Notes under the pieces: model-generated
The model's input: the letters and a program-made list of their open reading frames with translations, nothing else
What the model was told of the DNA's origin: nothing
Databases searched by the model: none
Shown here: positions 1-64,000 of the stretch, one piece after another
How positions within the stretch are numbered: the stretch's first letter is position 1
How the letters are laid out: the number at the start of each line of letters is the position of its first letter
Program-made: the position numbers and the translations under genes
From: Candidatus Gottesmanbacteria bacterium
GTDB taxonomy: Bacteria > Patescibacteriota > Microgenomatia > UBA10105 > UBA927
DNA length: 64,000 bases
Direction of reading: 5' to 3'
Assembly: GCA_963790805.1 (NCBI GenBank)
Contig: CAWBPL010000002.1
Coordinates: forward strand, 320,696-384,695

Positions 1-443
1 ATGCCAATCCTTCCGGTGCCGATTATCCCTACGGTTTTCCCTGCAAGTTCTATACCCGGTTTCAATTCCCAGCCGCCTGTTGGTATCAGTTGATGACTTT
101 TTGGTATATCCCGCAGGAGTGAAATCGCCAGACCAATGACCAATTCTGCGGTCGATTCTGTCGCATATGTAGGAACATTAAAAACAGTAATCTTCCGTTT
201 TCTTGTTTCGTTAAAATTAACGCAATCGTAACCGGTAAACGCAACTGCCACAAACTTCAGATTAGGAAACTTATTCAAAAAATCAGTTCCAATGGGAGTT
301 TTTATAGTAATAACCCCTTCTACGTTATGGGGGTGGGAGAGTACGGTAGTGAATTTGTACGGGAGATCCGCGCGAGCAACAATCGTATTAAAATCAGATT
401 GAGATATGCCAAGATCTTGCACTATCAATACAGTTTTTCGCAT
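1..443 (-). CDS. D-isomer-specific 2-hydroxyacid dehydrogenase family protein, N-terminal part (3' end lies outside the window)
   Basis: My own minus-strand translation from the ATG at 443-441 gives MRKTVLIVQD...VFNVPTYATESTAELVIGLAISLLR...LAGKTVGIIGTGRIG. This is the catalytic domain followed by the start of the GxGxxG NAD fold. It is absent from the ORF track because it runs off the window. Confidence 0.8.
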   Translation of the reverse strand, partial: MRKTVLIVQDLGISQSDFNTIVARADLPYKFTTVLSHPHNVEGVITIKTPIGTDFLNKFPNLKFVAVAFTGYDCVNFNETRKRKITVFNVPTYATESTAELVIGLAISLLRDIPKSHQLIPTGGWELKPGIELAGKTVGIIGTGRIG

Positions 444-546
444 GAAGTGATTATACCATTGAGGCGTGTTTGTATAACCGCAATGATACAAATAGATTAT
501 CAAAATGGGCTAAAATAATTTAACCTCCAACTGTAGAGATTGTTCG

Positions 547-1089
547 CTACTTAAATAAATCAATCACCTCGGATGGTCTATATCCAGATTCTTTATTCAT
601 CATCCCAGCATGAACAATTTGTAAATCGGCGTGCAAGCTTTCTTGAATCCTCTTTGGTATGGTTAAAGGAATATAGGGATCGTTATCGGAGGCTATTAAA
701 TAAACTTTGTCTGATTTTCCGTTCACTTTAGTATAATCAATAGGTGGTTTATATAAATCTGCTGTTTCCCCTGCTCCAAATGAAAGCGGACAATCAAATG
801 GGGCCAAACCAACAAATTTATCAATTCGCTCGTTTTGAGAAAATGAAGCCAACAACTGAAGTGCAAAAGTAAAACCCGAACTGTATGCTACTATTGACCA
901 ATCGGTGTTAAACGTTGTCGATACTTTTCGGGCTGCGGTCAACCAATCTTTCAAGATGGGTCGTTGCGAGTTTGGAAAACTTGGATTATAAACCTTAAAC
1001 CCAAGTTGTTCCAATTCGTTTTTTAACCACGGGATCCAATAACTTTCTCCGTTATCTTCCCAACCGTGAATAATTAATATTTCCTTCAT
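547..1089 (-). CDS. alpha/beta-fold serine hydrolase (YdeN/RBBP9-like)
   Basis: 180 aa. It has the ILIIHGW start, a nucleophile-elbow-like AYSSG, and the size typical of the small Ser_hydrolase family. Confidence 0.6.
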   Translation of the reverse strand: MKEILIIHGWEDNGESYWIPWLKNELEQLGFKVYNPSFPNSQRPILKDWLTAARKVSTTFNTDWSIVAYSSGFTFALQLLASFSQNERIDKFVGLAPFDCPLSFGAGETADLYKPPIDYTKVNGKSDKVYLIASDNDPYIPLTIPKRIQESLHADLQIVHAGMMNKESGYRPSEVIDLFK

Positions 1090-1104
1090 TACTTTATCGT
1101 ATCA

Positions 1105-1131
1105 CAAAAAAAGGAGCGTTGATACGCTCCT
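1105..1131 (-). terminator. intrinsic terminator after the PhoU-like gene
   Basis: On the minus strand: AGGAGCG-tatcaa-CGCTCCT followed by T7. Confidence 0.6.
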
Positions 1132-1211
1132 AATAATCAAGCTTTGAACAAGAAAGGACGTTCGGTGTTTTTATAACTATTTCAATTTGGTAAAAACAAT
1201 TATACGTTCTT

Positions 1212-2219
1212 TTATGTGTCTTTTAAATATAAATAATTGATCGTTTCTTCTGCGATATTTGATGCGTAGCCTCTTATACGTTCAAGACTGTCTTCTATAA
1301 GTATATTCAGTGACGATTTATTAATTATTTTTTGACTGAGATATTCATTTTTTTTACGGCTATCATACAAATCGATGAGCTGATGCGCGTGATGCTTATC
1401 CGAAGATAAAATAACCTTCTCAACCATCTGAAGGTACTTAACCGTCTGAACAACGTTTGCGTTTTCAAATTTATTCAAAACTATTTTTTCTTTATCCGGT
1501 AACAAAGAAATTGTCTGTGCTATCCGGACAATATGGTCGGCAATCCGTTCAAGCCGCAGGGAAACGCTTTGATAATAATGCATATCAAAAAGTGAAAAAC
1601 TATTCACGTCATCACAAACAAGTCTTGTTAATAATTGGTTAAATTGCCGTAAGATTACCAGGTGAATTCTGTCTACCTCAACATCACGCTCAACTATGTC
1701 CCGAGCGAGTCTTTTATCACCCGTCTGTATAACAATATGAATATCCCCATACATTGCCCGAATAATACCGACAATTCTTTTTACGTATTCTACGGGACCG
1801 ATCGTTGACTTAGATACGTTTCTTAACATCATGCGTTGCGATGTTTCGTCGAATAACTCAAAACCAATAAGTTTATATGACACTGACCGTATTAATGCCC
1901 TTTGTTCATAGGTAATCGAACGTGCTTCAACAATAATTGTCTCCACTCCTGAAACATACAAACCAATTAATTCGCGCTCTATGTGAGAATCGGAAAGATA
2001 ATCAACAGACAATGTGGCGGTTGATTCATTAGTAGGTCGGTGAGGCCGCAGAATCAACTGGCCCGACGTATGAGTATATATTTCTACAATACCTTTATGT
2101 TCCAATGACTGACCAAGCACCCACTGTTTCGGCAAAGTTACAAGAAAACTTGATCCTCCTGTTTTTTGTAAACCCCGCATTTCCATATGATATGAATATC
2201 TCCTATCTTCTCTGATCAT
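1212..2219 (-). CDS. AbrB/SpoVT-domain plus PhoU-domain regulator
   Basis: The N-terminus GGSSFLVTLPKQWV is a SpoVT/AbrB-type looped-hinge motif. The rest is helical and PhoU-like. The true start may be an internal Met. Confidence 0.65.
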   Translation of the reverse strand: MIREDRRYSYHMEMRGLQKTGGSSFLVTLPKQWVLGQSLEHKGIVEIYTHTSGQLILRPHRPTNESTATLSVDYLSDSHIERELIGLYVSGVETIIVEARSITYEQRALIRSVSYKLIGFELFDETSQRMMLRNVSKSTIGPVEYVKRIVGIIRAMYGDIHIVIQTGDKRLARDIVERDVEVDRIHLVILRQFNQLLTRLVCDDVNSFSLFDMHYYQSVSLRLERIADHIVRIAQTISLLPDKEKIVLNKFENANVVQTVKYLQMVEKVILSSDKHHAHQLIDLYDSRKKNEYLSQKIINKSSLNILIEDSLERIRGYASNIAEETINYLYLKDT

Positions 2220-2487
2220 CTATATAGTTAACGTTTTATCTTGTTCCAACAATCTAAGTGACGTTATCTACCCAAAATACCTTATAGTATATTTCCTCTA
2301 TTCTCCTTAGACTGCTCTATCTTACGATAACAGTAAATCATAGAAAAAATATATAGTCAATATTTAATATATATATGACCCATCTTTTAATACAACGCGC
2401 GCTTTGTTCAATCAATAACCGGTGCGGTTCCCACCACCATTATGAGGGGCGGGATTCTTCGCCGGTTATTGAAATCGACAATCAAGT

Positions 2488-2832
2488 ATGTCGGCATCCC
2501 TTAAACTCACTATGGAGTGGTTAAAACCCAGACCACATGCTCCAATCAAGGAAATTGTTGATAAGGCCAAAAACGGTGATGCGTTTTTCGTGAATCGTGC
2601 GGCTTACAACGGTGATTTAGCAATTTTCCCTGATGCTATACAACAACTAATTGTTGCAGTGGCAAATGATGAAGCGGCCGCATACGCGCTCAATCAGGTA
2701 ATTCCACAATCTGATGCCGCTTTAACGCAAAATAATGAATTTATTGGGACACATATAGATCGGGCAACACGAACTTTTGCTAAAAAGGGGCAAATGAGCC
2801 TTAAGGACCAAATAGAAGATTTCTATACATAA
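2488..2832 (+). CDS. hypothetical protein
   Basis: 114-aa ORF with no recognisable motif, preceded by a 10-bp inverted repeat. Confidence 0.45.
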   Translation: MSASLKLTMEWLKPRPHAPIKEIVDKAKNGDAFFVNRAAYNGDLAIFPDAIQQLIVAVANDEAAAYALNQVIPQSDAALTQNNEFIGTHIDRATRTFAKKGQMSLKDQIEDFYT

Positions 2833-3013
2833 AACAATAAAGAAAACGTATGATAAACCCGTTAAATTATGACAACGATGGGATATATACGAGATGGGAG
2901 AAAATTCAGCTTCCAACAGGATTATGGGTTTTAGTACCGGTTAAAAATACGATAGGTATAAAACCGAGCAATAAGAGAGAAAAACAAAGTGAACAAACAA
3001 ACATAAAACTCCA

Positions 3014-4108
3014 TTATAAATTCACCACGTATCGGTAAATTGATGTCCGCCCCCGCTGACTCATCCCCCAACTTATATTCGGTTTATCCATGTCCGACGA
3101 ATAGGTATATACAAACGACGTATTATTCTTCTGAGCGTATGCACAATATCCGGTGTCTCCGCAGGATTCGATGAGTAACTGAGGTGTTACCTTCAACGTT
3201 TTGATATCAACACGTGATAATATGGTTGTTTTCGGTGTAACATAATACACACTCATGTTAATCGTTACCTGAATTAATTTCGGTAGCTTCGATGGGGCAA
3301 TTCTATATTTTCCTTTAAACTTTTTCTGATACCGCGATAGCAGATAAATTTTCCTGTGTTTCTCTATAAGAAGCGGAGCATCAAACTTTATCCTACTATT
3401 ATTACGGCACAGAATTTTTCCCGTGTGATCAATAAGATATATATTTGACCCTGAGGGAGCTTTCCTTCCAATATCATTTCGAATAACCCAAAGCAGAGAG
3501 TGTTTGCCTATCGATAAACAATCCGATTCGGATCCCTCGCTACTTAACTTTCCGTACTCAGTCATTTCGTGCCACCGTACGCCGTCTGGCGACGTAACTA
3601 TCGCACATTTTGCACTTGTAGGATGTTTCGTATTCCATTCATATACAGTCATGTACAGCTGTTTATTCATATGCCTCACCCGTGCATGCAGATATCCGGC
3701 TAAATATACAGAGTATGGCTCCTGCCACAATCCATCTTTTTGAAATTTCGAATGCTTTATTCCGACCGGTCTAAAAGACCGGGGACTTTTATTCACAACG
3801 CCAAAATATATATGCAATTCGTTTTGGAAAATAACAAATCGGGGATCCCTAACATCATAACCATTCTGGTGGAATACTTTTTCTATATTCCAGTGTTCCC
3901 CCTCTATGCGGGAGGCAACAATGAGCAGAGAAGTTTTATCAGGAAAATGGTTTTTGGCTGATCGAAAAGCGAGGTATTCTTTTCCTTTAAAAAATATGGC
4001 GTCAGGGAACGCATTGTGTTTATGAAGAATTTTAGTGGGAAAACTTGGGATCCTTAGCAGGTCTTCCATCGACTCTATACGCACGTCTTCTTTATGTGTA
4101 TTCACCAT
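3014..4108 (-). CDS. hypothetical protein (364 aa)
   Basis: Long uninterrupted ORF. TATAAT at 4115-4120 lies 6 nt before the ATG. Confidence 0.6.
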   Translation of the reverse strand: MVNTHKEDVRIESMEDLLRIPSFPTKILHKHNAFPDAIFFKGKEYLAFRSAKNHFPDKTSLLIVASRIEGEHWNIEKVFHQNGYDVRDPRFVIFQNELHIYFGVVNKSPRSFRPVGIKHSKFQKDGLWQEPYSVYLAGYLHARVRHMNKQLYMTVYEWNTKHPTSAKCAIVTSPDGVRWHEMTEYGKLSSEGSESDCLSIGKHSLLWVIRNDIGRKAPSGSNIYLIDHTGKILCRNNSRIKFDAPLLIEKHRKIYLLSRYQKKFKGKYRIAPSKLPKLIQVTINMSVYYVTPKTTILSRVDIKTLKVTPQLLIESCGDTGYCAYAQKNNTSFVYTYSSDMDKPNISWGMSQRGRTSIYRYVVNL

Positions 4109-4192
4109 TCCAAAATTATAACAAATCTCGTACGCTGGTATTTAGAGGCTTAAATACTGATGATATTTTTATTACTTTTGATTGATAGAACA

Positions 4193-4235
4193 ATCTAAAC
4201 TGCCATTTGCTCCGAGCGGTAGAGAATATTCAAAC
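4193..4235. repeat. intergenic repeat core, copy A (type 1; full unit about 4142-4235)
   Basis: atctaaactgccatttgctccgagcggtagagaatattcaaac. Confidence 0.85.
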
Positions 4236-4250
4236 TTATTTTATCTCTTC

Positions 4251-5012
4251 CTAAGTGACGCGTGGGTGGCATCTATACTTTATATACTCATTGTATAAAG
4301 TATTTGTCATCGCGGTTTTGTAGATTGGACCATATTTCCTGACATGTAAAAAAGCTTTACTCCAAATTAAAAATAATTTTGTTCTCCCTATTTTTCTCAT
4401 ACTCCGATCAGAACCATATACAAGAATTTGAAAGAAAAAATAATATCGAGCACCATTTTTTATCGAGCGCAGACCATAATCCGTATCTTCTCCAAGAATC
4501 GCATCCTCTTTAAATCCATTAATGTTCTCATGATTTCTTTTTGAAGTAAGAATAAAATCTCCATTAATGACTGGACTCCTCCCGAGATAGGCGATGAAGA
4601 AAAGAATATAAACAATACCGAGAAAAAAATAATCCGTAAAATAGAGATTATCTGAACTATGAAACGCAGTCGCTACGAAAAGACTGACTACTGCTTTGCT
4701 ATAAAGCGTATTTAAACATTCGTTCGCGAGTATAACATCCGCATCCAAAAATAAAAGATACCGATACTTCGCCTTACGAGCGCCAACATTCCGTTGATGT
4801 CCTATGTCTCTCTTGGTAGTCAAAAGAGATAAATCTTTAATCTTGCCGTTAAACTTCTTTGCCAGTTTAATCGTGTCATCTGTGGATTCCCCGTCAACGA
4901 TAATTACCTCTAACTTACCTCTATAATTTTGGTCCACAATAGACCGCAATAATCTAGGCAAATATATTTCCTCGTTAAGTGTCGGAATAATTATTGAAAG
5001 TTCATCAATCAT
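4251..5012 (-). CDS. family 2 glycosyltransferase
   Basis: LSIIIPTLNEE...VIIVDGESTDDT...LDADV motifs. I moved the start to MIDELS because TATAAT (5019-5024) sits 6 nt upstream of it. Confidence 0.8.
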   Translation of the reverse strand: MIDELSIIIPTLNEEIYLPRLLRSIVDQNYRGKLEVIIVDGESTDDTIKLAKKFNGKIKDLSLLTTKRDIGHQRNVGARKAKYRYLLFLDADVILANECLNTLYSKAVVSLFVATAFHSSDNLYFTDYFFLGIVYILFFIAYLGRSPVINGDFILTSKRNHENINGFKEDAILGEDTDYGLRSIKNGARYYFFFQILVYGSDRSMRKIGRTKLFLIWSKAFLHVRKYGPIYKTAMTNTLYNEYIKYRCHPRVT

Positions 5013-5045
5013 GAGGTGATTATAGCAAAATGTGTACACCTCAAT

Positions 5046-5135
5046 TAGACGGCTTCAGTGCTGGTACGTATTGATATTTTAGCTTTTCAATATACTCTAA
5101 ACAATTTCTCCACAAAAACGTGGGAATATTCAAGC
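5046..5135. repeat. intergenic repeat, copy K (type 1, degenerate)
   Basis: ttagacggcttcagtgctgg...ctctaaacaatttctccacaaaaacgtgggaatattcaagc aligns with copies A and I. Confidence 0.6.
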
Positions 5136-5420
5136 TTGCTATGTAATAAACACATTGAAAATTATTTACTTTTTTTCAATTCTTCATTGACCCACTTTAA
5201 TTTTTCCTCCAACATTTTCTTTTTCATTTCGAGATGTTCTTTGGACATCATATGCTCCTTACAGCAATCCATCATCATCCAATGTTCACCGTGACCAAAT
5301 TTTTTATCCATCATATGTTTCACCTCCCCTCAATTATTAAAGTATATATATTCTCTATAAGAAGAATAATGCATAAATCTGAAAATATGCTGAAGGAAAA
5401 TACATTTATTCCATCTTGAT

Positions 5421-5470
5421 GGGCTCCGAACGATAGAGGTCCTTCAATAGACTCAGGACAAGTTGTTAGG
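5421..5470. repeat. intergenic repeat, copy B (type 3, with hairpin extension)
   Basis: gggctccgaacgatagaggtccttcaatagactcaggacaagttgttagg. Confidence 0.8.
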
Positions 5471-5524
5471 AATTTGTTGTACTCATTTTCAATTGCCTTA
5501 CTACTTATTTGCTTAATTAGTCAA

Positions 5525-5710
5525 TCACTTTAAGTGAATATAACCCCAAATTCCAATTGCAACTATTTCAATAACACTAATCAAAAATACCTGCAAACCA
5601 AGCGGGTATGTTCTTGAATGTATCCTGTTCGTAATGGCCCAGTAAAACACGAAATTATTAACGGATATAATAATTGCGACAAAAACGATAAGTCTTGTTG
5701 TGAGTTCCAT
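5525..5710 (-). CDS. small two-TM membrane protein
   Basis: 61 aa, hydrophobic, flanked by repeat modules. Confidence 0.4.
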   Translation of the reverse strand: MELTTRLIVFVAIIISVNNFVFYWAITNRIHSRTYPLGLQVFLISVIEIVAIGIWGYIHLK

Positions 5711-5767
5711 AAAAAGATCTCCTTACAAATACATTGTCCTCTCAATTCAAAGGAAGTCAATTTTGAA

Positions 5768-5828
5768 GCTAAATCGTGAACTGCGAGTAGCAGAGGATCC
5801 TTCGAAGACTCAGGACAAGTTGTTCGGG
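5768..5828. repeat. intergenic repeat, copy C (type 3)
   Basis: gctaaatcgtgaactgcgagtagcagaggatccttcgaagactcaggacaagttgttcggg. Confidence 0.75.
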
Positions 5829-5832
5829 CTTT

Positions 5833-6519
5833 TTATACCATAATTTCCTGACTTTGATCTTGCACTACTCGCCCACCAACATCAGCAAATCCATCACCCG
5901 TTGGCTTTGCGTAAATCACTGATCCTTTCCCATGATGTATCTCAAGTTCACACCCCAACATACTAGCTAATTGCATTGATCCTGATCCATTTGCTTCGTC
6001 TTCAGGAATACCCCAATCAGACGCAAACGTACGAGCCCTTACCATTCCTTTATTCTGTTCCATCCACGCCCATAGCACGGTGTGCTCCAATTTCTTCGTT
6101 TCGGTTAACGGCATATTTTCTATTGCATATGCGTCCTGAAGTTGAGCATGATGCCAAGGAGGTGTCCCCTTAAGACTTGATCTTATCCATGTCAATCCTT
6201 TTTCCTCGTACGTTTCCAGTTGCCCAGCTTTACATACTAAAAATCTTAAAGGGTGTCCACGAATCATTTTAAGAAAATATGACGTTCCCACCAATGCATG
6301 ACCGGCAAAGTTTACTTCCTTCTTTGGATTATAGATACTTACCGTTCCGGTTTCTGCGTTATCAATAAACACCGACTCGCTAAAATTAAGTCTTGTAGCT
6401 ATTACTTGTCTAACCGTTGTTTCTAAAACTCGTTTTTCGTCTTGAATGATCCCTACTGGGTTACCGAATTTATTATCGTTATTAACAAAAACACGCAAGA
6501 TCTTGATAGCGACAACCAT
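5833..6519 (-). CDS. PhzF-family isomerase-like protein
   Basis: FGNPVGII near the N-terminus and a GGRV C-terminal end, typical of the PhzF fold. TATAAT lies 6 nt before the ATG. Confidence 0.7.
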   Translation of the reverse strand: MVVAIKILRVFVNNDNKFGNPVGIIQDEKRVLETTVRQVIATRLNFSESVFIDNAETGTVSIYNPKKEVNFAGHALVGTSYFLKMIRGHPLRFLVCKAGQLETYEEKGLTWIRSSLKGTPPWHHAQLQDAYAIENMPLTETKKLEHTVLWAWMEQNKGMVRARTFASDWGIPEDEANGSGSMQLASMLGCELEIHHGKGSVIYAKPTGDGFADVGGRVVQDQSQEIMV

Positions 6520-6593
6520 GGGTTGATTATACCAAGAAGTTCGAACGTCCTGCCGGACTCAAAATATACGCGGCGTCAATATACTCAAATAAT

Positions 6594-6624
6594 TTTGCTC
6601 CGAGCGATAGAGGATGTTTAAAAT
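6594..6624. repeat. intergenic repeat, copy D (type 2; full unit about 6524-6624)
   Basis: ttttgctccgagcgatagaggatgtttaaaa. The upstream part aligns with 12650-12720. Confidence 0.8.
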
Positions 6625-6650
6625 TGTTATTCAAAACTTTGTTGAGGCTG

Positions 6651-6679
6651 TTGACAAATAACCGGTACTTCGTAATAAT
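6651..6679 (+). promoter_or_regulatory. sigma70-type promoter for the TMEM43-like gene
   Basis: TTGACA (6651-6656), a 16-17 nt spacer, then TAATAAT. Confidence 0.55.
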
Positions 6680-6696
6680 CTTATAAACGCATCACC

Positions 6697-7830
6697 ATGC
6701 CAGACCAAATTGTAGAAACATCGACCACAGGTTGGCTTCAGAGAATACTGAACTCTTTTTTGGGCATCCTCATGGGTCTCGCGTTATTCATCGGATCATT
6801 TGTCGTTTTATATTGGAATGAAGGACATTTCGATTTATCGAAAGATGCGAAAAAAGCAGTACAGATAACGGCGACTCAACCTTCGAACCCGAGTCTTAAC
6901 GGAAAACTTATCGCAGTGACCGGGCCGGTCTCATCGACGGAAACCCTAGGTGATGGCCTGTATCTGAAACCGACGAATATACTCGCGTTAACAAGGAAAG
7001 CGGAAATTTTTGAGTGGAATGAAAGTCAACAATCAAGTTCCAAAACAAATATCGGTGGATCCAATACGTCAACCACGACATATACATATGCGCTTGACTG
7101 GACGGATTCGCCCCATGACTCATTGCAATTCAAGAATCCAACTGGACACGTAAATCCGAAAAAGACAATTGATGATATGACACTCAGGGTCAAATCAGCT
7201 CAGATTGGAAATTATTCACTCGACATGCAAACAATTGATCTGCCGTCATTCTCACTGATTCCATTAAACCAAGACAATACCATTGTCACAACCAACACAA
7301 CAGTAGGTCCTGATTATGTGTATATCGGTCACGGCACACTCGAATCTCCTCAACTGGGCGACATGCGGGTGAGCTACAGCGGACTTTCCGACAATACAAC
7401 GTTAACGGCGATGGGCGCTCAGAATAATACTATGGTTTCGTCTTATTATGACGCTGGCGGACATAAACTCTATCGCTTGTTCGAAGGATCTTTGGGTGAC
7501 GCCGTAGCAACGCTTCACAAAGAATACCAGCTATGGATTTGGATATTCAGAGGTGTCGGGTTTCTCATGATGTGGATCGGACTTATGCTGTTTTTCGGGC
7601 CGATCAGCGTTATATTGGACGTGTTACCGGTTTTCGGCGGAATAAGCCGGGGCGCAATCGGATTTCTGACATTTCTCTTATCGGTCCTGCTGTCTGCCGT
7701 CACGATTCTGGTCTCAATAGTCCTGCACAGCATTATATTCTTAATCGGCGCGGTCGTCGTCGCATTTCTTATTTTTATGGGGATTGCCCACGCTCACCGA
7801 ATGAGCACTACATCCACTTCAGCAAAATAA
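6697..7830 (+). CDS. TMEM43/DUF1625-family membrane protein
   Basis: N-terminal TM followed by YWNEG, a long extracytosolic domain, and a C-terminal TM cluster. Confidence 0.65.
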   Translation: MPDQIVETSTTGWLQRILNSFLGILMGLALFIGSFVVLYWNEGHFDLSKDAKKAVQITATQPSNPSLNGKLIAVTGPVSSTETLGDGLYLKPTNILALTRKAEIFEWNESQQSSSKTNIGGSNTSTTTYTYALDWTDSPHDSLQFKNPTGHVNPKKTIDDMTLRVKSAQIGNYSLDMQTIDLPSFSLIPLNQDNTIVTTNTTVGPDYVYIGHGTLESPQLGDMRVSYSGLSDNTTLTAMGAQNNTMVSSYYDAGGHKLYRLFEGSLGDAVATLHKEYQLWIWIFRGVGFLMMWIGLMLFFGPISVILDVLPVFGGISRGAIGFLTFLLSVLLSAVTILVSIVLHSIIFLIGAVVVAFLIFMGIAHAHRMSTTSTSAK

Positions 7831-7892
7831 TAAAATTCTCCTCGTGAATAATTTTACTCCACTTAATGAACGATCTTAGAAACTTCTACATA

Positions 7893-8222
7893 TCACTTTG
7901 AGTCTGTTTTGCGAGCGTCTCTATGCTGTTTATTAAGCATTGCTTGTACCGAAGGGCTTATCTGCTTATCCGTACGGTGAATACAGCCGATCCAGCAACA
8001 TGGCCGACGCATCCCCTCTTTAAGTTCTCTACCTACTCTTTCTACATGCTGCTTTCTGGTTTCCGATTTTTGAACGGAAATTGTCCAGCAAATCCATTCA
8101 TTGCGTGCAAGTGGTGTAAGATCCTCCCACGCGGCGAACGCTTTCGGATCAGAAGTTAAAGCTTCACGCAAATCCTCTGGAACTTTGTGTACTACACCGC
8201 TTGAAACGTTTTTTTTAGTCAT
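7893..8222 (-). CDS. YdeI/OmpD-associated family protein
   Basis: PEDLREAL...AWEDLTPLARNEWICWI pattern. Confidence 0.7.
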   Translation of the reverse strand: MTKKNVSSGVVHKVPEDLREALTSDPKAFAAWEDLTPLARNEWICWTISVQKSETRKQHVERVGRELKEGMRRPCCWIGCIHRTDKQISPSVQAMLNKQHRDARKTDSK

Positions 8223-8241
8223 CGGTTATCTTAATAAACTT

Positions 8242-8670
8242 CTACGCGTTCTTCTTTTTCATGTACTGAAACGAGGTTTCTATTAGTTTTGCCAGAACTG
8301 TTTGGTCTACATCAGAAAGTTTGTTGATATATAAACAACCTCCAATTCCTCCACTCTTGGCATGTTTCCCCAATTTTTCCAGTAAAGCAGAGCTGTCTTC
8401 ATTCCCATGCATAATATAGAGAGTAAGGTTTTGTTTTCGTGGAGAGAATCCTACCAAAAACCAGTCTCCTTCCTGTTTACTTTTTTCTGATTTGTAATGA
8501 TACTTTCCAAACCCAACGATACTAGTTCCCCACATTACCGCTTTTTCTTTGGTAACTTTCTCAAACATTTCAAGAAGGCTAAGACCGTCCAACTTCTTTT
8601 GTTCTTGTTCAATACTATTGAGAAAATCTTTCGGACTTTGATTCGTAATTTTGGTTTTTACCTCTGCCAT
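8242..8670 (-). CDS. DUF1801 (YdhG-like) domain protein
   Basis: MWGTSIVGFGKYHYKS...FSPRKQNLTLYI pattern. Confidence 0.7.
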   Translation of the reverse strand: MAEVKTKITNQSPKDFLNSIEQEQKKLDGLSLLEMFEKVTKEKAVMWGTSIVGFGKYHYKSEKSKQEGDWFLVGFSPRKQNLTLYIMHGNEDSSALLEKLGKHAKSGGIGGCLYINKLSDVDQTVLAKLIETSFQYMKKKNA

Positions 8671-8673
8671 ATT

Positions 8674-9273
8674 TTACTCAATTGATCCTGTTCTGACTTT
8701 ACCTGCCCGTTTGAATGAAGCGATAATTACCCCACTTGGAGATGTTTTGGATTCTGTTAATTTAAACGCTGCAGGAATAGTGCCTTTATCAAACAAGCGT
8801 TTTCCCTTTCCAAGAGTTATCGGGAAAATTTTTAACCAAAGCTCATCAACTAAATCATTTTTAAGAAGTGCTTGAACTAAATTTCCACTACCATAAACTT
8901 GCAAATCCGGACCACTTTGTGTTTTAAGTTTTTTTAATTCTTCAACAACATTGTTATGTATGAATACAGTGTTACTCCATTCGTGTTTTTTAAGAGAATT
9001 TGAAACAACATACTTTGTGGCATTATTAATTCCGGGCCATTCATTTGTATGCTGGGGCCAGTATGAAGCAAAGATTTCAAACGTAATTCTCCCTAGAAGC
9101 AGACTAAAAGGCTCCTTCATCTGCTCGGCCATGACTTTTCCAGAAAAATCATCAAAATAAGGAGCGGTCCACCCGCCGTATTTAAAATCACCTGAGGTAT
9201 CTTCTTTGGGTCCACCGGGAGCTTGAATAACACCATCAAGAGAAAGAAATTCGAGAACAATTATTTTTCTCAC
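8674..9273 (-). CDS. dihydrofolate reductase-like (RibD C-terminal domain) protein
   Basis: MRKIIVLEFLSLDGVIQ...VYGSGNLV motifs. GTG start with TATAAT 6 nt upstream. Confidence 0.75.
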   Translation of the reverse strand: MRKIIVLEFLSLDGVIQAPGGPKEDTSGDFKYGGWTAPYFDDFSGKVMAEQMKEPFSLLLGRITFEIFASYWPQHTNEWPGINNATKYVVSNSLKKHEWSNTVFIHNNVVEELKKLKTQSGPDLQVYGSGNLVQALLKNDLVDELWLKIFPITLGKGKRLFDKGTIPAAFKLTESKTSPSGVIIASFKRAGKVRTGSIE

Positions 9274-9305
9274 AATTGTATTATAACATACAATCTTGAG
9301 GCTAA

Positions 9306-9357
9306 TTTGCTCCGAACGGGAGAGGAATCTTCGATAGATTCAGGACAGGTTGTTTGG
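9306..9357. repeat. intergenic repeat, copy E (type 3)
   Basis: tttgctccgaacgggagaggaatcttcgatagattcaggacaggttgtttgg. Confidence 0.8.
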
Positions 9358-9442
9358 ACTTTTTTTATATCTAAATCAATAATTTCAGAACCAATACGTT
9401 TTAATTGTAAATCCTATAGTAATATTGTATAATCATTAACAT

Positions 9443-9964
9443 ATGGTGCAGTTAGAAACTGGAATGTTTATCTCTAGGGGTTTTGACATCCAGAACCCTG
9501 ATTCAAAATATTTTCAACTGTCACAGGCTGCTATACAAAAAACTCTCGAAGTTTTTACATCGGCAGATTTTTGGCAGACACAAATGCTTCTCCCCTCACT
9601 GAGAAGACTTTCAAGACTATTTGACATGGAACCGGTTGAAGTCGGTTTGAAAAAACCTGATGACGTCCTTTTTGATTTAAAAGGCATGAATGAAAAAGGA
9701 ATTGTAGTTGAAGATATACATAAATCGTTACGACAAATTCAACTTTTATGCTGTGCGTATTATCCCCTTGCAGAATATAAAGCTAATAAAAGTGATGCCG
9801 ATATATATTTTGATGCAGATGAAATAACTGATATTGCAAAATTTGTCGTTGATACGGTAGTTTGGAAAACATTTGCGTTTAATAACGCCGATCCAAAAGA
9901 AAATGTCTATGAATTAAGAAGAAAAATAGGTGGTAACCTTAAGAAGCTTAGAGAAGTGGCTTAA
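9443..9964 (+). CDS. hypothetical protein
   Basis: 173-aa ORF, no motif recognised. Confidence 0.45.
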   Translation: MVQLETGMFISRGFDIQNPDSKYFQLSQAAIQKTLEVFTSADFWQTQMLLPSLRRLSRLFDMEPVEVGLKKPDDVLFDLKGMNEKGIVVEDIHKSLRQIQLLCCAYYPLAEYKANKSDADIYFDADEITDIAKFVVDTVVWKTFAFNNADPKENVYELRRKIGGNLKKLREVA

Positions 9965-10075
9965 AAAATTTATAGTACTGAAAAATACTACGGGGGTAAA
10001 TTTTCTCTCGAGTCAAGTGATCGACCTCTATTTGATGACGAACGTAGTGAATCTTTCGAAGAAGGATCTCTGACG

Positions 10076-11248
10076 ATGGCTACCTATGATAGGGAAGAAG
10101 ATGAACTAGGAAATCAATTTGCTTTTGATTATCTAAAACATTGGGGTGGTAAGACATTTCCTACAGATGAGGCTATGAGTAATATACAAACAATAGGGAG
10201 AAAAATAGGTTTAGCCAAAATAATGTATTTAATTGCAAAAATGGATAACCGGTCTCAAATAGCATTCTTAGCTTATCTTGGATATTTTGGTGAAAATAAA
10301 AGAGAAATAATTAAAGTAGCAGAATCTGCGGGCATAGGCCGAACTGTAATCAGAGCTGATTTATGGAGAGTAAGTTTACAGCTTGATAAACTATATACTC
10401 CTGAAATGGTAAAATTACTTGAATTTGCAACCCCAGCGCCAATTTATCCTCAGGTTTTAGCTCATAGCTTAGTTGGGGAAAAAGCTCTAAGAATAAATGG
10501 TAGTGTCCTAACTCCCAATTCAGCCAGATTATTTTTAAAAAGATTCAGTGAAGGAAATGACTTTAATACATTCCGACAATCAATAACTCCCAAAGAAGCA
10601 AAAATTTTGGATATGGCTTTAGTAATGGATAGTGAAAATTTTTCTTTAAACGACGAGCAAATTTCACGGAAAGTAGGTCTTAAACCTGTCCGGGTACGAA
10701 ACATTATCGTTTCATTAAGAAAAAGGGCGGAAAATTCAATCGTTAAATTTATTAGTCAAGATGGAAGAATGTTAAAAGAAACAGACGCGCAATATAGTTT
10801 GATTCTCAAAAGGAGAACAATTGAACAATGGCAACTATCATGTCTTTCACCACAGCAATATCAGGTCTTTTTAGAACTTACCCAACCTGACGAAGATGGA
10901 AGGTATCCATCTCAGGAAAAAACATTTAAAGATTGCGGAGTTACAGACGATCATTTAGTCGCCATCATTTTAAGAAAATTAAATAACCCTGCGATAGTAA
11001 AAGAAATTACTGATTTAAGAACAAAGGTAGCGTTTATATTAAATCATCGTGAAAAATATTCAGATAGCGATCAAAAAGTAGCGACATTTATTGAAGAGCA
11101 AATTTCACAGGGTGTTCCTTTATGGTCAAAAAAGGGTATTGGCTTTACGGGAATTGCAATACAACTAGGGCTAAAACCACGACATGTATTATCTTTATTT
11201 GGAGTCAGGATTAAGAATAAGCTTGAAAACGCTTCTGTAAGCAACTAG
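10076..11248 (+). CDS. hypothetical protein with about four sigma70-region-4/LuxR-like HTH units
   Basis: Repeated pattern: IAESAGIGRTVIRADLWRV, ISRKVGLKPVRVRNIIVSLRKRA, CGVTDDHLVAIILRKL and IAIQLGLKPRHVLSLFGVRIKNKL. Confidence 0.55.
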   Translation: MATYDREEDELGNQFAFDYLKHWGGKTFPTDEAMSNIQTIGRKIGLAKIMYLIAKMDNRSQIAFLAYLGYFGENKREIIKVAESAGIGRTVIRADLWRVSLQLDKLYTPEMVKLLEFATPAPIYPQVLAHSLVGEKALRINGSVLTPNSARLFLKRFSEGNDFNTFRQSITPKEAKILDMALVMDSENFSLNDEQISRKVGLKPVRVRNIIVSLRKRAENSIVKFISQDGRMLKETDAQYSLILKRRTIEQWQLSCLSPQQYQVFLELTQPDEDGRYPSQEKTFKDCGVTDDHLVAIILRKLNNPAIVKEITDLRTKVAFILNHREKYSDSDQKVATFIEEQISQGVPLWSKKGIGFTGIAIQLGLKPRHVLSLFGVRIKNKLENASVSN

Positions 11249-11326
11249 ATACAAAGAATATTTTTGAACCAGCAAGAAAGGTTGACAGAATAATCCAAAC
11301 AGGAGATATTGAATCTCTCCGTCCTA

Positions 11327-11357
11327 TTTTGCTCCGAGCGGTAGAAGACATTCGGAC
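11327..11357. repeat. intergenic repeat, copy F
   Basis: ttttgctccgagcggtagaagacattcggac. Confidence 0.8.
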
Positions 11358-11442
11358 TATCTCCACTTGCATGCACGCATGGCAATATATATTACAAACA
11401 TACCTATTGGGAGCTAAAACCAATAAACCAAACCACACTAGA

Positions 11443-11895
11443 TTAAACATTCTTTTGATTTAATTTTAGATATGGCAAAATTAAAATTGCCAAAATCAGA
11501 GCAATCCCTCCAGCAAGAAAAATCATCATATTTGGAGCTGCTTCTCTTGTATCAAAACAATACCAATCATTGGTACCGCTTATTCTAATTGATTTAGGAT
11601 TTTGGGAATCATAAATCATATTTATAGCGTCCCCAACCTTTGGCCCGTAGCCAGCGCCATCCTTACAATGAGCCCAATAGTCAAAGGTAGCAATGTAGTT
11701 ATTACCAAACGTAAGATTTATCGTGTGATCATTTTCGGAGTACGAAACAACATGGCCAATAGTAGAAATAGCTCTACTATGAAAGTCGTAGTATGAAATC
11801 AATCCTTTGATAGAAAAATAGCAAATAACCACTCCTATTAATATAAAAAATATCTTAACGATTAGAAAATTGGGCTTATTATTTTCCATATGCAA
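11443..11895 (-). CDS. DUF3592-like membrane protein
   Basis: TM, beta-rich domain, TM architecture; 150 aa. Confidence 0.5.
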   Translation of the reverse strand: MHMENNKPNFLIVKIFFILIGVVICYFSIKGLISYYDFHSRAISTIGHVVSYSENDHTINLTFGNNYIATFDYWAHCKDGAGYGPKVGDAINMIYDSQNPKSIRISGTNDWYCFDTREAAPNMMIFLAGGIALILAILILPYLKLNQKNV

Positions 11896-12616
11896 ATATC
11901 ATTATTACTCTAATCACAGTTAACAAAAGACCAATTGAACTTAAGATAATTCCCCAAGTTATAGCTTTACTATTCACAGATTTCCTTGCTCGAACTCCCG
12001 TTATAATTCCCGGAATACCGCCAGCTATTCCAAGGTAAGGTACAAAAAATCCAGTTAAACTAAAAATACCGGAAGTTAAACACAGCACTGGTAATATATT
12101 ACTTTGGGGGTTTGTAGATTCGATTTTTTCTAGGTTAACTCCAGGTTGAATCATAGCTGCAAAATTTTCAACCGCTTTTTGCGCAGTATGCTGATTAATT
12201 AGCCCCTCTTTAGCTACCGCTCTTAATAATATTTCAGTACCTCCACCAGAATTTTGAGAAACAAAAATTCTTAATATTGCAGGGTTAAGATTAGATATTC
12301 CTGAATGAACCACTGCTGAAATTGTGCCGGGAGATAAATTCGGTTCTTTGATCAAATTTCCGCCGATTTTTTTGATTACCTCCAAACATCTCGAATTGAT
12401 TGCTTCAGAATTATCTGTAAATTGGAATCGGGCAGAATAATCTTTTTCTTTAAGAAGCATCGCTCCCAGTTCTGCTCCTTTTTCGCCAGCAAAAGTATCC
12501 CAAGATACTGGCGCAAAACGCATCAAGAAAAATGGCCTACTCTTTGCCGTCTCAGCACCACTAATAGCTCCAATTTTCCCTAGTTCTTTGTTTAAAATCT
12601 GACTATCGTTATCCAT
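11879..12616 (-). CDS. hypothetical protein with C-terminal TM helices
   Basis: 245-aa ORF. It overlaps the next gene by 17 nt, which suggests an operon. Confidence 0.5.
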   Translation of the reverse strand: MDNDSQILNKELGKIGAISGAETAKSRPFFLMRFAPVSWDTFAGEKGAELGAMLLKEKDYSARFQFTDNSEAINSRCLEVIKKIGGNLIKEPNLSPGTISAVVHSGISNLNPAILRIFVSQNSGGGTEILLRAVAKEGLINQHTAQKAVENFAAMIQPGVNLEKIESTNPQSNILPVLCLTSGIFSLTGFFVPYLGIAGGIPGIITGVRARKSVNSKAITWGIILSSIGLLLTVIRVIMIFAYGK

Positions 12617-12720
12617 ATTTATAGTTTCAATGTCTCTTGCTGCACAAATTAATTATATCAAGAGTTCAAAGGTCCTGCCGTACTCCAAAATGCGGATTGT
12701 CCTACTAAGCTAAAATCGTA

Positions 12721-12750
12721 AACTCCGAGCCGTAGAGGATGTTCGGAACC
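12721..12750. repeat. intergenic repeat, copy G (type 2; full unit about 12650-12750)
   Basis: aactccgagccgtagaggatgttcggaacc. Confidence 0.8.
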
Positions 12751-12846
12751 TATTACTTACTTAAAAACCGCTCTTCTATTCTGGAAATATGCCTATATCG
12801 ATAGGTTACGGAAACTGACGACTAATACGCAGTAGTTAAAGTACGA

Positions 12847-12873
12847 GTTCCGAGCGGTAGAGAATGTTCAAAC
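12847..12873. repeat. intergenic repeat, copy H
   Basis: gttccgagcggtagagaatgttcaaac. It abuts the stop codon of 12868..13083. Confidence 0.8.
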
Positions 12874-13083
12874 TGATTTATTTTGATAAAGCAGAAAAAT
12901 ATTGAGAGTCAATAGGAAAAACAAACTGATATACGAGATTTTTTGAACTATCGTACCACTAAACCCCTCATCAATCCCGTTGTATGTAATCCAGCAAATA
13001 AAGATGATATTGCCGAAAATGGCAAAATAACGGAATATTTTAAACCAATTATTCATCTGTAATAAAGTTACAAACCAAAGCAA
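12868..13083 (-). CDS. small membrane protein
   Basis: 71 aa, two hydrophobic helices. Confidence 0.4.
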   Translation of the reverse strand: MLWFVTLLQMNNWFKIFRYFAIFGNIIFICWITYNGIDEGFSGTIVQKISYISLFFLLTLNIFLLYQNKSV

Positions 13084-13355
13084 ATTTTACCCACACATGC
13101 CCATGGTAAATCTCCATCAAGATACCATTTCCCCTGAAACTTCACTATTTTAATCGTTTGACCAGACTGTATTTTACAGATTCCATACTCCGAAGTTTGT
13201 TGTAGTAATTGCACACACCCCCGAAATGCATAATAGTTTGCAAATGTACTGTGGGCTTTTCTCAGAAGTAGATATTGATTGACCATCATAATGGCAATCA
13301 ATATCCCGATCAGAAGTATAGTAATCATCAATATTTTATTTTTTAAGAGTTTCAT
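13068..13355 (-). CDS. small signal-anchored protein
   Basis: ATG at 13355 with TATAAT (13363-13368) 7 nt upstream, and an N-terminal TM. Confidence 0.45.
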   Translation of the reverse strand: MKLLKNKILMITILLIGILIAIMMVNQYLLLRKAHSTFANYYAFRGCVQLLQQTSEYGICKIQSGQTIKIVKFQGKWYLDGDLPWACVGKICFGL

Positions 13356-13441
13356 CAACGCAATTATATCAAATTGAAGTAAACTAAAATTAGAAGGCTT
13401 AAATGCTGGCGTGATAATAGTTGATTTAGACTGTCAGAACT

Positions 13442-13484
13442 CTCTAAACTACCATTTACTCCGAGCAATAGAGGATGTTCAGAC
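13442..13484. repeat. intergenic repeat, copy I (type 1; full unit about 13392-13484)
   Basis: ctctaaactaccatttactccgagcaatagaggatgttcagac. Confidence 0.85.
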
Positions 13485-13562
13485 TTTTTATTTATAAATA
13501 AAATGCACTTACTAACTAACTAGAGAATGGTTTTTAATTAAATTCTTGATCTCGAAGTTTTG

Positions 13563-14222
13563 TTAGACCGGTAACTCGAGACCGGATGCGTGCCAGTCCT
13601 TCAGGAATTTATCCTGCCCGAGCTTCGTTAGAGGATGATTTGTCATACTCTTAAGAATTACAAACGGAACAGTGGCAATATCCGCACCCATTTCAGCAAC
13701 TTGAGAAACATGCTCCACGTCATGCATGCTTGCGGCTAAAATTTTCGTGGCGAAGTGATAATTGTTGTAAATGTGCCGAATCCGCGCAATGAATTGATCA
13801 CCCAATCCGTCCGTAAAATCATCAACTCTACCCAAGTACGGAGAAACGAACGACGCGCCGACTTTCGCGGCAAGAAGCGCCTGATTCACGCTGAAACAAA
13901 GCGTCATGTTTACTTTAACACCCTCTTTTGTCAATTTCTTGGTCGCTTCGTAGCCAGATAGTGTACAGGGAATTTTGGCGTAGACATTGGACTTTAATTT
14001 TGAAAGTGCTCGGGCTTCTCGAAGAATTCCCTCCACGTTATCGGAAATCGTTTCCAGACTCACCGGACCGTCTACCATATCGAGAATTTCTTTCACTATA
14101 TCTTTGTATGGTTTCCCAACTTCCGATGCCAATGTCGGATTCGTGGTTACTCCATCGATAAAACCCCATCGAAGTGCTTCTCGTATTTCATCAGGCTTGG
14201 CTGAATCGATAAACAGTTGCAT
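13563..14222 (-). CDS. tal: transaldolase / fructose-6-phosphate aldolase (short type)
   Basis: MQLFIDSA...GVTTNPTL...VKVNMTLCFS...SPYLGRVDD are hallmark motifs of this family. Confidence 0.9.
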   Translation of the reverse strand: MQLFIDSAKPDEIREALRWGFIDGVTTNPTLASEVGKPYKDIVKEILDMVDGPVSLETISDNVEGILREARALSKLKSNVYAKIPCTLSGYEATKKLTKEGVKVNMTLCFSVNQALLAAKVGASFVSPYLGRVDDFTDGLGDQFIARIRHIYNNYHFATKILAASMHDVEHVSQVAEMGADIATVPFVILKSMTNHPLTKLGQDKFLKDWHASGLELPV

Positions 14223-14327
14223 ATCATCAGTCTAACAAAAATTATCACGAGAAGGAAATCGTCGAATGTATTGCATATTAACATACATGAAAATATTGAT
14301 TCTAATCAAAATAAGATTGTCTATACA

Positions 14328-14361
14328 CTCTAAACTCCATTTAGCTCCGTGAGCCTAGGAC
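14328..14361. repeat. intergenic repeat, copy J (degenerate, last copy)
   Basis: ctctaaactccatttagctccgtgagcctaggac. Confidence 0.5.
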
Positions 14362-14621
14362 TATTATGACCCTAAATTTCACCTCGATTATGCAGCTTCA
14401 GAAACCTAAGCTATATGGGTGAAATGAGGCAAAGGTGGGAAGATAAGATTACATAGGAATGTTGCCCACTCCGCCTGGCTGTCCCGTACGTGAGTGGCAT
14501 GGTCACCGTGATACAACATATACCTAGATATAGATGGCGTCCTCCTAGTGACGACGACAACTTAGCGATTTCGCCATGATTTCTTGACTATGTTACGTCC
14601 CACTACCTACCTACTGGCTAA

Positions 14622-14941
14622 CGGCACACTGCCTCGGTAAATATTGCCTATACCCATGCCTTTATAGAACGAACATTTCCTCCAAAAACACTTGCAGTAG
14701 CCAAACGTATCCAACCGACAATTTGGGTAACCAATAAAACAGAAGCGATAGATTTTACGAAGCCGTTTCTATGGTTTGATGACGACCTATTTGAAGGAGA
14801 ACGAAAGGATTTAATCAAACACAATGCACTTGATAACTGGATAGAGGTAGATTTTCGAAAAGATGTCAACTATTTACAAAGATTTCTGGCCAGTTTCCCG
14901 ATACCAATTGAAATAGTGCAATTCAAGCATTCCAAAACCTA
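14622..14941 (+). pseudogene. start-less gene fragment (possibly a HAD-like C-terminal part)
   Basis: My own translation gives an open frame with no start codon: ...FIERTFPPKTLAVAKRIQPTIWVTNKTEAIDFTKPFLWFDDDLFEGERKDL... Confidence 0.35.
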
Positions 14942-15666
14942 AGCTATATTGGCGAATTAAGACAACGGTGGGAGGAAATAAAGAAACTACAGATTAGTCC
15001 AATCGGTACTACTATGGCTTCTGGCAAGATGGAAGAACAACCCAAAGCCATACTAAACCTGCCTTCAGCCATTCCTTTCTTCGCTTCCTCGGCAGATATT
15101 TCTGGCCATTTCTAGTTCTATCTCGTAGGCAACGATTTGGAACAGTTTGGATACTCTCTTGTTTGATAGCTATGTTCACTTACTTTGTAAAGCCCTTGAG
15201 TTTCGATAATTTCTATTTGTCCTGCATAATGTTTTTCGACAACCTCATAAATAAAGGCGAACTATTTCGTCAGGAACTATTAGCTCACCATCTAGTCCAA
15301 TTATCTTTTTCTTTTCAGGGTTTAGAGGTCTGTATTCGTAAACACCTGGTACTTTACTTAGGCTTGAGTCAGTTTCATTCCACAATGAAGCGAATATCTC
15401 GTAGGCTGAGCCCTTATGTCCTTGTTCATCCATAAATATCACTTCTGAATATCTGATGGTAAAAGGATTTGGAGAGATGAACTTTTTAATCTTAAGCTAA
15501 AACTTTTTACAGAAGTATCGGATAAAAGCAGGGTGGCATATAACTTAGCTCTTATGTTTGTATTTTGTGTATCCACTAAAGCAAGTAAATCAATACCTAA
15601 AGCGGAAGACATATTTTGTGCTGCTTTGGTATATGAGAGTTTGAAACAATTGCACCCTTCTTAGCT

Positions 15667-15951
15667 TTAATATCTCGTAGCTTCAGTATTAAATGCTTCA
15701 ATAATTGGAACATCTAACGGTCTTTTATAATCTTTACATTCAAAGGCAATAAACTCATATTCCTCAGGTTTAATAAGCTGCACATCAACTTGGCGTTTAA
15801 CCTTAGATAGCTGTCCTTCTAAATGGACATTTTTATAAACCTGTTCCTGTGGATTGAGAGATTGAACTACTTTATAGGAGCTTTCTTCAAATTTTTCCCA
15901 CTTCTTTTTCATAATCAGCGACCCACCAGTGCTATCTCTCAATAAATTCAA
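15667..15951 (-). CDS. restriction-endonuclease-fold (Mrr-cat-like) small protein, possibly truncated
   Basis: The D...E-C-K pattern (VDVQLIK...FIAFECKDYKRPLDV) is typical of a PD-(D/E)xK core. It is only 94 aa. Confidence 0.45.
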   Translation of the reverse strand: MNLLRDSTGGSLIMKKKWEKFEESSYKVVQSLNPQEQVYKNVHLEGQLSKVKRQVDVQLIKPEEYEFIAFECKDYKRPLDVPIIEAFNTEATRY

Positions 15952-15973
15952 AAGGTATTGTCTATCGCCGTGC

Positions 15974-17149
15974 TCATGAAACCAATTCTCCCTTCATTGC
16001 TTTATTTAACGTGCTTTCAAATAATTCATTTAGTAATTCTTTATTTAGTTTACTCAACTCAAAATACTTTCCAATACTTTGAAACTTTTCAATTACTTGT
16101 TCCTGTATATTAAGTGGCGGAATGGGGATTTGATAATTTTCAACAAAACTAACAGGAAGTCTTTTTTGCCCTGCTGAACCAGTCATGTGCAATTTGCCCT
16201 CGTTTCTAAACCGATTGCTATATACAAATAGCCATATCCAAATTGGTGCCACCTTTTTCTTATCAGCCCTGATAACAATGAATTCAGTTGACCCAAATCC
16301 AATACTTTCTGGACTTTTTCTGAATATCCCAGTTTTTCCATTTTCAAAACAGGGTGTTATTTTTGCGAGCAATACATCATCTGATTGGAAACATGTATAG
16401 CCAGTCTTAACCTGTTTTATTTTCCGCTTTTCTGTAAGAAATGGATTTTGTGCATCTGTTGCTAAGGCTGACATCGGTAAAAAATCAACCTCTTTTTCTA
16501 AATCCCATTCATGAAATTTTGGTTTTGGGGGATTTACCATTGCAACATCGCTTATTTTTTTTGTTGACCATTTATTTGTTAATGCAAAAACTAAGTTGAA
16601 AAAAGCATCAAATAATTCATCCGCTTTTTCAATTTCTTTTTGATTTAACTCTTGAAGTTTACTGATGGAATCTAATTTTTCAACAATCTGCTTTTGGATG
16701 GTCAAAGATGGAAAAGAAACAACCATTCGTTTCAACGCTGTTGTACTAAGTTCTTTGAAAGTGGTTCCAAAAGAATTTTGTTCTAATTTAGTTTTATTTG
16801 CTAATAACCAATATGCGAGAAACCAACTATCTATTTCTTGCGAAGGCGTAATTCCTTTAATACCCTGATTGTAAGCACTTACTTTTGAGGTAATTCCAAT
16901 GTTCCCTATCGTTGCCCGACTGGATAAAAGAATAGCGTTTTGGTCTACGACCTTGGTATACTTCAAAGCCTCTTCGCTTATTTGTCTTTCGCTATTTGAC
17001 AAGACAGATACAGTTCCTGAAGTAATTTCTGAGGGAGTAAACCAAGGATTGTTCCCATTAAAATGAGCTGCAATACTTGTTGGCGGTGTTCCACCACCGT
17101 TAATTACTGCGATATCATCTAACTTTTTGGTTTGCCAATTATTTTTCAT
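15974..17149 (-). CDS. hsdS: type I restriction-modification specificity subunit
   Basis: Two target-recognition domains separated by conserved coiled-coil spacers. It overlaps hsdM by 4 nt. Confidence 0.9.
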   Translation of the reverse strand: MKNNWQTKKLDDIAVINGGGTPPTSIAAHFNGNNPWFTPSEITSGTVSVLSNSERQISEEALKYTKVVDQNAILLSSRATIGNIGITSKVSAYNQGIKGITPSQEIDSWFLAYWLLANKTKLEQNSFGTTFKELSTTALKRMVVSFPSLTIQKQIVEKLDSISKLQELNQKEIEKADELFDAFFNLVFALTNKWSTKKISDVAMVNPPKPKFHEWDLEKEVDFLPMSALATDAQNPFLTEKRKIKQVKTGYTCFQSDDVLLAKITPCFENGKTGIFRKSPESIGFGSTEFIVIRADKKKVAPIWIWLFVYSNRFRNEGKLHMTGSAGQKRLPVSFVENYQIPIPPLNIQEQVIEKFQSIGKYFELSKLNKELLNELFESTLNKAMKGELVS

Positions 17150-18663
17150 TTGATAAAAGTTTTAATTTTCTTCAATTCCTCCTGCTGTTGTTCATTAAGA
17201 TTTTCAATCTCGGTAAATATCTCTTTTGGTTCCCTATATTGCGTTTCGTCTTCGGAAATAGGTCTATACGCTGAGGCGGAAAGAATAAAATCATTTGTTT
17301 CAATTTGTTCTTTTGTTGCTGACCAACTTCTTTCTGAATCTGATTTATTTTTCCATTTCTCAATCAAATCTGGTAAATCATTTTTGTCTGGGGTAGGTCG
17401 TCTTTGTGTCGCTAATTCAAATCCGTCAAAACGGACATCGTAAAACCAAACTTTTTCTGTTTTCTTACCGTTTCTATTAAAGAAAAGAATACTTGTTTTG
17501 ACACCTGCATAAGGTTGAAATACCCCTCCTGGTAAAGATACAACCGCTACTAAATTAGCTTTATCCATTAAGTATCTTCTGACCTCCTTGGCTGACCGAT
17601 TACGATTAAATAAAACACCCTCATTTACAATAACACCAGCTCTACCGCCCTGTCGTAAAGCATCAATCATAAGTCCCAAAAAGAGAGTTGTTGTATCACT
17701 TGCCTGAACAGGTAATGATTTTCTTATTCTTTCTTGGTTGATTGTTCCAGCAAAAGGAGGATTTGAAAGGATTACGTCAAACTCTCTGTCTTCCCATTCA
17801 TCTGGGGTACCAGCAACAGAATCTCTTCTAATTACTTGCGATTTTTCAAGACCATGAAGAACAAGGTTCATTGTGGCTATCTTTACCATAGCAGTGTCCA
17901 CATCAAATCCATAAAGGGTATCCGTTTGTAGAAATTGCCATTGAGTGGGACTTAATTTGTCTCCTGGTCCTTTCTTAATTAGCTGTCCGTTTCCATTCTT
18001 CGTTTCTTCAATGTTTTTCAAATCAGAATTACATAACTTAATCCACTCATATACTCCCAATAAGAAACCACCTGTTCCACTCGCCGTTCAATATAGTTTC
18101 TCCTATTTTAGGATTTACCAATTGGACAATTGTTCGGATTATATGTCTTGGGGTTCTGAATTGACCGTTTTTCCCAGACGTTGTTAATTGATTCAATAAG
18201 TATTCATACAAGTCACCCTTAACATCAGCGTCTAACTCCATGAAAGAAATATTCCTCTAAGTTTATCTACAACATCTCGTAATACAACTCCATCGGGTAT
18301 CTGAAATCTTGCATCAACAAAGAATCTCCTGACAGATTCGTTTGTTCCAGGAATGTTTGCCATAAAAGCAAACACTTCGTCTCGGACAAACTTGAACATT
18401 TTGGTGTTGTCAGGGATATGAACCCATTGACTCCATCTATATTTCTCGTTTTCTCCATCAAAAATTGACTTGTAACCATTTTTGTTGCCCAGAAGTTTGA
18501 CCTCTTTAGCTTTTTGGTTATCCCATTCTTCAAGCATTTTCAGAAAAAATAAGTAAGATATTTGTTCAATATAGGTAATGGGGTTAGTTAATCCAGCTGC
18601 CCAAAGTTTATTGCAGATTTGGTCTATAGCCGACTGTAATTGTTGTTTTGTTGTGATACTCAT
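17146..18663 (-). pseudogene. hsdM: type I R-M methyltransferase subunit, interrupted by two frameshifts
   Basis: Three consecutive ORFs (18232-18663, 18047-18241, 17146-18060) carry HsdM_N, then GDLYEYLL...GQFRTPRHI, then NPPF. Motif I ([15 protein letters not shown]) is readable only in a shifted frame around 18060-18085. Confidence 0.85.
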
Positions 18664-20876
18664 ACAAATACTCCTTGTTGTAAATCATTAACCACCTGTT
18701 TTAATCCATCTTCTCCAAATACTCTTATGGCATACTGTAAACCGCCATGTTGAGATATGGGTGGTTGGTTAAAATCAGAAATATCTGCCTTACTTCCCGC
18801 CAAAAAACGGTTTTTCAACATCCTTAGTATTCTGACCTGCTCGGGTGCAAAATTCTTTTGAATTAACCACGCATCAAATGCTCCACTAACTCGCTCTTCT
18901 CTGGTGGGAAACTTATGAAGTCCGAAGGCTGATTTAACAAAGTCTACTAAATTGCCACTTGGCTGGTCGTAGGCTTGTCTTAGGTTATTTTCATTAAAGA
19001 AAAATTCAGGATGATTTAATAGCTGTGCCAATTCTTGTATCTCCTCATCAGTAATATCTTTTTGTTGTCTAATTTTACCCACAATCTCATGGGTGTCAGC
19101 TAACTTCTTTACCTCGTCAGTAAACTTATCTTTATATTCCTTTGCGTCAACTTTTTCTCCTTCTGGTCCAAACTCAATATACCGTCTTTCCACCCATTCA
19201 TCAGGAGCTTGCCCAAGCGGAATAGTAACAAATTGCCTGACTATTTGTTCTGGGGTTTCTTCTTCTAAACCATCCTCTGTGGTAACTTCTTCTTTTGGTT
19301 TTCTGGTAGCTACTTTTTTCTGCTCAAAAGGGTTGAACCCTTCATCGTTAAAGTATTCTGTGTTTCCAACAAAATCGTAAATTAAAAATTCATTTTTACC
19401 TACTTCTGGACATAGTCTTGCCCCCCGTCCTCTCATCTGTTGATAGAAGATTGGTGAGCGTGTTGGACGACACATCATTAAATTCTCCACCATTGGACAA
19501 TCAAATCCTGTATCAAGCATTGCTACTGAAACCGCAATTACTGGCAGTGGTTCATTTTTAAACCGCTTAATAGCTCTCTGTGGGTCAAAAGTATCAGTGG
19601 TAATAATTTCGGCATATTTACCCTTGTATTCGGGATACACCTCATTGAAAAATCTGGTTAACTGAGCAGCGTGTCTTTTGGTAATTGCAAATACGATAGT
19701 TTTCTTTGGGTGGTCGCCACCTCGTTTTTCTTCATTCTCTTTAAATTCTTGAACAAATAGTTTATTCCTATCCTCAACGGAAATTGTTCTTTCTAAATCT
19801 TGAGGTTCATAATCTTCTCCCTGCCATTTAATACCCTCTAAAGATATCTTTGACCGGGCATGATACACCTTGTAAGGAGCAAGGTAGCCATCGTTTATCC
19901 CTTGGCGTATTCCATAGATAAAAGTGGGTTCTCCCTTTCTGGTTAATGGATTCCAACATCCGAAAAATTCATAGGTATTTCTATCAATTAAATTACTTGG
20001 AGTAGCAGTTAAACCAATATGAATGGCGTCAAAATGAAGAAGTAAAGAACGATAAATACTGTAAATTGACCTATGGCATTCATCCGTTATGACTAAGTCA
20101 AAATAGCCACTCGTAAAAGCGTCTACTTGGGATTGAATTGTTGGAAGAGTGCCAATAACAATCTGTCCTTCCTTACTTCTTTTTCCACCGTATAACACAA
20201 CAGACGGATATTCAGAAAGATAGTCGTCAAAAGTTTCTTTGGCTTGATTCGCCAGTTCAATTCTATCAACCAAGAATAATACCCTTTCAACTAATCCTGC
20301 TTGAAAAAGTCTCTTAATAAGCATGGCGGCAACTAAGGTTTTTCCAGTTCCAGTAGCCATTTCTACCAGCATCCGCCTTTTATTAACCTGTATCGCGGCG
20401 TCTATGGCTCTTAAAGCATCCTGTTGATAAGGTCTGGCGGTTATCTCCTTTCCTATAAAGAAGAATTTCTCGGGAATTGGAATCGTGGAAATTGGTTTTT
20501 GAAACTTTCTTAACGTTGATATTCTTTCCAAATCATATCGGGAAAAGAATGAATCAACTAATCGGGCATCTGCTTGATTATAATCCCAAAAATAGATATC
20601 TTCGCCATTGGAAAGAAAAATAAAGGGAGCTTGTAATTCTCTGGCGTATGTTTCTGCCTGTTCTTTTGCAGCATAAGGGTCTTTACTAAATCGCTTTGCC
20701 TCAATAATGGCTAAAGGTCTACTCCTGCTATCTAAAAGTAAATAATCGGCTCTACCATCTGTTGTCGCTTCTTCTGTTGTCACTTGATTCTTGTCTTCAA
20801 TATCCCAACCCGCTTCTTTTAAGAGCCTATCAATTATTATTCTCGCATCAGCCTCTGAACTATCGTTATTACTCAT
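18660..20876 (-). CDS. hsdR: type I restriction enzyme R subunit (EcoEI-like short form)
   Basis: HSDR_N-type N-terminus, Walker A MATGTGKT, the DECH box, helicase C motifs and an EcoEI_R_C-like tail. Confidence 0.9.
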   Translation of the reverse strand: MSNNDSSEADARIIIDRLLKEAGWDIEDKNQVTTEEATTDGRADYLLLDSRSRPLAIIEAKRFSKDPYAAKEQAETYARELQAPFIFLSNGEDIYFWDYNQADARLVDSFFSRYDLERISTLRKFQKPISTIPIPEKFFFIGKEITARPYQQDALRAIDAAIQVNKRRMLVEMATGTGKTLVAAMLIKRLFQAGLVERVLFLVDRIELANQAKETFDDYLSEYPSVVLYGGKRSKEGQIVIGTLPTIQSQVDAFTSGYFDLVITDECHRSIYSIYRSLLLHFDAIHIGLTATPSNLIDRNTYEFFGCWNPLTRKGEPTFIYGIRQGINDGYLAPYKVYHARSKISLEGIKWQGEDYEPQDLERTISVEDRNKLFVQEFKENEEKRGGDHPKKTIVFAITKRHAAQLTRFFNEVYPEYKGKYAEIITTDTFDPQRAIKRFKNEPLPVIAVSVAMLDTGFDCPMVENLMMCRPTRSPIFYQQMRGRGARLCPEVGKNEFLIYDFVGNTEYFNDEGFNPFEQKKVATRKPKEEVTTEDGLEEETPEQIVRQFVTIPLGQAPDEWVERRYIEFGPEGEKVDAKEYKDKFTDEVKKLADTHEIVGKIRQQKDITDEEIQELAQLLNHPEFFFNENNLRQAYDQPSGNLVDFVKSAFGLHKFPTREERVSGAFDAWLIQKNFAPEQVRILRMLKNRFLAGSKADISDFNQPPISQHGGLQYAIRVFGEDGLKQVVNDLQQGVFV

Positions 20877-20907
20877 ATTTATTTTGATTTTTTATGATGA
20901 TTAACCG

Positions 20908-21096
20908 CTAGGTTCCTTTTTTAATTATTGCTTTTATATCCTCTAACTTATACCTTCTATCACCAACGCCTCGTCTATTACCAATTCTAACGGCTTTTAA
21001 CTTCCCTAGCCTATCCCATCTCCTTAGAGTTTCAGGATTGATACTCAACATTGCTGCTACCTCACGGATTCTAAGCAGTTTAACTTTTTTAGCCAT
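20908..21096 (-). CDS. excisionase/MerR-type HTH DNA-binding protein
   Basis: LRIREVAAMLSINPETLRRWDRLGKLKAVRIG. It is a paralogue of the N-terminus encoded at 58797. Confidence 0.75.
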   Translation of the reverse strand: MAKKVKLLRIREVAAMLSINPETLRRWDRLGKLKAVRIGNRRGVGDRRYKLEDIKAIIKKGT

Positions 21097-21356
21097 ATTT
21101 ACCTTAATAACTTATACAAAATTATACATCTGTACAACGGAAAAAGTAAGAGTAGAAAATAAAAATAACGAAGAAATGCACGAATTTGAATCTAAATTGC
21201 CCAAAACCTCAGGTTACAGCCTATTCAGGCATCTACGGTAGCTAGTTGTAGGTGCCCTAAAACAGTCCAATCCTTGTTTAATGACTTATGGGTTATTATA
21301 TAGAAAAGCTACTTCTTCTCTTTTTTGGCAATTAGCTTAAAAACGACCCGTGGTTT

Positions 21357-21581
21357 TTATACCGTTGAAGGGTAAAGTTCATCAACTTTCACCTGCATAG
21401 TTTTAGCTATTCTGTACAAACTAAAAGACGACGGTGTACGTTTCGCTGTTTCCAACAGGTTGATGTATGTTCGATAAAAACCGCACTGATGCGCCAGCTC
21501 ATCTTGCGTGAGCCGTTTCTGCATTCTTTTTTCCCTAATGTTATTTCCGACTATCTGCGTGAACTTTTGTTTGCTTAGCAT
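21357..21581 (-). CDS. XRE-family HTH transcriptional regulator
   Basis: IREKRMQKRLTQDELAHQCGFYRTYINLLE. Confidence 0.8.
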   Translation of the reverse strand: MLSKQKFTQIVGNNIREKRMQKRLTQDELAHQCGFYRTYINLLETAKRTPSSFSLYRIAKTMQVKVDELYPSTV

Positions 21582-21594
21582 ACGATTTACTTGT

Positions 21595-21646
21595 AGCTAT
21601 ATACGCACAACAGTACAACGCACTATTAGTAGATTTGTCTATTGAT
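21595..21646 (+). promoter_or_regulatory. 52-nt duplicated promoter/operator, copy 1
   Basis: 49 of 52 nt are identical to 22547-22598. It contains the TACTA-T-TAGTA palindrome and is followed by TTGATT-N17-TATAAT. Confidence 0.6.
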
Positions 21647-21706
21647 TTGGTTTATATAGCAATTTATAATTGCGATTAAGCTCGTCATCATATTATTGAG
21701 ATTATT

Positions 21707-22498
21707 ATGATTGAAGCATTTGGAGTTATAGCGTTCTTACTTAGTATCTGTTCTTTTGTCTGCATTATCGTGGCCATTATTAAACCCGCTATATTTACTA
21801 GCCTCTTCAAAAAAAACTTAGGCAGAAAAAAGACAAGTTTAGTATTTGCAGGAGTAACACTTGCGTTATTCGTGATTGCTATTGTCTTAGCAATGAATAG
21901 TCCTACATCTTCTACCGAATCGCCGCAGAAAAATAATGGACAGGTTACAAACAATACTGTAACAGTAAAACCGTCTTTTACGTCAACGCCCACGCCGTCA
22001 ATAACTTCAACGAATTCATCAATTACACCTGAAGAAATAGCATACCAAACGAAAATGAAATCTATCGTCCAGCGTTTGGAAACGGAGAACAATTCGTTGG
22101 ATTATTCGCAACCGAATACATATATACAAGCTGAACCTATCCTTGCGGATTTAGCCTCAGAAACCAGCACGATGTCAGCAGCAGTGCCCAAACGGTACGC
22201 AACATACCACGATTACGTCAACAGCCTAGCTTGGATGCTTGACGCTGCGGTTAAGAATATCGCCGACCCTAAATCTTACGGTTATTTGATAGAAAGTCCT
22301 TGTTCGTTAATTGCTGTTTCATATTCCGATAATTTTCTCAAGGTGGCGGAAAACATAAAGCCAGTAGGTAGTAGTGATACTGTTGGAGACCCGAAGTTAG
22401 TTGGTGGTGCTGACACTTATGGTGATGATACAACGCTGATGAACCGACTTATGGGGGATATTAATGGCAATCCATACATGAAACAAGATTGCGAATAA
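21707..22498 (+). CDS. membrane-anchored protein, paralogous TM module A
   Basis: The N-terminal 85 aa are homologous to residues of the next gene (ICSFVCI...FKKNLGRK...VFAG.TLAL). Confidence 0.6.
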   Translation: MIEAFGVIAFLLSICSFVCIIVAIIKPAIFTSLFKKNLGRKKTSLVFAGVTLALFVIAIVLAMNSPTSSTESPQKNNGQVTNNTVTVKPSFTSTPTPSITSTNSSITPEEIAYQTKMKSIVQRLETENNSLDYSQPNTYIQAEPILADLASETSTMSAAVPKRYATYHDYVNSLAWMLDAAVKNIADPKSYGYLIESPCSLIAVSYSDNFLKVAENIKPVGSSDTVGDPKLVGGADTYGDDTTLMNRLMGDINGNPYMKQDCE

Positions 22499-22546
22499 AC
22501 CATATGGAAAGTATTTTTTCACTACTGATTGTAGCTTCATTCATCT

Positions 22547-22598
22547 AGCTATATACGCACAACAGTGCAACGTACTATTAGTAGATTTATCTATTGAT
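22547..22598 (+). promoter_or_regulatory. 52-nt duplicated promoter/operator, copy 2
   Basis: See copy 1. It is followed by TTGATA-N15-TATAAT. Confidence 0.6.
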
Positions 22599-22641
22599 AT
22601 GCCCTTCAGGAGGGTATAATATCTCAATTAAGCGATTATAT

Positions 22642-24123
22642 ATGGACAATCAAAAGACTCCTGACAAAGCACGCTTAGGTATTTTTGAACGGATGCAGCA
22701 ATCTCGCGCGGAACGCAAAGCGAAATATGAAGAAAAGGTAGCCCAAGAAAGAAAACGGAGATTCGGTATCCTCTCCGGCAACCTAACAGATGTCCCCACG
22801 TCTGTGCACCTCAAAGACGGAGAGAAAGCATATCATATGTTTTCGACACAGCGGTATGCTGATTCCGATTATGTCGAGACGTACACGTCCGGCACAGACA
22901 AAAAGAAAGGGGTTGTTGGCCGAGCATTCGTTGGAAATATCCTATTTGGTCCCGCCGGAGCTATTATCGGTGGCGTTACTGCGGGAAGCAAAAACCAGTC
23001 CACTACGACACAACAGAAAATTGTCCGGACGGAACCAATAGATTCCGGTGATATATTGTTTACCAACAAGCGCGTGTTATTTGTCGGGAAAGAAATCATT
23101 GAAATCCCATACGCCGAGATACTCTCCGTAAGTTATGAAGATGTGATACTGGAACATAAAGAGCGTATACCCATGATGTATATAAAATACTCATCCATGC
23201 TTAAGGGGGAATGCTACGCCGTGGAAAACAATGGGGACACCGCACTATACTACCAAGGGCTAATGCGCCTCATTGGTCGGGACAAAACCACGATAAAAGA
23301 AGCTGATATTAAAGTAGATGGGACAAGTTTCGAAGGTTTGGAGTTCCTTCGTCTAATCGGTTTTATATTGCTGATTCTCGTTGTTATTGGCGCTATTTAC
23401 GGTGTCATAACGCACTGGAACGCAACAACGTCTGAAGCATTAGGTGTTATTTCACTCTTACTAATGATTTGTTCTTTTGTCTGCATTTTTGTGGGGATGA
23501 TTGTACCCGCTGCGTTTACCGGACTCTTCAAGAAAAACTTAGGAAGGAAAACCACGGGCTTGGTGTTTGCCGGAACGACATTGGCATTATTGATACTGTC
23601 AATGGTTCTGATTGTGAATAGCCCAAAATCTTCTGGCAATTCACCGCAGGAAAACAGCGGGACAGCAACAACCAATACCGGAATAGTACAACCATCCATT
23701 ACAATAATGCCTACACCAACTCCTGAACCCTGCGCGGACCAAATAGGAACAAAAAATTACGCATCTTGCGAAGTGACATTACAAACGCAAGACGAACTCT
23801 CCCGTCCACTTAATGTAACCGTTCGGGCGGATAATAATGCGGTTTACATAACAAATCCTGCGAGTACAAAATTAGCTCAATGTGATGTTACCGTTGGAAC
23901 AGACCCGACTGCCGATAACTATATTTCTGACGGGTTCGTTGTAAATGCCGGACAAACAGTTGATGTGGGCTGGGGAAATATGGCGAACGAAGAAAACCAA
24001 CGATTCAACTACTACACCACGAAGCCGGACTCAGTAAGCATAGCCTGTACGGTCGGCGGGACAACAAACAAAGACGGTTCGTATACGGGCGGCGAAACGC
24101 ATCGGTCCAATTTCAATTTTTAA
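22642..24123 (+). CDS. membrane protein with an N-terminal cytosolic PH-like domain and a C-terminal extracytosolic domain
   Basis: I moved the start to MDNQKT, downstream of the TATAAT. GDILFTNKRVLFVGKEIIEIPY resembles a bacterial PH (bPH) domain, and the central TM module is a paralogue of 21707. Confidence 0.6.
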   Translation: MDNQKTPDKARLGIFERMQQSRAERKAKYEEKVAQERKRRFGILSGNLTDVPTSVHLKDGEKAYHMFSTQRYADSDYVETYTSGTDKKKGVVGRAFVGNILFGPAGAIIGGVTAGSKNQSTTTQQKIVRTEPIDSGDILFTNKRVLFVGKEIIEIPYAEILSVSYEDVILEHKERIPMMYIKYSSMLKGECYAVENNGDTALYYQGLMRLIGRDKTTIKEADIKVDGTSFEGLEFLRLIGFILLILVVIGAIYGVITHWNATTSEALGVISLLLMICSFVCIFVGMIVPAAFTGLFKKNLGRKTTGLVFAGTTLALLILSMVLIVNSPKSSGNSPQENSGTATTNTGIVQPSITIMPTPTPEPCADQIGTKNYASCEVTLQTQDELSRPLNVTVRADNNAVYITNPASTKLAQCDVTVGTDPTADNYISDGFVVNAGQTVDVGWGNMANEENQRFNYYTTKPDSVSIACTVGGTTNKDGSYTGGETHRSNFNF

Positions 24124-24214
24124 TAGTTACAGTCAATTACTTTAACCCTCCGTAAAGTCGCATAACTTCGATAAAGGAAAGGATTACATAACACACTACT
24201 TCTGTTCTTTTAGT

Positions 24215-24529
24215 ATGCAATCTCAAATCAATCAGATTGTAGCTCCATCTGCTCGGTACATTCTTGCCGATGGTAGTACGGTTACTGCTGGAATTCATGC
24301 TGTTAATTATCAATCGCCTGCTGGTGTTATGCCGGTAGTTGGTGATTTCTTCATCAATCCTAGCATTCCATACCCCTACAATGCTGTAGGTTCATCCGGT
24401 GCAGAAGGTGCAGCAGAGTCTGATATCTACTTATTGCAGGTACCAGAGCTTGAAATGGCTGATTTGATGCCAGTTGGACGGACAGAGCTTGCTAAAGTTG
24501 CAAAACTTTATATTAAATTTTCAACGTGA
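24215..24529 (+). CDS. hypothetical protein
   Basis: 104-aa ORF. Confidence 0.4.
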   Translation: MQSQINQIVAPSARYILADGSTVTAGIHAVNYQSPAGVMPVVGDFFINPSIPYPYNAVGSSGAEGAAESDIYLLQVPELEMADLMPVGRTELAKVAKLYIKFST

Positions 24530-25286
24530 CTTTTTCTGCAATTGGTAGGTTTAACAAAGAACGTGTAGATACCCAATCATAAACATATCCATATTTCAGC
24601 GCTAATAGTTCTTGCAATTCAAAAACGGTATCTATGTAACTTTTCTTCTTAAAACCAATCAGCTCTTTATGGTGGGTCCGACAGAGCGTGATTAAATTTC
24701 GCAGGTTATGTGCAGTATTGTCTTGTTGTTCCACTGGGAACCGTCGGACGTCAATGATGTGATGCACCTCTAAATTTTCTTGGATACCACAAAGCAAACA
24801 AACATTCTGGTCACGTTCACTGGCTCTAACTTTTTGGTCAACCTCATATTTTATCCTGTAGTTTTTACGGGGGTGAAGTTTTAATTCGGCATACGAAGAA
24901 TACCCATATGACTTAGCGACACTATCTTGAATTTTTTTTAATTCAGCGCCAGTACGCTTTTGTCCCCTATTGGATTCGGCACGCTTTTTAATGGTTTCAG
25001 GTTTCCAGGTAAAACCTTCTTTCCAAAAAGCCATTCTTTTCTTAATAACCTCTTTAGACTGATGCGTCCCTCGTCTCGGCGCTGCACTCTTCTCAATGTC
25101 TTCCGCCGAACGTTTTTTACCCTTTAAAGCTCTTCTTACGACTTCATCGTGTTCGGGTGACCTTATCCAACATGGATTGGAACAGTACTTACCTCGCGTA
25201 TCCCGTTTTAAAGGAAATCTTGTACCACAGTTTAAACAAATTTTGTATACCAACTGTCCATTTATTCGCTTGTACTTGTCTGACAT
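24513..25286 (-). CDS. HNH endonuclease with NUMOD3-like repeats
   Basis: CLLCG...LEVHHII...NLITLCRTHHKEL, plus repeated G-x-H/K-x-S/P-E-x-I-KK-R motifs and N-terminal Cys pairs. Confidence 0.85.
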   Translation of the reverse strand: MSDKYKRINGQLVYKICLNCGTRFPLKRDTRGKYCSNPCWIRSPEHDEVVRRALKGKKRSAEDIEKSAAPRRGTHQSKEVIKKRMAFWKEGFTWKPETIKKRAESNRGQKRTGAELKKIQDSVAKSYGYSSYAELKLHPRKNYRIKYEVDQKVRASERDQNVCLLCGIQENLEVHHIIDVRRFPVEQQDNTAHNLRNLITLCRTHHKELIGFKKKSYIDTVFELQELLALKYGYVYDWVSTRSLLNLPIAEKVTLKI

Positions 25287-25855
25287 ATTTCTGGGTTGAT
25301 TATACGCCTGTCTCTACGTAATGGCATTGCCGGAGACCATCATTGTCCCACGGAGAGATTTATCTACTCCAAGACGAGATTATACGCAAACTTACGTTTT
25401 TTGTTTAACATTTCGTAATTTCTATTGTCAAAACCTCTGACTCCCACACAAGTTTTTCCAAATGATTCTTTTTTATTGTCAAGATATCAGTTTGTGATTG
25501 GTTTAGGTTGTCCTGACAACACTTTATAACATTATAATTTAACTTTAGAAACGAAAACGTGCGTTACCATTGGACAAACGCCAAGCGAAGGGCATAGACA
25601 AACAAATTGAAAAATCAGCCGATAACCCATTTTTACACATGCGGAGTTTAGTCAACTTCGCAAGACTGATTTTTCAGCTCCGCAGGTGTAAGAATGGTTT
25701 TTTTATGGATACAAATAGCAACAAAAACATTAAAAAGAATTCCAGCCCACTAGACATAGCCGCAGAGCAATGGGTCAATCTAGTGCTGGCGCATATTACG
25801 TATAAACAGACCAATAAAAATAACCATTTCGATAAAAATAAAAAGGAGCATAAAT

Positions 25856-26101
25856 ATGGCCAACTTATCAACATTTAAAACGGACAACTTCCAACTTGCT
25901 AGTTACCTTCTGTGCGAAGGGTGTCGGATTATTTCGGTAGATAAGACGAACCCACGCCGAGTAGTTTTTGTTTTCACGGAAACAAAACAACGGCTACTTC
26001 TAACCCAAAAATTCCTTTCCTATGAAACGCTTGTGGAACCCCATAAGTTTTTTTCTGCCCAGAAAGACATAAAACAGTTGATTTATTCCAATAATTCATA
26101 A
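25856..26101 (+). CDS. small phage/plasmid-like protein (DUF5659-like)
   Basis: FKTDNFQLASYLLCEGCRIISVDKTNPRRVVFVF pattern. The family assignment is from memory. Confidence 0.45.
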   Translation: MANLSTFKTDNFQLASYLLCEGCRIISVDKTNPRRVVFVFTETKQRLLLTQKFLSYETLVEPHKFFSAQKDIKQLIYSNNS

Positions 26102-26107
26102 ATAAAA

Positions 26108-26302
26108 ATGAGAACCAACAAAATAGCCCTAAAAAAAGAGATAAAGAATTTGAAAAATGCAATTGCTGGTAAGTGTCTGGATTGTGTCTGCTGTAAACCG
26201 AAAGAAATTCTTACGTGCCAAATTTCCGACTGTCCCTTATGGAAATACAGGCCATCTAAGGCACGAGGGCTATATGTACTCATGAAGAAGGTAAGAAAAT
26301 AA
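26108..26302 (+). CDS. small Cys-rich protein
   Basis: CLDCVCC...CQISDCPLW. 64 aa. Confidence 0.4.
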   Translation: MRTNKIALKKEIKNLKNAIAGKCLDCVCCKPKEILTCQISDCPLWKYRPSKARGLYVLMKKVRK

Positions 26303-26366
26303 AATCTTGGATTTCCTGAAGCTAAAAATTGAAGATTTTAGCTCACATTTAACAATAAATATAACT

Positions 26367-26687
26367 ATGAAATTTTACACAATAATACCAAATGAAATTT
26401 TTGAAAAATCAGACTTATCAATTCAGGAAAGGTTTCTCTATTGTTTGTTATTAAAATACTGCGGACAGAAAACTATATGCTTTCCAAGTCAAAAAACAAT
26501 AAGCAAAATTCTCGGAATATCCGAAAGACATACAAGAACTTTAATTGCCAGATTGATAAAAGTAGGAATTGTGTCTAGTAGAAGGCGTGGCTGGAACCGA
26601 ACCAACACCTATACAGTCTCTAAAGATTTAGTAATAGACAGGAAACAGGGTTCCTGTCATTTAGGAAGTCTGCTTCCAATCTATTAA
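26367..26687 (+). CDS. HTH domain protein (replication/regulatory, phage-like)
   Basis: FPSQKTISKILGISERHTRTLIARLIKVGIV looks like a winged-helix/HTH. The start is set at MKFYTIIPNE. Confidence 0.55.
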   Translation: MKFYTIIPNEIFEKSDLSIQERFLYCLLLKYCGQKTICFPSQKTISKILGISERHTRTLIARLIKVGIVSSRRRGWNRTNTYTVSKDLVIDRKQGSCHLGSLLPIY

Positions 26688-26857
26688 GGAATTACAAATC
26701 CCCCTATAAGTACTTATCTAAAAGAAAAAATAAAACGTATAGGAAAGGATTAGAGAGATTACGACTAACAACAGACAAAGTTTGATAAAACAACAAAGAT
26801 TACTTGATAAAGAGACCAAAAGAATATATAATTAAGTATAAGTTATTGAGGCTAATT

Positions 26858-27070
26858 ATGATACATAATAAACTCGACTTAAAAGACCTTTTTGCTCAGG
26901 CAAGAGCTATCCATTTCGCTATGAAAAACGGGGCTATAACGTACCAACAAGCTCAATTACGCACCCTACCCGCTCTTAACATCTTGAACAAAAAGGCTAG
27001 GTTGATTGCGAAAAAACATGGTGCGACTCCTAAGTTAATTACATTCCAAGATTTAGGGAGGTGTTTATGA
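26858..27070 (+). CDS. small hypothetical protein upstream of the recombinase
   Basis: Its ORF overlaps the recombinase start. The start choice is uncertain. Confidence 0.35.
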   Translation: MIHNKLDLKDLFAQARAIHFAMKNGAITYQQAQLRTLPALNILNKKARLIAKKHGATPKLITFQDLGRCL

Positions 27071-28692
27071 AAAATTGTTACGCTTACGTACGGGTATCAA
27101 CGGAAGAACAAAAAAATAAGGGCTACTCCCCAGATAACCAAATTAGGCAGCTAAGAGACTATGCCCAAACGCATGAGTATCATATTAAAAAAATCTTTGA
27201 TGACAGCGGAAGAAGCGGTCGGTCAACTGTACATAGATATGAACTTCTAAATCTCCTAGAAGCAATTGAAAAAACTCCCGTAGATGCTCTTATAATTTAC
27301 AAAATTGACAGGCTTTGCCGCAATGTAACGGATTTTTCAAAAATGTATAACGACTTCAAGGCAAAGGGTATTAAAATACTTTCTGTAAATGAAGGCGACT
27401 TAATGGAAGGAAACAGCCTAATTCCAAATATATTTGCAAGTGTTGCTCAATGGGAAAGCGAAACCAATTCATCAAGGACAAAGGATGCTTTGATGGAGAA
27501 GTTTGAACAGGGGTGGATGCCAATTCGACCGCCGTTAGGCTATCGAAGCGTTGGGGGCAAAGACGAGAAAAAAACCTGCGAACCTGACCCATTTGAAGCT
27601 CCTGTTATCAGAGAGCTGTTTGAGATTTACGGAACGGGAAATTATTCAATCCTGGCATTAAAGGAGTGGCTAGAGGAAAAAAATATCATTTCCCGAAACG
27701 GTACTCCGCTTGGAGATTCAGTAATGGATAATATGCTTCGGAACCCTTTCTATTACGGACTTATCCGATGGCATGGTCAGTCAAAAATTGGCAAACATAT
27801 CCCTATTATCAGTAAAGAACTTTTTAACACGTGCCAGTACGTTTTAGCAAAACATCGAAGTTTTCTTTTAAGGCGTAGGGTGCATGACTTCCTACTGCGG
27901 GGGTTTATTTTCTGTTCCGAGTGCGGGCAACGATATACCGCCGAATGGCATAAAGATGCTAAAAAATTAGTAAAACGAGGCGGGCGAATTGCTTACTACC
28001 ATTGCCAGAAACGCGAAAGTAATGGTTGTCCCGCTCCGTATGTGGAAATGACGGATTTGGAATCACAGGTTGAGCAGGAAATGCAGAATATGCAGTTTAG
28101 TCAGGAATTTATTGAGGCGGTGGTAAAAAAAGCGAAAGAGATAGTTGAAAATAGTCGCAAAAGCTCTCAATCAGTAAAACAAGGGGTTATAAACCAAAAA
28201 ACAGCTTTGGAGGAAAAACGCAATAAACTTGAGGACGCTCTTTTGGACGGAATCTTAGACCGAGAAACTTTCAAAAGAAAACATGAAGAAATTCAGGGTA
28301 AAATTGCTAACCTAGATAACCAAGTACAGGACGTGGAAAATAAAAACCACCTAGACGTTGACCTGATTGAAGAAGTCTTATCTTTCACAAGAAATATATA
28401 CCAAACGTATAAGAGTGCCCCGCCGTTCCTTAAACGGCACTACCTAAGATTCTTTTACGAAAAGCTCATTGTTAAAAATAAGCTGATTTACCAAACAATA
28501 CCCACCCCGATTTTCTTGTCCTTACAAGATAATCGCGGGCTTATAATAAGAAAACTCAGCTCCCCCGGCAGGATTCGAACCTGCAACCTTCTTCTTACAG
28601 TTTGCTTTCTGTTACCAAAAAGGCTGGACTATCTTATCATCCCGATAAAATCGGGAGTCGGGTATATAGTCTCTACACATTTATCCACCTAA
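27067..28692 (+). CDS. large serine recombinase (resolvase-type N-terminus, recombinase and zinc-ribbon domains, coiled coil)
   Basis: YAYVRVSTEEQ has the catalytic Ser motif. It also has RLCRN, a Cys cluster CSECG...CQKRESNGC and a long coiled-coil region, with GGGAGG 5 nt before the ATG. The last 45 or so codons are antisense to the tRNA-Asn. Confidence 0.85.
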   Translation: MKNCYAYVRVSTEEQKNKGYSPDNQIRQLRDYAQTHEYHIKKIFDDSGRSGRSTVHRYELLNLLEAIEKTPVDALIIYKIDRLCRNVTDFSKMYNDFKAKGIKILSVNEGDLMEGNSLIPNIFASVAQWESETNSSRTKDALMEKFEQGWMPIRPPLGYRSVGGKDEKKTCEPDPFEAPVIRELFEIYGTGNYSILALKEWLEEKNIISRNGTPLGDSVMDNMLRNPFYYGLIRWHGQSKIGKHIPIISKELFNTCQYVLAKHRSFLLRRRVHDFLLRGFIFCSECGQRYTAEWHKDAKKLVKRGGRIAYYHCQKRESNGCPAPYVEMTDLESQVEQEMQNMQFSQEFIEAVVKKAKEIVENSRKSSQSVKQGVINQKTALEEKRNKLEDALLDGILDRETFKRKHEEIQGKIANLDNQVQDVENKNHLDVDLIEEVLSFTRNIYQTYKSAPPFLKRHYLRFFYEKLIVKNKLIYQTIPTPIFLSLQDNRGLIIRKLSSPGRIRTCNLLLTVCFLLPKRLDYLIIPIKSGVGYIVSTHLST

Positions 28693-28827
28693 GGCGGAAT
28701 TTAGCTCGGGATTGTCCTAAACCAATACGGTGCAGGAGTCCCCCGAATTAGCCCGATTTTCATCAAAATATTGCTATTTGGCGCTGCCTTGTGACAGGAA
28801 GCCGCTCTACCGTTGAGCTACAGGGGA
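28560..28827 (-). tRNA. tRNA-Asn(GUU) interrupted by a group I intron (exons 28794-28827 and 28560-28597)
   Basis: The joined exons read TCCCCTGTAGCTCAACGGTAGAGCGGCTTCCTGT/TAAGAAGAAGGTTGCAGGTTCGAATCCTGCCGGGGGAG. That gives a 7-bp acceptor stem, D and T arms, and the anticodon loop CUGUUAA. CCA is not encoded. Confidence 0.8.
28598..28793 (-). ncRNA. group I intron (IC3-like) in the tRNA-Asn anticodon loop
   Basis: The 5' exon ends in U, which pairs as CUGU with the intron's GCAG (P1 with a U.G pair). The intron ends in G. Core-like elements are ACAATCCCGAGCTAAAT, the CCGCC-tta-GGTGG hairpin, and GTAGAGACTAT...ATAGTCC (P7) enclosing the TCCCGAT-ttt-ATCGGGA hairpin (P8). Confidence 0.7.
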
Positions 28828-28845
28828 ATGTAAAAGAACTCCCAT

Positions 28846-28851
28846 ATTATA
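28846..28851 (-). promoter_or_regulatory. -10 box (TATAAT) for the tRNA-Asn
   Basis: TATAAT on the minus strand, 18 nt upstream of the tRNA 5' end. Confidence 0.45.
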
Positions 28852-29529
28852 TCATGGCCTTAAGATCGCTCCAATCCACCCTGTCATCTGTCTCGCAATT
28901 TTCACGTCTGACACGTAAAAAGTAAACACTCCGTATGTATGTATATTTTTACGAATCTTTTTACTCTCATCTTTTGAACGTACTCGATAAGACTTATAAA
29001 ACTGACTGATTGGAATTCCTGTTATTTTAGACCAAAACTCCTTTGCTGCAATTTCACTTAAATCCTCATGCAACCATAAGGCACCACGGAACTTACCCAA
29101 CGGGGTATGACAAAATTCTTTAAACCAATTAATCATAAACTGAATAATTCTTGGATCCGAATTCGCCAACGCGCAACCCTTATCTGTTTTTGTTCCTTCT
29201 GATGCATAAAAAGCTATTCCAGCTATAAATCTATCACGCTTGTTCAATAAGCCGACATTCTTCTTTCCCTCCAAAAATAACGCTTGAGTTTGAGCAATAC
29301 GTACTTTCTTTTTCTTTTCAGCCGCTATAATACTACCTTTAAGTGCACCCGATTTTTTACTTTCATAAAGTTCCTGCAATTGTTTTTTTGTCAACTGAAT
29401 ATCCTTGCACCAATCAGAAACCGTAGATTTCGGAATATGCAATGTATGCATAATTTTCAGATATGATCTTCCTTGACGCCGCATTTTTTGCGCCAACAAC
29501 TTTAATTCTAAACGTCCATAGTAGCCCAT
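28852..29529 (-). CDS. HTH plus LAGLIDADG-like protein (putative free-standing homing-endonuclease relative)
   Basis: N-terminal HTH (SYLKIMHTLHIPKSTVSDWC), then FIAGIAFYASEGTK, which resembles a LAGLIDADG motif. The assignment is tentative. Confidence 0.5.
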   Translation of the reverse strand: MGYYGRLELKLLAQKMRRQGRSYLKIMHTLHIPKSTVSDWCKDIQLTKKQLQELYESKKSGALKGSIIAAEKKKKVRIAQTQALFLEGKKNVGLLNKRDRFIAGIAFYASEGTKTDKGCALANSDPRIIQFMINWFKEFCHTPLGKFRGALWLHEDLSEIAAKEFWSKITGIPISQFYKSYRVRSKDESKKIRKNIHTYGVFTFYVSDVKIARQMTGWIGAILRP

Positions 29530-29644
29530 ACATTTATTTTATTATTCGGTTATTCATTAGTCAACTAAGTAATATACTTATTGTATGTTCGATTTAAAGA
29601 TAATCAGGAGAGCTTTTCATTAACGATGATATAATTCACGTATT

Positions 29645-30298
29645 GTGAAAAATGTATTCCTTGCCGCTATTTTCTTTTTTGTAGGCTTTGCAGCCGTATT
29701 AGGCTACCGCTATATGCATAAAATGGCCGCCGCAGTCGTGCCAGTCGCACATGTAACTTCGCCGTCACCCACTTTTACCCTCAACCCGCCAAGCCAGTCG
29801 GTAAGCGCAACACTGACAATTTTCCATAACAAAGTGAGTCAGCTAACGCGTACGGCCGATTCGTACCAAGAAGCGACAAATGGCGGGCAAATCCTCACTG
29901 GAGAATCCATTGCCACCGACGAAAAAGGTGCGGCCGTTGCAACGGTAAGCGGCATCGTGACCACCACACTTGGATCAAATACAGAACTCGTGTTCGCAAA
30001 CCTTTTTCCCGAGGATATGGTTTTACAGCAAAAAGGCGGCAAAATTCAGTACGACGTGACCGATACGGGTCTGCCTGTTGCCGTTCGCGCACTTCACACA
30101 CTGGTATCCATCAATTCCGGAACAACAATTATTAATGTCATTGATTCCGATATGTCGATAACCGTTAAAACCGGATCGCTGAAATTTGCACTTGTGGACA
30201 ACAATAACAATACCCACGTGTGGGAACTTTCTGCCGGTCATCGCGCAAACATAGACGATCCGACGCGAAGCGTGTACTTCGTCAACCTACTGCAATAA
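29645..30298 (+). CDS. signal-anchored hypothetical protein
   Basis: GTG start 9 nt after a TATAAT, an N-terminal TM, and a beta-rich body. Confidence 0.5.
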   Translation: MKNVFLAAIFFFVGFAAVLGYRYMHKMAAAVVPVAHVTSPSPTFTLNPPSQSVSATLTIFHNKVSQLTRTADSYQEATNGGQILTGESIATDEKGAAVATVSGIVTTTLGSNTELVFANLFPEDMVLQQKGGKIQYDVTDTGLPVAVRALHTLVSINSGTTIINVIDSDMSITVKTGSLKFALVDNNNNTHVWELSAGHRANIDDPTRSVYFVNLLQ

Positions 30299-30338
30299 GA
30301 ATTGCATGGGTATAATTGATTTTAGTCAAATTTTGATA

Positions 30339-31517
30339 TCACCATGAGAGCGAATAGGAATTTTTGTAATTCGTGAGGGGGTTTAAGATCGTGTCGTCTT
30401 CATATCCAAGCGCCCAGAGGGCGATACCTCCGAGATTGTATTTTTGGGCAAGTGCAATTTTTTCTTTCATAGAGGCTTCATCTTCGTAATAAATTTCGTT
30501 AAAATAATCGTTTTCAGGATAAATCACATAGGGCTCTTTTGATAACGGGTCGATCCCCCTTGTACAATTTGTGCAGTCTTTAAGTATTTCCGCCACACGC
30601 TCTGTGCTTGCGGTTGATGATCCCTCTGGAATGGTTGCCGACTCGGTTGCGTTATTTATCGTCTCCCATTCATAGCCGTAGAGAGGAATCCCTAGAAGAA
30701 CTTTTTCTTTCGGCATAACTTTGAGGGCCTCTTTCACCGCTGTTTCAACATCATATTCAATCGTTACCCCTGCTCCGGCAATTGGTGCGATTGCTCCCGC
30801 CGTATACGATCCAGTGTAATGATAATCGTATGTCATAAGAACGACGCTGTCCGCAATTTTTCCGAGCGCTTTGGCGTCGTAAAGCATTGGTTTCACAAGT
30901 GAAATCGGAATTAAATCAATGGTTAATGTACCCAATTGTTGATTCACTAATTCATCTTTAACTGTCTTGACAAACTCGGTGAAGTTGGCGCGTGACGAGT
31001 CTGAAGCGGTCATAAAACTTTCGATATCGAGATTGAGATCCGTAAATCCCTGCTCCTTCATGATTGGCACAACATCACCCATTAAATTTTTCGCACTCGC
31101 TTGGGGGTCCTGCATCATGTCACTTATTACGCCATCATCCCCGCTTATAACGAGAAGCGATTGCTTGAGGTTCTTTGTTTTGGCATCTGTCATCCGCGAT
31201 TTATAAGTATCTCCATTGAGCGCCGTCCATCCCGGCTCCTGCTCTTGGGGATTAACAAGTTTTACAACCGTACCGTCATGATCAAGCGCCAAACCGAAAT
31301 ACGTAAGCGTCGTCAGATATTGCTCGTACGGTTTATTTGCTTTATCCAAAAGCCAGTATGGTAAAAATCCGACGACCTGAGGTTTTTCAATGTTCAATGT
31401 AGTCAGAGTCGGATTATCAAACCGAAGCGGAAACCTACCAAGAACAACCAATACGCCGACACTCAACAGAGTTCCCGCCAACAAACTGATTATGCAAATG
31501 ACTATCGACTTTAGCAT
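30339..31517 (-). CDS. glycoside hydrolase family 18 protein
   Basis: FTDLNLDIE matches the DxxDxDxE catalytic motif. It also has MTYDYH and an N-terminal TM. Confidence 0.8.
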   Translation of the reverse strand: MLKSIVICIISLLAGTLLSVGVLVVLGRFPLRFDNPTLTTLNIEKPQVVGFLPYWLLDKANKPYEQYLTTLTYFGLALDHDGTVVKLVNPQEQEPGWTALNGDTYKSRMTDAKTKNLKQSLLVISGDDGVISDMMQDPQASAKNLMGDVVPIMKEQGFTDLNLDIESFMTASDSSRANFTEFVKTVKDELVNQQLGTLTIDLIPISLVKPMLYDAKALGKIADSVVLMTYDYHYTGSYTAGAIAPIAGAGVTIEYDVETAVKEALKVMPKEKVLLGIPLYGYEWETINNATESATIPEGSSTASTERVAEILKDCTNCTRGIDPLSKEPYVIYPENDYFNEIYYEDEASMKEKIALAQKYNLGGIALWALGYEDDTILNPLTNYKNSYSLSW

Positions 31518-31586
31518 GTTGATATTTTACCATGTTGAGGCAGAACTCCTCCTGAAGGATGTATTTTCTGTTCTTTCTACCGTACA

Positions 31587-32099
31587 ATGAGACGTATGAA
31601 CAACGCGATTCTTATCGTCTTCGGTTTACCGGGTGTTGGAAAATCGTATGTCGCCAAGATCCTCGCAGATTCGTTTGGCTATTTTCCCTACGACGGCGAC
31701 GACGCTTTGCCAAAAGATATGAAACAAGCCTTATTCCGAAAAGAATCGATTACTGATCAAATGCGAAAAAATTTTATTGCCAACATGATTGAATCGACAC
31801 AACAACTTGCAAAAAAACAGAACAAACTCGTCGTCCATCAAACGTTTTTAAAGGAATTCATGCGAAGGCAAGTAATAGACGCTCTTCCGCAGGCGAAATT
31901 AATTCTTGTTAAATCAAACAACGCCACCCGCGAACAGCGCTATATGAAACGGACCTATTTCAATTTAGGACTTGAGTATCTTAGGCATATGAGCAGCCTC
32001 TTTGAACCGGTCCGCACCGTTCACGACACTCTATATAATAATAAGGAAGGTAATAGGGAAATAACCATGCAACTGAAGCAGATTCTTAAGGTCAAATAA
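31587..32099 (+). CDS. P-loop kinase (AAA_33/gluconokinase-like)
   Basis: Walker A FGLPGVGKS. 170 aa. Confidence 0.6.
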   Translation: MRRMNNAILIVFGLPGVGKSYVAKILADSFGYFPYDGDDALPKDMKQALFRKESITDQMRKNFIANMIESTQQLAKKQNKLVVHQTFLKEFMRRQVIDALPQAKLILVKSNNATREQRYMKRTYFNLGLEYLRHMSSLFEPVRTVHDTLYNNKEGNREITMQLKQILKVK

Positions 32100-33188
32100 C
32101 TATTCCAGATAATCTTTCAGCTTCTTCGAACGTGAGGGATGACGAAGTTTTCTGAGTGCTTTCGCCTCAATCTGCCGGATACGTTCACGGGTAACGCCAA
32201 ACTGCGCACCGACTTCTTCGAGCGTTCGCGGCCGTCCGTCTTCAAGACCGAAGCGGAGAATAAGCACTTTTTTCTCCCGATCCGATAATGTGGTAAGTAC
32301 TTCCTCCATATGTTCTTTGAGAAGTTGTCGCGATGTCTGTTCATATGGCGTCGGACCCGGATCGGAAATAAAATCTCCCAAATGACTATCCTCTTCATCG
32401 CCAACCGGCGTTTCAAGACTGGTCGGTTCCTGTGAAACCTTCATAATCTCGCGGACTTTAGTAACATCGACCTCCATAACTTTGGCAATTTCCTCGGGAG
32501 TCGGCTCGCGGCCTAAATCCTGCATCAGGCGGCGGCTTGCGCGAACAAAACGGTTGATCGTTTCCACCATGTGAACGGGAATCCGGATGGTGCGGGCCTG
32601 ATCGGCAATTGCGCGCGTTATCGCCTGCCGGATCCACCACGTGGCATACGTCGAAAACTTATAGCCTTTGCGCCAGTCGTATTTTTCAACAGCACGGATA
32701 AGTCCCTGATTTCCTTCCTGAATAAGATCAAGAAGACTCATCCCGCGGCCGATATATTTTTTAGCAATGGAAACGACAAGCCGGAGGTTGCTTTCAATGA
32801 GTTTTTTCTTGGCTTTTCTGTCGCCTTTTTCGTAGCGCTTTGCGAGGGAAATTTCGTCAGCAAACGTCAGAAGAGGGATGCGCCCGATTTCCTTAAGGTA
32901 CATCCGGACCGGATCGGAAACACCTTCACTGGTTGCTTTAGCCAGCGCCTCAATTTCTTTTTCAAGATCCTGAATGCTTTTGGTCGCTTCTTTATCAGCT
33001 TCTTGTGAGGTCGTTTCAAAAACGTCTATATTGGCGCTTATGAGTTTATCGTAGACCTGATCGAGCTCTTTAATATGCTCTTCCGGCTTGGGGAACAGGA
33101 ATAAAATATCTTCCTGCGTGACGAATCCGTTCTCTTTGCCCTCGCGGACGAGGTCAGCAACTGTGGCTAATGTGTGTGTTTTTGGCAT
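32100..33188 (-). CDS. rpoD: RNA polymerase sigma factor RpoD
   Basis: Region 2 ([36 protein letters not shown]), region 3 and region 4 ([28 protein letters not shown]). Confidence 0.95.
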
Positions 33189-33311
33189 ATATAACCGTGG
33201 ATCTTTGTCATCTTTGAAATTCGGAAGCCGAAACTGCCGGATTCAAAGCTAACAAACGACCTCGCTTGTTCATCCACCGATGAGGCGGAATCAACGGGAA
33301 GTATATCAAAT

Positions 33312-35126
33312 TTAACTCGATTTATCTAGACCCCGCAAATCGTCCGTTAGCCGCTGGAGCGCACGTTGAAACTCGACGATCTTTTTGGAATCACCCTCGT
33401 TTTTTTGTATATCTTCTGTCATATCGTGAATTTTTCGCCGGAGTACAACGGTTTTAAAATCCCGTATCGCCCGCAACCATTCACGCGTAAAAAGTTCTTC
33501 ATCGTTCAATAAATCAGTGATATCCCACAAAAATGCTTCATCGAGGGCTGACAGCAGTTCTTTCGGAATCATATCAGCAAAATCTTTGATAAGAAATATC
33601 TTTGCTCCCTCCGGTTCCCCTTCTTTTGGAGAAAGGTAGGTTACAAGATGATCGATGATTTTATGAACCGCAGGATGGGTAAATTCCGGCAATATGCCCG
33701 ACTCCTGCAAATCTTCAAACAGCTCAAATGTTTTTCCCTGAAGAAGAAGCGCTAAAATATACATTTCCAATTTTTCCGGCCGCGTTGATGCTTCTGCCGG
33801 AGAGGCTGACTTTTCAACAGTACGTTCTTTATACCCCATCTTTACCCGACGCATACTGTCGTCAATCACATCTTCAGAAGAATCCAGCGCAAGTGCAACT
33901 TTTTTCACATAGTGTTGTTGAACAACGGGATTTTCTATTTTCACCAATATTGGTGCCAATTCTTCGCTAATCTTCTTCTTTCCGAAAGCAGTCGCTGCGT
34001 CAAACCGGTTGAGGGCTGATGAGAGAAAATAATCATAGATCGGCACTGCGTCTTTGATGGCTTTTTTAAATATCGAGGGATTCTCCCTGACCGCTTCATC
34101 CGGATCTTTTCCGTTGGGAATATGGACCACCTTCATATCCAATCCCGCGCTATCCGCGATCTCAATCCCCCGACGGGCGGCAGCATCTCCGGCCATATCG
34201 CTGTCAAGCGCAAACACCAACCGTTCGGTAAACCGGCGGATGAGACGGACGTGTCCTTCGGTGAGAGCCGATCCCTTGATGGCAACGACATTGGATACCC
34301 CCGCCTGAAACGAAGAGATCACATCCAGTTCACCTTCCATAATGATCGCTTCGTTCTCTTTTTGAATCTCGTTTTTGGTGACATCCAGCGCGTAGAGAAT
34401 ATTGCTTTTTACATATACCGGCGTCTCTTGTGTATTAATATATTTTGCTTCTTTGGCCGTTGGATCCAAAACTCGACCGGCAAATCCCACAACATTTCCT
34501 CTGTGATCGTTAAGGGCAAACATAACCCGCCCGCGGAACCGGTCGTAATATCCCCGACTTCCCGCATGCGGATGGTCCATGCGGATGATAAGTCCCGCCT
34601 TCTCAAGCACGTCTTCCTCATACCCTTTCTTCCGCAAAAATTTATAGAGTGCATCCCAGCTGTTTGGACTATAGCCCAGCATGAACGTTTTTATAGATTT
34701 TTCCGTTATCCCGCGATTTTTAAAATACAAAAGTCCCTTTTCGCCCAAAGAATGTTTTGTCAGGACATAGTGATAATACTCACTTGCTAAATGATTGACG
34801 GCGAAAATTTTTTCTTTGAGATTTTGTTCAGGGATTGTACTGATTCTATGGGTAAGTTTGACACCCGCAAGCGTTGCAAGTTCCTCAAGTGCTTCGACAA
34901 AATCCACATGATGATACTCCATGAAAAAATCAAAAATCGTTCCGCCTTTTCCGCACCCGAAGCAATGAAAAATCTGCCGGTCAGGGGAAACGACAAACGA
35001 CGGAGTTTTTTCGTTGTGAAACGGACACAAACCTTTAAAATTCCGTCCGGCTTTTTTCAGCTTCACGTGTTTACCGATAACATCAACGATATTTAACCGC
35101 GATTTGATTTCATCAATATCACTCAT
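33312..35126 (-). CDS. dnaG: DNA primase
   Basis: Zinc ribbon CPFHNEKTPSF...CFGCGKGG and a TOPRIM domain (IIMEGELDV...DSDMAGDAA). It lies upstream of rpoD, as in the classical operon. Confidence 0.95.
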   Translation of the reverse strand: MSDIDEIKSRLNIVDVIGKHVKLKKAGRNFKGLCPFHNEKTPSFVVSPDRQIFHCFGCGKGGTIFDFFMEYHHVDFVEALEELATLAGVKLTHRISTIPEQNLKEKIFAVNHLASEYYHYVLTKHSLGEKGLLYFKNRGITEKSIKTFMLGYSPNSWDALYKFLRKKGYEEDVLEKAGLIIRMDHPHAGSRGYYDRFRGRVMFALNDHRGNVVGFAGRVLDPTAKEAKYINTQETPVYVKSNILYALDVTKNEIQKENEAIIMEGELDVISSFQAGVSNVVAIKGSALTEGHVRLIRRFTERLVFALDSDMAGDAAARRGIEIADSAGLDMKVVHIPNGKDPDEAVRENPSIFKKAIKDAVPIYDYFLSSALNRFDAATAFGKKKISEELAPILVKIENPVVQQHYVKKVALALDSSEDVIDDSMRRVKMGYKERTVEKSASPAEASTRPEKLEMYILALLLQGKTFELFEDLQESGILPEFTHPAVHKIIDHLVTYLSPKEGEPEGAKIFLIKDFADMIPKELLSALDEAFLWDITDLLNDEELFTREWLRAIRDFKTVVLRRKIHDMTEDIQKNEGDSKKIVEFQRALQRLTDDLRGLDKSS

Positions 35127-35162
35127 AGCAGCCGCAAGGATAACAGAAATGAGGCAAAACGT

Positions 35163-35780
35163 CTAACCAATCCGTGCAACCACACGGACTGGCGCTGCCT
35201 CCGCATGAAGCTTCATGGGAAATGCGAAAACGTCAAATGATGTAACACCAACCAAAGCCTCCAGATTTGTAAGGTTCTCAATAATCAAAACCGGTTTAGC
35301 AAGAAGAATTTTGTGTATTGGATATTCCTCACTTTTATCAGGATTCAGGATATCAAACCCAAGAATTTTGGCACCTACAGCTACGACTCCCCGTGCAAAC
35401 GCCTCGCTCATCGCGGGATATTCTGTAGCATATTCTTCAGTTCCGTACTTTTGCCCCATGCCGGTATAAACCAAAACTATAGCGCCCAGAGGAATTTTTT
35501 TGGGAAGCAAATCTCTATCGATAACCTTTTTACCTCGCGCGTCAATGAATACCCCCCGCCCCGCAAATTGATCGAGCGGCATATCCGACATATAAGCACC
35601 TCCCTCAATCATATGCAGTGGTGCATCCATGTGCGTACCAACATGCATGACGGTGGTAAGTTGATGATCGGTATACCCGTTTTTAGCAATGGTCGTAATC
35701 TGTTTAAGGCTTGTTGGCGGGTCACCGAAATATACCGGCATGTTATCAGTAAAGGTTTGAGTTAGATCAATGTATTTCAT
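35163..35780 (-). CDS. cyclase-family protein (kynurenine formamidase-like)
   Basis: The HVGTHMDAPLH metal-binding motif. Confidence 0.8.
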   Translation of the reverse strand: MKYIDLTQTFTDNMPVYFGDPPTSLKQITTIAKNGYTDHQLTTVMHVGTHMDAPLHMIEGGAYMSDMPLDQFAGRGVFIDARGKKVIDRDLLPKKIPLGAIVLVYTGMGQKYGTEEYATEYPAMSEAFARGVVAVGAKILGFDILNPDKSEEYPIHKILLAKPVLIIENLTNLEALVGVTSFDVFAFPMKLHAEAAPVRVVARIG

Positions 35781-35797
35781 GCCTTCTATTATATGTA

Positions 35798-36268
35798 TTA
35801 ATCGATAATTGGCAATGTGAAATGATTTTTTCGGTATTTAAGATAAAACCCGATACTTTCTCCGTGATCAAACGCAAGCTCGTGAAGCGGAAGAAGCTTA
35901 TCGATAGGAATCCATTCGACTTTCGATGATTCTTTATCACCCTCTCCGACTTTTTTCAGGGGGCGAATAAGAAAATCGAAGGCTACATTCTGACGATCCT
36001 CTTTCGGGCGATCTGGGCGCGTATTGATGCGAAAAAGGGAAATGATCTCCCCGACCCACCCCGTTTCTTCTTTGAGCTCCCGCAACATTCCCCGAGCCGC
36101 TGTCTCGTCACGCTCCAAAAAACCGCTCGGCAGTCCCCATTTACCGGCTTCCAACACATCCCCTGCACGTTTCTCTAAAAGAAGTGCCCCATCTCTCTCG
36201 ACGATTGCGTGAACCACAACATGCCGAAGGCTTGCATGTCCATCGTTTTCAAATGTACATGTTATCAT
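35798..36268 (-). CDS. NUDIX hydrolase
   Basis: Nudix box GKWGLPSGFLERDETAARGMLRELKEETG. Confidence 0.85.
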   Translation of the reverse strand: MITCTFENDGHASLRHVVVHAIVERDGALLLEKRAGDVLEAGKWGLPSGFLERDETAARGMLRELKEETGWVGEIISLFRINTRPDRPKEDRQNVAFDFLIRPLKKVGEGDKESSKVEWIPIDKLLPLHELAFDHGESIGFYLKYRKNHFTLPIID

Positions 36269-36459
36269 ACCGGATCCTTAAAACCGCATTTTGCATGTGA
36301 CCCGTCGCAAAACGGCTTGTTTTTTGACTGACCGCAACGACAAAGATGCATTTTTTCACCTGTAGACTCATGTATACCACCTTTTGCATCAATAACGGTA
36401 ATACCCGCATCAACTTCATACGGACCGTTGACCGTTGCTTTAATTGTTGGTTTGTTCAT
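36265..36459 (-). CDS. CDGSH iron-sulfur domain protein
   Basis: CRCGQSKNKPFCDGSH. I moved the start to MNKPTIK, which has GGAGG 5 nt upstream. Confidence 0.8.
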   Translation of the reverse strand: MNKPTIKATVNGPYEVDAGITVIDAKGGIHESTGEKMHLCRCGQSKNKPFCDGSHAKCGFKDPV

Positions 36460-36557
36460 ATATGCCTCCATAATTATTATAGACCATATTACGCTCATTC
36501 GAACGGGTTCTGCATCTGAGGTAAACACTGGTTGAATAATCGCATAATCACTGTATA

Positions 36558-36574
36558 TTTCAGCTATTTTTCAG
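36558..36574 (+). promoter_or_regulatory. TTTCAG-N5-TTTCAG direct repeat, site 1 (upstream of the RR gene)
   Basis: tttcagctatttttcag, with TATAAT (36584-36589) 9 nt downstream. Confidence 0.55.
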
Positions 36575-36597
36575 TTATTCATGTATAATACAAGGCT

Positions 36598-37272
36598 ATG
36601 AGAATCCTTGTCGTAGAAGACGAGCATAGAATTGCTCAATCAATCAAAAAAGGACTTGAACAGGAAAAGTATGCAGTGGATGTCGCCTATACAGGCACTG
36701 ACGGCTATGATCTTGCGTCTGCCGAAGAATATGATGTGATAATTCTCGACCTCATGCTTCCTGAGATGGACGGGTTAACCATGTGCAAAGAATTGCGAAA
36801 AAACAAAATTCACACACCCATTCTCATTTTGACGGCAAAGGGACAAATGGAAGATAAAGTTCATGGTCTGGATGCCGGAGCGGATGATTATCTCACAAAA
36901 CCGTTTTCTTTTGAGGAGATGCTCGCTCGAATCCGCGCGCTCTCACGAAGATCAAAAGATGCCTCAAATCCTGTTCTAACAGTTAATGACCTCACGCTCG
37001 ATCCAAAATCGTTCATCGTCACCCGTGCCGAGCAGCGAATTCTTCTTTCAAACAAAGAATTTTCGCTTCTGGAATTTCTGATGCGCAATGCGAATAAAAT
37101 TTGCACAAAAGATCAGATTATCGGACACGTATGGGATTATGAATCAAACATCCTTCCCAACACTGTGGAAGTATACATTCGAAACCTCCGAAACAAAATT
37201 GATCTTCCTTTTAAAAAAGAAAAACCGCTTATTAAAACTATACGGGGGTTCGGATATCAGATCGGACGCTAA
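36598..37272 (+). CDS. OmpR-family response regulator
   Basis: Receiver domain (ILVVEDE...DVIILDLMLPEMDG...LTAK) plus a winged-helix Trans_reg_C domain. Confidence 0.9.
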   Translation: MRILVVEDEHRIAQSIKKGLEQEKYAVDVAYTGTDGYDLASAEEYDVIILDLMLPEMDGLTMCKELRKNKIHTPILILTAKGQMEDKVHGLDAGADDYLTKPFSFEEMLARIRALSRRSKDASNPVLTVNDLTLDPKSFIVTRAEQRILLSNKEFSLLEFLMRNANKICTKDQIIGHVWDYESNILPNTVEVYIRNLRNKIDLPFKKEKPLIKTIRGFGYQIGR

Positions 37273-37275
37273 AAT

Positions 37276-38313
37276 ATGTTTCATTCAGCCCGCATAAAAC
37301 TCACTGCGTGGTATCTTGCTATCATCATGCTTATCAGCATTTCGTTCAGCGTGGTGATTTATCGCGTATTAACGAGTGAAGTTGATAGGCTCGCGACCAT
37401 TCAGCGGACGCGCATTGAGCGAAGGCTTCGCGAAGGCGGCGTACTGCCTGCTCCAACTATTCAAAATGCCCCTCCCCCGTTTCTTCTCAGCGATCCGGAT
37501 TTACTGGAGGAAACAAAACGTCGCGTTCTTTTAATACTTCTTGTCGTTGACTGCGGTATAACCGTGTTTGCGGGTGGTCTTGGATATTTTCTCGCCGGCC
37601 GGACATTGGAGCCGATTCAGGATATGCTCGATGAACAGAACAGATTTATTAGCGACGCATCGCACGAACTTCGTACCCCTCTCACATCGCTTAAAAGTGC
37701 GTTTGAAGTGTATCTTCGGGATAAACACCCCAAACCCACTGACGCCCACACCTTAGTAAAAGAAAGCGTTGATGAAGTGAATAAATTACAGGTATTATCC
37801 GAATCGCTTCTGGAACTTGCGCAATATCAAAAACCGGTTGGGGGCATGCTTATGGAAAAACTCATGCTCAATCAAATTGTAGATAAAGCGGTTCATCGCG
37901 TGGAACCGATGGCCCAGCAAAAAAAGATAACAATAAAAAAAGATATCCGGAATATCATACTAAACGGAAACATTCACGGGCTGTCTGATCTTCTTGTGAT
38001 TCTCTTGGATAACGCGATTAAATATAGTAACGACAAAACCAACATATATATAAAAGCTGTTAAAACAGATGGGCATGTTGAGTTGTCTGTTAAAGATCAG
38101 GGTATCGGAATCGCTTCCACAGATTTACCTCACATTTTTGACCGGTTTTATCGTGCTGACAGTGCACGAAGAAAAACGACTACGGGGGGGTATGGATTGG
38201 GTTTATCAATTGCAAAAAAAATAGTGAATACCCATAATGGAACTATACACGTAGAGAGTTCTATCGGAAAGGGTTCGACATTCATCGTACGTCTACCTAT
38301 ATCTTTCAGTTAA
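37276..38313 (+). CDS. sensor histidine kinase
   Basis: Two TM helices, the H-box FISDASHELRTPLT, and N, G1 and G2 boxes (DNAIKYS, DQGIGI, GGYGLGLSIA). Confidence 0.9.
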   Translation: MFHSARIKLTAWYLAIIMLISISFSVVIYRVLTSEVDRLATIQRTRIERRLREGGVLPAPTIQNAPPPFLLSDPDLLEETKRRVLLILLVVDCGITVFAGGLGYFLAGRTLEPIQDMLDEQNRFISDASHELRTPLTSLKSAFEVYLRDKHPKPTDAHTLVKESVDEVNKLQVLSESLLELAQYQKPVGGMLMEKLMLNQIVDKAVHRVEPMAQQKKITIKKDIRNIILNGNIHGLSDLLVILLDNAIKYSNDKTNIYIKAVKTDGHVELSVKDQGIGIASTDLPHIFDRFYRADSARRKTTTGGYGLGLSIAKKIVNTHNGTIHVESSIGKGSTFIVRLPISFS

Positions 38314-38320
38314 ATTTCAG
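38304..38320 (+). promoter_or_regulatory. TTTCAG-N5-TTTCAG direct repeat, site 2 (upstream of the efflux operon)
   Basis: tttcagttaaatttcag spans the HK stop codon, with TAAACT 10 nt downstream. Confidence 0.5.
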
Positions 38321-38346
38321 GTGGACTTTGTAAACTAGCTTGTTAT

Positions 38347-39690
38347 ATGAATATGTTTCAGAATTTATTGAAAAAACTTACTCCCGTAAAGGATAAATTT
38401 TTAAAGAGTTCGCTTCTTACCAGAATCATCATTCTTGCCGCGCTCGTTATCATTGTGGGATTTGGGGTTTTTAAACTTATTGCCGGTGGATCCTCACAAC
38501 CGCAATATCAGACGGGAACAGCGACTCGCGGAACGCTTATTACCACCGTTACCGCCTCAGGAAATATTTCAACCGGCGGTACCGTTAATATTACAACCGG
38601 CGCAACAGGTACTGTGACGCAACTGTATGTGAAAAACGGCGACAAAGTCACCCAGGGACAAAAAATTGCCGATGTCGCGCTTGACAGGGATTCCCAACAG
38701 AGACAAACGCAGGCATGGGCAAGCTATCTTTCTGCTCAAACCCAATTGAATAATGCGCAAACATCAATGTATAGTTTGCAGTCAACGATGTTTTCGCAAT
38801 GGCAAACATACACAAATATTGCGGAAAACTCCACCTACCAAAATCCGGACGGAAGCCCAAATACCAGTAACAGAACGCTGCCGCAATTTACAACAACGCA
38901 GGACAATTGGTTGGCAGCGGAAGCAAATTATCAAAATCAGCAAAACGCTATTGCGCAAGCGCAGGCGTCATTAACCAGCGCATATTATAATTATCAACTG
39001 CTCTCATCAACCATCACGGCACCAGCCGCTGGCACTATAAGCAACTTAGCGATAGCCCAAGGGTTGCCGATCAGTCCAACGACATCATCAGGTAATTCAA
39101 ATTCAGTGACTACTCAGGCAGTTGGCACCATCACGCTTCCCGAAGGCGGCGTTCAGGCAATTGTTGATTTAGCGGAAATTGACGCCGCTCAAGTAAAAAC
39201 CGGAGACAAAGCAACCTTAACCATGGCGGCATTCCCCAATCAGACATTCACAGGAAAAGTGCTCATTCTTAATACCAACGGCGCCGTGTCATCGGGAGTC
39301 ACCACATATCCGGCAACCATCGTTTTTGATACATCATTACCAAATATGTATCCCAACATGGCTGTCGACGCAGACATCATCACAAACGTTGAGGACAATG
39401 TTATTCTCGTACCGACTGCAGCTGTACAAACGACCAGCGGCTCATCAACCGTCCGAATATTGAAAAACGGACAGGTATCGACGGTTTCAGTACAAACAGG
39501 TGATTCGGATGATACGCAAACGGTCATAACCTCAGGTGTCAACGAGGGAGATGTTGTTGTCACCGGTGTCACTAATGCAAAAACCGCTGCAGCAACAACG
39601 AGTACCACATCGCCGTTTAGTGCTTTGGGTGGCCGAGGAGGAGGCTTTGGCGGAGGAGGCGCCGCCGCCGTACGAGTAACTGGCCGCTAA
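38347..39690 (+). CDS. efflux-pump periplasmic adaptor (MacA/HlyD family) with a Gly-rich tail
   Basis: N-terminal TM, lipoyl-like hairpin motifs (VKNGDKVTQGQKIA), a Q-rich coiled coil, a beta-barrel region and a C-terminal GGRGGGFGGGG. Confidence 0.8.
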   Translation: MNMFQNLLKKLTPVKDKFLKSSLLTRIIILAALVIIVGFGVFKLIAGGSSQPQYQTGTATRGTLITTVTASGNISTGGTVNITTGATGTVTQLYVKNGDKVTQGQKIADVALDRDSQQRQTQAWASYLSAQTQLNNAQTSMYSLQSTMFSQWQTYTNIAENSTYQNPDGSPNTSNRTLPQFTTTQDNWLAAEANYQNQQNAIAQAQASLTSAYYNYQLLSSTITAPAAGTISNLAIAQGLPISPTTSSGNSNSVTTQAVGTITLPEGGVQAIVDLAEIDAAQVKTGDKATLTMAAFPNQTFTGKVLILNTNGAVSSGVTTYPATIVFDTSLPNMYPNMAVDADIITNVEDNVILVPTAAVQTTSGSSTVRILKNGQVSTVSVQTGDSDDTQTVITSGVNEGDVVVTGVTNAKTAAATTSTTSPFSALGGRGGGFGGGGAAAVRVTGR

Positions 39691-39696
39691 AAGCAT

Positions 39697-40410
39697 ATGA
39701 AGAGCGATGTCATCATTGAAGCCAAACACCTCAAAAAAATCTACAAGATGGACACTGTTGAAACGGTAGCGCTTGATGATGTGTCATTTACGATAAAGAA
39801 AGGTGAGTTCGTCGCTATCATGGGTCCTTCAGGATCAGGCAAATCAACGCTTATGCACATTTTGGGAGCTCTCGATCTTCCCACCAGCGGCACGTATGTG
39901 CTTGACGGCGAAAATGTAGAGAACCTGACTGATGACGAACTTGCGGACATACGAAACAGAAAAATCGGATTTATTTTTCAGGCATTCAATCTCCTCCCGC
40001 GAACAACGACGATGAGTAACGTCATGTTGCCAATGATGTACGCCGGTATCCCGAAGGAAAAACGAATCGAAACAGCCAAAAAATTTCTTACTATGGTTGG
40101 ATTAGGAGACCGGCTTTATCACACATCCAATCAAATATCAGGAGGTCAACAACAGCGCGTCGCCATTGCGCGTGCACTCGTTTTAAACCCCGCGCTTCTT
40201 CTTGCCGATGAACCGACGGGCAATATTGCCACGACTCAGGCGGAAGAAGTCATGGCAATTTTTCAAAAACTCAATGAAGAAGGTCATACAATCGTTATGA
40301 TTACCCATGAGCCGGATATTGCGCAGCATGCAAAACGGATTATTCATGTCCGTGATGGAAAAATTATTGAAGACGGTTCAAATCATACACAAAGAAAAAT
40401 TAAACGGTAA
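39697..40410 (+). CDS. ABC transporter ATP-binding protein (MacB/LolD type)
   Basis: Walker A GPSGSGKST, signature SGGQQQR and Walker B LLLADEPTG. Confidence 0.9.
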   Translation: MKSDVIIEAKHLKKIYKMDTVETVALDDVSFTIKKGEFVAIMGPSGSGKSTLMHILGALDLPTSGTYVLDGENVENLTDDELADIRNRKIGFIFQAFNLLPRTTTMSNVMLPMMYAGIPKEKRIETAKKFLTMVGLGDRLYHTSNQISGGQQQRVAIARALVLNPALLLADEPTGNIATTQAEEVMAIFQKLNEEGHTIVMITHEPDIAQHAKRIIHVRDGKIIEDGSNHTQRKIKR

Positions 40411-40417
40411 AATAACT

Positions 40418-41641
40418 ATGGAAATTACAGAACTTGTCACGGAAAGTCTCGGAACACTTACACACAATAAGATGCGCTCAGGCCTTGCGATCTTAGGCAT
40501 CGTTATCGGTATCGGAAGCGTCATTGCGCTTCTGTCTCTTGGTGAAGCAACGCAACAATCGGTATCTAATCAAATCGAATCGTTAGGAGCTAATTTATTA
40601 ACCGTCAATCCTGGGGCCGCACAAACGGGCGCCGTGCGCGGTGCTGCAGGTGGCCGAACCACGCTGACACTCGATGACGCAAATGCCATTAAAACATCAC
40701 CGCAAATCACAACGATAAAAAATGTCTCCCCAGAATTCTCTAAAAGAACGCAGGTCACAACGGGAGAAAACAATACCAATACGTCAGTAATCGGCGTCGA
40801 TCCGGTTTATGCAGATGTTCACAAAATAACCATAGATTCAGGAACGTTTATCACTCAACGCAATGTAGACAGCCTCGGAAAAGAGGCAGTCGTTGGTCCG
40901 CAGGTCGTCAGCGACTTGTTCGGAAACGGGACGAATCCGATAGGTCAGACCATACGAATCAGCGGCAAAGCATTTACCATAGTCGGAGTAACGGTATCCA
41001 AAGGCGGAACCGGATTCATGAATCAGGATGATATCATTTTTGTTCCTCTAACAACGGCGATGTCACAGTTGTTCGGAGTAAAATATTTAACGTCAATTGC
41101 CCTTGAAGTAAAAAGTTCTGACCTTATGACCGCTGCGGAAAATGAAGTCGGGTATTTTCTACTTGCACGGCATAAAATCAGCGATCCGACGCAGGCGGAC
41201 TTTAGCATAGTTTCCCAACAGGATATTTTAAACACCGCCTCGGCTACCACCGGAACATTCACGGCATTACTATCAGGTATTGCTGCTATTTCCCTTCTCG
41301 TCGGAGGCATCGGCATTATGAATATCATGCTCGTAACCGTTACCGAGCGTACCCGCGAAATAGGACTTCGCAAGGCACTGGGAGCGAAAAAACAGACAAT
41401 TACGACGCAATTTCTGGCGGAATCCATCATGCTCACATTCACAGGTGGCGCAACTGGCGTCGTTTTAGGCATCATTGCGTCATTTATCATTTCAAAGCTC
41501 GTCAATTTCCCATTCACGATATCTCCCCCATCCATACTTCTTGCTGTTGTCGTCTCGGGAGCAATCGGCATCCTTTTCGGCTGGTACCCCGCCAAAAAAG
41601 CATCAGATTTACAACCCATCGAAGCGCTTCGGTATGAATAG
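40418..41641 (+). CDS. ABC transporter permease (MacB_PCD plus FtsX)
   Basis: I moved the start to MEITELV. It has a periplasmic domain between TM1 and TM2, and an FtsX C-terminus (TERTREIGLRKALGA). Confidence 0.85.
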   Translation: MEITELVTESLGTLTHNKMRSGLAILGIVIGIGSVIALLSLGEATQQSVSNQIESLGANLLTVNPGAAQTGAVRGAAGGRTTLTLDDANAIKTSPQITTIKNVSPEFSKRTQVTTGENNTNTSVIGVDPVYADVHKITIDSGTFITQRNVDSLGKEAVVGPQVVSDLFGNGTNPIGQTIRISGKAFTIVGVTVSKGGTGFMNQDDIIFVPLTTAMSQLFGVKYLTSIALEVKSSDLMTAAENEVGYFLLARHKISDPTQADFSIVSQQDILNTASATTGTFTALLSGIAAISLLVGGIGIMNIMLVTVTERTREIGLRKALGAKKQTITTQFLAESIMLTFTGGATGVVLGIIASFIISKLVNFPFTISPPSILLAVVVSGAIGILFGWYPAKKASDLQPIEALRYE

Positions 41642-42695
41642 TAAAATGTTTCTCGGTGCAGGTGTTGTTCTCGTTCTTATCGTCGTGATAGGCTGGTTTT
41701 ATATTTTCTCCCAAAAAAAACCGACAAATAATAATACCACTGCAACCGCCGTAAACTCTTCCAGTATCGATCCAACAAATAACAATCCCCTTTCCATTGC
41801 ACTCATGCGGAAAAAAACGTACCCCGGAAGCGACCTCACTATTGAGCAAACTTTATCACCCGGAAGTAATTACCAGCAATACATCGCATCGTATATGTCC
41901 GAAGGCCTTAAAATTTATGGGTTATTAACCGTTCCCAACGGCAACAAGCCTCAGGGCGGGTGGCCGGTTATTATATTCAATCACGGGTACATTCCGCCGG
42001 AGCAATATAGAACAACTGAGCGATACGTCGCCTATGTGGACGCTATTGCCAAAAACGGATATATCGTTTTTAAATCCGATTATCGGGGCAACGGAAATTC
42101 TCAAGGTCAACCGGAGGGAGCATACTACTCGCCTGCCTATGCCGCAGACGTCCTCAATGCGCTTTCCACGTTAAAGCGCTACAAAGATGCAAATCCCAAT
42201 AAAATAGGCATGTGGGGACACTCAATGGGAGGAAACATCACGCTGCGCGCTCTCGTCGTTGACCCGAAAGATATTAAAGTGGCTGTCATCTGGGGCGGCG
42301 TCGTGGGATCCTACGACGATTTGATGAATAATTGGCAACGGCGCGTACCGTATCAACCATCCGCACGCGAGCTGGCAAACAGAAATAATTACCGGCAAAA
42401 TCTGGTGACGACATATGGAACCCCCGCGGCGAACCCCAATTTTTGGAACGCCATCGATCCTACCGCTCATCTTATGGATATAACCGCACCGATACAACTT
42501 CACACCGGTGGCAACGACGAAGAAGTGCCGGTGGCGTTTTCCGTCAGTCTATATCAAAAACTCCAAGAGTCAGGAAAAATTGTTGAATACTACAACTACC
42601 CAGGCGGCGATCATAACATCGCTTCGCCAAATTTCGAACCCGCCATGGCTAGATCAATTGATTTTTTTAACAAATATTTGAAAGGGGGTGAATAG
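41634..42695 (+). CDS. secreted alpha/beta hydrolase (S9/dienelactone-hydrolase-like)
   Basis: Its start MNSKMFLG overlaps the permease stop. The nucleophile elbow is GHSMGG. Confidence 0.75.
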   Translation: MNSKMFLGAGVVLVLIVVIGWFYIFSQKKPTNNNTTATAVNSSSIDPTNNNPLSIALMRKKTYPGSDLTIEQTLSPGSNYQQYIASYMSEGLKIYGLLTVPNGNKPQGGWPVIIFNHGYIPPEQYRTTERYVAYVDAIAKNGYIVFKSDYRGNGNSQGQPEGAYYSPAYAADVLNALSTLKRYKDANPNKIGMWGHSMGGNITLRALVVDPKDIKVAVIWGGVVGSYDDLMNNWQRRVPYQPSARELANRNNYRQNLVTTYGTPAANPNFWNAIDPTAHLMDITAPIQLHTGGNDEEVPVAFSVSLYQKLQESGKIVEYYNYPGGDHNIASPNFEPAMARSIDFFNKYLKGGE

Positions 42696-42698
42696 CAA

Positions 42699-43145
42699 AT
42701 GAAAAATAATACTCTCATTATGGGAATACTTGTCATAGTTGTCGGAGTTGGAGCGTTTTTCGGTGGAATGCAGTATCAAAAAACCAAGTCTACGAGTCAA
42801 TTTGCCGCAGGGCAATTTGGAGGAGCAGGACTTCGGGGTGGAGCAGGTGGCGGCAGAACAGGTGGTACACGCCCGGTTGCCGGAGAAGTACTTAGCAGCG
42901 ACAACAATTCTGTCACCGTCAAACTTCAAGACGGGAGCAGCAAAATTGTTCTTGTATCAAGCTCAACCACCATTAACAAAGCCGATCAAGCGGCAATGAG
43001 CGATATAAAAACCGGTGAGCGCATTTCAGCATATGGACAGACAAATGCAGACGGAAGCGTTACCGCACAAAACATTCAGATTAATCCAATGTTTGGAGGA
43101 GGACCCGGCCGCGGAGCAAGTCCGACAGCCAGCCCAACGCAATAA
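42699..43145 (+). CDS. Gly-rich secreted protein (DUF5666-like)
   Basis: Signal anchor, a G-rich linker and a small beta domain. Confidence 0.5.
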   Translation: MKNNTLIMGILVIVVGVGAFFGGMQYQKTKSTSQFAAGQFGGAGLRGGAGGGRTGGTRPVAGEVLSSDNNSVTVKLQDGSSKIVLVSSSTTINKADQAAMSDIKTGERISAYGQTNADGSVTAQNIQINPMFGGGPGRGASPTASPTQ

Positions 43146-43170
43146 ACGATTGTTAGAAATTTCGTAAAAT

Positions 43171-43197
43171 ACCCCGCGTATGCGGGGTATTTTTTTA
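43171..43197 (+). terminator. intrinsic terminator ending the RR-HK-efflux operon
   Basis: ACCCCGC-gtat-GCGGGGT followed by ATTTTTTT. Confidence 0.8.
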
Positions 43198-43220
43198 TTT
43201 GAAACACGATCTGCCGGAAA

Positions 43221-44156
43221 TCATTTCTCTATCTTTTCAATCGGATAGTTTTCCTTACCGGCATGCAGACTCAAAATAAGTTCTCCCAACAATCCGGTCG
43301 AAAATAATTGAACGCCAAACAGCACGAGTAAGATTCCAAAAAAGAGAAGCGGACGCCTGCCAATTGATTGCCCGAGAAAATGAAGAAACGAAAGATAGAT
43401 TAAAAAAATAATTCCGATCACTGCAAAAACGGATCCGATTGATCCGAATAATTTGATGGGGCGCGTTTCAAATGATGAAATAAAAAGCGTCGTAATAATG
43501 TCAAAAAACGCATGGAAAACCCGCTCAGCTCCATATTTGGAGTCACCGAATTTTCGCGGATGATGAATTACGGGTACTTCCGTAATCCGAAATCCTCTTC
43601 TTGCAACTAAAAGCGGGATAAACCGGTGGAGCTCACCATATAAATGAATCTCCTCTATAACTTCTCGTTTAAATGCTTTGAGTCCGCAATTCATGTCATG
43701 TAAAGACACGCCGCTGGCGGTGGAAACAAAATTATTGAAAAAATGGGATACACGAATTTTACCCTTCGGATCTTTTCTCTCTTTCCTCCACCCGACGACC
43801 AAATCATATCCTTCATCGAGTTTTTCTATGAGCTTTGGAATTTCATTGGGATCATCCTGCAAGTCAGCATCCATCATGATGACTTTTTCTCCAGCGACAT
43901 GTTGAAAGCCGCATGCCAATGCCGCTGATTTCCCCATGTGTTTTCTGAATCGAATGAGTATCATGGGAGGGTGAAATTTTTCCTTTATTGCGATTAACGC
44001 ATCAAAAGACCTGTCAGTGCTCCCGTCATCAACGAAAATATATTCAAATATGTCATTTGTCTTTTTTGCCATCTCGTCAAGACTCTTTACTAATTCAGGA
44101 AGACTTTCTTTTTCGTTAAATACGGGAACGACAATACTTATAAGTGTTTTTTTCAT
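43221..44156 (-). CDS. family 2 glycosyltransferase (polyprenyl-phosphate sugar synthase, GtrB/ArnC-like)
   Basis: ISIVVPVFNE...VDDGSTD...MDADLQDDP plus two C-terminal TM helices. Confidence 0.85.
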   Translation of the reverse strand: MKKTLISIVVPVFNEKESLPELVKSLDEMAKKTNDIFEYIFVDDGSTDRSFDALIAIKEKFHPPMILIRFRKHMGKSAALACGFQHVAGEKVIMMDADLQDDPNEIPKLIEKLDEGYDLVVGWRKERKDPKGKIRVSHFFNNFVSTASGVSLHDMNCGLKAFKREVIEEIHLYGELHRFIPLLVARRGFRITEVPVIHHPRKFGDSKYGAERVFHAFFDIITTLFISSFETRPIKLFGSIGSVFAVIGIIFLIYLSFLHFLGQSIGRRPLLFFGILLVLFGVQLFSTGLLGELILSLHAGKENYPIEKIEK

Positions 44157-45646
44157 AAGCTCATCCGTTTAAAAGCATAAAAGTCACCCTGCTGGGCAAA
44201 TAGCTGGTATTGCTTATTATTTAACAAATTGTTCAGGGTCGAAAGCTGCGCATCGCCGCTTGGCCATGCGTACGGATCGCCCAAAAACACTATCGAATAA
44301 TCCGCTACCTCAGCGTCAATGGGGTAATTATACAAGAAACGCCTCTCGGAAAAATGAGCGCCAATATTATTGGTTACAGAAACAGTGTAACCTGAAGGAA
44401 TATTATTTGCTACCTGTTTCATAAGTTTCGTTTCCGACTGGGGCGTTGTGAAATAATTGAATCGCGAATCTTTCTCGAGCGGTAACTCTCCCCACGCATA
44501 CGAAAACGCCACGGTAAAGAGAAGTACAAACACAACCATGAGAGGTCTCGCCTTAAATTTTTTTATATGGAATCGGCCAATATAATATTCCGCAGTTCGA
44601 TACCCTTCTATAGCGGCTACAAAAAGAAAAGGCATAATGACACTATCGTATTGATAATCAATTTGTCTCATAAGCGGATCATTGCTTAGGACGTTAATAA
44701 GTAACGTCGGACCGGCAAATATCAGATAGAGCGGAGACAACAAAGGTAGAAATCCCAGCGGAACAAGCAACTGAAAATAATAATATAGTCTGTCGGGAGA
44801 CATAATTAAACGGAGGTCAGTCATCGGTTTCGTGAGTATATTTTTGAGAATATCATTTTGTCGATCCCCAAACTCTGAAAGATATATAAAAGCAAAATGC
44901 TGTTTCGTTGGAGTAACCGCTGGGATTGCTTTCCAAAAAAGAATATAAAATATCAAAAATGCCAAGACTGCTACCATCGCTCCAAACAAACGTTTCTTTT
45001 TAAGAAAAACAATATACAATCCCATAAGACCGGCAACTAACCAAACATGCTCTTTTCCAAGTGCCGCCAGAACAACAAATAGTAAAAAGCGGGTATACTT
45101 TTCTTTGTACATATACCAATACGCAAATAAAAGAAGTGTTATTGATAAGACCTCTGCATGAAAATCATGAAGCATCTTACGCTCCAGCGACGGATATAAA
45201 AGATATGCTCCGGCAAACAACAGCGCAAGTTTTTTCGATTTTAATCTATCAAGCGCTATCCAATATACGGGAAGGGCACCCAGCGCAGTCACAACAGTTT
45301 GAACGACAAGAAGCATTTTGGGATTTGACCAGATAAGATACAGAGGCGCCATCAGGATTAATAGAAAATCTGCGTGGACAGCAAGCCTGGACTCCTGACT
45401 GACCCCCATCGGATCTGTAAGGGTAAATCCATATCCGTGTGCCACGTTCCACACCGTTTGATCCATGTTACCAAGATCTAAGCGCCGGGAATAAAAATTG
45501 TCATGGCGGGAGAAACTGACAAACGTAAAATATCCAATAAACAATATAATAATACAATAAAGAATGTGACGCGGGCTTATATGCCAGTTTTTCAATGAAA
45601 TATGTGACATAATATGTTCTATATATTTCAACACCACAATACGCAT
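44153..45646 (-). CDS. polytopic membrane protein, GT-C-like (DUF2079-like) glycosyltransferase candidate
   Basis: At least 10 predicted TM helices. It overlaps the GT2 gene by 4 nt. The family call is tentative. Confidence 0.55.
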   Translation of the reverse strand: MRIVVLKYIEHIMSHISLKNWHISPRHILYCIIILFIGYFTFVSFSRHDNFYSRRLDLGNMDQTVWNVAHGYGFTLTDPMGVSQESRLAVHADFLLILMAPLYLIWSNPKMLLVVQTVVTALGALPVYWIALDRLKSKKLALLFAGAYLLYPSLERKMLHDFHAEVLSITLLLFAYWYMYKEKYTRFLLFVVLAALGKEHVWLVAGLMGLYIVFLKKKRLFGAMVAVLAFLIFYILFWKAIPAVTPTKQHFAFIYLSEFGDRQNDILKNILTKPMTDLRLIMSPDRLYYYFQLLVPLGFLPLLSPLYLIFAGPTLLINVLSNDPLMRQIDYQYDSVIMPFLFVAAIEGYRTAEYYIGRFHIKKFKARPLMVVFVLLFTVAFSYAWGELPLEKDSRFNYFTTPQSETKLMKQVANNIPSGYTVSVTNNIGAHFSERRFLYNYPIDAEVADYSIVFLGDPYAWPSGDAQLSTLNNLLNNKQYQLFAQQGDFYAFKRMSL

Positions 45647-45693
45647 GGCACAAACTTCTATCCAATACGCCCAAACCAGTTTATCGATCCTCG

Positions 45694-45710
45694 CTGAAAA
45701 TTATCTGAAT
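45694..45710 (-). promoter_or_regulatory. ATTCAG-N5-TTTCAG direct repeat, site 4 (upstream of the DUF2079-GT2 operon)
   Basis: The minus strand reads attcagataattttcag, with GATAAA 8 nt downstream. Confidence 0.45.
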
Positions 45711-45781
45711 TTTAGCAATATACCGAGTATTGTGCTTTTTTCCAAATAATTCTTCAGGTATAGTAAATACAATACATCAAT

Positions 45782-46489
45782 ATGTCCAGCTTTTTTTCAA
45801 ACAAAAAAATTCGCCGGCTCATGACTGGCCTCGCTATTATAATCACTCTTGCCGTATTAATATATATTATCGTTCAAGGGAGACATTATTTCTCCCGTCG
45901 CGGCATCATACGGCTCCAATCCTTTATCACCCCCTATGGATCGTTCTCACCGCTTGTAATAGTACTTCTTATTGTATTAAGCACAGTTATTCCCCCGCTC
46001 CCTTTACCGATTCCACTGATTGAAATGGCAGCGGGTTTGATGTTTGGATTTTGGCAGGGATGTCTCTTAGTATGGTTTTCCCAAATACTTTCATCGATTC
46101 TTGCATTCGGAATCACACGATTTATTGGAAAGCGGTTATTTAATAAATTTCTTAATAACCATTTTTTGTTGTTGTATCAACGGTATATTCATAAAAAAGG
46201 ACCACTCGCAATCTTTATCACCCGTGCAACGATGTCCGCACCGTTTAATATTGTGAGCTTCTTGGCGGGGTTAACGCAAATGAGCACACTCAGTTTCTCC
46301 ACTGCGACAACGCTCGGTACCATTCCAGAATCACTTCTTTACCCTTTTATCGGAAGCATTATTCGACACGTGCGGTTGAAGCTTTGGTATATATTTATTA
46401 TTGTCGTTATTTTAGGAGCGGTAGGACCCATATTTACGTATTTTATGATAAAAAGATTAGAGCCTACTCCAGCGAAACATAAAAAATAA
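45782..46489 (+). CDS. TVP38/TMEM64 (DedA-related) family membrane protein
   Basis: Typical length and TM pattern. The FITRATMSAPFNIVSFLAGLT segment resembles the SNARE_assoc motif. Confidence 0.75.
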   Translation: MSSFFSNKKIRRLMTGLAIIITLAVLIYIIVQGRHYFSRRGIIRLQSFITPYGSFSPLVIVLLIVLSTVIPPLPLPIPLIEMAAGLMFGFWQGCLLVWFSQILSSILAFGITRFIGKRLFNKFLNNHFLLLYQRYIHKKGPLAIFITRATMSAPFNIVSFLAGLTQMSTLSFSTATTLGTIPESLLYPFIGSIIRHVRLKLWYIFIIVVILGAVGPIFTYFMIKRLEPTPAKHKK

Positions 46490-46520
46490 TGCAAACGAGA
46501 AGGTTCTATATTCACGTATT

Positions 46521-46537
46521 TTTCAGCTAATTTTCAG
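46521..46537 (+). promoter_or_regulatory. TTTCAG-N5-TTTCAG direct repeat, site 3 (upstream of the flavin module)
   Basis: tttcagctaattttcag, with TATAAA 8 nt downstream. Confidence 0.55.
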
Positions 46538-46562
46538 AAAAGTGATATAAATTAGCCTAACT

Positions 46563-47027
46563 ATGAAAAAATTCTTTTTATCTTCTTTTGTCGTCATAAC
46601 CTTTATCGCCTACGCGCTCTATCAGCGTTTAAGCAACACTGATACTACACAGCCACTGTCACCCGTAACGACAACGAATACATCCCAACCATCAAATACC
46701 ATAGCCCCCATCCAACAGGCATCAGGCAACCCGCCAACAAATAGCGGCTTCAAAGACGGTCAATTTACGGGTGACGTCGTTGATGCATTTTATGGAAACG
46801 TACAGGTAAAAGCGACAATTCAGGGAGGAAAAATCACCAGCGTGCAATTTTTGGACTATCCGCAGGATCGCCGTACGTCTCAAATGATAAATAGCCAGGC
46901 GATGCCGGCTCTCATATCGGAAACCATACAGGCACAGAGCGCAAATGTTGATATTGTTTCAGGTGCGACACAAACAAGTTTAGCGTTTCGCCAATCGCTT
47001 TCCTCGGCTCTCAGTAAAGCAAAATAA
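46563..47027 (+). CDS. extracytosolic FMN-binding domain protein (ApbE substrate type)
   Basis: Signal anchor plus the flavinylation motif D-I-V-S-G-A-T-Q-T-S. Confidence 0.75.
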   Translation: MKKFFLSSFVVITFIAYALYQRLSNTDTTQPLSPVTTTNTSQPSNTIAPIQQASGNPPTNSGFKDGQFTGDVVDAFYGNVQVKATIQGGKITSVQFLDYPQDRRTSQMINSQAMPALISETIQAQSANVDIVSGATQTSLAFRQSLSSALSKAK

Positions 47028-47032
47028 TTTAT

Positions 47033-47770
47033 ATGAAACAGACACGACTTATGATGGATATGCCGATAACAGTCGATGTTGTTGATCCAATTGCAGGTGA
47101 CATTTTCAACGAAGTCTTTGACTATTTTACCTATATCGATAACACATTCAGTGTGTACAAAGAAAACAGCGAAATAACGAAGATTAATAAAAGAAAACTC
47201 AAACAAACAGAATACAGCCCTGACATGAAAGAAGTATTTGCTCTTTGCCAGAAGACAACGGATCAAACGAACGGCTATTTCGATATACAAAGAAATGGAA
47301 TATTTGATCCATCAGGTTTGGTCAAAGGCTGGGCTATCTGGAATGCCGCAACAATCCTCAAAAAAGGGGGGGCCATGAATTTCTACGTTGATGCAGGCGG
47401 TGATATACAAGTTTCGGGTACAAATGCTAAACACAAAAAATGGGAAATTGGAATCAGAAACCCCTTTAACACAAAAGAAATCGTAAAAATTGTATTAATT
47501 GAAGACAAGGGAGTCGCAACATCGGGAACGTATGAACGGGGTCTTCATATTTATGACCCTCACAATAATCAAAAACCAGTTACAGATATTGTCAGTCTGA
47601 CGGTTGTCGGTCCGGATGTGTATGAGGCGGACAGATTTGCAACTGCAGCATTTGCCATGGGCCGCAAAGGTATAGCGTTTATAGGGACTTTAAAAGGATT
47701 TGAAGGATATATGATAGACACAAAAGGTATAGCAACGTATACAAAAGGTTTTCATACATACATCAAATAA
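47033..47770 (+). CDS. apbE: FAD:protein FMN transferase
   Basis: ApbE-family motifs (FDPSGLVKGWA, VDAGGDI, GVATSGTYERG). Confidence 0.9.
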   Translation: MKQTRLMMDMPITVDVVDPIAGDIFNEVFDYFTYIDNTFSVYKENSEITKINKRKLKQTEYSPDMKEVFALCQKTTDQTNGYFDIQRNGIFDPSGLVKGWAIWNAATILKKGGAMNFYVDAGGDIQVSGTNAKHKKWEIGIRNPFNTKEIVKIVLIEDKGVATSGTYERGLHIYDPHNNQKPVTDIVSLTVVGPDVYEADRFATAAFAMGRKGIAFIGTLKGFEGYMIDTKGIATYTKGFHTYIK

Positions 47771-47775
47771 TCAAT

Positions 47776-49293
47776 ATGAAATTTATAGATAATTTTTTAA
47801 ATACTATAACGATGTATCGGCTTGTACTTTACGTGCTCATTAGCATTGTGGGCATCGCCACGCTTTTTGCATTTTTGGGTCTTCTACCGTTTAGCGGATT
47901 TGCGCTTCTTTTTTCTACCGCATTTTTATTATTTATCGGTTGGATCACAAATGCATTATTTGCTTCTGTCTTTTCAATACCCGCCAACGAGGAATCCGTC
48001 TACATATCGGCGCTCATTTTAGCTCTCATTATTTCTCCCATTACATCGTTTGGAGACTTACCTTTCCTGTTTTGGGCCGCTGTGTGGACCATGGCATCAA
48101 AATTTATCGTAGCCGCTTACAAAAAGCACGTGTTTAATCCGGTGGCATTCGCTGTTTTTTTAACCTCCATAACGATCAGCAAATCCGCAACGTGGTGGAT
48201 CGGCACTTCGAGCCTTTTACCGTTTGTCGTCATCGGAGGTTATTTGATAGCAAAAAAAATCCGGAGACTCGATTTAGTCGTAACATTTCTCGCTGCCTCG
48301 TTTATCACAATCGCTGGAATAAGTCTTGCGAATGGAACGAGCGTTCTCACGACTTTCCAAAAAACGCTTTTGGACACACCGTGGATATTTTTTGCGACGG
48401 TTATGCTCACTGAACCGCTGACAACCCCGCCAACAAAAACACTGCGTCTTCTCTATGGCGCACTCGTTGGGTTTCTTTTTGCACCTCAAATTCATCTTGG
48501 ATCACTCTATACCACACCCGAAAGCGCACTCCTCCTTGGAAATATATTCTCGTATATAGTAAGTCCGAAGGAAAAATTACTGCTAACGCTCAAAGAAAAA
48601 ATACGCATAGCGCCCAACATATATGATTTTGTTTTCAATTTAAAAAAGCCGATTTCTTTTAGACCCGGGCAATATATGGAATGGACGTTTGGCCATCCGA
48701 ATGCCGATAAACGCGGTAACAGACGGTATTTTACCCTCGCCTCTTCTCCAACGGAATTGACTATGCGTATTGGTGTTCGGTTTTATGACAAACCCAGCAG
48801 CTTTAAACAGTCACTTTTAGCTATGACTTCGACAACACCGATACTTGCCGGACAACTTGCGGGTGATTTTGTTCTTCCAAACGATCCAAAACAAAAAATT
48901 GTATTTATCGCAGGAGGCATCGGTGTAACACCCTACCGAAGCATGGTGAAATACCTTCTCGATACACACCAGTCACGGTCCATTATCCTACTGTATGCAA
49001 ATAAGACCGTCGATGAAATCGTCTACACAGACGTTTTTGAAGCAGCAAAAAAAACATTCGGCATGAAAACGGTGTATACCCTGACGGATAAAGATCGCGT
49101 CCCGCCCAACTGGTCCGGCTCCGTCGGACGGATAGATCCCAACAAAATTCAAACGGAAATCCCCGATTATAAAGAACGGATCTTTTATATATCGGGGCCC
49201 AATGCGCTCGTTACTTCTTTTGAAGAATTGTTGCGTTCAATGGGAATACCGCCTCAACAGATCAAAACTGATTTCTTTCCCGGCTTCGCATAA
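47776..49293 (+). CDS. fusion of an RnfD/NqrB-like membrane domain with an FNR-type FAD/NAD(P)-binding reductase
   Basis: The N-terminal 230 or so aa are polytopic (KHVFNPVAF). The C-terminus has RRYFTLAS (the RxYS FAD motif) and GGIGVTP (the NAD motif). Confidence 0.75.
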   Translation: MKFIDNFLNTITMYRLVLYVLISIVGIATLFAFLGLLPFSGFALLFSTAFLLFIGWITNALFASVFSIPANEESVYISALILALIISPITSFGDLPFLFWAAVWTMASKFIVAAYKKHVFNPVAFAVFLTSITISKSATWWIGTSSLLPFVVIGGYLIAKKIRRLDLVVTFLAASFITIAGISLANGTSVLTTFQKTLLDTPWIFFATVMLTEPLTTPPTKTLRLLYGALVGFLFAPQIHLGSLYTTPESALLLGNIFSYIVSPKEKLLLTLKEKIRIAPNIYDFVFNLKKPISFRPGQYMEWTFGHPNADKRGNRRYFTLASSPTELTMRIGVRFYDKPSSFKQSLLAMTSTTPILAGQLAGDFVLPNDPKQKIVFIAGGIGVTPYRSMVKYLLDTHQSRSIILLYANKTVDEIVYTDVFEAAKKTFGMKTVYTLTDKDRVPPNWSGSVGRIDPNKIQTEIPDYKERIFYISGPNALVTSFEELLRSMGIPPQQIKTDFFPGFA

Positions 49294-49556
49294 ACATGCG
49301 AAACATAATTTTTGCTTCTTATTTTTAAGCCTACTTTCAGGTTTGTACCCTATTCTCTATATGAAAGGAGGAAAGCCAATGATACATAACAGGTTTATGG
49401 TTTTAGGCTAAAAAGCAGATATGTTTCGTAGGTAAACACAATAAAACCAAGAACCTGAGTGATAAAAAGACAATTACATAAGGACCTCACGTATGTTTTG
49501 GGCGGGTTTAAGACGAGAGGTCGGTAGTTCCCAATCTACCAAATACAATTAAATAA

Positions 49557-49584
49557 CAGCGCCCGTTGACGCGTGGCGCTGTTT
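49557..49584 (+). terminator. hairpin, possible terminator
   Basis: CAGCGCC-N11-GGCGCTG followed by TTT. The U-tract is weak. Confidence 0.4.
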
Positions 49585-49669
49585 AGAACTTATTACGATA
49601 ATACTAAACTTCAGATTATTGTTTGTTTGTTAAAGCACCAAAACGTCATAGTGATATAATTTTGGCAAG

Positions 49670-50923
49670 GTGATTCAATTCCCTAATTTTCACAGCTTAC
49701 TCCAATTAAAAAACCAGATAGTATCTCATAAAATTCTGATTCTCGTCTCTGTGGTTGGCTTCATTTCTCTGATTGCATGTGGGATTCTCGCCGTTAAACT
49801 CAGAGAACATCTTCTATCTCAATTGAAAACAAACGATACTCCCGATGAAACGTATTTTGCCACCGGCTCCAGTGTTCCGAATTCAATTCTAAATAGTTTA
49901 TTACCCTCTCCTAAAAGTATTTTGGGTACTTCAAATGATTCGAGTTTGAATGACATCGGAAACACCGATACATCATTTACACCGACATCATATCCACTCC
50001 CTACGATTACCCCTGAACCAACCGTCGCCACCACGTACACATATTCCGCTCCTACCTGCGTCGGCACTCCCACAGTCGATAACTCGCAGGTCTATGTCTC
50101 TCCGAGTACAACACAGGTCAATAATCAGTCAACCATTTCCGTCGAGCTAGCGGATTGCAACAATACTATCGCGCCGGTTAGTGATACCCTAAAGATTGAG
50201 CTTGTAAGCGGCGACTCGAGTACAAAAATAAACGGTTCATCAGCTCCCGTCACTATAGAGACGCAAAATGGAAAAGTATCATTCTCAGTAAATTCATCAA
50301 ATGCCACGACAGCGACATTCCTTATCACTGACACCGTCCGGTCATTTACGGTAACGACGCCCGGCTACCACAACCCGAGCGTGACATTTACGAGCGGCAG
50401 TTCGGGTAGCTCAGGAAGCTCGACGAATGCGAATTGTACAACGTCAGCCGGTGCGCCAAACGGATGGTATTCTGACGTGTATCCGAATCCTCCTGTAACG
50501 ACGACAGGATCTGTCGGGCTACTGGTAGTTATACGCGACTGTTTTCAAAATCAAACAACGGTCTCTGACCAACTTAATATTTCAGTCACATCCGGAGATT
50601 CGGGTACGCAGATAAACGGAAACAGTCTCCCGTACACGCTATCCGCGCAAAACGGTCAGGCCAGCTTTAACGTTTCTTCTCAAATAAACGGTACGGTCAC
50701 GCTTGTCGTACAGGATACAACGAGCGGATTTACCATCACTGATAAAAATAATAATAATCCGAGTATAACGTTCAGCGGCTCATCAACCCCCGCAACAACA
50801 GATACACCCACACCTACTCCGGCATCAACTGATACTCCGACACCTACAGCTGCCGCTTCTGTGACGCCAACGCCTACTCCATCACCCACACCAACTCCAT
50901 CAGGTCCTACCGGTCCGACGTAA
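49670..50923 (+). CDS. cell-surface protein with two Ig-like repeats and a Pro/Thr-rich C-terminus
   Basis: GTG start, an N-terminal TM, two internally homologous modules of about 100 aa, and a TPTPTP tail. Confidence 0.7.
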   Translation: MIQFPNFHSLLQLKNQIVSHKILILVSVVGFISLIACGILAVKLREHLLSQLKTNDTPDETYFATGSSVPNSILNSLLPSPKSILGTSNDSSLNDIGNTDTSFTPTSYPLPTITPEPTVATTYTYSAPTCVGTPTVDNSQVYVSPSTTQVNNQSTISVELADCNNTIAPVSDTLKIELVSGDSSTKINGSSAPVTIETQNGKVSFSVNSSNATTATFLITDTVRSFTVTTPGYHNPSVTFTSGSSGSSGSSTNANCTTSAGAPNGWYSDVYPNPPVTTTGSVGLLVVIRDCFQNQTTVSDQLNISVTSGDSGTQINGNSLPYTLSAQNGQASFNVSSQINGTVTLVVQDTTSGFTITDKNNNNPSITFSGSSTPATTDTPTPTPASTDTPTPTAAASVTPTPTPSPTPTPSGPTGPT

Positions 50924-51006
50924 TAATTACGGTATTCACAAAAATGAAAATGCTTCTTTGAAAAGTCTTTAGAAATTAAATCAGCTCGTTTTCTTCTTAA
51001 AACGTT

Positions 51007-51831
51007 TTATATATGAATTTTTTCCCGCCGCCTCATAAACAAAAAATATATCACTGCTATATAAACTATCATGATACCCAATCGCACGCCGCTAAATCCC
51101 TGATCTAAGCCGAACAAACCCTGAAGGATATGGCCAATAAAACTGTCCTCTCCAGGTAAGAATTGAAGATGAAACGACAACATGCCGGAAAGCGATATAC
51201 CAAAATGTGTTTGAAGCAACTTCGTAATACCGTTCTGGACAAGAGAAGCCCCTAATAGAATAATCATGTATTCGGTCACTTTAAATACCTTTCCTATTGG
51301 AAACCGGATGTACGCCACAAATGTTGCAAGCCCCAATATGGATGCGCCGGCAAATCCGATCATAAGTCCGATAAAATTCTGCATAAATGCCGAGAAGAGT
51401 GAAACACTGGCGGTAAATAACGCTACCTCAAATCCTTCCCGAATAACCAAAAATACAATCGTGAAAAAAAGGGATACATCGAACGCGTTCTGTCGTAGCT
51501 TCTGATGCGCCCGAATAAGACTGTCGCCTCTGCTTTTCCGAAGGACCGTATGAAGGGAAAACACGACATAAGCAATAAAGAGTCCAGAAAAGATAAGAAG
51601 ATAGCTTTCCAAAAAATCTGCATTTTTCTCCGTTAATATACCCCGAGCGTAACTCCCAAAAACATACGTACCGGTGGCCATCAATAAGGATATAAGAATT
51701 CCAAGCGATGCCGCCAGCTCGATCTCCGGTTCTTTCTTTAGGTTCAATTTTCTTGAAACTCCTAAGAATACTCCAACAATAAGAAATGCTTCCAAAAACT
51801 CCCGAAAAGCGATCACAGCTGTGGTAAACAT
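51007..51831 (-). CDS. FTR1/EfeU-family iron permease
   Basis: Two RExxE motifs (REFLEA and REGFEV) in TM helices. Confidence 0.85.
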   Translation of the reverse strand: MFTTAVIAFREFLEAFLIVGVFLGVSRKLNLKKEPEIELAASLGILISLLMATGTYVFGSYARGILTEKNADFLESYLLIFSGLFIAYVVFSLHTVLRKSRGDSLIRAHQKLRQNAFDVSLFFTIVFLVIREGFEVALFTASVSLFSAFMQNFIGLMIGFAGASILGLATFVAYIRFPIGKVFKVTEYMIILLGASLVQNGITKLLQTHFGISLSGMLSFHLQFLPGEDSFIGHILQGLFGLDQGFSGVRLGIMIVYIAVIYFLFMRRREKIHI

Positions 51832-52018
51832 ATTTGTAATATACCTTACAAAGGTCTGATATGTCTACTAGATCCTGTCAGGATCGAAATTTTATAGGGA
51901 GCTGTATGATTAAAGTCAAATGGTGTATTAAAACTACTGCGGAATACTATTTATAGTATTAAAACCTACTTTAAAACCGCTGCTTTGTCTCCTGCACAAT
52001 TAAATTGTAACTTAATTG

Positions 52019-52471
52019 TTATAAATACTTAATCATCGGCTGATACACCGTCCCTTTACTTTTTATGAGTCGTGTCGACTTTTTGTATCCCATTTTTTTA
52101 TAAAAATTTTGAGCATATAAAGAAGAATGAACCACTATTTTCTTTGAGCCCCTACCTATAAATACTTCTTCTATTTTTTTTATCAATTTCGTCGCAATTC
52201 CCTGTTTTTGAAAACCTGTATCCACAAACAATCTTGTTATCAAAAAGTTATTTTTACCTTCAATTACACCCATTACTTTATTATCTGGGGATAGCGCTAT
52301 ATATTGATCTCTGTCTTTTGATCTTTCAATTATTTTCTCAGTAGACTGTTCTGATAGACAATATTGTATCGCCTTTTCTGTCCACCCTATCGCAACGAAT
52401 TCATTAAAAACTCTACAGATAAGATCGGAAGTTGTTTCTGCATCTGAAGCTATTAACTTTCGAATAATCAT
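52019..52471 (-). CDS. GNAT-family N-acetyltransferase
   Basis: The acetyl-CoA-binding segment FQKQGIATKLIKKIE. Confidence 0.85.
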   Translation of the reverse strand: MIIRKLIASDAETTSDLICRVFNEFVAIGWTEKAIQYCLSEQSTEKIIERSKDRDQYIALSPDNKVMGVIEGKNNFLITRLFVDTGFQKQGIATKLIKKIEEVFIGRGSKKIVVHSSLYAQNFYKKMGYKKSTRLIKSKGTVYQPMIKYL

Positions 52472-52556
52472 ATCTAATATAAACAGACGAACCCTATCTT
52501 TTTAGGTTCTAGTCCCTTTCTCACTTAGCCTTACCTCAAATCAATTCTTAAATCTG

Positions 52557-52643
52557 CGGAAGGGGCGGGATTTGAACCCGCGGTCACCTTGCGGCGACAC
52601 GCGCTCTCCAAGCGCGCGCACTAGACCACTATGCGACCCTTCC
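52557..52643 (-). tRNA. tRNA-Ser(GGA)
   Basis: GGAAGGG acceptor stem, the anticodon arm CGCGC-TTGGAGA-GCGCG, a long variable arm and the T arm CGCGGGTTCAAATCCCGC. Confidence 0.85.
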
Positions 52644-52892
52644 TCTAATTGTTTCTTCCAACAAATATTTTAATCGCTCTCTACCTTTACCCGATTTCAA
52701 AAACAATTCTTCAGATTCTGCGTCCCCTTTTGATATAAATGCTTCATAATATATAAGATTCCAAGGCTTCCCCCTATTAGTATAGTTAGATGTTCCGGCG
52801 TTATGTTCACGTAATCTCACTCTTAAATCACCAGTTAAACCAATATATTTCTTTTGCAACCTATCACTCCAAATAATATATACGTAAAACAT
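52629..52892 (-). CDS. GIY-YIG nuclease-family protein (UPF0213-like)
   Basis: FYVYIIWS...KYIGLTGDLRVRLREHN. Its last 15 nt overlap the 5' end of tRNA-Ser(GGA). Confidence 0.8.
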   Translation of the reverse strand: MFYVYIIWSDRLQKKYIGLTGDLRVRLREHNAGTSNYTNRGKPWNLIYYEAFISKGDAESEELFLKSGKGRERLKYLLEETIRGRVA

Positions 52893-52977
52893 GACCACTT
52901 CCGCCCAAGGCGGACTGATCCGCCGAGGCAAATTCTTAACCCGCCTCGGGCGGGATGCGACCCTTCCAATAGGTGAA

Positions 52978-53520
52978 TTATACCATCTGAAGAGGAAATT
53001 CTTTGAAAATCTCGTTCACGCTCCCATCGAGGCCGATGTTTACAAGATGGAGCGCTCGCGCTGTAAATTCAAACTTCACCATTTGCAGCTTTGATACAGC
53101 TTGTTTTGCGTCTTCCGCCTGATGAAAACGGGTAATGGTAATATGAGGCAAGAATATTTCACCGGCCACCGAGGATAATTTTTTTCCAAGCTTCCCTACA
53201 TCGGAAAAAATGCGGCGTTGGAGTGCCGCAATACCCTCGTCTTTATTCATTTCCAAAAAGAGAAACCGTTCAAATATTCGAAACGCCTTAGGCTGTACGG
53301 TAAACGGTGAAGTGGTCCGCGCAATAGATACTAGTTTCTCTTCCATAAACGTTAGGTTTTCCTCGGAATATTCGCCCTGATATAACGTGATATGTGGGTA
53401 AAAATGTTTCCCGTCGAGGACAAAATCTGTTTTGTATTCAGCAGCAATTTTGCGGCTCCACGCCATTGCCTGCTTGGCAACCGTCGGCGGCGGAAGAATA
53501 ACGATATTTCGGGTTACCAT
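52978..53520 (-). CDS. 2H phosphoesterase / 2'-5' RNA ligase (LigT-like)
   Basis: Two HxT motifs (HITLYQG and HITITRF). Confidence 0.75.
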   Translation of the reverse strand: MVTRNIVILPPPTVAKQAMAWSRKIAAEYKTDFVLDGKHFYPHITLYQGEYSEENLTFMEEKLVSIARTTSPFTVQPKAFRIFERFLFLEMNKDEGIAALQRRIFSDVGKLGKKLSSVAGEIFLPHITITRFHQAEDAKQAVSKLQMVKFEFTARALHLVNIGLDGSVNEIFKEFPLQMV

Positions 53521-53562
53521 ATATGCGGCGCGTTTACCGCGCTAATACAACGCTTAATTATG

Positions 53563-53634
53563 TGCTTCTGTGCAGAGTCGAACTGCAATCACACCCTTCG
53601 GAGGGGCGTATTCTATCCATTGAACTACAGAAGC
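53563..53634 (-). tRNA. tRNA-Arg(CCG)
   Basis: GCTTCTG acceptor stem, the anticodon arm CGCCC-CTCCGAA-GGGTG and the T arm TGCAG-TTCGACT-CTGCA. Confidence 0.85.
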
Positions 53635-53795
53635 TTCCGAGACAAAACCTATCGGTTTTTTCCCGACGATTTTCCCCAAGCCGTGTCGCAAAGCTATTCT
53701 CATCTGTATCGCACGCTTGCGACTATGTTAAATCTGTTATTTCGACTCGTTACCAAATCGTACGGAATTAAGCTTTCTTGGCGTATTATATCGCC
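53635..53795 (-). promoter_or_regulatory. promoter (GGCGATATAATACGCC) plus a structured leader of about 145 nt for tRNA-Arg(CCG)
   Basis: It is homologous in architecture to 55796-55957. Confidence 0.55.
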
Positions 53796-53805
53796 AATAG
53801 GGGAT

Positions 53806-54225
53806 TTAGGACAGTTTAGAGAGATCGCCGTTGAGGATGACGGGTCTCATAGCATAAAGCTCAAGTTCACAATACTCCATGGCGGGAATGGGATTCAAAA
53901 GGTAAATTTTTTTCCCAAGGTAAAACGCAATCCCCATTTCCAAAAACGTATTCCCGCCTATATAGCCAGCAATTTCCTTTTTATCGTAATTGGCTACCAG
54001 CACGACGTCGGACTGTTCAATTTTTCTGAAGTGTTCGCGGATAAAATCATATTTTGCCTCGGCGGCCAGTCGTTCCTCAACTGTTGCGGGTTTTTTAAAC
54101 GTTTTATTTTCCAATAAGTCAAAGCTCTTTGGCACCAGCACGGTGTGCCCCGATGCTTCAAGCGTATGTTGAAGCTGGCGCATTTCTTTATAAAAATTGA
54201 GGCTTCCGCAGATGGCAATGGTCAT
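53806..54225 (-). CDS. nucleoside 2-deoxyribosyltransferase-like protein
   Basis: MTIAICGSLNFY start and a 139-aa Rossmann-like pattern. Tentative. Confidence 0.5.
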   Translation of the reverse strand: MTIAICGSLNFYKEMRQLQHTLEASGHTVLVPKSFDLLENKTFKKPATVEERLAAEAKYDFIREHFRKIEQSDVVLVANYDKKEIAGYIGGNTFLEMGIAFYLGKKIYLLNPIPAMEYCELELYAMRPVILNGDLSKLS

Positions 54226-54242
54226 ACATGGGTACCTGCGTG

Positions 54243-55499
54243 TTAATTTTTTGTTACATCACGAATTGTTGAAATTAAAATATCTAACCCCTTATCTAAA
54301 ACTTCCTTTTGTATTGTTATCGGGGGAGCTAAATGAATATTACTTTCACTGTCGCAAACAATGTGAAGGTTATTTTCAAACGCTTGCTGCATAATTTTCA
54401 TTACTAATTCAGTATTTTTTTCTTTTGTTTGTTTCGTCTTCACTAAATCTAAACCGGTAAACATTCCTAATCCTCGAATATCTCCAACAAATGGATTATC
54501 CCGTAATTCCCTCCACAGCACATCGCGAATATATGTCCCCTTACTTTCCGCCTGCTCCCACACTTTATCGCGCTCGTGAATTTCCAGCGTCTTTGATGCA
54601 ATCGCACAGGCAACGGGATTCCAGCCAAAAGTGGATTGTAAATTGGAGCCAGCGTAGGTTTTTTCCGCTATTTCTTTCGTCGTCACCATAGCGGCAATTG
54701 CTGCTGATCCGTTCGATATGGCTTTAGCAAGCGTAACAATGTCCGGCTGAGCATGAAATCTGTGAACGGCAAACAGAGATCCTATTCTGGAAAAGCCGGT
54801 TCCAACTTCATCCAGAATCAACAGGGTACCGTACGTACGAGTTGTCCTTCGGATAAGCTCAATAAATCCTTTTGGAGCAACATAGGTAGTACCCCATCCG
54901 GTAATGATGCCTGCTTCAGTAATGACAGCGGCTATATCATTTTTCGATAGAATATTCTCCAATTGTTTTTCCAAGTCTCCCAGTAATTCCTGTTCAGATT
55001 TATCAGTTCTATACGTATTGGGATATTCCAAATGAACAATATCGTAACGTGGATCGGTCAGAGATGTCATCCATTCCTCTCGATAACTTAATGAAAGGGC
55101 ATTGATTGAACTACCATGAAACTGTTCGTAAAAACTGAGTATCTTTTTTCTTCCAGTAAATACTCGTGCTGTTTTTAGCGCCATCTCAACGGCTTCCATA
55201 CCTCCCGTGGCACGAGCAACTACGGATAAATTATTTCCTAAAGCTTGTGTGAGTTGTTTTGCATAATATTTTTGAGTGCTATCCAATGCCCACATGGGGG
55301 AATACGTGTTTTTTTTCATCTGGCGAATTCCGGCCTGAACGATCTCATCATTGTTCCACCCTAGGTTTACAACATTCCACCCCGCAGTAAAATCGATATA
55401 CTTATTGCCCGCTTCATCCCAAATATAACTATCTTTTGCTTTTTTTAGATTAAACCTCCATGCAGAAAATTTAGTAAATACAATGCCTTCTGTAATCAT
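54243..55499 (-). CDS. class III pyridoxal-phosphate-dependent aminotransferase
   Basis: LILDEV.TGF.R and the TLAKAISNG Lys motif. Confidence 0.9.
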   Translation of the reverse strand: MITEGIVFTKFSAWRFNLKKAKDSYIWDEAGNKYIDFTAGWNVVNLGWNNDEIVQAGIRQMKKNTYSPMWALDSTQKYYAKQLTQALGNNLSVVARATGGMEAVEMALKTARVFTGRKKILSFYEQFHGSSINALSLSYREEWMTSLTDPRYDIVHLEYPNTYRTDKSEQELLGDLEKQLENILSKNDIAAVITEAGIITGWGTTYVAPKGFIELIRRTTRTYGTLLILDEVGTGFSRIGSLFAVHRFHAQPDIVTLAKAISNGSAAIAAMVTTKEIAEKTYAGSNLQSTFGWNPVACAIASKTLEIHERDKVWEQAESKGTYIRDVLWRELRDNPFVGDIRGLGMFTGLDLVKTKQTKEKNTELVMKIMQQAFENNLHIVCDSESNIHLAPPITIQKEVLDKGLDILISTIRDVTKN

Positions 55500-55569
55500 A
55501 GTGAGGTCAGTATATCAAAAATAATCCGAACGTCCTACCAAAAAAATACTATTATGTACTATAAACCTG

Positions 55570-55658
55570 CGGAAAGGGCGAGATTCGAACTCGCGTAGGC
55601 TCTTTCGAACCTCCAAGGTTTTCGAGACCTGGCCGTTTAACCTCTCCGGCACCTTTCC
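55570..55658 (-). tRNA. tRNA-Ser(CGA)
   Basis: GGAAAGG acceptor stem, the anticodon loop CTCGAAA, a long variable arm and the T arm GCGAG-TTCGAAT-CTCGC. Confidence 0.85.
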
Positions 55659-55723
55659 CTTCGCCGTCAGAATGATCTCAGGGTAAACTATGTGCTTGCC
55701 CTGAGGAGTCTTCGACGAACGGG

Positions 55724-55795
55724 CGCTCCCGCGCAGAATCGAACTGCGATCAGAGGTTCCGCAAACCCCTATTCTATCCGTTAAACTACGGGAGC
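55724..55795 (-). tRNA. tRNA-Arg(GCG)
   Basis: GCTCCCG acceptor stem, the anticodon arm GGGGT-TTGCGGA-ACCTC and the T arm CGCAG-TTCGATT-CTGCG. Confidence 0.8.
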
Positions 55796-55957
55796 TTTCT
55801 GGGACGGAAACTACGTTTCCTTCCCAACGATCCTTTCTACCAATGAGTCACAAAGGGTTCAAACTCATATATCACACCTTTGTGACGATTTATAGCCATT
55901 TATTCACATCTCTTACTTGATGGTATGGATATCTGGCTTCTTGGCGTATTATACCGC
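55796..55957 (-). promoter_or_regulatory. promoter (GGCGGTATAATACGCC) plus a structured leader of about 146 nt for tRNA-Arg(GCG)
   Basis: See finding 53635-55957 (two tRNA-Arg leaders). It contains the 10-bp hairpin GTCACAAAGG...CCTTTGTGAC. Confidence 0.55.
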
Positions 55958-55977
55958 CATTTGAGGATAAACGAAAC

Positions 55978-56514
55978 TCAGGAGGTAGGCTTTTCAAGCG
56001 GTATTTTATCCGATAACCACGAGGCGGCGTTATCAACCCATGTTTTCTCTGGAACCTCGCGAAAAGGAATATATTTTGTCAGAAGTTCGCGAATCTTTTT
56101 TTGATTCTGACTACCCAAAAGAACAATAATTCTCGGCCCGTAGAGAGGACGCAGAATAAGCATCGTTTGTCCCCATTGTTCTTCAAACCAAAATTCAACA
56201 AGCTCATTCCATCGGTAAAAATGACCAGCGCTTTCCAAACCTAAGTTCGTGATACGATGTTCAACCTCTTCAGGCGGCACTGTCGAGAGCACGTAAATAA
56301 GAAAAACAATCGATACGACGGCTGCAATCAGCAGAAACTCCCGAGCAAACAGAAGTATGACGACCAAAAGAAATACAATAGCGCCAACATTTGTAAAATA
56401 CTCTTTATCCCGCTTCTTAAACAATCGTGAAGGAGAACTCCATGCAAGAAGAATCTCTTGCGACTTTTCAACTGGCTTCTTTACCGCATTGTCCATAAAT
56501 TCAGTATATACCAA
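55978..56514 (-). CDS. membrane protein, hypothetical
   Basis: 178 aa with two central TM helices. It starts 13 nt after tRNA-Ser(UGA). Confidence 0.5.
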   Translation of the reverse strand: MVYTEFMDNAVKKPVEKSQEILLAWSSPSRLFKKRDKEYFTNVGAIVFLLVVILLFAREFLLIAAVVSIVFLIYVLSTVPPEEVEHRITNLGLESAGHFYRWNELVEFWFEEQWGQTMLILRPLYGPRIIVLLGSQNQKKIRELLTKYIPFREVPEKTWVDNAASWLSDKIPLEKPTS

Positions 56515-56527
56515 TCACAGAAACCTG

Positions 56528-56614
56528 CGGAAGGGGTGGGATTCGAACCCACGAAGAGCTTGCGCCCTTACTAGTTTTCAAGACTAGCCTGATCGACCAC
56601 TCCAGCACCCTTCC
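56528..56614 (-). tRNA. tRNA-Ser(UGA)
   Basis: The anticodon arm CTAGT-CTTGAAA-ACTAG, a long variable arm and the T arm GTGGG-TTCGAAT-CCCAC. Confidence 0.85.
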
Positions 56615-56759
56615 ATCTACATAATGCTCGGTTTTTCCCGCACCACTTTCCCGATTTCATCGGGATTAGTGTGCGGGATCCCGAAGTCGTAATCCGCCGG
56701 AGGCGGAAACGTACTTCTGGGACAAGACCGCCGCACTAGACCAACTATGCGACCCTTCC
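56615..56759 (-). other. orphan tRNA-Ser 5' half followed by two stable hairpins
   Basis: The first 28 or so nt (GGAAGGGTCGCATAGTTGGTCTAGTGCG) match tRNA-Ser(GGA) apart from one indel. I found no T arm and no 3' acceptor strand. Confidence 0.4.
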
Positions 56760-56877
56760 TAAAGTGCGTTAATACTTTTCGTATTCCTCAAAATCGTCTT
56801 CGATTTTGAAAAGGAGAAGTCAACGAGCGGGAAGCGTCCATTTATGGATGCGACAAGCGAGTTGTACTTCGACGCAG

Positions 56878-56962
56878 CGGAGAGTGTGGGAGTTGAACCC
56901 ACTCAGGACTATTCATCCCGCAGGTTTAGCAAACCTGTGCATTACCGTTCTGCCCACTCTCC
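56878..56962 (-). tRNA. tRNA-Ser(GCU)
   Basis: GGAGAGT acceptor stem, the anticodon arm CAGGT-TTGCTAA-ACCTG, a long variable arm and the T arm GTGGG-TTCAACT-CCCAC. Confidence 0.85.
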
Positions 56963-57119
56963 AAAGCAATTATATTATTCAAGTCTTTTTCCCTGTGTCC
57001 TTTACTATGCAGTAAGGGATCCCGATTTTCTAAGCCTCACTTCTTGTTCGGCAACAAAATCGATGACATTCCTATTCTGGACACTCTCCAGCGCTTGAAT
57101 TATATCAGCAAAAAAGGCG

Positions 57120-57755
57120 TTAGTCTCTACTTTGAATAACCAGAGCTCTACCGTGGCTGAGCGTGATTTCACCTTGCCCGCCAATAAATTCGTTGCTGAT
57201 GCCGATGGTTTGACCGCGACGAATGATTGTATTCTTAATTTCGTACTTAAAATTCGATAATGTTACTTGAATTGATTGTGTAATTGGTACAAGCGATACA
57301 TACCGGTACCCTGCTCTCTTCTTTAATATTGTGCGACCTCTTCCGATTACCACTATTTCGTTGGTCCTATCCCGAAAAACCGTAAAAATTCCGAGCCTCA
57401 GACATCGTTCAAGAAGATGAATGGTTCCCAATACATGATCCAACCGCGTTCCGCTCCCCCCATACATGACAATGGATTTTGGTTTTTGACGAAGTGCATA
57501 TCGTAGTGCCAATTCGGTATCCGTAAAATCCTTCTCTGACGGAAAAGACTGTACCATCGGTACTTTTTTTCGAATAACCTTCAATTCTTCTTTATTCACC
57601 GAGTCAAAATCTCCTATTGCCACGCTGGGAATAACGCCATGCTGAATTAACCAATATGCTGCCCGATCAACTCCGATTATCACTTCATGTGCCTTAATCT
57701 CACGGATAAAATCTTCAAAAAGAACGCCATTCATCACTATTGCAATGTTTTTCAT
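57120..57755 (-). CDS. thiN: thiamine pyrophosphokinase
   Basis: The start MKNIAIVMNG overlaps the comF stop. It has the VAIGDFDS motif and the C-terminal beta domain. Confidence 0.8.
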   Translation of the reverse strand: MKNIAIVMNGVLFEDFIREIKAHEVIIGVDRAAYWLIQHGVIPSVAIGDFDSVNKEELKVIRKKVPMVQSFPSEKDFTDTELALRYALRQKPKSIVMYGGSGTRLDHVLGTIHLLERCLRLGIFTVFRDRTNEIVVIGRGRTILKKRAGYRYVSLVPITQSIQVTLSNFKYEIKNTIIRRGQTIGISNEFIGGQGEITLSHGRALVIQSRD

Positions 57756-57756
57756 A

Positions 57757-58443
57757 TCATCGGGCCATCGTAACGCCCCAAACGTATTGTACTCCCTGAC
57801 GCTTGAGCACGCTAGCTGCCGCACGCATGGTAGCACCTGTCGTAAAAACATCGTCGAATAGTAAAATATTTTTGTATTGGAATACGCCGGAAATCTTTGA
57901 AACAGAAAACACATGCTCCATATTCCGCAATCGTTCTTTGCGATCCTTTTCTACTTGCGGCGTTGTCAATTTTGTCCGCTTGAGTAAATCAACCCGTACG
58001 GGAATGTGCAACCGATTGGCAACAAGGCCTCCCAATGTTTCCGCCTGATTAAATCCCCGATACCGCAGGCGGGATACATGGAGCGGTATGGGGACTAATG
58101 CTGTTGTCGCGTCACCCGCGAGTGAGCGCACTTCATACGCGGATAACGGAACCAGATTCACGATTTCCGAAGCCAAATCGCGAACAAATCGGTATTTAAT
58201 CGTCTTTATCGCGTCGCGTACAACCGTGGTGTAATAAAAGAAGCTGGTTAACCCGTCTGGGGTATATCTCGTCCGGCATTTGGGATGCGTAATACCCGCT
58301 ATTGCCGGCTTTTCGCACACAGGACAGATACATTCATTGGGTGCAATCGGAGTTATTAATTTCCGACATGCACGACAAACATAGCGTCCTATTTTTCCGC
58401 AGCCGACGCAGCGTTTGGGAAAAATCAAATCCAAAATTTCCAC
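57757..58443 (-). CDS. comFC: ComF-family phosphoribosyltransferase-domain protein
   Basis: N-terminal Cys4 (CVGCG...CRAC...CPVC) and the PRTase motif ILLFDDVFTTGAT. Confidence 0.85.
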   Translation of the reverse strand: MEILDLIFPKRCVGCGKIGRYVCRACRKLITPIAPNECICPVCEKPAIAGITHPKCRTRYTPDGLTSFFYYTTVVRDAIKTIKYRFVRDLASEIVNLVPLSAYEVRSLAGDATTALVPIPLHVSRLRYRGFNQAETLGGLVANRLHIPVRVDLLKRTKLTTPQVEKDRKERLRNMEHVFSVSKISGVFQYKNILLFDDVFTTGATMRAAASVLKRQGVQYVWGVTMAR

Positions 58444-58477
58444 AAAAAATCTCCTTGTTTCTATTGTACAAGGAGAT
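58444..58477 (-). terminator. strong hairpin plus T-tract ending directly at the comF GTG start
   Basis: The minus strand reads ATCTCCTTGT-N9-ACAAGGAGAT followed by TTTTT, then GTG. Confidence 0.55.
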
Positions 58478-58746
58478 AGAATGTGGTGTCGTGATTACGA
58501 ACCGTTTTTCACTCAGACCTGTGGACATGTCGGGAAGCATATGGAAACAGCTTACAGAGTATATCTGGCGCTGGTCCGCTATACTTTCGCACGCCGTTTT
58601 TGTCCCGCCGAGCCGCTACAAATACGCGAAGCTCTCCTCTACCATATCACATATAGGAGTATGAAAATAACGCTAGGCTTAGATGCTTATATAAACCTCT
58701 CGAACAATAAAGTTTATTATCAACGGGGATTTGAGCTGTTATCCTC

Positions 58747-58774
58747 TTGCATATATTCTCAATATATGTATAAT
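58747..58774 (+). promoter_or_regulatory. sigma70-type promoter
   Basis: TTGCAT-N16-TATAAT, 22 nt before the ATG at 58797. Confidence 0.6.
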
Positions 58775-58796
58775 TATGCTTAGGTTAAACAAGGCT

Positions 58797-61700
58797 ATGA
58801 AAATAAATCCATCTCTACCAAAACTACTATCGATAAAGCAGGCGGCCGATATTCTTCATGTCCATCCAGAAACATTGAGGCGGTGGGATCGCCAAGGCCG
58901 ATTGAAAGCTGTTCGTGTCGGAACCCGACAAAATCTAGGCGATAGAAAATATAGGCTCAACGACATCGAACGATTAAGAAACGATAAAGCGGGCAGCAAT
59001 CCATTAAAGAGTAGTGAACCCGAACTTACCGCCCTACCAGAGCCAACTCAACTTACCGAAAGACAAAAAAAGATCTGGCAATATCTCACCGATACCAACC
59101 CCAAAGCCGCTGATGCATACGCAGGAGCAGTCAGAAGTTCGAGTGGATTTGCTAAATCCTGATCGTATCGCACAAGCAGCCCATTCTCTGCGCGAACTCA
59201 ACCTACTACTTGTGCCTAAGGATAAGCAAGAAAAATCCGGGAAAACCGAAGGCGATCATGTTGAAAGGATTAAGGCCTTCATGAAGTCTCAAGATCTTCT
59301 TGGTGGATTACCAGAAAACGTTGCCAAGAAAGTTGCTGGTCAATGGGTGGATACTCACGGTTGGTTTGTTGCGGTTGCCCATCATGGTCGAGTGCCAAAT
59401 GAAGACGAGTTTGACCATCAAATACAAATTCTTGAAAACATTATCGAATCACAAATCGGTCCGTTTTATAACTCCGTAGAAAAAATTGATCAACTCATAG
59501 CAATGAAGCGTCCCTCCCCGGCTGATCTGGTATCTCTACGAACTCTTATTAAGAAGCAGGCGCACTATGAATATTTTTTCAGGACGCTAAGTAGCACTCC
59601 ATGGTTACCAATATTGATTAAGGAAGGTTATTTTAAAAATCCTCCATCTTTAATAAGAGACGACGAGGGAAATATTCGATACCCAGCTTGGGTAGAATCT
59701 GAGTATTTAATAAAAATCGCCGATAAAAAGCCGGCGGAAGTGTGCGAATTGATATTAAACTCTCATGCGACTGATAACCCTTGGGTACACTGTGACTTTA
59801 TCGACGCGGCAATCAGGATGCCCAGTGCTATAGCTGCCAAGATAATCCCGAGAATACAACGAGAGAACTGGTTCGACACTCTTTTTATGTCGAGAACAGC
59901 TGATAAAGGTGGGGAACTTTTGGAAAAATTAGCCAAAGATGGTTTATTGGACGACGCTTGCGCTCTTGCCGGTTTATTGCTCGACGTTAAAAAGGTGGAA
60001 CAAAATAGCCCATTTAATGAAGATAAGGATAAAAAAACATTCGAAGCAAAGAGCTGTATCGACGATTGGCAATACGGACAAATACTCGAGAATAAGCTAC
60101 CGGCTTTGGTGGCAATTGAACCAATTCGAACCATCACACTACTAAGAGATCTTCTTGAAAAGGCGATTCGCCATGTCACCGGAAAAGCCGACTATGAGGA
60201 ACCTTTTATACTAAACTACAAAAGACCAGCGATAGAAGATAACGAGCAAAATTGGGCAAAAGAGGACGTAGAAAACCAACTAATAACTGCAATACGCAAT
60301 GCATTGAACTCGATCGACACAAAAAACCCGGATTTGCTAAAAAAAGCCACAGCATGCCTCTCTCACCCAGATGGTATTTACCGAATCATGTTGAAGCTTC
60401 AAATATACACATACAACAAAAACCCAAAAATCTTTGGGGAAGAAATTATCAGTGTCTTAAAAAATAAGCGCTACTTTTTTGACGAACAATTGACCCATGA
60501 ATACAAACAACTGCTTAGTACCAGCTATCCAACTCTCCCCAGGAAATTAAGGACTTAATTTTAGATTGGATCGACAAAGGTCCGGGTGGTAAATATACAG
60601 GCAAATATCTCGAATACTGGCAAACTCAAAAGCTGGATGTAATAAAAGACTCGCTTACCGAGTCGTGGAAGAAAAAATACGATGATCTCATCACACAATA
60701 CAAACCAGAACCTTCCGAATTCGGGGCACATGTTGGCACATGGGTTGGCCCTACTAGCCCAGAAAGCGAGGATAAGTTAGCGGCTAAAAATCCGGACGAA
60801 ATAATTAAGCTCATAACTGACTGGACACCAGTAAAGGATCCCATGGCGCCATCCCCCGAAGGACTTGGGAGGGTATTTGAGACAATCGTTGCGAAGGATG
60901 CTATTTCCTATGCCAAAAAATTCAAGCAAATCTTTGATGCAAAGGTCAGAGCAGTATACCTTTACCATCTCATCACGGGTATAAAAAACGCACTTAAACA
61001 AATACTAGCGATTGACTGGGACGACGTGTTACCGACTTTAAAAGAAATAACAGCAACCGAATCGCCATATGAATACCCACACGACGAGGGATTTTACGAA
61101 ACTGGCTGGAGTGGTGTCCGTAAATCGATTGTCGATCTCTTCGAAGAAATTCTCAAAAAAGATAGCAGCGAAATTAACTTCAAGTACCGCGATCAGGTTT
61201 GGGAAATTTTATCCAAATTGGTTGAAGATCCAGATCCAAACATTGAACACGAAAAAAAGTACGGTGGCCGCAACATGAATCCAGTAACACTCTCCATCAA
61301 CACAGTAAGGGGTGACGCGTTCCACGCGTTAATTCAGTACGCATTGTGGGTATCCCGAAATACTTATCCAGATGAAAAAAATACCATCCTAACACCAGAA
61401 GTAAGAGTCGTTTTAGAAAAACATCTGGATCCAAAGATCGACCCAACTGAAACGATTCGATCCGTATATGGACACTACTACCCAACCCTCTATTATTTGG
61501 ATAAACAATGGGCCACTGATTATCTAGATAAAATATTCCGGCCATTTGGCGATCCCCTTTCGTTAGCCGCATGGAGAACCTACGTCGGATATGCCTCACT
61601 CTGGATTCCGGTAGTAAAATTCTTAAAGCCGCTTTACCAAGAAGCTGTCGAACATTTAGACCCAAAGTCCAAAGGAGACGAAACAGATAATCGCATTGCT

Positions 61701-62285
61701 GAGCATTTAATGATTAGTTATTGGCGCGGAGACCTGGACCTAGCAGATAACCTACTGAAGGAATTTTATAAAAATGCTCCGGATACGGTCAGGGCACACG
61801 CCGCATGGTTCTTATGGAGATCTATTGAAGAGGCGAAGTTACAAAAAACATCACCTGAATGGAAAAGGTTAAAGCAACTATGGCAACAAAGGTTAAGTGA
61901 AGTCACAGAAAAGAGGTCAGATGAGATTTCAAGATTTGCAGATTGGCTAAGTAGTGCTCCCGAGGACATCAATGGGCTCTACGATCTCATTAAATCGACA
62001 ATTCCACACCTTACCCGCGGTTCAGATGTTGGGTATCTAGTTGGCTATTTAAAGGCAAATTTAGGAGCTAATATTGAATTGGTCGCAGATTTGCTGTTTG
62101 AAACAGTCAAAGAAAATACTGAAGACATTAAATATAGGATCCATGATCAGGATATAAGCAAGATATTGACTGCCGCTGTTCAGTCAAACTCAGTTAAGGC
62201 TCGTGATTTAGCAAATAAGGTAATAAACATGTTCGGCGAACGCGGGAATCATACCTTTAAAGGAATCTTGAGTAAAAGCGAATAA
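58797..62285 (+). pseudogene. large reading frame (about 1160 codons) with an N-terminal excisionase/MerR-type HTH, split into three frames (58797-59162, about 59116-60558, about 60530-62285)
   Basis: The third frame is open and protein-like for 95 codons upstream of its first ATG, and one extra C in the C4 run at about 60540 would join it to the second frame. The first junction is less certain, because an overlapping separate gene starting at the ATG at 59116 is also possible. Confidence 0.5.
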
Positions 62286-62769
62286 TAAATATGTATATTT
62301 TCAATCTCGTTACTTAACAAGTTGTACATTCCCGGTGCCTAAAATCCAACAATTTGTCCAAGACCCCACAACTAGACGCGACTCACAACCTCAAGGCGTA
62401 ATAAGACAACTGGCACACGCTTCAAAGTTAAAAACACGTCTTTTGTGCAAGACATATTTGGCAGACTTATGAATACTTAAACTAAGTCTGAAAAAGTCTG
62501 TATATTATTGCCGTGGGAATAAGAGATCGCCCGCAATACTATAAAGCTGCGGCCGCACAAGCCTCTTTGCGGGCGGATTGGCTACTAAGTAGCCTATGGT
62601 TATGACTGCCTCAGTTTTCGTAATTTCTCACGTTCAAGGTAATTCGAATTAAATTTACTGTCCGGCCGGCTGGATACTTAACGAAACCATCTTGCTAGTC
62701 GTATCAACCGTCATGGTATAAACCTTTCCGTTAAACGTCTGACTCGCCTGAAAATTCGCGTTCCCCGCG

Positions 62770-63264
62770 TCAAGCTGTCAAAGCATCGGCAAATGAACTG
62801 TTTATCCATGCCTCGCTTGATTGATCGATCGCCGCGCCAAACCCTGCCAAATACTTGAGCGCATCTCGGGTATCCGTTTCAGAACCGTTTGCTACTGCGG
62901 CTACCGAAATAGCTTGCAGATCCTGTTCAGGACCTACGAGGACAACTCGATTACTATCACTCACGGCTCCGTACGTTTCTAAGCCTTTAATGGGATCCAT
63001 CTTCACAAACGTAGCGGTGGGGTCAACTCGTGTAACCGCGGTCATGATTGCGCTTCTCGTGACACCGAGTCCTCCAGCTGTTTCTACTGTTGGAACCGAT
63101 GTAGGCTCTATATTTGGACTTACGGAAATTTGAACGGTGTTGCTCGTAGAGTTTGTACTGGTAGTCGGCATAGGAGGACCAACGATCTTCCCAATTATGG
63201 CAAGCGCCGAAATAATCAATATAGCTGTAATAATCTTGTGTTTCACAAACCAATTAATGTTCAT
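62770..63264 (-). CDS. signal-anchored hypothetical protein
   Basis: GGAGGTG Shine-Dalgarno 6 nt before the ATG, and an N-terminal TM. A protein-like continuation (DAGNANFQASQTFNGKVYTMTVD...) lies in another frame downstream of the stop. Confidence 0.55.
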   Translation of the reverse strand: MNINWFVKHKIITAILIISALAIIGKIVGPPMPTTSTNSTSNTVQISVSPNIEPTSVPTVETAGGLGVTRSAIMTAVTRVDPTATFVKMDPIKGLETYGAVSDSNRVVLVGPEQDLQAISVAAVANGSETDTRDALKYLAGFGAAIDQSSEAWINSSFADALTA

Positions 63265-63706
63265 AAATTCACCTCCTCTCTAAAACGTTTCGTAAATACG
63301 CAAAAAGCTCCCCGTCAGCGATAGCCTTGCGGCTACCTGCGCGGGTTTCCCCACACAGCCTAAGAGACGCTCTGACGAAGAGCTTACTGTCTCTTAGGAC
63401 TTTTAGTGCCATGCCCCGTTTGGGGTTGTAGGCTATTAAATTGTATCTGGATTATACCAACAAAAACACACATATAACACTTGGGGGGTCACTAATGACC
63501 CCCCCATCGGGGTTGTGAGCACCCCCGCTATAAATAGATTGTCATTATGGGCCGTAGTTAACTCCATTAGACATACGCTATTGTCATTTTTTGATAAAAC
63601 AATAGAAAACTAGAAACTATTCGAGGCTAGTTTCTTTCCGAAAATAAGGAATTCGTCAAAATCTGGTTCCCCACTTACGATTAGTAAGCTATATTCTTGT
63701 GGACAA

Positions 63707-63746
63707 GATCGGGCTTATACGTCCACAAGTAAGCCCGATCTTTTTT
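63707..63746 (+). terminator. 11-bp hairpin plus T6 immediately upstream of an ATG
   Basis: GATCGGGCTTA-N12-TAAGCCCGATC-TTTTTT-ATG. It is interleaved with a second 8-bp inverted repeat, TTGTGGAC/GTCCACAA. Confidence 0.5.
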
Positions 63747-63917
63747 ATGGAAAACACACTCTCTACAATCGCAAAACAAAACGTTACAGTTGTTGAAGCG
63801 CGGAGGATACTGGGAACCCGATACGTAAGTTTAAACGATGAAGAGTTAAAAAATATTCTTCGAGCGTTATATGCTTTGTCCGAAAAAGTCATTCAAAACG
63901 TAACAAAAACAATATGA
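63747..63917 (+). CDS. small hypothetical protein upstream of the recombinase
   Basis: 56 aa, overlapping the recombinase start by 4 nt. Confidence 0.35.
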   Translation: MENTLSTIAKQNVTVVEARRILGTRYVSLNDEELKNILRALYALSEKVIQNVTKTI

Positions 63918-64000
63918 GGGCACTAATTTATTGTCGGGTAAGTTCAGAACGACAAGTAGTTGATGGGCACGGCTTAGAAGGCCAAGAAAAACGATGCCGT
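63914..64000 (+). CDS. serine recombinase, N-terminal fragment (continues beyond the window)
   Basis: My own translation gives MRALIYCRVSSERQVVDGHGLEGQEKRCR, with the catalytic-Ser motif YCRVSS. Confidence 0.8.
   Translation, partial: MRALIYCRVSSERQVVDGHGLEGQEKRCR

Follow-up and report, generated by a model that had tools for sequence, protein, structure and literature searches.

The left part of the 64-kb window (the whole stretch of DNA analysed), from 0.5 to 14.35 kb, is on balance best read as a chromosomal, lineage-specific cassette array of a Candidatus Gottesmanbacteria-like (CPR/Patescibacteria) organism, recombining site-specifically through a recombinase that we have not identified. 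The initial annotation had proposed a gene-cassette array or another form of repeat-mediated gene shuffling, and this proposal is supported: the repeat forms one co-oriented locus per genome, the gene content of relatives differs between repeats, and homology breaks at the core.

The core repeat is real and is confirmed to occur far above chance. The 27-nt core GCTCCGAGCGGTAGAGGATGTTCGRAC is present in 8 copies with at most 3 mismatches, versus 0.13 expected from shuffles, which removes the concern that the copies align no better than shuffled sequence. All 8 lie on the + strand between 4.2 and 13.5 kb (Table 1), and a degenerate 26-nt pattern, RYTCCGARCNRTAGARRAYRTTYRRA, gives 6 matches versus 0 in shuffles. 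A core profile (nhmmer) recovers the identical 8 copies (E-values 1e-9 to 1e-5); the remaining 50 kb of the window contain no match of similar strength. The 27-mer, which is non-palindromic and contains the tetranucleotide GTAG, is kept between species; its positions 9, 10 and 12 never vary among 45 copies from different genomes.

Eleven copies had initially been listed; eight of them are strong and three need qualification. The copy at 5768-5828 is a weak match to the core (E 0.65) but is homologous by its type-3 extension and by an orthologous copy in L008 (9120-9174). That at 5095-5135, missed by the core profile, retains the flanks CTCTAAAC ... GAATATTCAAGC around a different middle, and that at 14328-14361 is a genuine type-1 arm only in its left part, a half-site whose continuation from 14350 belongs to an inserted mobile element. 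The three proposed module subtypes are confirmed and are also present in other genomes, homologues of the type-1 modules being found in L006, L012, L021 and L008; the left arm of the type-2 module at 6538-6623, AGTTCGAACGTCCTGCCGG, is the right part of the core, inverted. Two short fragments noticed earlier also proved genuine. The one near 1168 is the right half of a decayed core and, together with a second decayed copy at 525-550, lengthens the array leftwards; the window has at least 12 cores. The copy at 525-550 is the distal end of the array, and the 10 kb to the left of the window (L033) contain no cores and carry larger housekeeping-type genes. The other, near 55527, is a solitary type-2 left arm adjoining a tRNA-Ser(cga), accompanied by an aminotransferase gene (54243-55499) that is missing at the same place in the relative L003.

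Table 1. Repeat modules and associated features of the window
Position	Strand	Feature	Remarks
4209, 5423, 6597, 9309, 11331, 12722, 12847, 13458	+	GCTCCGAGCGGTAGAG matches	at most 3 mismatches
525-550	+	decayed core CTCCAACTGTAGAGATTGTTCGCTAC	weak nhmmer match and reading; outermost recognisable repeat
1152-1167	+	decayed core, right half only, GAAAGGACGTTCGGTG	
4142-4235	+	type-1 module	left arm TTAGAGGCTTAAATACTG, then CTCTAAAC, then core 4209-4235
5045-5135	+	type-1 variant	left arm, CTCTAAAC and GAATATTCAAGC retained; core middle swapped for CTCCACAAAAACGTGG
5423-5472	+	type-3 module	core-left, insertion of ~25 nt TCCTTCAATAGACTCAGGACAAGTT, displaced right end GTTAGGAA
5768-5829	+	type-3 module	diverged core-left ACTGCGAGTAGCAGAGG, right end GTTCGGGC
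6538-6623	+	type-2 module	left arm AGTTCGAACGTCCTGCCGG, core 6597-6623
9309-9359	+	type-3 module	between divergent genes; right end GTTTGGAC
11331-11357	+	core	between convergent genes
12663-12748	+	type-2 module	left arm AGTTCAAAGGTCCTGCCGT, core 12722-12748
12847-12873	+	core	125 nt past the preceding one
13390-13484	+	type-1 module	core 13458-13484
14314-14349	+	terminal half-module	type-1 left arm (..CTCTAAACTCCATTT) up to AGCTCC; cut by insertion
14350-28556		inserted mobile element, 14.2 kb	not part of the array; separates it from the tRNA anchor
28560-28827	-	tRNA-Asp(GTC) with group I intron in the anticodon loop	Rfam Intron_gpI 28605-28808; exons read
55522-55539	+	solitary type-2 left arm TAATCCGAACGTCCTACC	29 nt from the tRNA-Ser(cga) 3' end

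The core is found in Candidatus Gottesmanbacteria MAGs and in peat or sediment metagenomes (45 copies, 23 loci), clustered and co-oriented in every locus, with a single such locus per genome. In each of the 11 loci that contain at least two cores, all cores share one direction; random orientation of the 24 additional cores would produce this with a chance of about 6e-8. Genes beside the cores lie on either strand, and the orientation of the cores is independent of that of the neighbouring genes. A pattern scan of 185,579 species genomes returned three stretches only, one of them in a complete 1.09-Mb Gottesmanbacteria chromosome. The size of the array differs among relatives: L034 has two cores adjoining a tRNA and none over the next 7 kb, L024 has diverged cores, and no cores were detected in L030.

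The units measure 0.1-2.7 kb and contain 0-4 genes each, many units having their own TGnTATAAT box 6-7 nt upstream of a start codon. In the window about a dozen unrelated small accessory genes lie between the cores, of which the initial assignments to GT2, PhzF, TMEM43, YdeI/OmdA, DUF1801, RibD_C and transaldolase were confirmed by Pfam; the unit between cores 12722 and 12847 has no ORF and represents an "empty" cassette. Among relatives the gene content between cores differs, and the same cassette occurs beside different neighbours. Sequence comparison of three cassettes shared between contexts maps the putative point of exchange to the core's right end, ...GGAT(G/A)↓TTCGRAC. First, L015 and L017 are 100% identical over ~360 nt from TTCGGAC onward and unrelated left of the core; their sole two mismatches fall within core-left, at positions 13 and 26, a placement with a chance of ~0.003 under random mismatches. 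Second, the homology of a cassette common to L001 and L017 (cassette Q) begins at ..GTTCG↓AACCTATTATG, and the core-left sequences differ. Third, the homology of a 61-aa gene cassette common to the window and L008, which has a core extension specific to type 3, ends right after GTTGTTCGG, with different genes beyond. The assignment depends on these three comparisons, only one of which involves near-identical sequences. Further reshuffled cassettes are those of gene A (L006/L008), gene Y (L006/L021) and YdeI/DUF1801 (window/L015/L017); neither circular cassettes nor empty sites were observed. The modules had earlier been delimited by stop codon and promoter. A module does extend from one gene's stop codon to the next promoter in some copies, but a minus-strand ORF ends within 45 nt in only 17 of 45, and the unit boundary lies within the core, between ...GGAT(G/A) and TTCGRAC.

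Arrays adjoin the 3' ends of tRNA genes, where the tRNA acceptor/T-arm stands in place of a core. The window, L001 and L008 cease to be homologous a few bases at most from the 3' end of tRNA-Asp, where the variable region starts. L008 has a type-2 arm and ..TAAATCGTA, followed by the tRNA end where the core is expected; the arrangement in L003 is the same but with tRNA-Ser(tga). The resemblance of the core to tRNA 3' ends reaches significance in two cases (1/2000 and 4/2000 shuffles), and there only with the trailer counted in; in two other cases it does not. In the window, a 14.2-kb element has since been inserted between tRNA-Asp and the array. It comprises a non-coding stretch, PD-(D/E)XK gene fragments, type I R-M genes (hsdS/M/R), an HNH gene and an HTH_36 gene, and encodes a large serine recombinase (27061-28692); AGCTCC is found at both junctions, and the ends carry the inverted repeats GGGCTTATAATA / TATTATGACCC. 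A short-read contig from the same sample (L004) stops exactly at 14348.

According to the model that we favour, units would be linked head to tail via a conserved 27-nt double-stranded site, GCTCCGAGCGGTAGAGGATG↓TTCGRAC. Read on the + strand, a cassette would start with TTCGRAC and end with the 20-nt core-left, sometimes after a type 1 or type 2 accessory arm, and exchange would occur at the right end of the site. The array is anchored at a tRNA 3' end, the T-loop TTCGAAC aligning with TTCGRAC. Since the tRNA acceptor/T-arm takes the place of the core with its T-loop so aligned, the site seems to imitate a tRNA 3' end, a sequence classically targeted by site-specific integrases. A site-specific recombinase is inferred to insert, excise and reshuffle the cassettes; the enzyme, also by inference, would most likely be a tyrosine recombinase whose gene lies in another part of the genome or is brought in by a visiting element, and its current activity is likewise only inferred. 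A cassette with an ordinary core entering the T-loop would destroy the tRNA, and arrays beside intact tRNAs therefore remain unexplained.

The initial statement that no integrase is in view holds for the 64-kb window and the examined flanks, in which no tyrosine recombinase is encoded. No recombinase able to act on the core was recognised among all larger ORFs of the window, in the 10 kb to its left, in the arrays of relatives or among the cassette ORFs. The only recombinase nearby is the large serine recombinase, whose AGCTCC junctions and end repeats are unlike the inferred point of cassette exchange.

A rather unlikely alternative is that the core, an intergenic repeat particular to the lineage, has a local function, regulatory or structural (for instance as a promoter/terminator module or as an element of REP or MITE type), and merely lies inside a variable island, the gene differences among relatives being due to ordinary indels or homologous recombination between repeats. 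The failure to find a dedicated recombinase fits this possibility, as does the fixed distance of type-1 and type-2 arms from the TGnTATAAT box of the neighbouring gene. On the + strand the core is able to fold into a 7-bp hairpin with a T-run after it, but the pairing is not preserved (in 19/45 copies an A stands opposite the invariant C10), and scans for consensus promoters and terminators showed no enrichment. Similarly, type-2 modules resemble 85-100-bp elements with 20-bp inverted ends but are not flanked by target-site duplications. Like REP/BIME elements and MITEs, the repeat is short and intergenic, with GTAG in its core and inverted ends in type 2; unlike them, it is mostly non-palindromic, strictly co-oriented regardless of the genes and tied to gene-content differences. 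The genome-wide spread with conserved synteny that a REP/BIME-like origin would imply was not borne out, and it is difficult to see in such an element why the homology of shared cassettes should break off at the same end of the core. A 3'-UTR or RNA motif, also considered initially, is disfavoured by the independence of the cores from gene orientation, by folding z-scores of ~0 on both strands and by the lack of an Rfam match for the repeat.

It is improbable, in our opinion, that the cores are scars of successive integrations of larger elements at the tRNA (tandem accretion by serine or tyrosine integrases) that later decayed until each retained only one or a few genes, with no small cassettes moving today. 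The adjacency of arrays to tRNA 3' ends, the insertion of the serine recombinase element exactly at the junction of terminal module and tRNA, related recombinases at the same tRNA-Asp end in L027-L029, and additional tRNA-fragment repeats in L003 and L002, typical of integration hot spots, all agree with such a history. However, the junctions and end repeats of that element are unlike the core and exchange point, the cores do not reproduce the tRNA end beside them, and particular small cassettes are found again in other contexts. It is unlikely that decay would, repeatedly and independently, have left units of 0.1-2.7 kb sharing one 27-nt core and one set of arm types in several genomes, and intact core-bearing elements are absent among 2.9 million viral contigs (0 core matches).

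Several features would agree with a divergent integron cassette array (CALIN), whose modules would be single-stranded-hairpin attC sites served by an IntI-type integrase located elsewhere. Co-oriented sites and ORF-less cassettes are integron-typical, and the exchange point is analogous to G↓TTRRRY. Type-2 modules show a convincing R''-spacer-L'' ... L'-spacer-R' layout, e.g. AGTCCGAAC-CGTC-CTACCG ... CGGTAG-AGGAT-GTTCGGACT (duplex p<=0.02 in 4 copies), and type-1 modules are able to form two helices (77.7% of cells paired vs 31-50% in slid controls). This origin is nevertheless very doubtful, and the sites do not qualify as canonical attC: only 6/43 cores have an arm of significant complementarity upstream, some cores have no room for an arm because they lie only 8-10 nt from the next gene, the proposed helices show no covariation (91/500 and 156/500 shuffles reach the observed values), position 31 varies between A and G opposite an invariant partner, R boxes differ from RYYYAAC/GTTRRRY at 2/7 positions, and neither IntI nor attI was found in the 64 kb plus flanks.

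The cassette array that we propose has its closest counterparts among known mobile systems. As in integron arrays (CALIN and sedentary chromosomal integrons, e.g. the Vibrio VCRs), nearly all cassette boundaries carry a co-oriented repeat, the content of small, unrelated accessory genes and ORF-less units varies between relatives, exchange falls at the 3' end of the site so that TTCGRAC, its final 7 bases, is part of the following cassette, and one subtype has an R/L-box-like two-helix layout. Unlike in integrons, conservation here resides in sequence and not in structure, most sites lacking a complementary arm; most ORFs are antisense to the site and have their own promoter, and the array is fixed to a tRNA 3' end, not to attI/intI. 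CIME/ICE accretion and tandem genomic islands share the tRNA 3' end location, direct repeats resembling tRNA ends and units without their own recombinase, but the units here are ten to a hundred times smaller, stand a dozen in a row and are bounded by one 27-mer across genomes and different tRNAs. Xer-exploiting elements (IMEX arrays at dif and Acinetobacter plasmid pdif modules) are likewise small, recombinase-less modules bounded by a site of roughly 28 bp and capable of forming tandem arrays; the core, in contrast, is not built on the 11-6-11 plan of dif with its palindromic inner arms, has a tRNA and not dif as its anchor, and occurs only as direct repeats, whereas pdif sites alternate in orientation. 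SCC composite islands (rlmH 3' end, serine-recombinase cassettes) also have cassettes lined up in tandem behind a conserved gene, at its 3' end, with short direct repeats between them, some units being without recombinase genes, and a large serine recombinase element occupies the same site here; its junction sequences are different, the cassettes are far smaller, and no recombinase of that family lies beside the arrays of L008, L024 and L034. Taken with these differences, the array would represent an integron-like arrangement in a tiny uncultured (CPR) bacterium, with swappable cassettes but without integron-type sites or a visible integrase.

The repeat that the initial annotation had described between the accessory genes of the window is real and exceeds chance expectation. 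Its 16-mer GCTCCGAGCGGTAGAG, with up to three mismatches, occurs eight times compared with 0.13 expected from shuffles, all eight copies being on the + strand between 4.2 and 13.5 kb; a 26-nt degenerate pattern, which also spans the right part of the 27-nt core, matches six times and never in shuffles; and a profile built from the copies recovers those copies at E-values of 1e-9 to 1e-5, with only weak fragments in the remaining 50 kb. Eight of the 11 copies originally listed are strong; the other three hold only with qualification, as a weak match, a pair of flanks and a half-site. The Pfam assignments of the intervening genes were the same in our check, and the three module subtypes proved real, recurring in other loci.

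Coordinates of core copies, promoters, the inserted element, the tRNA anchor and a second repeat system (window positions unless a related locus is named)
Feature	Coordinates	Strand	Remarks
Core copy	5768-5828	+	Weak match, yet clear homology
Core copy	5095-5135	+	Flanks alone kept
Core copy	14328-14361	+	Half-site, interrupted by insertion
Decayed core	525-550	+	Pushes array to about 0.5 kb
Decayed core	1152-1167	+	Leftward extension of array
Extended -10 boxes of cassette genes	4109-4135, 5013-5040, 6520-6537, 9274-9300, 13359-13385
14.2-kb element	14350-28556		Between two AGCTCC; inverted end repeats
hsdS	15974-17149		Type I R-M, 14.2-kb element
hsdM	17146-18663		Type I R-M, 14.2-kb element
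hsdR	18660-20876		Type I R-M, 14.2-kb element
HNH gene	24513-25286		14.2-kb element
HTH_36 gene	26307-26687		14.2-kb element
Large serine recombinase	27061-28692		14.2-kb element; ORF continues into tRNA antisense
tRNA-Asp(GTC)	28560-28827	-	Anticodon loop interrupted by group I intron; Rfam intron match 28605-28808
Second repeat system	L003 3321-3345, 3961-3985, 1925-2000, 3385-3446; L002 7100-7180

The window is part of a 1.22-Mb contig, and its relatives are Candidatus Gottesmanbacteria MAGs. Among 185,579 species genomes the core pattern was found in three stretches only, and the complete 1.09-Mb chromosome of a relative has a single one; metagenome contigs, mostly from peat and sediment, added 19 stretches. 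A profile scan of the loci thus found gave 45 core copies with the consensus TTTTGCTCCGAGCGGTAGAGGATGTTCGRACTTT, positions 7–33 of which are strongly conserved between genomes. Within each of the 11 loci containing at least two copies, all cores have the same orientation, which for the 24 additional copies would occur by chance with a probability of about 6e-8.

The second line of evidence is the shuffling of individual cassettes, i.e., the stretches between two cores. Those with the TMEM43, YdeI and DUF1801 genes, a 61-aa gene, and the genes designated A, Y and Q are common to the window and the related loci L008, L015, L017, L006, L021 and L001, in differing combinations, so that gene content differs between relatives at the repeats in several independent comparisons. 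In loci L015 and L017, about 360 nt rightward from TTCGGAC are 100% identical, the sequences left of the core are unrelated, and the only two mismatches (positions 13 and 26) are both in core-left, the left 20 nt of the core. The homology of cassette Q in L001 and L017 starts at ..GTTCG↓AACC, the preceding core-left sequences being different. The 61-aa cassette has the type-3-specific extension in both the window and L008, where homology ends at GTTGTTCGG with other genes beyond. Judged from these three sequence comparisons, the resolution of which is limited to a few bases, the exchange point appears to coincide with the core's right end. On the + strand, a cassette would therefore consist of TTCGRAC, content, an optional arm and GCTCCGAGCGGTAGAGGATG. 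The breaks, which separate core position 26 from TTCGRAC or fall immediately beyond it, agree with integron-type exchange between G and TT of R', in which each cassette begins with the last bases of the preceding site. Array size varies among relatives, from at least 12 cores in the window to two in L034 and none detected in L030, with diverged cores in L024. Searches for further near-identical cassettes were negative: the contig with a homologue of the PAS gene (L035) has no cores, and the search with protein P0001 yielded only a 3.8-kb contig.

Type 1 adds CTCTAAAC to the core and, further left, GGCTTAAATGCTGG and GTACAC, adjoining the TGnTATAAT box of the left-hand gene. The left arm of type 2 repeats the core's right part in inverted orientation (e.g., AGTCCGAACCGTCCTACCG compared with CGGTAGAGGATGTTCGGACT). 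In type 3, about 25 nt are inserted into the core, ahead of a displaced right end resembling GTTCGGAC. Many cores are armless, and some lie only 8–10 nt from the neighboring gene. An attC-type hairpin at every site was not found: a duplex between upstream sequence and the right part of the core reached p<=0.05 in 6 of 43 cores, essentially the type-2 copies; single-strand folding z-scores ranged from -2.4 to +1.0 on both strands, mostly near 0; and in a two-helix model of type 1, 77.7% of cells pair but covariation does not exceed that of shuffles (91/500 and 156/500). Structure is not a general property of the core family, and attC-like folding was rejected as its general feature on account of the absent covariation in type 1 and the few complementary arms. 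Contrary to the attC pattern of conserved structure and varying sequence, it is the core sequence itself that is highly conserved. Its right end, GTTCGRA, departs from the R' consensus GTTRRRY by C at position 4 and A at position 7, and the type-2 left arm is TCCGAAC where the R'' consensus is RYYYAAC; GTT/AAC is thus retained in the R boxes, with two of seven positions off consensus.

Two further observations concern the modules. At 12747-12860 of L024, a diverged type-2 module has its core altered to ..CAATGGACGGTGTTCGAAAC and a left arm that reads GGTTCGATCGTCCATCCG. As both arms have ATGGACG/CGTCCAT, they may have co-varied or undergone gene conversion in this one case. In several cassette genes, an extended -10 box (TGnTATAAT) ends 6–7 nt ahead of the start codon and a Shine-Dalgarno sequence is lacking, which suggests putative leaderless transcripts; the cassettes at 5320 and 5710 have a classic GGAGG site instead.

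The third line of evidence is the position of the arrays at tRNA 3' ends, the usual type of target of tyrosine integrases. Homology between the window, L001 and L008 spans dnaG, rpoD, a conserved 225-aa protein and tRNA-Asp, and ends within a few bases of the 3' end of this tRNA. There L008 has a type-2 arm followed by ..TAAATCGTA, and the tRNA's own 3' end (AGCTCCCCCGCGTGGATTCGAACC, + strand) takes the core's usual place. In L003, a three-core array adjoins tRNA-Ser(tga) in the manner seen in L008, at a place for which the window has only 12 nt. The test for arrays beside tRNA 3' ends is met at tRNA-Asp (window, L001, L008), at tRNA-Ser(tga) (L003) and, with a solitary arm, at tRNA-Ser(cga). 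The T-loop TTCGAAC of the anchoring tRNA aligns with TTCGRAC, and the tRNA acceptor end with GCTCC. Compared with tRNAs alone, the core shows no significant similarity (245/500 shuffles); with the trailer added, the similarity reaches 1/2000 in L030 and 4/2000 in L003 but is not significant in L001 and L008. In our opinion, the core looks like a mimic of the tRNA 3' end, a resemblance with mixed statistical support. That it is a plain tRNA fragment was rejected: ARAGORN calls no tRNA in the array, and the alignment to tRNAs, no better than that of shuffles, is merely suggestive with the trailer.

The surroundings of these tRNAs have peculiarities of their own. The intron-containing tRNA-Asp(GTC) of the window is not called by ARAGORN. 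The 225-aa protein, encoded 24 nt upstream of it (28852-29529, - strand), has a weak HTH of the transposase type at its N-terminus and a motif resembling LAGLIDADG (LAGIAFYASEGTK); its more than 300 homologues always occur in the order dnaG, rpoD, 225-aa gene, tRNA-Asp, and a role as a free-standing homing endonuclease or as a regulator is conceivable. All contigs containing one relative's copy of it (L036–L041) end within a few hundred bases past tRNA-Asp, and those with protein P0051 all stop directly after the tRNA, which is consistent with strain-level variability downstream of that tRNA. At window positions 54226-55568, an aminotransferase gene (54243-55499), a promoter and a type-2 arm separate a conserved gene from tRNA-Ser(cga); in L003 only 2 nt lie between the same gene and tRNA. 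The arrangement resembles a lone cassette at a second tRNA, one whose far end has no recognizable core. The tRNA-linked islands of L002 and L003 also contain a second repeat system of tRNA-Ser-like 3' fragments (GGTTCAAATCCCGCTTCCTCT) and an element of about 90 nt (GGCGGAGAAC...ACGGAACAATTNAATTATA) common to both loci, probably att remnants of other integrative elements.

Readings of the core as a dispersed repeat or an RNA element fare worse. REP/BIME and MITE interpretations fail on distribution, symmetry and target duplications. Genome dispersal of the REP/BIME kind is not seen, as cores occur neither in the remaining 50 kb of the window nor in the 10 kb to its left (L033) nor beyond the L034 array; the candidate stem TCCGAGC/GTTCGGA (7 bp, within the core) is disrupted in 19 of 45 copies, with no compensatory changes; and no Y1 transposase (RAYT) was found among the scanned ORFs. 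Inverted ends, as expected of a MITE, are confined to type-2 modules, and there are no flanking target duplications. A dif-type layout is not evident either: dyad symmetry of the core is limited to TCCGA...TCGGA, 10 or more nt apart, with asymmetric inner positions. A terminator or structured RNA was rejected because the folding z-scores are near zero, a scan for promoter and terminator consensus showed no enrichment and the 7-bp stem is not maintained. Nor is the core a known RNA family, as 3900-16000 has no Rfam match even at E<=5 and matches at gathering thresholds lie solely outside the array. Carriage by phages or plasmids was rejected, since the core pattern has no match in viral contigs. 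Elsewhere in the window, at 63320-63434 (- strand), there is a LOOT RNA motif (Rfam RF03000, 66 bits compared with a gathering score of 46.4).

The initial annotation had seen no integrase, and the wider search agrees: there is no tyrosine recombinase in the window, 10 kb leftward, the relatives' arrays or the cassette ORFs, and no Phage_integrase-type match among the window ORFs scanned, which were those of 110 aa or more plus several shorter ones, nor in the flanks or the relatives' arrays. Two array-associated unknown genes (window 10076-11248 and L008 11979-13076) were considered as hidden recombinases and rejected, being unrelated and without Pfam matches. The sole recombinase found is the large serine recombinase of the 14.2-kb element, the junction sequences of which do not fit it as the maker of the core repeats. 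The terminal type-1 arm of the window ends with AGCTCC (14344-14349), a second AGCTCC (28557-28562) precedes the tRNA end, and attP as reconstructed spans about 51 bp and has inverted ends. As a cassette enzyme this recombinase was rejected, since it has its own inverted end repeats and AGCTCC junctions unlike the cassette exchange point, its relatives occur at the same tRNA-Asp end irrespective of arrays (L027–L029), and it is absent by the arrays of L008, L024 and L034. For the latter two reasons, the element is best regarded as an independent insertion parting the array from its anchor. The left junction (14348) is precisely where a short-read contig from the same sample (L004) stops, a hint of polymorphism of the element within the population.

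Within the inserted element, 14370-15200 is ORF-less and relatively GC-rich, with a 47-nt direct repeat (14397-14443 and 14930-14976, 81% identical) and no Rfam match; a non-coding RNA and the remnant of a pseudogene are both possible. Beside the type I R-M genes, three consecutive short ORFs at 15245-15951 (- strand), one with a weak PD-(D/E)XK nuclease match, look like a frameshifted restriction-nuclease-like pseudogene.

Taken together, the data point to a DNA-level recombination site rather than an RNA element or a dispersed repeat, because a conserved, non-palindromic 27-mer is co-oriented regardless of the genes, confined to one locus, associated with a consistent exchange point and anchored at tRNAs. 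The proposal of a cassette array is therefore supported by the differences in gene content at repeats, the exchange point, co-orientation and confinement. The observation is confirmed and extended; membership among integrons is not supported, and the missing recombinase and the lack of direct evidence of mobility are the main uncertainty. Mechanistically, cassettes would exchange at (G/A)↓TTCGRAC, with the tRNA 3' end serving as the anchor. Left unexplained is how the tRNAs stay intact, since they would be disrupted if a cassette bearing an ordinary core were inserted at the T-loop. Tentatively, and short of considering it probable, we propose an undescribed CPR gene-cassette system, functionally an integron made of different parts: self-promoted cassettes, a 27-bp double-stranded core mimicking the tRNA T-loop and 3' end, a tRNA anchor in the role of attI, and a recombinase that belongs to a new family or has been recruited in trans from the host.

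The genomes of CPR bacteria (Patescibacteria) are tiny, about 1 Mb, and how these organisms acquire and exchange accessory functions is poorly understood. An array of a dozen unrelated genes, including those for a glycosyltransferase, PhzF, TMEM43, a RibD_C reductase and a transaldolase, would constitute a compact gene-capture platform for CPR and would account for assemblies of these organisms breaking right past tRNA-Asp. Literature searches yielded no account of integrons or cassette arrays in CPR bacteria. If double-stranded recombination at a tRNA-like core is true, the integron principle has evolved on the basis of another type of site, and attC-based searches overlook a class of cassette arrays, for which the conserved 27-mer is a ready probe in metagenomes.

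Among known systems, CIME-like accreted elements have the tRNA location and the absence of integrases in common with the core array, and Xer-dependent modules the short site and an enzyme in trans; unit size, site layout and anchor set the core array apart from both. CALINs are by definition devoid of IntI. Compared with attC arrays, the core array fails the tests of a hairpin at every site, covariation and the R-box consensus, and there is no IntI; for these reasons it is not filed as an integron. In its working, it is nevertheless like an integron cassette array, and its exchange point and type-2 layout are strikingly integron-like.

Follow-up and report, generated by a model that had tools for sequence, protein, structure and literature searches.

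The window, a 64-kb stretch of AT-rich DNA (GC content of the source DNA, ~40%), originates from the ~1.22-Mb genome of a Microgenomates-type Patescibacterium. Patescibacteria (CPR) are mostly uncultured and possess very few regulators. One two-component system (TCS) of the window consists of a response regulator (RR) of the OmpR/PhoB family (Response_reg, 115 bits; Trans_reg_C, 84.8 bits), in which D51 is the probable phospho-acceptor, and of a histidine kinase (HK) whose HisKA and HATPase_c domains and position next to the RR gene are those of a cognate partner. The kinase has no detectable PAS or HAMP domain. Its first transmembrane (TM) helix and juxtamembrane segment are conserved, and the loop, ~53 aa long here and devoid of His, Cys and Met, ranges from ~10 to 55 aa across relatives and is nearly absent in two of them (L016 and L036); the protein looks like an intramembrane-type sensor.

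Past the kinase lies a pump operon that is MacAB-like in combining an adaptor, an ATPase and a MacB core with FtsX, a homology that stands at the domain level; MacA and MacB are the best named NCBIfam matches of its proteins, with scores below the equivalog cut-offs. The gene order of this operon is kept in at least 14 genomes, and a bidirectional terminator ends both the operon and the convergent GT2 gene (Table 1). The TCS, pump, DUF2079-GT2 and FMN_bind operons cluster together in several genomes. A previous sequence-only reading had assigned these genes correctly (RR, HK, HlyD/ABC/MacB, hydrolase, Gly-rich DUF5666, DUF2079, GT2, FMN_bind, ApbE, and RnfD-like with NAD_binding).

Table 1. 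Genes, transcripts and repeat sites of the window (PWM, position weight matrix; spacing, distance from repeat to -10 element).
Feature	Position	Strand	Remarks
50-aa Cys/His/Met-rich small protein	5162-5314	-	Invariant DCCxEH and C-terminal helix MSKEHLEMKKKMLEEKLKWVNEEL
Site 6	5379-5395	-	CTTCAGCATATTTTCAG; one-mismatch repeat; PWM 19.3 bits; -10 TATTCT 5368-5363, spacing 10 nt; ~48-nt leader with Shine-Dalgarno GGGGAGG
Site 1	36558-36575	+	TTTCAGCTATTTTTCAG(T); exact repeat; PWM 22.7 bits; candidate autoregulatory operator before the RR-HK operon; -10 TATAAT 36584-36589, spacing 9 nt; ATG 8 nt past -10
Response regulator, OmpR/PhoB family	36598-37272	+	Receiver and winged-helix Trans_reg_C (Pfam)
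Histidine kinase	37276-38313	+	Two TM helices, short variable loop, HisKA and HATPase_c
Site 2	38304-38321	+	TTTCAGTTAAATTTCAG(G); exact repeat; PWM 18.9 bits; internal promoter before the pump operon; -10 TAAACT 38331-38336, spacing 10 nt; ATG 10 nt past -10
Pump operon	38347-43145	+	HlyD/MacA adaptor, ABC, MacB permease, hydrolase, DUF5666
HlyD/MacA-like adaptor	38347-39690	+	HlyD_D23 (Pfam)
ABC ATPase	39697-40410	+	ABC_tran 121 bits
MacB-type permease	40307-41641 (ORF)	+	MacB_PCD 152 bits, FtsX 81 bits
Alpha/beta hydrolase, S9/S15 type	41475-42695 (ORF)	+
Gly-rich DUF5666 protein	42699-43145	+
Intrinsic terminator, strong, bidirectional	43166-43193		12-bp stem, 6 GC pairs, T-run
DUF2079-GT2 operon	43221-45646	-	Candidate target of site 4
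GT2 glycosyltransferase	43221-44156	-
DUF2079 membrane protein	44153-45646	-	Public annotation starts at 45610; P0081 100% identical, 485 aa
Site 4	45693-45710	-	ATTCAGATAATTTTCAG(C); one-mismatch repeat; PWM 21.4 bits; before DUF2079-GT2; -10 TAAACT 45683-45678, spacing 10 nt; 31-nt leader to ATG 45646
Site 3	46510-46538	+	In-register ATTCAC-N5-TTTCAG-N5-TTTCAG before the FMN_bind operon; PWM 22.2 bits, upstream register 11.9; third, weaker half-site ATTCAC 46510-46515; -10 TATAAA 46546-46551 or TAAATT 46548-46553
FMN_bind operon	46563-49293	+	Candidate target of site 3; ATG 46563
FMN_bind protein	46563-47027	+
ApbE flavin transferase	47033-47770	+
Membrane RnfD-like + FNR-type NAD-binding reductase	47776-49293	+
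Site 5	49324-49341	+	TTTAAGCCTACTTTCAG(G); one-mismatch repeat; PWM 18.0 bits; -10 TATTCT 49351-49356, spacing 10 nt
Candidate regulator-dependent transcript, ~220 nt	49362-49582	+	Starts UGAAAGGAGGA; without conserved ORF

The repeat TTTCAG-N5-TTTCAG occurs three times as an exact match in the window, at 36558-36574(+), 38304-38320(+) and 46521-46537(+), against 0.04 expected from dinucleotide-preserving shuffles of the window, none of 100 shuffles reaching three. With up to one mismatch the count rises to six against 0.63 expected, through the addition of 45694-45710(-), 5379-5395(-) and 49324-49340(+), and a PWM likewise yields six matches of at least 15 bits against 0.4 in shuffles. The training set of the PWM consisted of RR-upstream sites picked by a regular expression requiring [CA]AG, so that scores at those sites are circular; sites outside the training set and the exact-pattern test are unaffected. 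Spacers and flanks vary among the sites of the window, all six of which share the 11-bp period with the RR promoters of 35 of the 39 genomes compared, and the consensus among relatives (species-representative genomes and metagenome contigs) extends to TTTCAGC-N4-TTTCAGC. The sequence-only reading had described four sites within one 13-kb block as a candidate regulon. Their quoted sequences are right, three being exact and site 4 carrying one mismatch; at one mismatch sites 5 and 6, absent from that reading, come into view, and the candidate regulon is thereby larger and extends outside the block.

Each repeat occupies about -38 to -22 of its promoter. Of 54 sites, 43 stand 9-10 nt from the -10 element (full range 7-11), the -10 elements match TATAAT in at least four of six positions at all sites, and their usual form is TAnnnT, which is found 8-11 nt downstream of 84% of all PWM matches and of 7.8% of random positions. 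No -35 hexamer was recognisable at repeat promoters, and promoter calling recovered none of the six window promoters as a -35/-10 promoter. Among the other promoters of the window, a -35 hexamer is sometimes present. The repeat thus replaces or overlaps the -35 at a fixed distance from the -10 and is oriented towards the gene, as expected of class II activation; this is the architecture of PhoB at pho boxes, and the earlier suggestion of an OmpR/PhoB-activator geometry is borne out by the measured spacing, the missing -35 and the 11-bp period. For site 4, the repeat was placed correctly in that suggestion, whereas TAAACT fits a -10 better than the proposed GATAAA. The final 10 nt of the kinase gene, stop codon included, lie within site 2.

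Most regulon mRNAs are probably leaderless, because most start codons lie 6-11 nt past the -10; this is also predicted for the RR-HK mRNA initiated downstream of site 1. Leaderless starts were considered as a regulon-specific trait and rejected as such: a strong -10 lies 6-11 nt before the start codon of 21 of the 61 window genes, against 4% of all ATGs, and leaderless starts are a genome-wide habit.

Conservation in relatives supports a regulatory role. The repeat precedes the RR orthologue in 34 of 38 other CPR genomes counted at the species level (35 of 39 with the window), always 38-43 nt upstream of the start codon; these 39 genomes span Microgenomates, Saccharibacteria-like and Parcubacteria-labelled MAGs, and RR identity is 57-78% across Microgenomates, Saccharibacteria-like and other Patescibacteria. 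More broadly, species with proteins only 40-78% identical share the repeat at orthologous positions. Across ~1.05 Mb of CPR loci from relatives, the exact window-derived pattern was found 24 times, 23 times with TAnnnT 8-11 nt downstream, and per 10 kb there are 1.1 matches in CPR loci versus 0.1 in non-CPR loci carrying distant OmpR homologues. Orthologous promoters had been proposed as a check, and there the repeat is retained alongside the TCS, for the RR as well as for HlyD, FMN_bind and DUF2079 orthologues.

The individual targets differ in how widely they keep the site. The HlyD/MacA-like pump gene is preceded by the repeat in at least 18 species (sites were seen in L001-L005, L007, L009, L013-L016, L040, L036, L112 and L113), and DUF5666 in four loci (L007, L009, L010 and L014). 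Upstream of FMN_bind the repeat is found in at least seven loci (L001, L002, L075, L083, L084, L110 and L111), with the three-half-site layout of site 3 recurring in L110 and a variant repeat in L081/L091; about half of the metagenome FMN_bind loci are without it. The site of DUF2079-GT2, a target in the earlier proposal, is kept in some lineages only, with the repeat in three loci (L110, L111 and L112) but missing before DUF2079 in L007 and L113. The autoregulatory site is the only clear one in the Saccharibacteria-like genomes. The genes past the kinase vary there (FtsX/ABC, LytR-CpsA-Psr with DoxX, quinol oxidase), and a search of this region for extra targets gave no convincing sites; for this reason, no regulon beyond autoregulation is claimed for that clade.

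The two sites that the earlier reading did not list precede a small-protein gene and a candidate transcript. Site 6 lies upstream of the small-protein gene, whose product has homologues in 80 clusters (identity 66-92%) and belongs to no family of Pfam or NCBIfam, the only match being a sub-threshold one to DUF5320. Homologues with the repeat upstream occur in three to four other lineages (L102, L108/L109 and L099/L101), and the gene lacks it in L096-L098 and L106. A tblastn search of the protein against the TCS loci gathered from relatives gave no match, and its gene is therefore unlinked to the two-component locus in those relatives. In L001 and L002, homologues of site 5 directly follow the stop codon of RnfD-FNR. 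The transcript predicted to start downstream of site 5 in the window ends in a hairpin (CAGCGCC...GGCGCUG) followed by UUU and folds with a z-score of -3.9. It could be either an sRNA or a gene remnant: Rfam gave no credible match for the ORF-less stretch past site 5, tblastn and blastn searches of the region found no remnant of a secreted-protein gene, and a MAFFT alignment of three homologous regions was poor and unfit for covariation.

Taken together, the repeats are very probably the operator of the adjacent RR, acting as a class II activator of the targets in the window. This reading is supported by phylogenetic footprinting, which also upholds the earlier assignment of the repeats to the local OmpR-type TCS, and from which binding of the RR and activation rather than repression are inferred. 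In the model that we propose, the kinase would phosphorylate the RR, probably on D51, and the phosphorylated RR would bind two 7-bp half-sites TTTCAGC, set 11 bp apart, as a head-to-tail tandem dimer. Because the site ends 9-10 bp before a TAnnnT -10 and a -35 hexamer is absent, the bound dimer would occupy the -35 position and recruit RNA polymerase in the class II manner of PhoB at pho boxes. Six transcription units of the window would be so controlled: first, the RR-HK operon itself, through positive autoregulation; second, from an internal promoter, the MacA/MacB-type ABC exporter operon with the alpha/beta hydrolase and the Gly-rich DUF5666 protein; third, the DUF2079-GT2 envelope glycosylation pair; fourth, through three half-sites, the extracytoplasmic flavoprotein operon FMN_bind/ApbE/RnfD-FNR; fifth, the 50-aa Cys/His/Met-rich protein; and finally, the short transcript without conserved ORF. 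The inducing signal may be envelope or metal/redox stress, and the genes of the regulon suggest stress at the cell surface, of the envelope and/or of metal-redox type.

The same sites could instead allow the RR to repress, or both to activate and repress, by occlusion of RNA polymerase, the genes being de-repressed when the RR is unphosphorylated. OmpR-family proteins are able to repress from such promoter positions, and the span of -38 to -22 would suit occlusion. Nevertheless, we consider this improbable, as a -35 hexamer is unrecognisable at every repeat promoter while other promoters of the window sometimes have one, and as the fixed spacing and head-to-tail orientation towards the gene are those of activator-dependent pho-box promoters. 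The site before the RR's own gene fits positive feedback, although autorepression can also use such sites. Recognition of the repeat by another transcription factor, or by an alternative sigma factor using TTTCAG as an upstream element, is less probable still. An ECF-type sigma gene does precede the small-protein gene in L098, but that locus is without the motif, and alternative sigma promoters are not built from an 11-bp-periodic direct repeat with a TATAAT-like -10. Moreover, the motif tracks the RR orthologue, lying before the RR gene itself in nearly all genomes compared and being ~10-fold rarer around distant OmpR homologues, and a paralogous TCS (RR 52% identical) has its own distinct repeat, TCCTCAT-N4-TTCTCAT, with the same geometry and a different recognition helix. 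Finally, chance matches or a duplicated promoter cassette devoid of regulatory role are effectively refuted: T-rich hexamers are common in an AT-rich genome, but the three shuffle controls, the conservation at orthologous positions and the association with a -10 all argue against chance, and the differing spacers and flanks against recent duplications.

Full-text searches of the literature found no mapped CPR regulon, nor any description of this TCS, motif or targets. The mechanism is textbook OmpR/PhoB biology, so that the gain is in annotation and in a testable system, and no new principle is involved. With the PWM, regulation in these organisms can be reconstructed by scans of thousands of CPR genomes, and a DNA probe and protein pair is now defined for EMSA or DAP-seq, which require no cultivation. 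A common response would also functionally link DUF5666, DUF2079, the 50-aa Cys/His/Met protein and the FMN_bind/ApbE/RnfD-FNR module. As a more speculative and rather doubtful extension, the TTTCAGC-N4-TTTCAGC code at leaderless, -35-less promoters might represent an ancestral CPR-wide surface-stress circuit, an undescribed regulon joining a MacB-type exporter, envelope glycosylation, an extracytoplasmic flavin-based reductase, a new Cys/His/Met-rich small-protein family and a regulator-dependent non-coding RNA, and could be a metal/redox or host-contact response that is particular to epibiotic bacteria of ultra-small size.

Among known systems, PhoB of the E. coli Pho regulon, the archetypal class II activator of the OmpR/PhoB family, is close in promoter layout. 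A 4-bp spacer separates the two 7-bp direct repeats of the pho box (period 11 bp), which lies ~10 bp upstream of the -10 and replaces the -35, and PhoB positively autoregulates its own operon. All of these traits recur here, positive autoregulation being a proposal, whereas the half-site is TTTCAGC instead of CTGTCAT and most mRNAs appear leaderless. The RR is not a PhoB equivalog either (200.4 bits for a cut-off of 296.2), and none of the targets proved to be a pst, pho or phn gene, leaving the regulon without phosphate genes.

The closest PDB entries to the RR are DrrD and PhoP of Mycobacterium tuberculosis (Mtb), the latter second best (E = 1e-44). The recognition helix of the RR, NTVEVYIRNLRNK, aligns with and resembles NVVESYVSYLRRK of Mtb PhoP (PDB 5ED4), a regulator that recognises direct repeats of the 7-bp half-site TCACAGC, requires a spacer of exactly 4 bp and binds more tightly to three- and four-motif arrays (PMC4832192). 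Half-sites ending in CAGC and the spacer are thus shared, and the three-motif arrays parallel the three half-sites at 46510-46537. In contrast, the half-sites diverge in their first three bases, the kinase and regulon are unrelated, and the match is one of distant homology, not orthology.

Heavy-metal systems (CusRS/CopRS/SilRS/CzcRS) and the cyanobacterial RppA(NrsR)/RppB are the best-scoring NCBIfam families for the RR. Their resemblance extends to the adjoining efflux system with a CusB/CzcB-like membrane-fusion protein, and to neighbours or regulon members of metal-related character, among them NicO, FTR1, cupredoxin fusions and the small protein rich in Cys, His and Met. However, the RR falls below the cut-offs of the heavy-metal RR subfamily (TIGR01387; 242.9 versus 279.2 bits) and of the RppA family (239 versus 250 bits), the kinase below that of TIGR01386 (147.3 versus 292.55 bits), the short, variable loop lacks metal-ligand residues, and the pump is a MacB-type ABC transporter instead of RND. 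Membership in the heavy-metal sensor family was therefore rejected, the theme being kept as possible.

Finally, HssRS-HrtAB and HitRS of Firmicutes and the Bce-type modules likewise encode, next to an ABC transporter of the MacB superfamily, an OmpR-type RR and a small membrane kinase, and a direct repeat in the transporter promoter sets specificity (PMC3968170). The present locus differs by its separate HlyD-type adaptor (YknX/MacA-like) and its broader regulon. A Bce module of the BceRS-BceAB type, which senses peptide antibiotics, combines a 10-TM permease bearing a large extracellular domain with an intramembrane-sensing kinase of minimal loop, and lacks a membrane-fusion protein. The present locus has no such permease, its own being MacB_PCD plus FtsX with an HlyD adaptor, and the kinase, with its loop of ~10 to 55 aa, is only partly reminiscent of a Bce module; the membrane or the transporter may plausibly serve in sensing here as well.

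Three exact copies of TTTCAG-N5-TTTCAG occur in the 64-kb window where 0.04 would be expected, a count that not one of 100 dinucleotide-preserving shuffles attained; when one mismatch is allowed, the count rises to six against 0.63 expected. The sequence-only reading, which attributed four of these sites to a regulon of the local OmpR-type response regulator, had quoted their sequences correctly and had named the right genes (regulator, histidine kinase, pump operon, DUF2079-GT2 pair and FMN_bind operon). Its statement that the window holds no further paired occurrence has to be amended, as sites 5 and 6 are found at one mismatch. The final 10 nt of the kinase gene lie within site 2, which therefore marks an internal promoter.

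Features of the window and of related loci (L numbers: loci or contigs from relatives' genomes and metagenomes)
Feature	Coordinates	Strand	Remark
Site 1, exact repeat	36558 (start)	+	pattern scan of window
Site 2, exact repeat	38304 (start)	+	pattern scan of window
Site 3, exact repeat	46521 (start)	+	pattern scan of window
Site 4, one mismatch	45694-45710	-	pattern scan of window
Site 5, one mismatch	49324-49340	+	pattern scan of window
Site 6, one mismatch	5379-5395	-	pattern scan of window
OmpR-type regulator	36598-37272		
Histidine kinase	37276-38313		
HlyD, ABC, MacB, alpha/beta hydrolase, Gly-rich DUF5666 protein	38347-43145		pump operon
Strong terminator	43166-43193		closes pump operon
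DUF2079 and GT2	45646-43221	-	
FMN_bind, ApbE, RnfD-like/FNR reductase	46563-49293		
Candidate transcript	49362-49582	+	promoter at site 5
Secreted-protein locus, L004	15509-16000		near two-component system
Secreted-protein locus, L011	5486-6188		near two-component system
Secreted-protein locus, L015	16195-16780		near two-component system
Secreted-protein locus, L017	2270-2782		near two-component system

An 18-nt matrix (PWM) for TTTCAGC-N4-TTTCAGC, trained on the regulator-upstream sites of CPR (Patescibacteria) genomes and partly circular at those training sites, scores six window positions at 18 bits or more; lowering the threshold to 15 bits leaves the count at six, against 0.4 expected from shuffles. 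Its matches number 71 in 639 kb from relatives and 5 in 474 kb from non-CPR loci. As a check free of this circularity, exact TTTCAG-N5-TTTCAG was counted in other CPR-type loci, where it occurs 24 times and is followed 8-11 nt downstream by TAnnnT in 23 cases. The same TAnnnT lies at this distance from 84% of 88 PWM matches, against 7.8% of random positions.

The layout of the sites is that of activator-dependent pho-box promoters. Between the end of the repeat and the -10 element lie 9-10 nt in 43 of 54 sites (range 7-11), every -10 across the 54 agrees with TATAAT at four or more of six positions, and the start codon lies 6-11 nt past the -10 in 45 of 54, too short a gap for a leader or Shine-Dalgarno sequence. 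No -35-like hexamer was found at the proper distance when site 1 was inspected by hand, and scanning for the sigma-70 consensus did not call any of the six site promoters of the window. At the pho-box promoters of PhoB, which depend on their activator, a tandem dimer sits where sigma region 4 would contact the -35 element. The geometry initially proposed, tandem half-sites by the -35 region, is borne out by the spacing and by the absence of a called -35 hexamer; the -10 of site 4, first given as GATAAA, is better fitted by TAAACT at 10-nt spacing. Judging from this architecture, the regulator would activate rather than repress its targets.

Some mRNAs are predicted to be leadered, namely those from sites 4 and 6 and from a few DUF5666 sites. 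In the public record of the DUF2079 protein (P0081, 100% identical, 485 aa), the start is annotated 12 codons past the first ATG of the ORF (window 45610-45646, -), and with two candidate starts the leader of the site-4 mRNA would therefore measure 31 or 67 nt. The leaderless start was rejected as a regulon-specific trait, because a TATAAT-like -10 ending 6-11 nt before the start codon is found at 21 of 61 window genes, against 4% of all ATGs. Examples are the starts at 4108-, 6519-, 9443+, 29645+, 35780-, 45782+ and 49670+, and only about 15 of the 61 genes show a Shine-Dalgarno-like sequence. The leaderless arrangement seems to extend across the genome; full-text searches returned no paper on leaderless CPR promoters.

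The regulator protein was searched against one genome per species, with distant OmpR homologues of other phyla as controls. Orthologues of 57-78% identity were recovered from 38 Patescibacteria/CPR genomes labelled Gottesman-, Roizman-, Shapiro- and Amesbacteria, Saccharibacteria, Parcubacteria and Berkelbacteria. In 35 of 39 CPR genomes, window included, NNNCAG-N5-NNNCAG lies 38-43 nt before the regulator ATG, and two of the other four carry a site further upstream; the half-site reads TTTCAGC in Microgenomates-type genomes and (T/C)TCAG in Saccharibacteria-like ones. PWM matches outside the training set stand 28-53 nt before the HlyD/MacA ATG in L001-L005, L007, L009, L013-L016 and L040, ahead of DUF5666 in L007, L009, L010 and L014, and ahead of the hydrolase in L015, with further sites ahead of HlyD in L036, L112 and L113.

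FMN_bind is preceded by a PWM site in L001 and L002. Among additional FMN_bind loci gathered by a metagenome scan with the RnfD-FNR protein, the site is present in L075, L083 and L084, occurs as a variant in L081/L091, and was looked for and absent in several others. On contigs encoding DUF2079 homologues, a site lies ahead of DUF2079 in L110, L111 and L112 and ahead of FMN_bind in L110 and L111, L110 also sharing the upstream third half-site seen at window 46510; DUF2079 in L007 and L113 has no site upstream. Given these matches at regulator, HlyD, FMN_bind and DUF2079 promoters elsewhere, all four sites originally described are conserved at the matching promoters of other species, and loss of the motif in relatives that keep the two-component system, which would have spoken against the regulon, is not the pattern observed. 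The regulator and pump sites are the universal core, and the other targets, FMN_bind and DUF2079 among them, vary between lineages.

Taken at full length, the ORF of the MacB permease shares 104 nt with the gene before it (window 40307-40410, +) and that of the hydrolase 167 nt (window 41475-41641, +); the true starts of both probably lie further downstream. The window also encodes FTR1 at 51007-51831(-) and a CDGSH iron-sulfur protein at 36265-36528(-), whose gene diverges from that of the regulator.

Two sites precede less familiar elements. Site 6 stands before the gene of a 50-aa protein (window 5162-5314, -) with a Cys/His/Met-rich N-terminus (MMDKKFGHGEHWMMMDCCKEH...), an invariant DCCxEH and a conserved terminal helix (MSKEHLEMKKKMLEEKLKWVNEEL), which has the look of a metal- or redox-active small protein. 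This unannotated family, for which no Pfam or NCBIfam model was found, comprises at least 80 clusters at 66-92% identity, and the motif lies ahead of homologues in three or four other lineages, not all. Some relatives adjoin cupredoxin and Crp genes.

After site 5 come a -10 TATTCT at 10-nt spacing and then about 220 nt in which no ORF is conserved. The candidate transcript begins UGAAAGGAGGA and ends in a hairpin, CAGCGCC...GGCGCUG-UUU. The same arrangement directly past the RnfD-FNR stop codon is seen in the window, L001 (20345-20535) and L002 (13832-13995), across which the 5' end and hairpin are conserved and reading frames are not. Compared with shuffled controls, the RNA of the window folds better (z-score -3.9), and an Rfam search of the region gave no match. 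The element may be an sRNA that depends on the regulator or the remains of a secreted-protein gene since lost, the latter because the same Shine-Dalgarno-like start precedes a real gene in L004, where the secreted-protein gene has UGAAAGGAGG as its Shine-Dalgarno sequence; no coding remnant is detectable in the site-5 region.

The conserved core comprises the regulator and kinase genes and MacA-ABC-MacB-(hydrolase)-DUF5666, and in several genomes a single island unites the two-component system, the pump, DUF2079-GT2 and FMN_bind/ApbE/RnfD-FNR. Within or next to this island are genes for FTR1, NicO, cupin and cupredoxin; in L110-L112 (e.g., L112 3686-14227) it includes an FTR1 iron permease, NicO, HxlR, cupin and cupredoxin, and DUF5666 of L112 is fused to a cupredoxin/copper-binding domain. 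L004, L011, L015 and L017 encode a motif-preceded secreted protein of some 165 aa whose C-terminal tail is rich in His, Gly and Met; the protein family has no Pfam domain, and no homologue was found in the window. In our reading, the regulon could serve a cell-surface stress response, metal/redox or antimicrobial, with at best an even chance that the inducing signal is metal-related. Full-text searches returned no paper on this CPR system or its motif. The regulon prediction is well supported and testable, and concerns a regulator whose conservation extends over much of the CPR.

Asp51 is the putative phospho-acceptor of the regulator. Its best named families, the heavy-metal response regulator subfamily and RppA/NrsR, both score below cut-off, and curated cut-offs rule out membership in PhoB, CusR/CopR or RppA. 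A Bce-type module is ruled out, the permease being MacB-type with an HlyD adaptor. In the kinase, conservation is far higher in the first transmembrane helix and juxtamembrane segment (MFxSARLKLTAWYLLIIM...EVxRFA; window 37276-37640 and orthologues) than in the extracytoplasmic loop, a short stretch of varying length (about 10 to 55 residues) that lacks metal ligands. This pattern suggests sensing within the membrane or via a partner protein, and the kinase resembles an intramembrane-type sensor more closely than a CusS-type metal sensor.

Three lines of comparative evidence favour the adjacent regulator as the likely reader of the repeats, through what is predicted to be an ordinary OmpR/PhoB operator. 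First, the motif precedes the regulator's own gene almost universally. Second, a paralogous regulator with a different recognition helix has a different repeat. This paralogous two-component system (L069-L071; regulator 52% identical), convergent to an FMN_bind/RnfD-FNR cluster, shares the promoter architecture of the window system, but its own repeat is TCCTCAT-N4-TTCTCAT, 10 nt from TATAAT, itself 6 nt from the ATG (L069 5400-5460, -; also L070, L071), and the recognition helices differ at several positions (NIVETYIKYLRKK vs. NTVEVYIRNLRNK). Third, the window helix aligns with that of Mycobacterium tuberculosis PhoP (NVVESYVSYLRRK), with Asn and Glu at the positions of PhoP Asn212 and Glu215, and the PhoP box resembles the TTTCAGC repeat. 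The repeats recognized by PhoP are 7-bp TCACAGC units set strictly 4 bp apart, and its binding is tighter on three- or four-motif arrays (PMC4832192); the CAGC end and the 7+4 layout are common to both boxes. In logic, the closest analogues are HssRS-HrtAB and HitRS, in which two-component genes also lie beside a MacB-superfamily exporter, and exporter promoters of this type carry specificity-determining direct repeats (PMC3968170).

What the first reader, a model, noticed from the sequence alone, without database searches (positions are those of the whole stretch)
53635..55957. Two tRNA-Arg genes share a palindromic promoter and a structured leader of about 145 nt with compensatory stem changes
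Upstream of tRNA-Arg(CCG) (leader 53635-53795) and tRNA-Arg(GCG) (leader 55796-55957) the minus strand shows the same architecture. First comes GGCG(A/G)TATAATACGCCAAGAA, a -10 box embedded in a GGCG...CGCC palindrome. Next is a long hairpin whose sequence differs but whose pairing is kept (GTCGCAAGC...GCTTTGCGAC versus GTCACAAAGG...CCTTTGTGAC). Then comes ATCGTYGGGAA, followed by a second hairpin (AAAACC-gata-GGTTTT versus GGAAAC-gta-GTTTCC), then TCYCRGAA and the mature 5' end. The two leaders are nearly equal in length (about 144 and 146 nt). The tRNA-Asn, in contrast, has a -10 box only about 18 nt upstream. A conserved structured precursor segment specific to Arg tRNAs could be a co-transcribed small RNA, a processing or regulatory element, or a sensor.
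Basis: seen in the sequence. Interest (0 to 1): 0.55.

Follow-up and report, generated by a model that had tools for sequence, protein, structure and literature searches.

The report
Shared structured leader before tRNAs
The two arginine tRNA leaders are real copies of a previously uncatalogued, roughly 95-base two-hairpin RNA element that small-genome bacteria place directly in front of many different tRNA genes and of genes for very abundant proteins, so it is not specific to arginine.

Summary
Both Arg tRNA genes carry alignable leaders with two hairpins kept by compensatory changes. The Arg-specific reading does not hold. A covariance model finds six copies in this 1.25 Mb genome, each ending at +1 of a tRNA: Arg-CCG, Arg-GCG, Met, Ala-CGC, Gly-GCC and a short form at Gly-TCC. 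The element occurs in 35 of 87 genomes of the order, 24 of 151 sampled from the class, and almost nowhere else in the phylum sample. It matches no Rfam 15 family. Covariation is strong: 95.2% of cells pair against 78.8% in shuffles, and 21 of 24 pairs show double changes. A second set agrees. Elsewhere the same element sits just upstream of the ribosome-binding site of genes for abundant proteins: HU, YbaB, bL12 (after rplJ), ATP synthase c (after atpB), pilin (after pilC), GvpA and a bS21-like protein. My best reading, at moderate confidence, is a portable co-transcribed leader for high-output genes. It would give a structured, factor-bound 5' end, and RNase P would remove it from tRNAs. No RNA data were available. 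Rivals are a released small RNA, a switch and a selfish repeat.

The parts
55796..55891 (-). Leader element copy directly 5' of tRNA-Arg(GCG). P1 hairpin 55847-55886, purine-rich linker 55828-55846, P2 hairpin 55799-55827, tail AAA 55796-55798.
   Evidence: Model R1 scores 107.4 bits, E 5.8e-24, at G000:C2:376491-376586, which is window 55796-55891. It ends 0 nt from the tRNA 5' end. Structure.
53635..53728 (-). Leader element copy directly 5' of tRNA-Arg(CCG). P1 53685-53723, linker 53667-53684, P2 53637-53666, tail AA 53635-53636.
   Evidence: R1 scores 74.6 bits, E 1.1e-15 (the hit runs 1 nt into the tRNA). Structure.
55722..55795 (-). tRNA-Arg, anticodon GCG
   Evidence: ARAGORN; Rfam tRNA 56.6 bits.
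53562..53634 (-). tRNA-Arg, anticodon CCG
   Evidence: ARAGORN; Rfam tRNA 60.2 bits.
55943..55958 (-). Distal -10 box TATAAT (55948-55953) between GGCG and CGCC arms. Possible promoter about 145 nt upstream of the tRNA.
   Evidence: Read. The pattern GGCGRTATAATACGCC occurs only at these two loci in the genome. Not listed by the sigma-70 scan. Use as a promoter is untested.
53780..53795 (-). Distal -10 box TATAAT (53785-53790) between GGCG and CGCC arms.
   Evidence: as for the other copy.
55892..55942 (-). Upstream leader segment between the distal -10 box and P1. Shared only with the Arg-CCG copy. It holds a proximal -10-like TATAAA at 55889-55894 that abuts P1.
   Evidence: Alignment. It lies outside the region the model covers. 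A TAnAA(T/A) box abutting P1 is seen in most of 56 copies.
53729..53779 (-). Upstream leader segment of the Arg-CCG copy. Proximal -10-like TAACAT at 53725-53730.

Best explanation
The two Arg leaders are two of six copies in this genome of a conserved RNA module of about 95 nt. The module has a long hairpin P1, a purine-rich single-stranded linker of about 18 nt (consensus ..AGGGAAAAUCG), and a second hairpin P2 (UUGGGAA...stem-loop...GUCCCAG) that ends 2-4 nt before the start of the downstream functional RNA. It is transcribed together with that RNA, on the same strand. I read it as a portable leader for genes whose products are needed in large amounts: tRNAs, and in relatives HU, YbaB, bL12, ATP synthase c, pilin, GvpA and a bS21-like protein. 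A -10-like TAnAAT box abuts P1, so the module probably brings or follows its own transcription start. In that case P1 would form a base-paired 5' end, and P2 would separate the leader from the tRNA or the ribosome-binding site. The nearly invariant linker and P2 base are most likely the binding site of a conserved factor, still unidentified, that raises or tunes output through RNA stability, processing or elongation. In the tRNA setting, RNase P (its RNA and protein are both encoded) would cut the module off at +1. Shown here: the family, its structure, its strand, its positions and its gene contexts. Inferred: transcription start, co-transcription, stabilising or factor-binding action, and RNase P release.
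For: Family and structure. The model finds 6 of 6 copies in this genome ending at a tRNA +1. On 69 distinct copies, 95.2% of cells pair against 78.8% in shuffles (0 of 500 shuffles reach it), 21 of 24 pairs show double changes, and slid controls pair 32-58%. In a metagenome set, all 12 P1 pairs covary. G-U pairs are frequent (UG 35 at one P2 pair, GU 15 at one P1 pair), which favours RNA of the sense strand.

Position. 46 of 69 distinct copies end within 3 nt of an ARAGORN tRNA on the same strand, covering 22 tRNA species, and Rfam adds 2 more. In the metagenome set of 67 distinct contexts, 30 are tRNA-adjacent and 19 have a Shine-Dalgarno sequence plus an ORF directly downstream.

Gene contexts by Pfam. 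HU, YbaB, bL12 (twice), ATP synthase c, GvpA, a pilin N-methylation motif, a camelysin/TasA-like protein, DUF5679, LemA and BON score above the curated cut-offs. bS21 (25.6 against 27) and GvpO (23.4 against 25) fall just below. The element lies inside operons just before the high-stoichiometry subunit: rplJ-[element]-rplL in two contigs, atpB-[element]-atpE-atpF, and pilC-[element]-pilin.

Promoter. A TAnAA(T/A) box abuts P1 in most of 56 copies. In L187 and L168 it is a perfect TATAAT with an ATGTCA 18 nt upstream. By contrast, 18 of the 37 tRNAs without the element in this genome have a TAnAAT only 6-15 nt upstream.

RNase P. The RNA is present (68.6 bits, full length) and so is the protein RnpA (64 bits).
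Against: No RNA data exist. No RNA run holding this stretch was listed, so transcription start, co-transcription and processing are all unproven. A -10 box ending 2-3 nt before P1 would put a normal start site inside the 5' strand of P1, yet the outermost P1 pairs covary, so at least some transcripts must start further upstream. A plain stabiliser would not need the near-invariant linker sequence. Mature tRNAs do not need a stabilised 5' leader. A helix 3 nt from the cleavage site might hinder binding of the RNase P protein rather than help it (recalled knowledge of leader contacts). Some copies have no downstream gene on their strand: L051, L148 and L182 lie between convergent genes. Tandem arrays of P2-only units also exist. 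The 'highly expressed' label for the downstream genes is general knowledge about these families, not a measurement in these organisms.
Confidence: 0.45

Rival explanations
1. The element is a small RNA in its own right, about 95 nt with a hairpin at each end. RNase P, or cleavage before the ribosome-binding site, makes its 3' end. It acts in trans, for example by titrating an RNA-binding factor through the exposed GGGAAAAUCG linker. Downstream tRNAs and genes merely share its strong promoter.
For: Three copies stand between convergent genes with no downstream gene on their strand (L051, L148, L182), and two of them are among the top three model scores in their set. Tandem arrays of linker+P2 units without tRNAs lie in one intergenic region in three genomes of one genus (L067-L069) and recur in metagenome contigs (L126, L156, L167, L176). 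In L016 the element is followed by a hairpin and a run of U. The single-stranded linker is conserved in sequence.
Against: No stretch elsewhere in this genome is complementary to the linker and P2 5' strand within 5 mismatches, apart from one weak hit at each limit. No CsrA and no Hfq score above the cut-off in this genome, which is 84% complete. The strict abutment (0-3 nt) and constant orientation relative to the downstream gene are not needed for a trans-acting RNA. Most copies have no terminator of their own.
Confidence: 0.22
2. The element is a switch. Three GGGA-type segments compete for the single UCCC strand of P2: the linker AGGGAA, the P2 5' strand UGGGAA and, in mRNAs, the AGGGAGG ribosome-binding site. 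Binding of a factor or ligand would decide whether the RNase P site or the ribosome-binding site is accessible, giving common control of tRNAs and abundant proteins.
For: The linker copies the P2 5' strand, and by eye it changes with it in divergent subfamilies: UGGAAAG with UUGGAAAGG, and GGAAAG with UGAAAG. P2 ends 1-10 nt before a strong GGAGGUGA-type ribosome-binding site. Linker position AUCG or AGCG goes with GGGA/UCCC or GGGG/CCCC in P2.
Against: There is no multi-helix junction, and the loops are not conserved (P2 loops are GNRA, UNCG or triloops). The correlations could reflect shared descent of subfamilies, and I ran no statistical test on them. tRNA 5' strands offer no GGGA partner. 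There is no terminator-like U run after P2 in the copies in this genome.
Confidence: 0.15
3. The element is a selfish or neutral repeat of the REP/MITE kind. Its hairpins matter at the DNA level, for example for a single-strand-DNA transposase, and it accumulates in intergenic DNA.
For: It is multi-copy (up to 15 hits per genome). It is patchy even within one genus: g13 genomes have 0 to 15 hits. Tandem duplications occur. Both hairpins are preceded by a similar AAAUCGU. Some copies lie between convergent genes.
Against: No Y1 (IS200/RAYT-type) transposase scores above the cut-off in this genome. Copies sit at the same tRNA loci, with locus-specific sequence, in three genomes of one genus (Phe-Gly-Gln cluster, L071-L073), which points to vertical descent. 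I saw no terminal inverted repeats or target duplications by eye. Orientation and abutment to the downstream gene start are constant. The enrichment before high-stoichiometry genes inside operons is not expected of a neutral repeat.
Confidence: 0.08
4. One reading: a leader specific to Arg tRNAs, acting as an Arg-related sensor or regulator.
For: Two of the six copies in this genome precede Arg tRNAs, and these two share an extra 50 nt and a -10 box. Arg-CCG is among the commoner hosts in relatives (5 of 46).
Against: Four of the six copies in this genome precede Met, Ala or Gly tRNAs. The other three Arg tRNAs of the genome (CCT, TCG, TCT) lack it. It precedes 22 tRNA species and many protein genes in relatives.
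Confidence: 0.01

Closest known systems
5' stabiliser leaders and intercistronic processing-plus-hairpin elements (ompA 5' UTR hairpin, B. subtilis cryIIIA STAB-SD, papBA and cggR-gapA differential stability); recalled, not tested here
   Same: A structured 5' segment with a hairpin at or near the 5' end and a purine-rich Shine-Dalgarno-like stretch. It is placed just before the gene of an operon that must be made in excess (bL12, ATP synthase c, pilin).
   Different: Those are single-gene features with no family-wide sequence conservation. This element is one homologous family reused at many loci, before tRNAs as well as mRNAs, with a near-invariant linker.
Cis-acting RNA elements that modify RNA polymerase (phage HK022 put RNA, rrn leader boxB-boxA, EAR); recalled
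   Same: Two stem-loops in the first 100 nt or so of a transcript, just downstream of a promoter-like box, ahead of stable-RNA and highly expressed genes.
   Different: I saw no sequence likeness and there was no Rfam hit. An antiterminator would not raise one gene above its upstream operon partner. The model did not find the element before rRNA genes in this genome.
RNase P-matured non-tRNA ends (MALAT1/mascRNA, 3'ETS-leuZ-type spacer RNAs); recalled
   Same: RNase P cleavage at the tRNA 5' end would create the 3' end of an upstream structured RNA.
   Different: There the released RNA has a shown function. Here release is inferred, and the same element also precedes ribosome-binding sites, where RNase P has no obvious site.
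REP/BIME elements and their RAYT transposases; recalled
   Same: Short, multi-copy intergenic hairpin elements with a conserved short sequence 5' of the stem, sometimes in tandem, sometimes between convergent genes.
   Different: No Y1 transposase found in this genome. Orientation and abutment to downstream gene starts are fixed, and positions are orthologous across a genus.
CsrB/RsmZ-type GGA-repeat sponge RNAs; recalled
   Same: Repeated GGA-containing units, with tandem arrays in some genomes.
   Different: No CsrA scores above the cut-off in this genome. One GGA lies within a stem, not a loop.

Membership tests
Any Rfam 15 family | Match to a curated covariance model at or above its gathering score | tested here: not met
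   Gathering-threshold scan of the whole window and E<=10 scan of 52400-57300. Only tRNAs hit in the leaders' neighbourhood. The one weak hit inside a leader is CRISPR-DR22 at 18 bits against a gathering score of 50 (53727-53759).
Known small self-cleaving ribozymes (hammerhead, twister, pistol, hatchet, HDV-like) | Match to the family model; multi-helix core with conserved catalytic nucleotides | tested here: not met
   No such Rfam hit even at E<=10. The consensus is two separate hairpins with no junction.
T-box or other tRNA-sensing leader | Specifier and T-box sequence; located before aminoacyl-tRNA synthetase or amino-acid genes; terminator or ribosome-binding-site sequestrator | tested here: not met
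   No Rfam T-box hit. The element precedes tRNA genes themselves and unrelated protein genes.
REP/RAYT system | A Y1 (IS200-like) RAYT transposase gene in the genome | tested here: not met
   PF01797 best hit is 13.3 bits, below the 23-bit cut-off, with an internal stop. The genome is 84% complete.
REP/RAYT system | No fixed orientation relative to flanking genes; mostly at the 3' ends of genes | tested here: not met
   Most copies abut the 5' end of a downstream gene on the same strand. Only three were seen between convergent genes.
CsrB-like sponge | A CsrA/RsmA protein partner encoded in the genome | tested here: not met
   PF02599 best hit is 15.9 bits, below the 27-bit cut-off, inside a 400-aa frame.
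Hfq-dependent sRNA | Hfq encoded; Rho-independent terminator with a U tail | tested here: not met
   PF17209 best hit is 11.5 bits. There is no U run after P2 in the copies in this genome.
Pre-tRNA 5' leader removed by RNase P | Lies directly 5' of the tRNA +1 on the same strand | tested here: met
   6 of 6 copies in this genome; 46 of 69 in the order set, plus 2 by Rfam.
Pre-tRNA 5' leader removed by RNase P | RNase P RNA and protein encoded | tested here: met
   RF00010 full-length match at 68.6 bits. This is below the gathering score of 100, as reported for such lineages in PMC8172020, of which I read passages. RnpA scores 64 bits, over its cut-off. RF00010 matches in 74 of 87 genomes of the order, with or without the element.
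Pre-tRNA 5' leader removed by RNase P | Shown to be transcribed with the tRNA and cleaved at +1 | not testable with these tools
   No RNA run was listed for this stretch.
5' stabiliser leader | Hairpin at the extreme 5' end of the transcript; longer half-life of the downstream RNA | not testable with these tools
   Only the -10-like box abutting P1 is seen. No transcription start or half-life data are available.

The most novel reading that the evidence does not exclude
A whole class of ultra-small (candidate-phyla-radiation-like) bacteria uses one dedicated, sequence-conserved leader RNA as a common expression cassette. It serves up to about a third of their tRNA genes and their most abundant proteins (HU, bL12, ATP synthase c, pilin, gas-vesicle protein, a bS21-like protein). 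An as yet unknown conserved factor reads it and sets output or couples it to growth state. This would be a global RNA-based layer of gene dosage control, replacing the promoter-level control known from model bacteria.
Probability: 0.25. Interest if true: 0.85.

Novelty: new variant of a known kind. Interest (0 to 1): 0.66.

Why it matters
Gene regulation in these reduced, mostly uncultured bacteria is almost unknown, and few structured RNAs are described for them. This is a well-supported new RNA family. It is multi-copy, covaries strongly and is spread across a class. Its contexts point at one theme: products needed in excess, including the over-represented subunit inside the rplJL, atp and pilus operons. 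That makes a concrete hypothesis testable, namely a shared leader that sets high output for both stable RNAs and mRNAs. It would also improve annotation, because the element marks tRNA 5' ends and operon-internal expression units. It also offers a natural, compact candidate expression part. If a specific binding factor exists, finding it would open a new regulatory system.

Tried and rejected
Arg specificity is rejected.

Known RNA family: there is none in Rfam 15.

Link to encoded CCA: most tRNAs here lack an encoded CCA, with or without the element.

Link to loss or divergence of RNase P RNA: RF00010 hits occur in 74 of 87 genomes of the order, with similar scores in genomes rich in the element and genomes without it.

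CsrA or Hfq partner: neither is found in this genome.

Long antisense target of the linker in this genome: none.

Promoter inside P2: by eye, TTGGGA plus a 17-nt spacer is followed by TCCCAG or TCCCAT, which lacks the essential A at position 2 of a -10 box. Rejected by inspection only.

K-turn, C/D-box or loop-E reading of the P1 apex: I considered it by eye, the strand order did not fit a K-turn, and I left it open.

Small peptide in the leader (UUG start in P2): rejected, because the P2 stem changes are compensatory rather than codon-like.

RNA evidence: no RNA holder was listed. One DNA run held a 0.07 share of the words, and I did not lay it.

Genome-collection scan: my pattern had the wrong gap (18-24 nt where the true gap is 15-17). 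It returned 5 stretches, which the model scores at 13 bits or less or not at all. They are chance matches and say nothing about distribution. 'Candidate phyla radiation-like' rests on genome size, the RNase P RNA scoring below threshold, and no uL30 above the cut-off, plus recalled knowledge.

Literature: full-text searches listed no paper describing this element. For PMC8172020 and PMC5737381 I read only passages found by term. The supplements of PMC5737381, which hold the consensus diagrams of 224 motifs, were closed. By recall those motifs are in Rfam, which gave no hit.

Full report
**What is at the coordinates.** ARAGORN and Rfam find six tRNA genes on the minus strand of 52.5-57.0 kb. 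Among them are tRNA-Arg(CCG) at 53562-53634 and tRNA-Arg(GCG) at 55722-55795. The stretches upstream of the two Arg genes align along their whole length. They share the block GGCG(A/G)TATAATACGCCAAGAA, a long hairpin, ATCGTYGGGAA, and a second hairpin that ends 2-3 nt before the tRNA. RNAalifold on the two leaders predicts 25 pairs, 8 of them kept by changes on both sides. Two details are not. The window has no tRNA-Asn; the tRNA with a -10 box close upstream is tRNA-Ser(GCT). The 'palindrome' around the -10 box has arms of only 4 bp.

**It is not Arg-specific.** The window is part of a 1.25 Mb, two-contig genome that is 84% complete. I listed the 190 nt upstream of all 43 predicted tRNAs. The same two-hairpin leader also lies directly before tRNA-Met(CAT), tRNA-Ala(CGC) and tRNA-Gly(GCC), and a shortened form lies before tRNA-Gly(TCC). 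The three other Arg tRNAs (CCT, TCG, TCT) do not have it. In the Ala-CGC and Gly-GCC cases the element fills the spacer after another tRNA. Five copies align over about 95 nt with 24 consensus pairs, 11 of which show compensatory changes within this one genome. A covariance model built from them (R1) finds exactly these six places in the genome (51.9 to 109.1 bits) and nothing else above noise. All six end at -1 to 0 nt from the tRNA 5' end. The extra 50 nt and the GGCG..CGCC -10 box are peculiar to the two Arg loci. I take them to be the trace of a local duplication of promoter, leader and tRNA-Arg; this is inference.

**Anatomy.** The element has five parts.
- A short A-rich lead-in (AAAUC).
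- P1, of 12-14 pairs. Its base is usually GUCGCGA/UCGCGAC, and its apex varies in length.
- A single-stranded linker of about 18 nt, ending in a purine-rich ..AGGGAAAAUCG.
- P2, which is UUGGGA, an A/G mismatch, a 6-bp A-rich upper stem with a GNRA, UNCG or three-base loop, then GUCCCAG.
- A 2-4 nt tail.

The loops of P2 are not conserved. The linker and the base of P2 are nearly invariant across the class. By eye, both hairpins are preceded by a similar AAAUCGU, and the linker resembles the 5' strand of P2.

**Distribution.** With R1, 12 of 41 genomes have a match (the genome of the window plus 40 relatives). In the order, 35 of 87 do, counting the window's genome (family f1 31 of 80, f2 3 of 6). 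There are up to 15 matches per genome, and occurrence is patchy: one genus ranges from 0 to 15. A second model built from 71 matches (R2) finds the element in 24 of 151 genomes drawn from the class, in many other families. In 151 genomes drawn from the phylum it finds only three weak matches outside the class (27-28.6 bits). By eye, one of these (L093) has the linker and P2 consensus. An exact 23-base core occurs in 71 stretches of the metagenome collection. These counts are lower bounds. Filters were strict for the large scans, the genomes are related to one another, and E-values from the shortened calibration are rough.

Organism names were not obtained, because my one scan of the named genome collection used a wrong gap length (see Tried and rejected). 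I call the lineage 'candidate-phyla-radiation-like' for three reasons:
- the small genomes;
- an RNase P RNA that matches RF00010 at full length but below its threshold, as described for such genomes in PMC8172020 (passages read);
- the lack of a uL30 match above the cut-off.

The last point is interpreted from recalled knowledge.

**Structure support.** On 69 distinct sequences from the order, 95.2% of cells form standard pairs against 78.8% after shuffling (0 of 500 shuffles reach the observed value). 21 of 24 pairs have changes on both sides, and sliding the partner by 1-3 columns drops pairing to 32-58%. On 67 distinct metagenome sequences, all 12 P1 pairs covary, with 89.7% paired against 79.3% shuffled. 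That set was selected by an exact match in the linker and P2 5' strand, so only P1 is free to vary in it. Both alignments were fitted to the model, which favours the structure. The size of the effect and the slid controls make that an unlikely full explanation. G-U pairs are common. The opposite strand would have A-C mismatches there, so the folded molecule is the sense-strand RNA.

**Context.** In the order set, 46 of 69 distinct copies end within 3 nt of a same-strand tRNA called by ARAGORN, covering 22 tRNA species. Rfam adds two tRNAs that ARAGORN missed. Three more are followed at once by a tRNA 5' half and then, 67-130 nt on, by a full tRNA, which probably means interrupted tRNA genes. 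The remaining copies in that set are:
- tandem P2-only units;
- one copy at a contig end;
- three copies between protein genes.

In other families of the class and in the metagenome set, a second context appears: the element ends 1-10 nt before a strong GGAGGUGA-type ribosome-binding site and a start codon. Of 67 distinct metagenome contexts:
- 30 are tRNA-adjacent;
- 19 have a ribosome-binding site plus an ORF of at least 30 codons;
- 2 have a tRNA within 150 nt;
- 2 are at contig ends;
- 14 are 'other' by my simple rules.

The 'other' class includes three or four further ribosome-binding-site cases that my pattern missed, and five tandem-array copies.

By Pfam, the downstream proteins that score above the curated cut-offs are HU, YbaB, ribosomal protein bL12 (two contigs), ATP synthase subunit c, gas-vesicle protein GvpA, a pilin with the N-terminal methylation motif, a camelysin/TasA-like protein, DUF5679, a cupin, LemA, a BON-domain protein and a mechanosensitive-channel-like protein. 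bS21 (25.6 bits against a cut-off of 27) and GvpO (23.4 against 25) fall just below. Four proteins had no hit.

The element lies inside operons just ahead of the subunit needed in excess: after rplJ and before rplL (twice), after atpB and before atpE, and after pilC and before the pilin gene. That these products are abundant is general knowledge, not measured here.

**Promoter question.** In most of 56 full-length copies a TAnAA(T/A) box ends 2-3 nt before P1. In some it is a perfect TATAAT with a fair -35 hexamer 18 nt upstream. tRNAs without the element in this genome often have a TAnAAT only 6-15 nt from +1, in 18 of 37 cases. So the element looks like an insert between promoter and gene, or like a unit that brings its own promoter. 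A start site at the usual distance would, however, fall inside the 5' strand of P1, whose outer pairs covary. At least part of the transcripts must therefore begin further upstream, as they would from the distal TATAAT of the two Arg loci or by read-through inside operons. An AU-rich cleavage site just before P1 is an alternative reading of the same box. No RNA run was listed for this stretch, so this stays open.

**Mechanism.** The one property common to all main contexts is that the element forms the 5' part of an RNA that is needed in quantity. My best explanation (confidence about 0.45) is a portable, co-transcribed leader for high-output genes. In it, P1 gives a base-paired 5' end, whether that end is primary or produced by processing. 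P2 insulates the downstream tRNA or ribosome-binding site. The invariant linker and P2 base bind a conserved factor that raises or tunes output. RNase P, whose RNA and protein are both encoded, removes the module from tRNAs.

The rivals are:
- A released trans-acting small RNA, or a sponge for an RNA-binding factor. The copies between convergent genes and the tandem arrays favour this. The lack of targets, CsrA and Hfq counts against it.
- A switch built on competing GGGA segments. The similarity between linker and P2 is suggestive, but I did not test it.
- A selfish REP-like repeat. No Y1 transposase was found, loci are orthologous within a genus, and orientation is fixed.

Presence of RNase P RNA does not track the element, and encoded CCA does not either.

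**Novelty.** No Rfam 15 family matches. Six full-text searches listed no description of such an element. The supplements of the large motif survey (PMC5737381) could not be opened. I rate it a new variant of a known kind, a structured 5' leader. What is unusual is that one homologous leader serves both tRNA genes and mRNAs across a bacterial class.

Noticed in passing
window 63320-63434 (-): LOOT RNA (RF03000) match at 66 bits, above its gathering score of 46.4.
   Followed up: no
window 28605-28808 (-): Group I intron (RF00028) match at 69.9 bits. The host gene was not examined.
   Followed up: no
window 52629-52931 (-), and G000:C1 just upstream of tRNA-Val(GAC) at 12609: A 100-aa GIY-YIG protein gene ends right before tRNA-Ser(GGA). 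A similar coding tail lies right before tRNA-Val(GAC) on the other contig. Small GIY-YIG genes seem to be paired with tRNA genes.
   Followed up: partly
G000:C2 upstream of tRNA-Cys (886958), tRNA-Leu-TAA (1107515) and tRNA-Ile-TAT (240913); also L057, L036, L022, L100, L101, L105: Several tRNA genes are preceded by a copy of their own 5' part (and, for Leu-TAA, of their promoter), followed by 55-130 nt and then the full gene. These may be interrupted or intron-bearing tRNA genes, or small insertions with duplicated 5' halves.
   Followed up: no
L067 (G087:C2:60700-61700), L068 (G083), L069 (G076); metagenome L126, L156, L167, L176: Two or three tandem units of linker+P2, each followed by GGUCAGCGCC and a short hairpin, with a period of about 85 nt. 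By my reading of start and stop codons, both flanking genes lie on the opposite strand. No tRNA is present.
   Followed up: partly
L070 and L074 (G087:C3, G083:C33), upstream of tRNA-Pro(GGG): A full element is followed by one to three extra linker+P2 units and then 23-24 nt before the tRNA. Part of L070 reads N because it is withheld.
   Followed up: partly
window 55659-55721 (-): The 63-nt spacer between tRNA-Arg(GCG) and tRNA-Ser(CGA) holds an inverted repeat, CCTCAGGG...CCCTGAG. It may be a processing hairpin.
   Followed up: no
window 52978-53520 (-): A LigT/2'-5' RNA ligase-like 2H phosphoesterase gene lies just downstream of tRNA-Arg(CCG). No link to the leader was found.
   Followed up: partly
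L108 (G167:C24:100-1100): One copy of the element points at a sequence that reads like the reverse complement of a 16S rRNA 3' end (AAAGGAGGTGATCC...), so it would converge on a 16S gene. The 16S identification is by eye and from recall.
   Followed up: no
L138 and L169 (metagenome): The P2 of the copy before rplL carries a 24-nt insertion in its apical loop, giving a 117-nt hit. L055:1274-1389 has a similar long P2 insert. The P2 apex therefore tolerates insertions.
   Followed up: no
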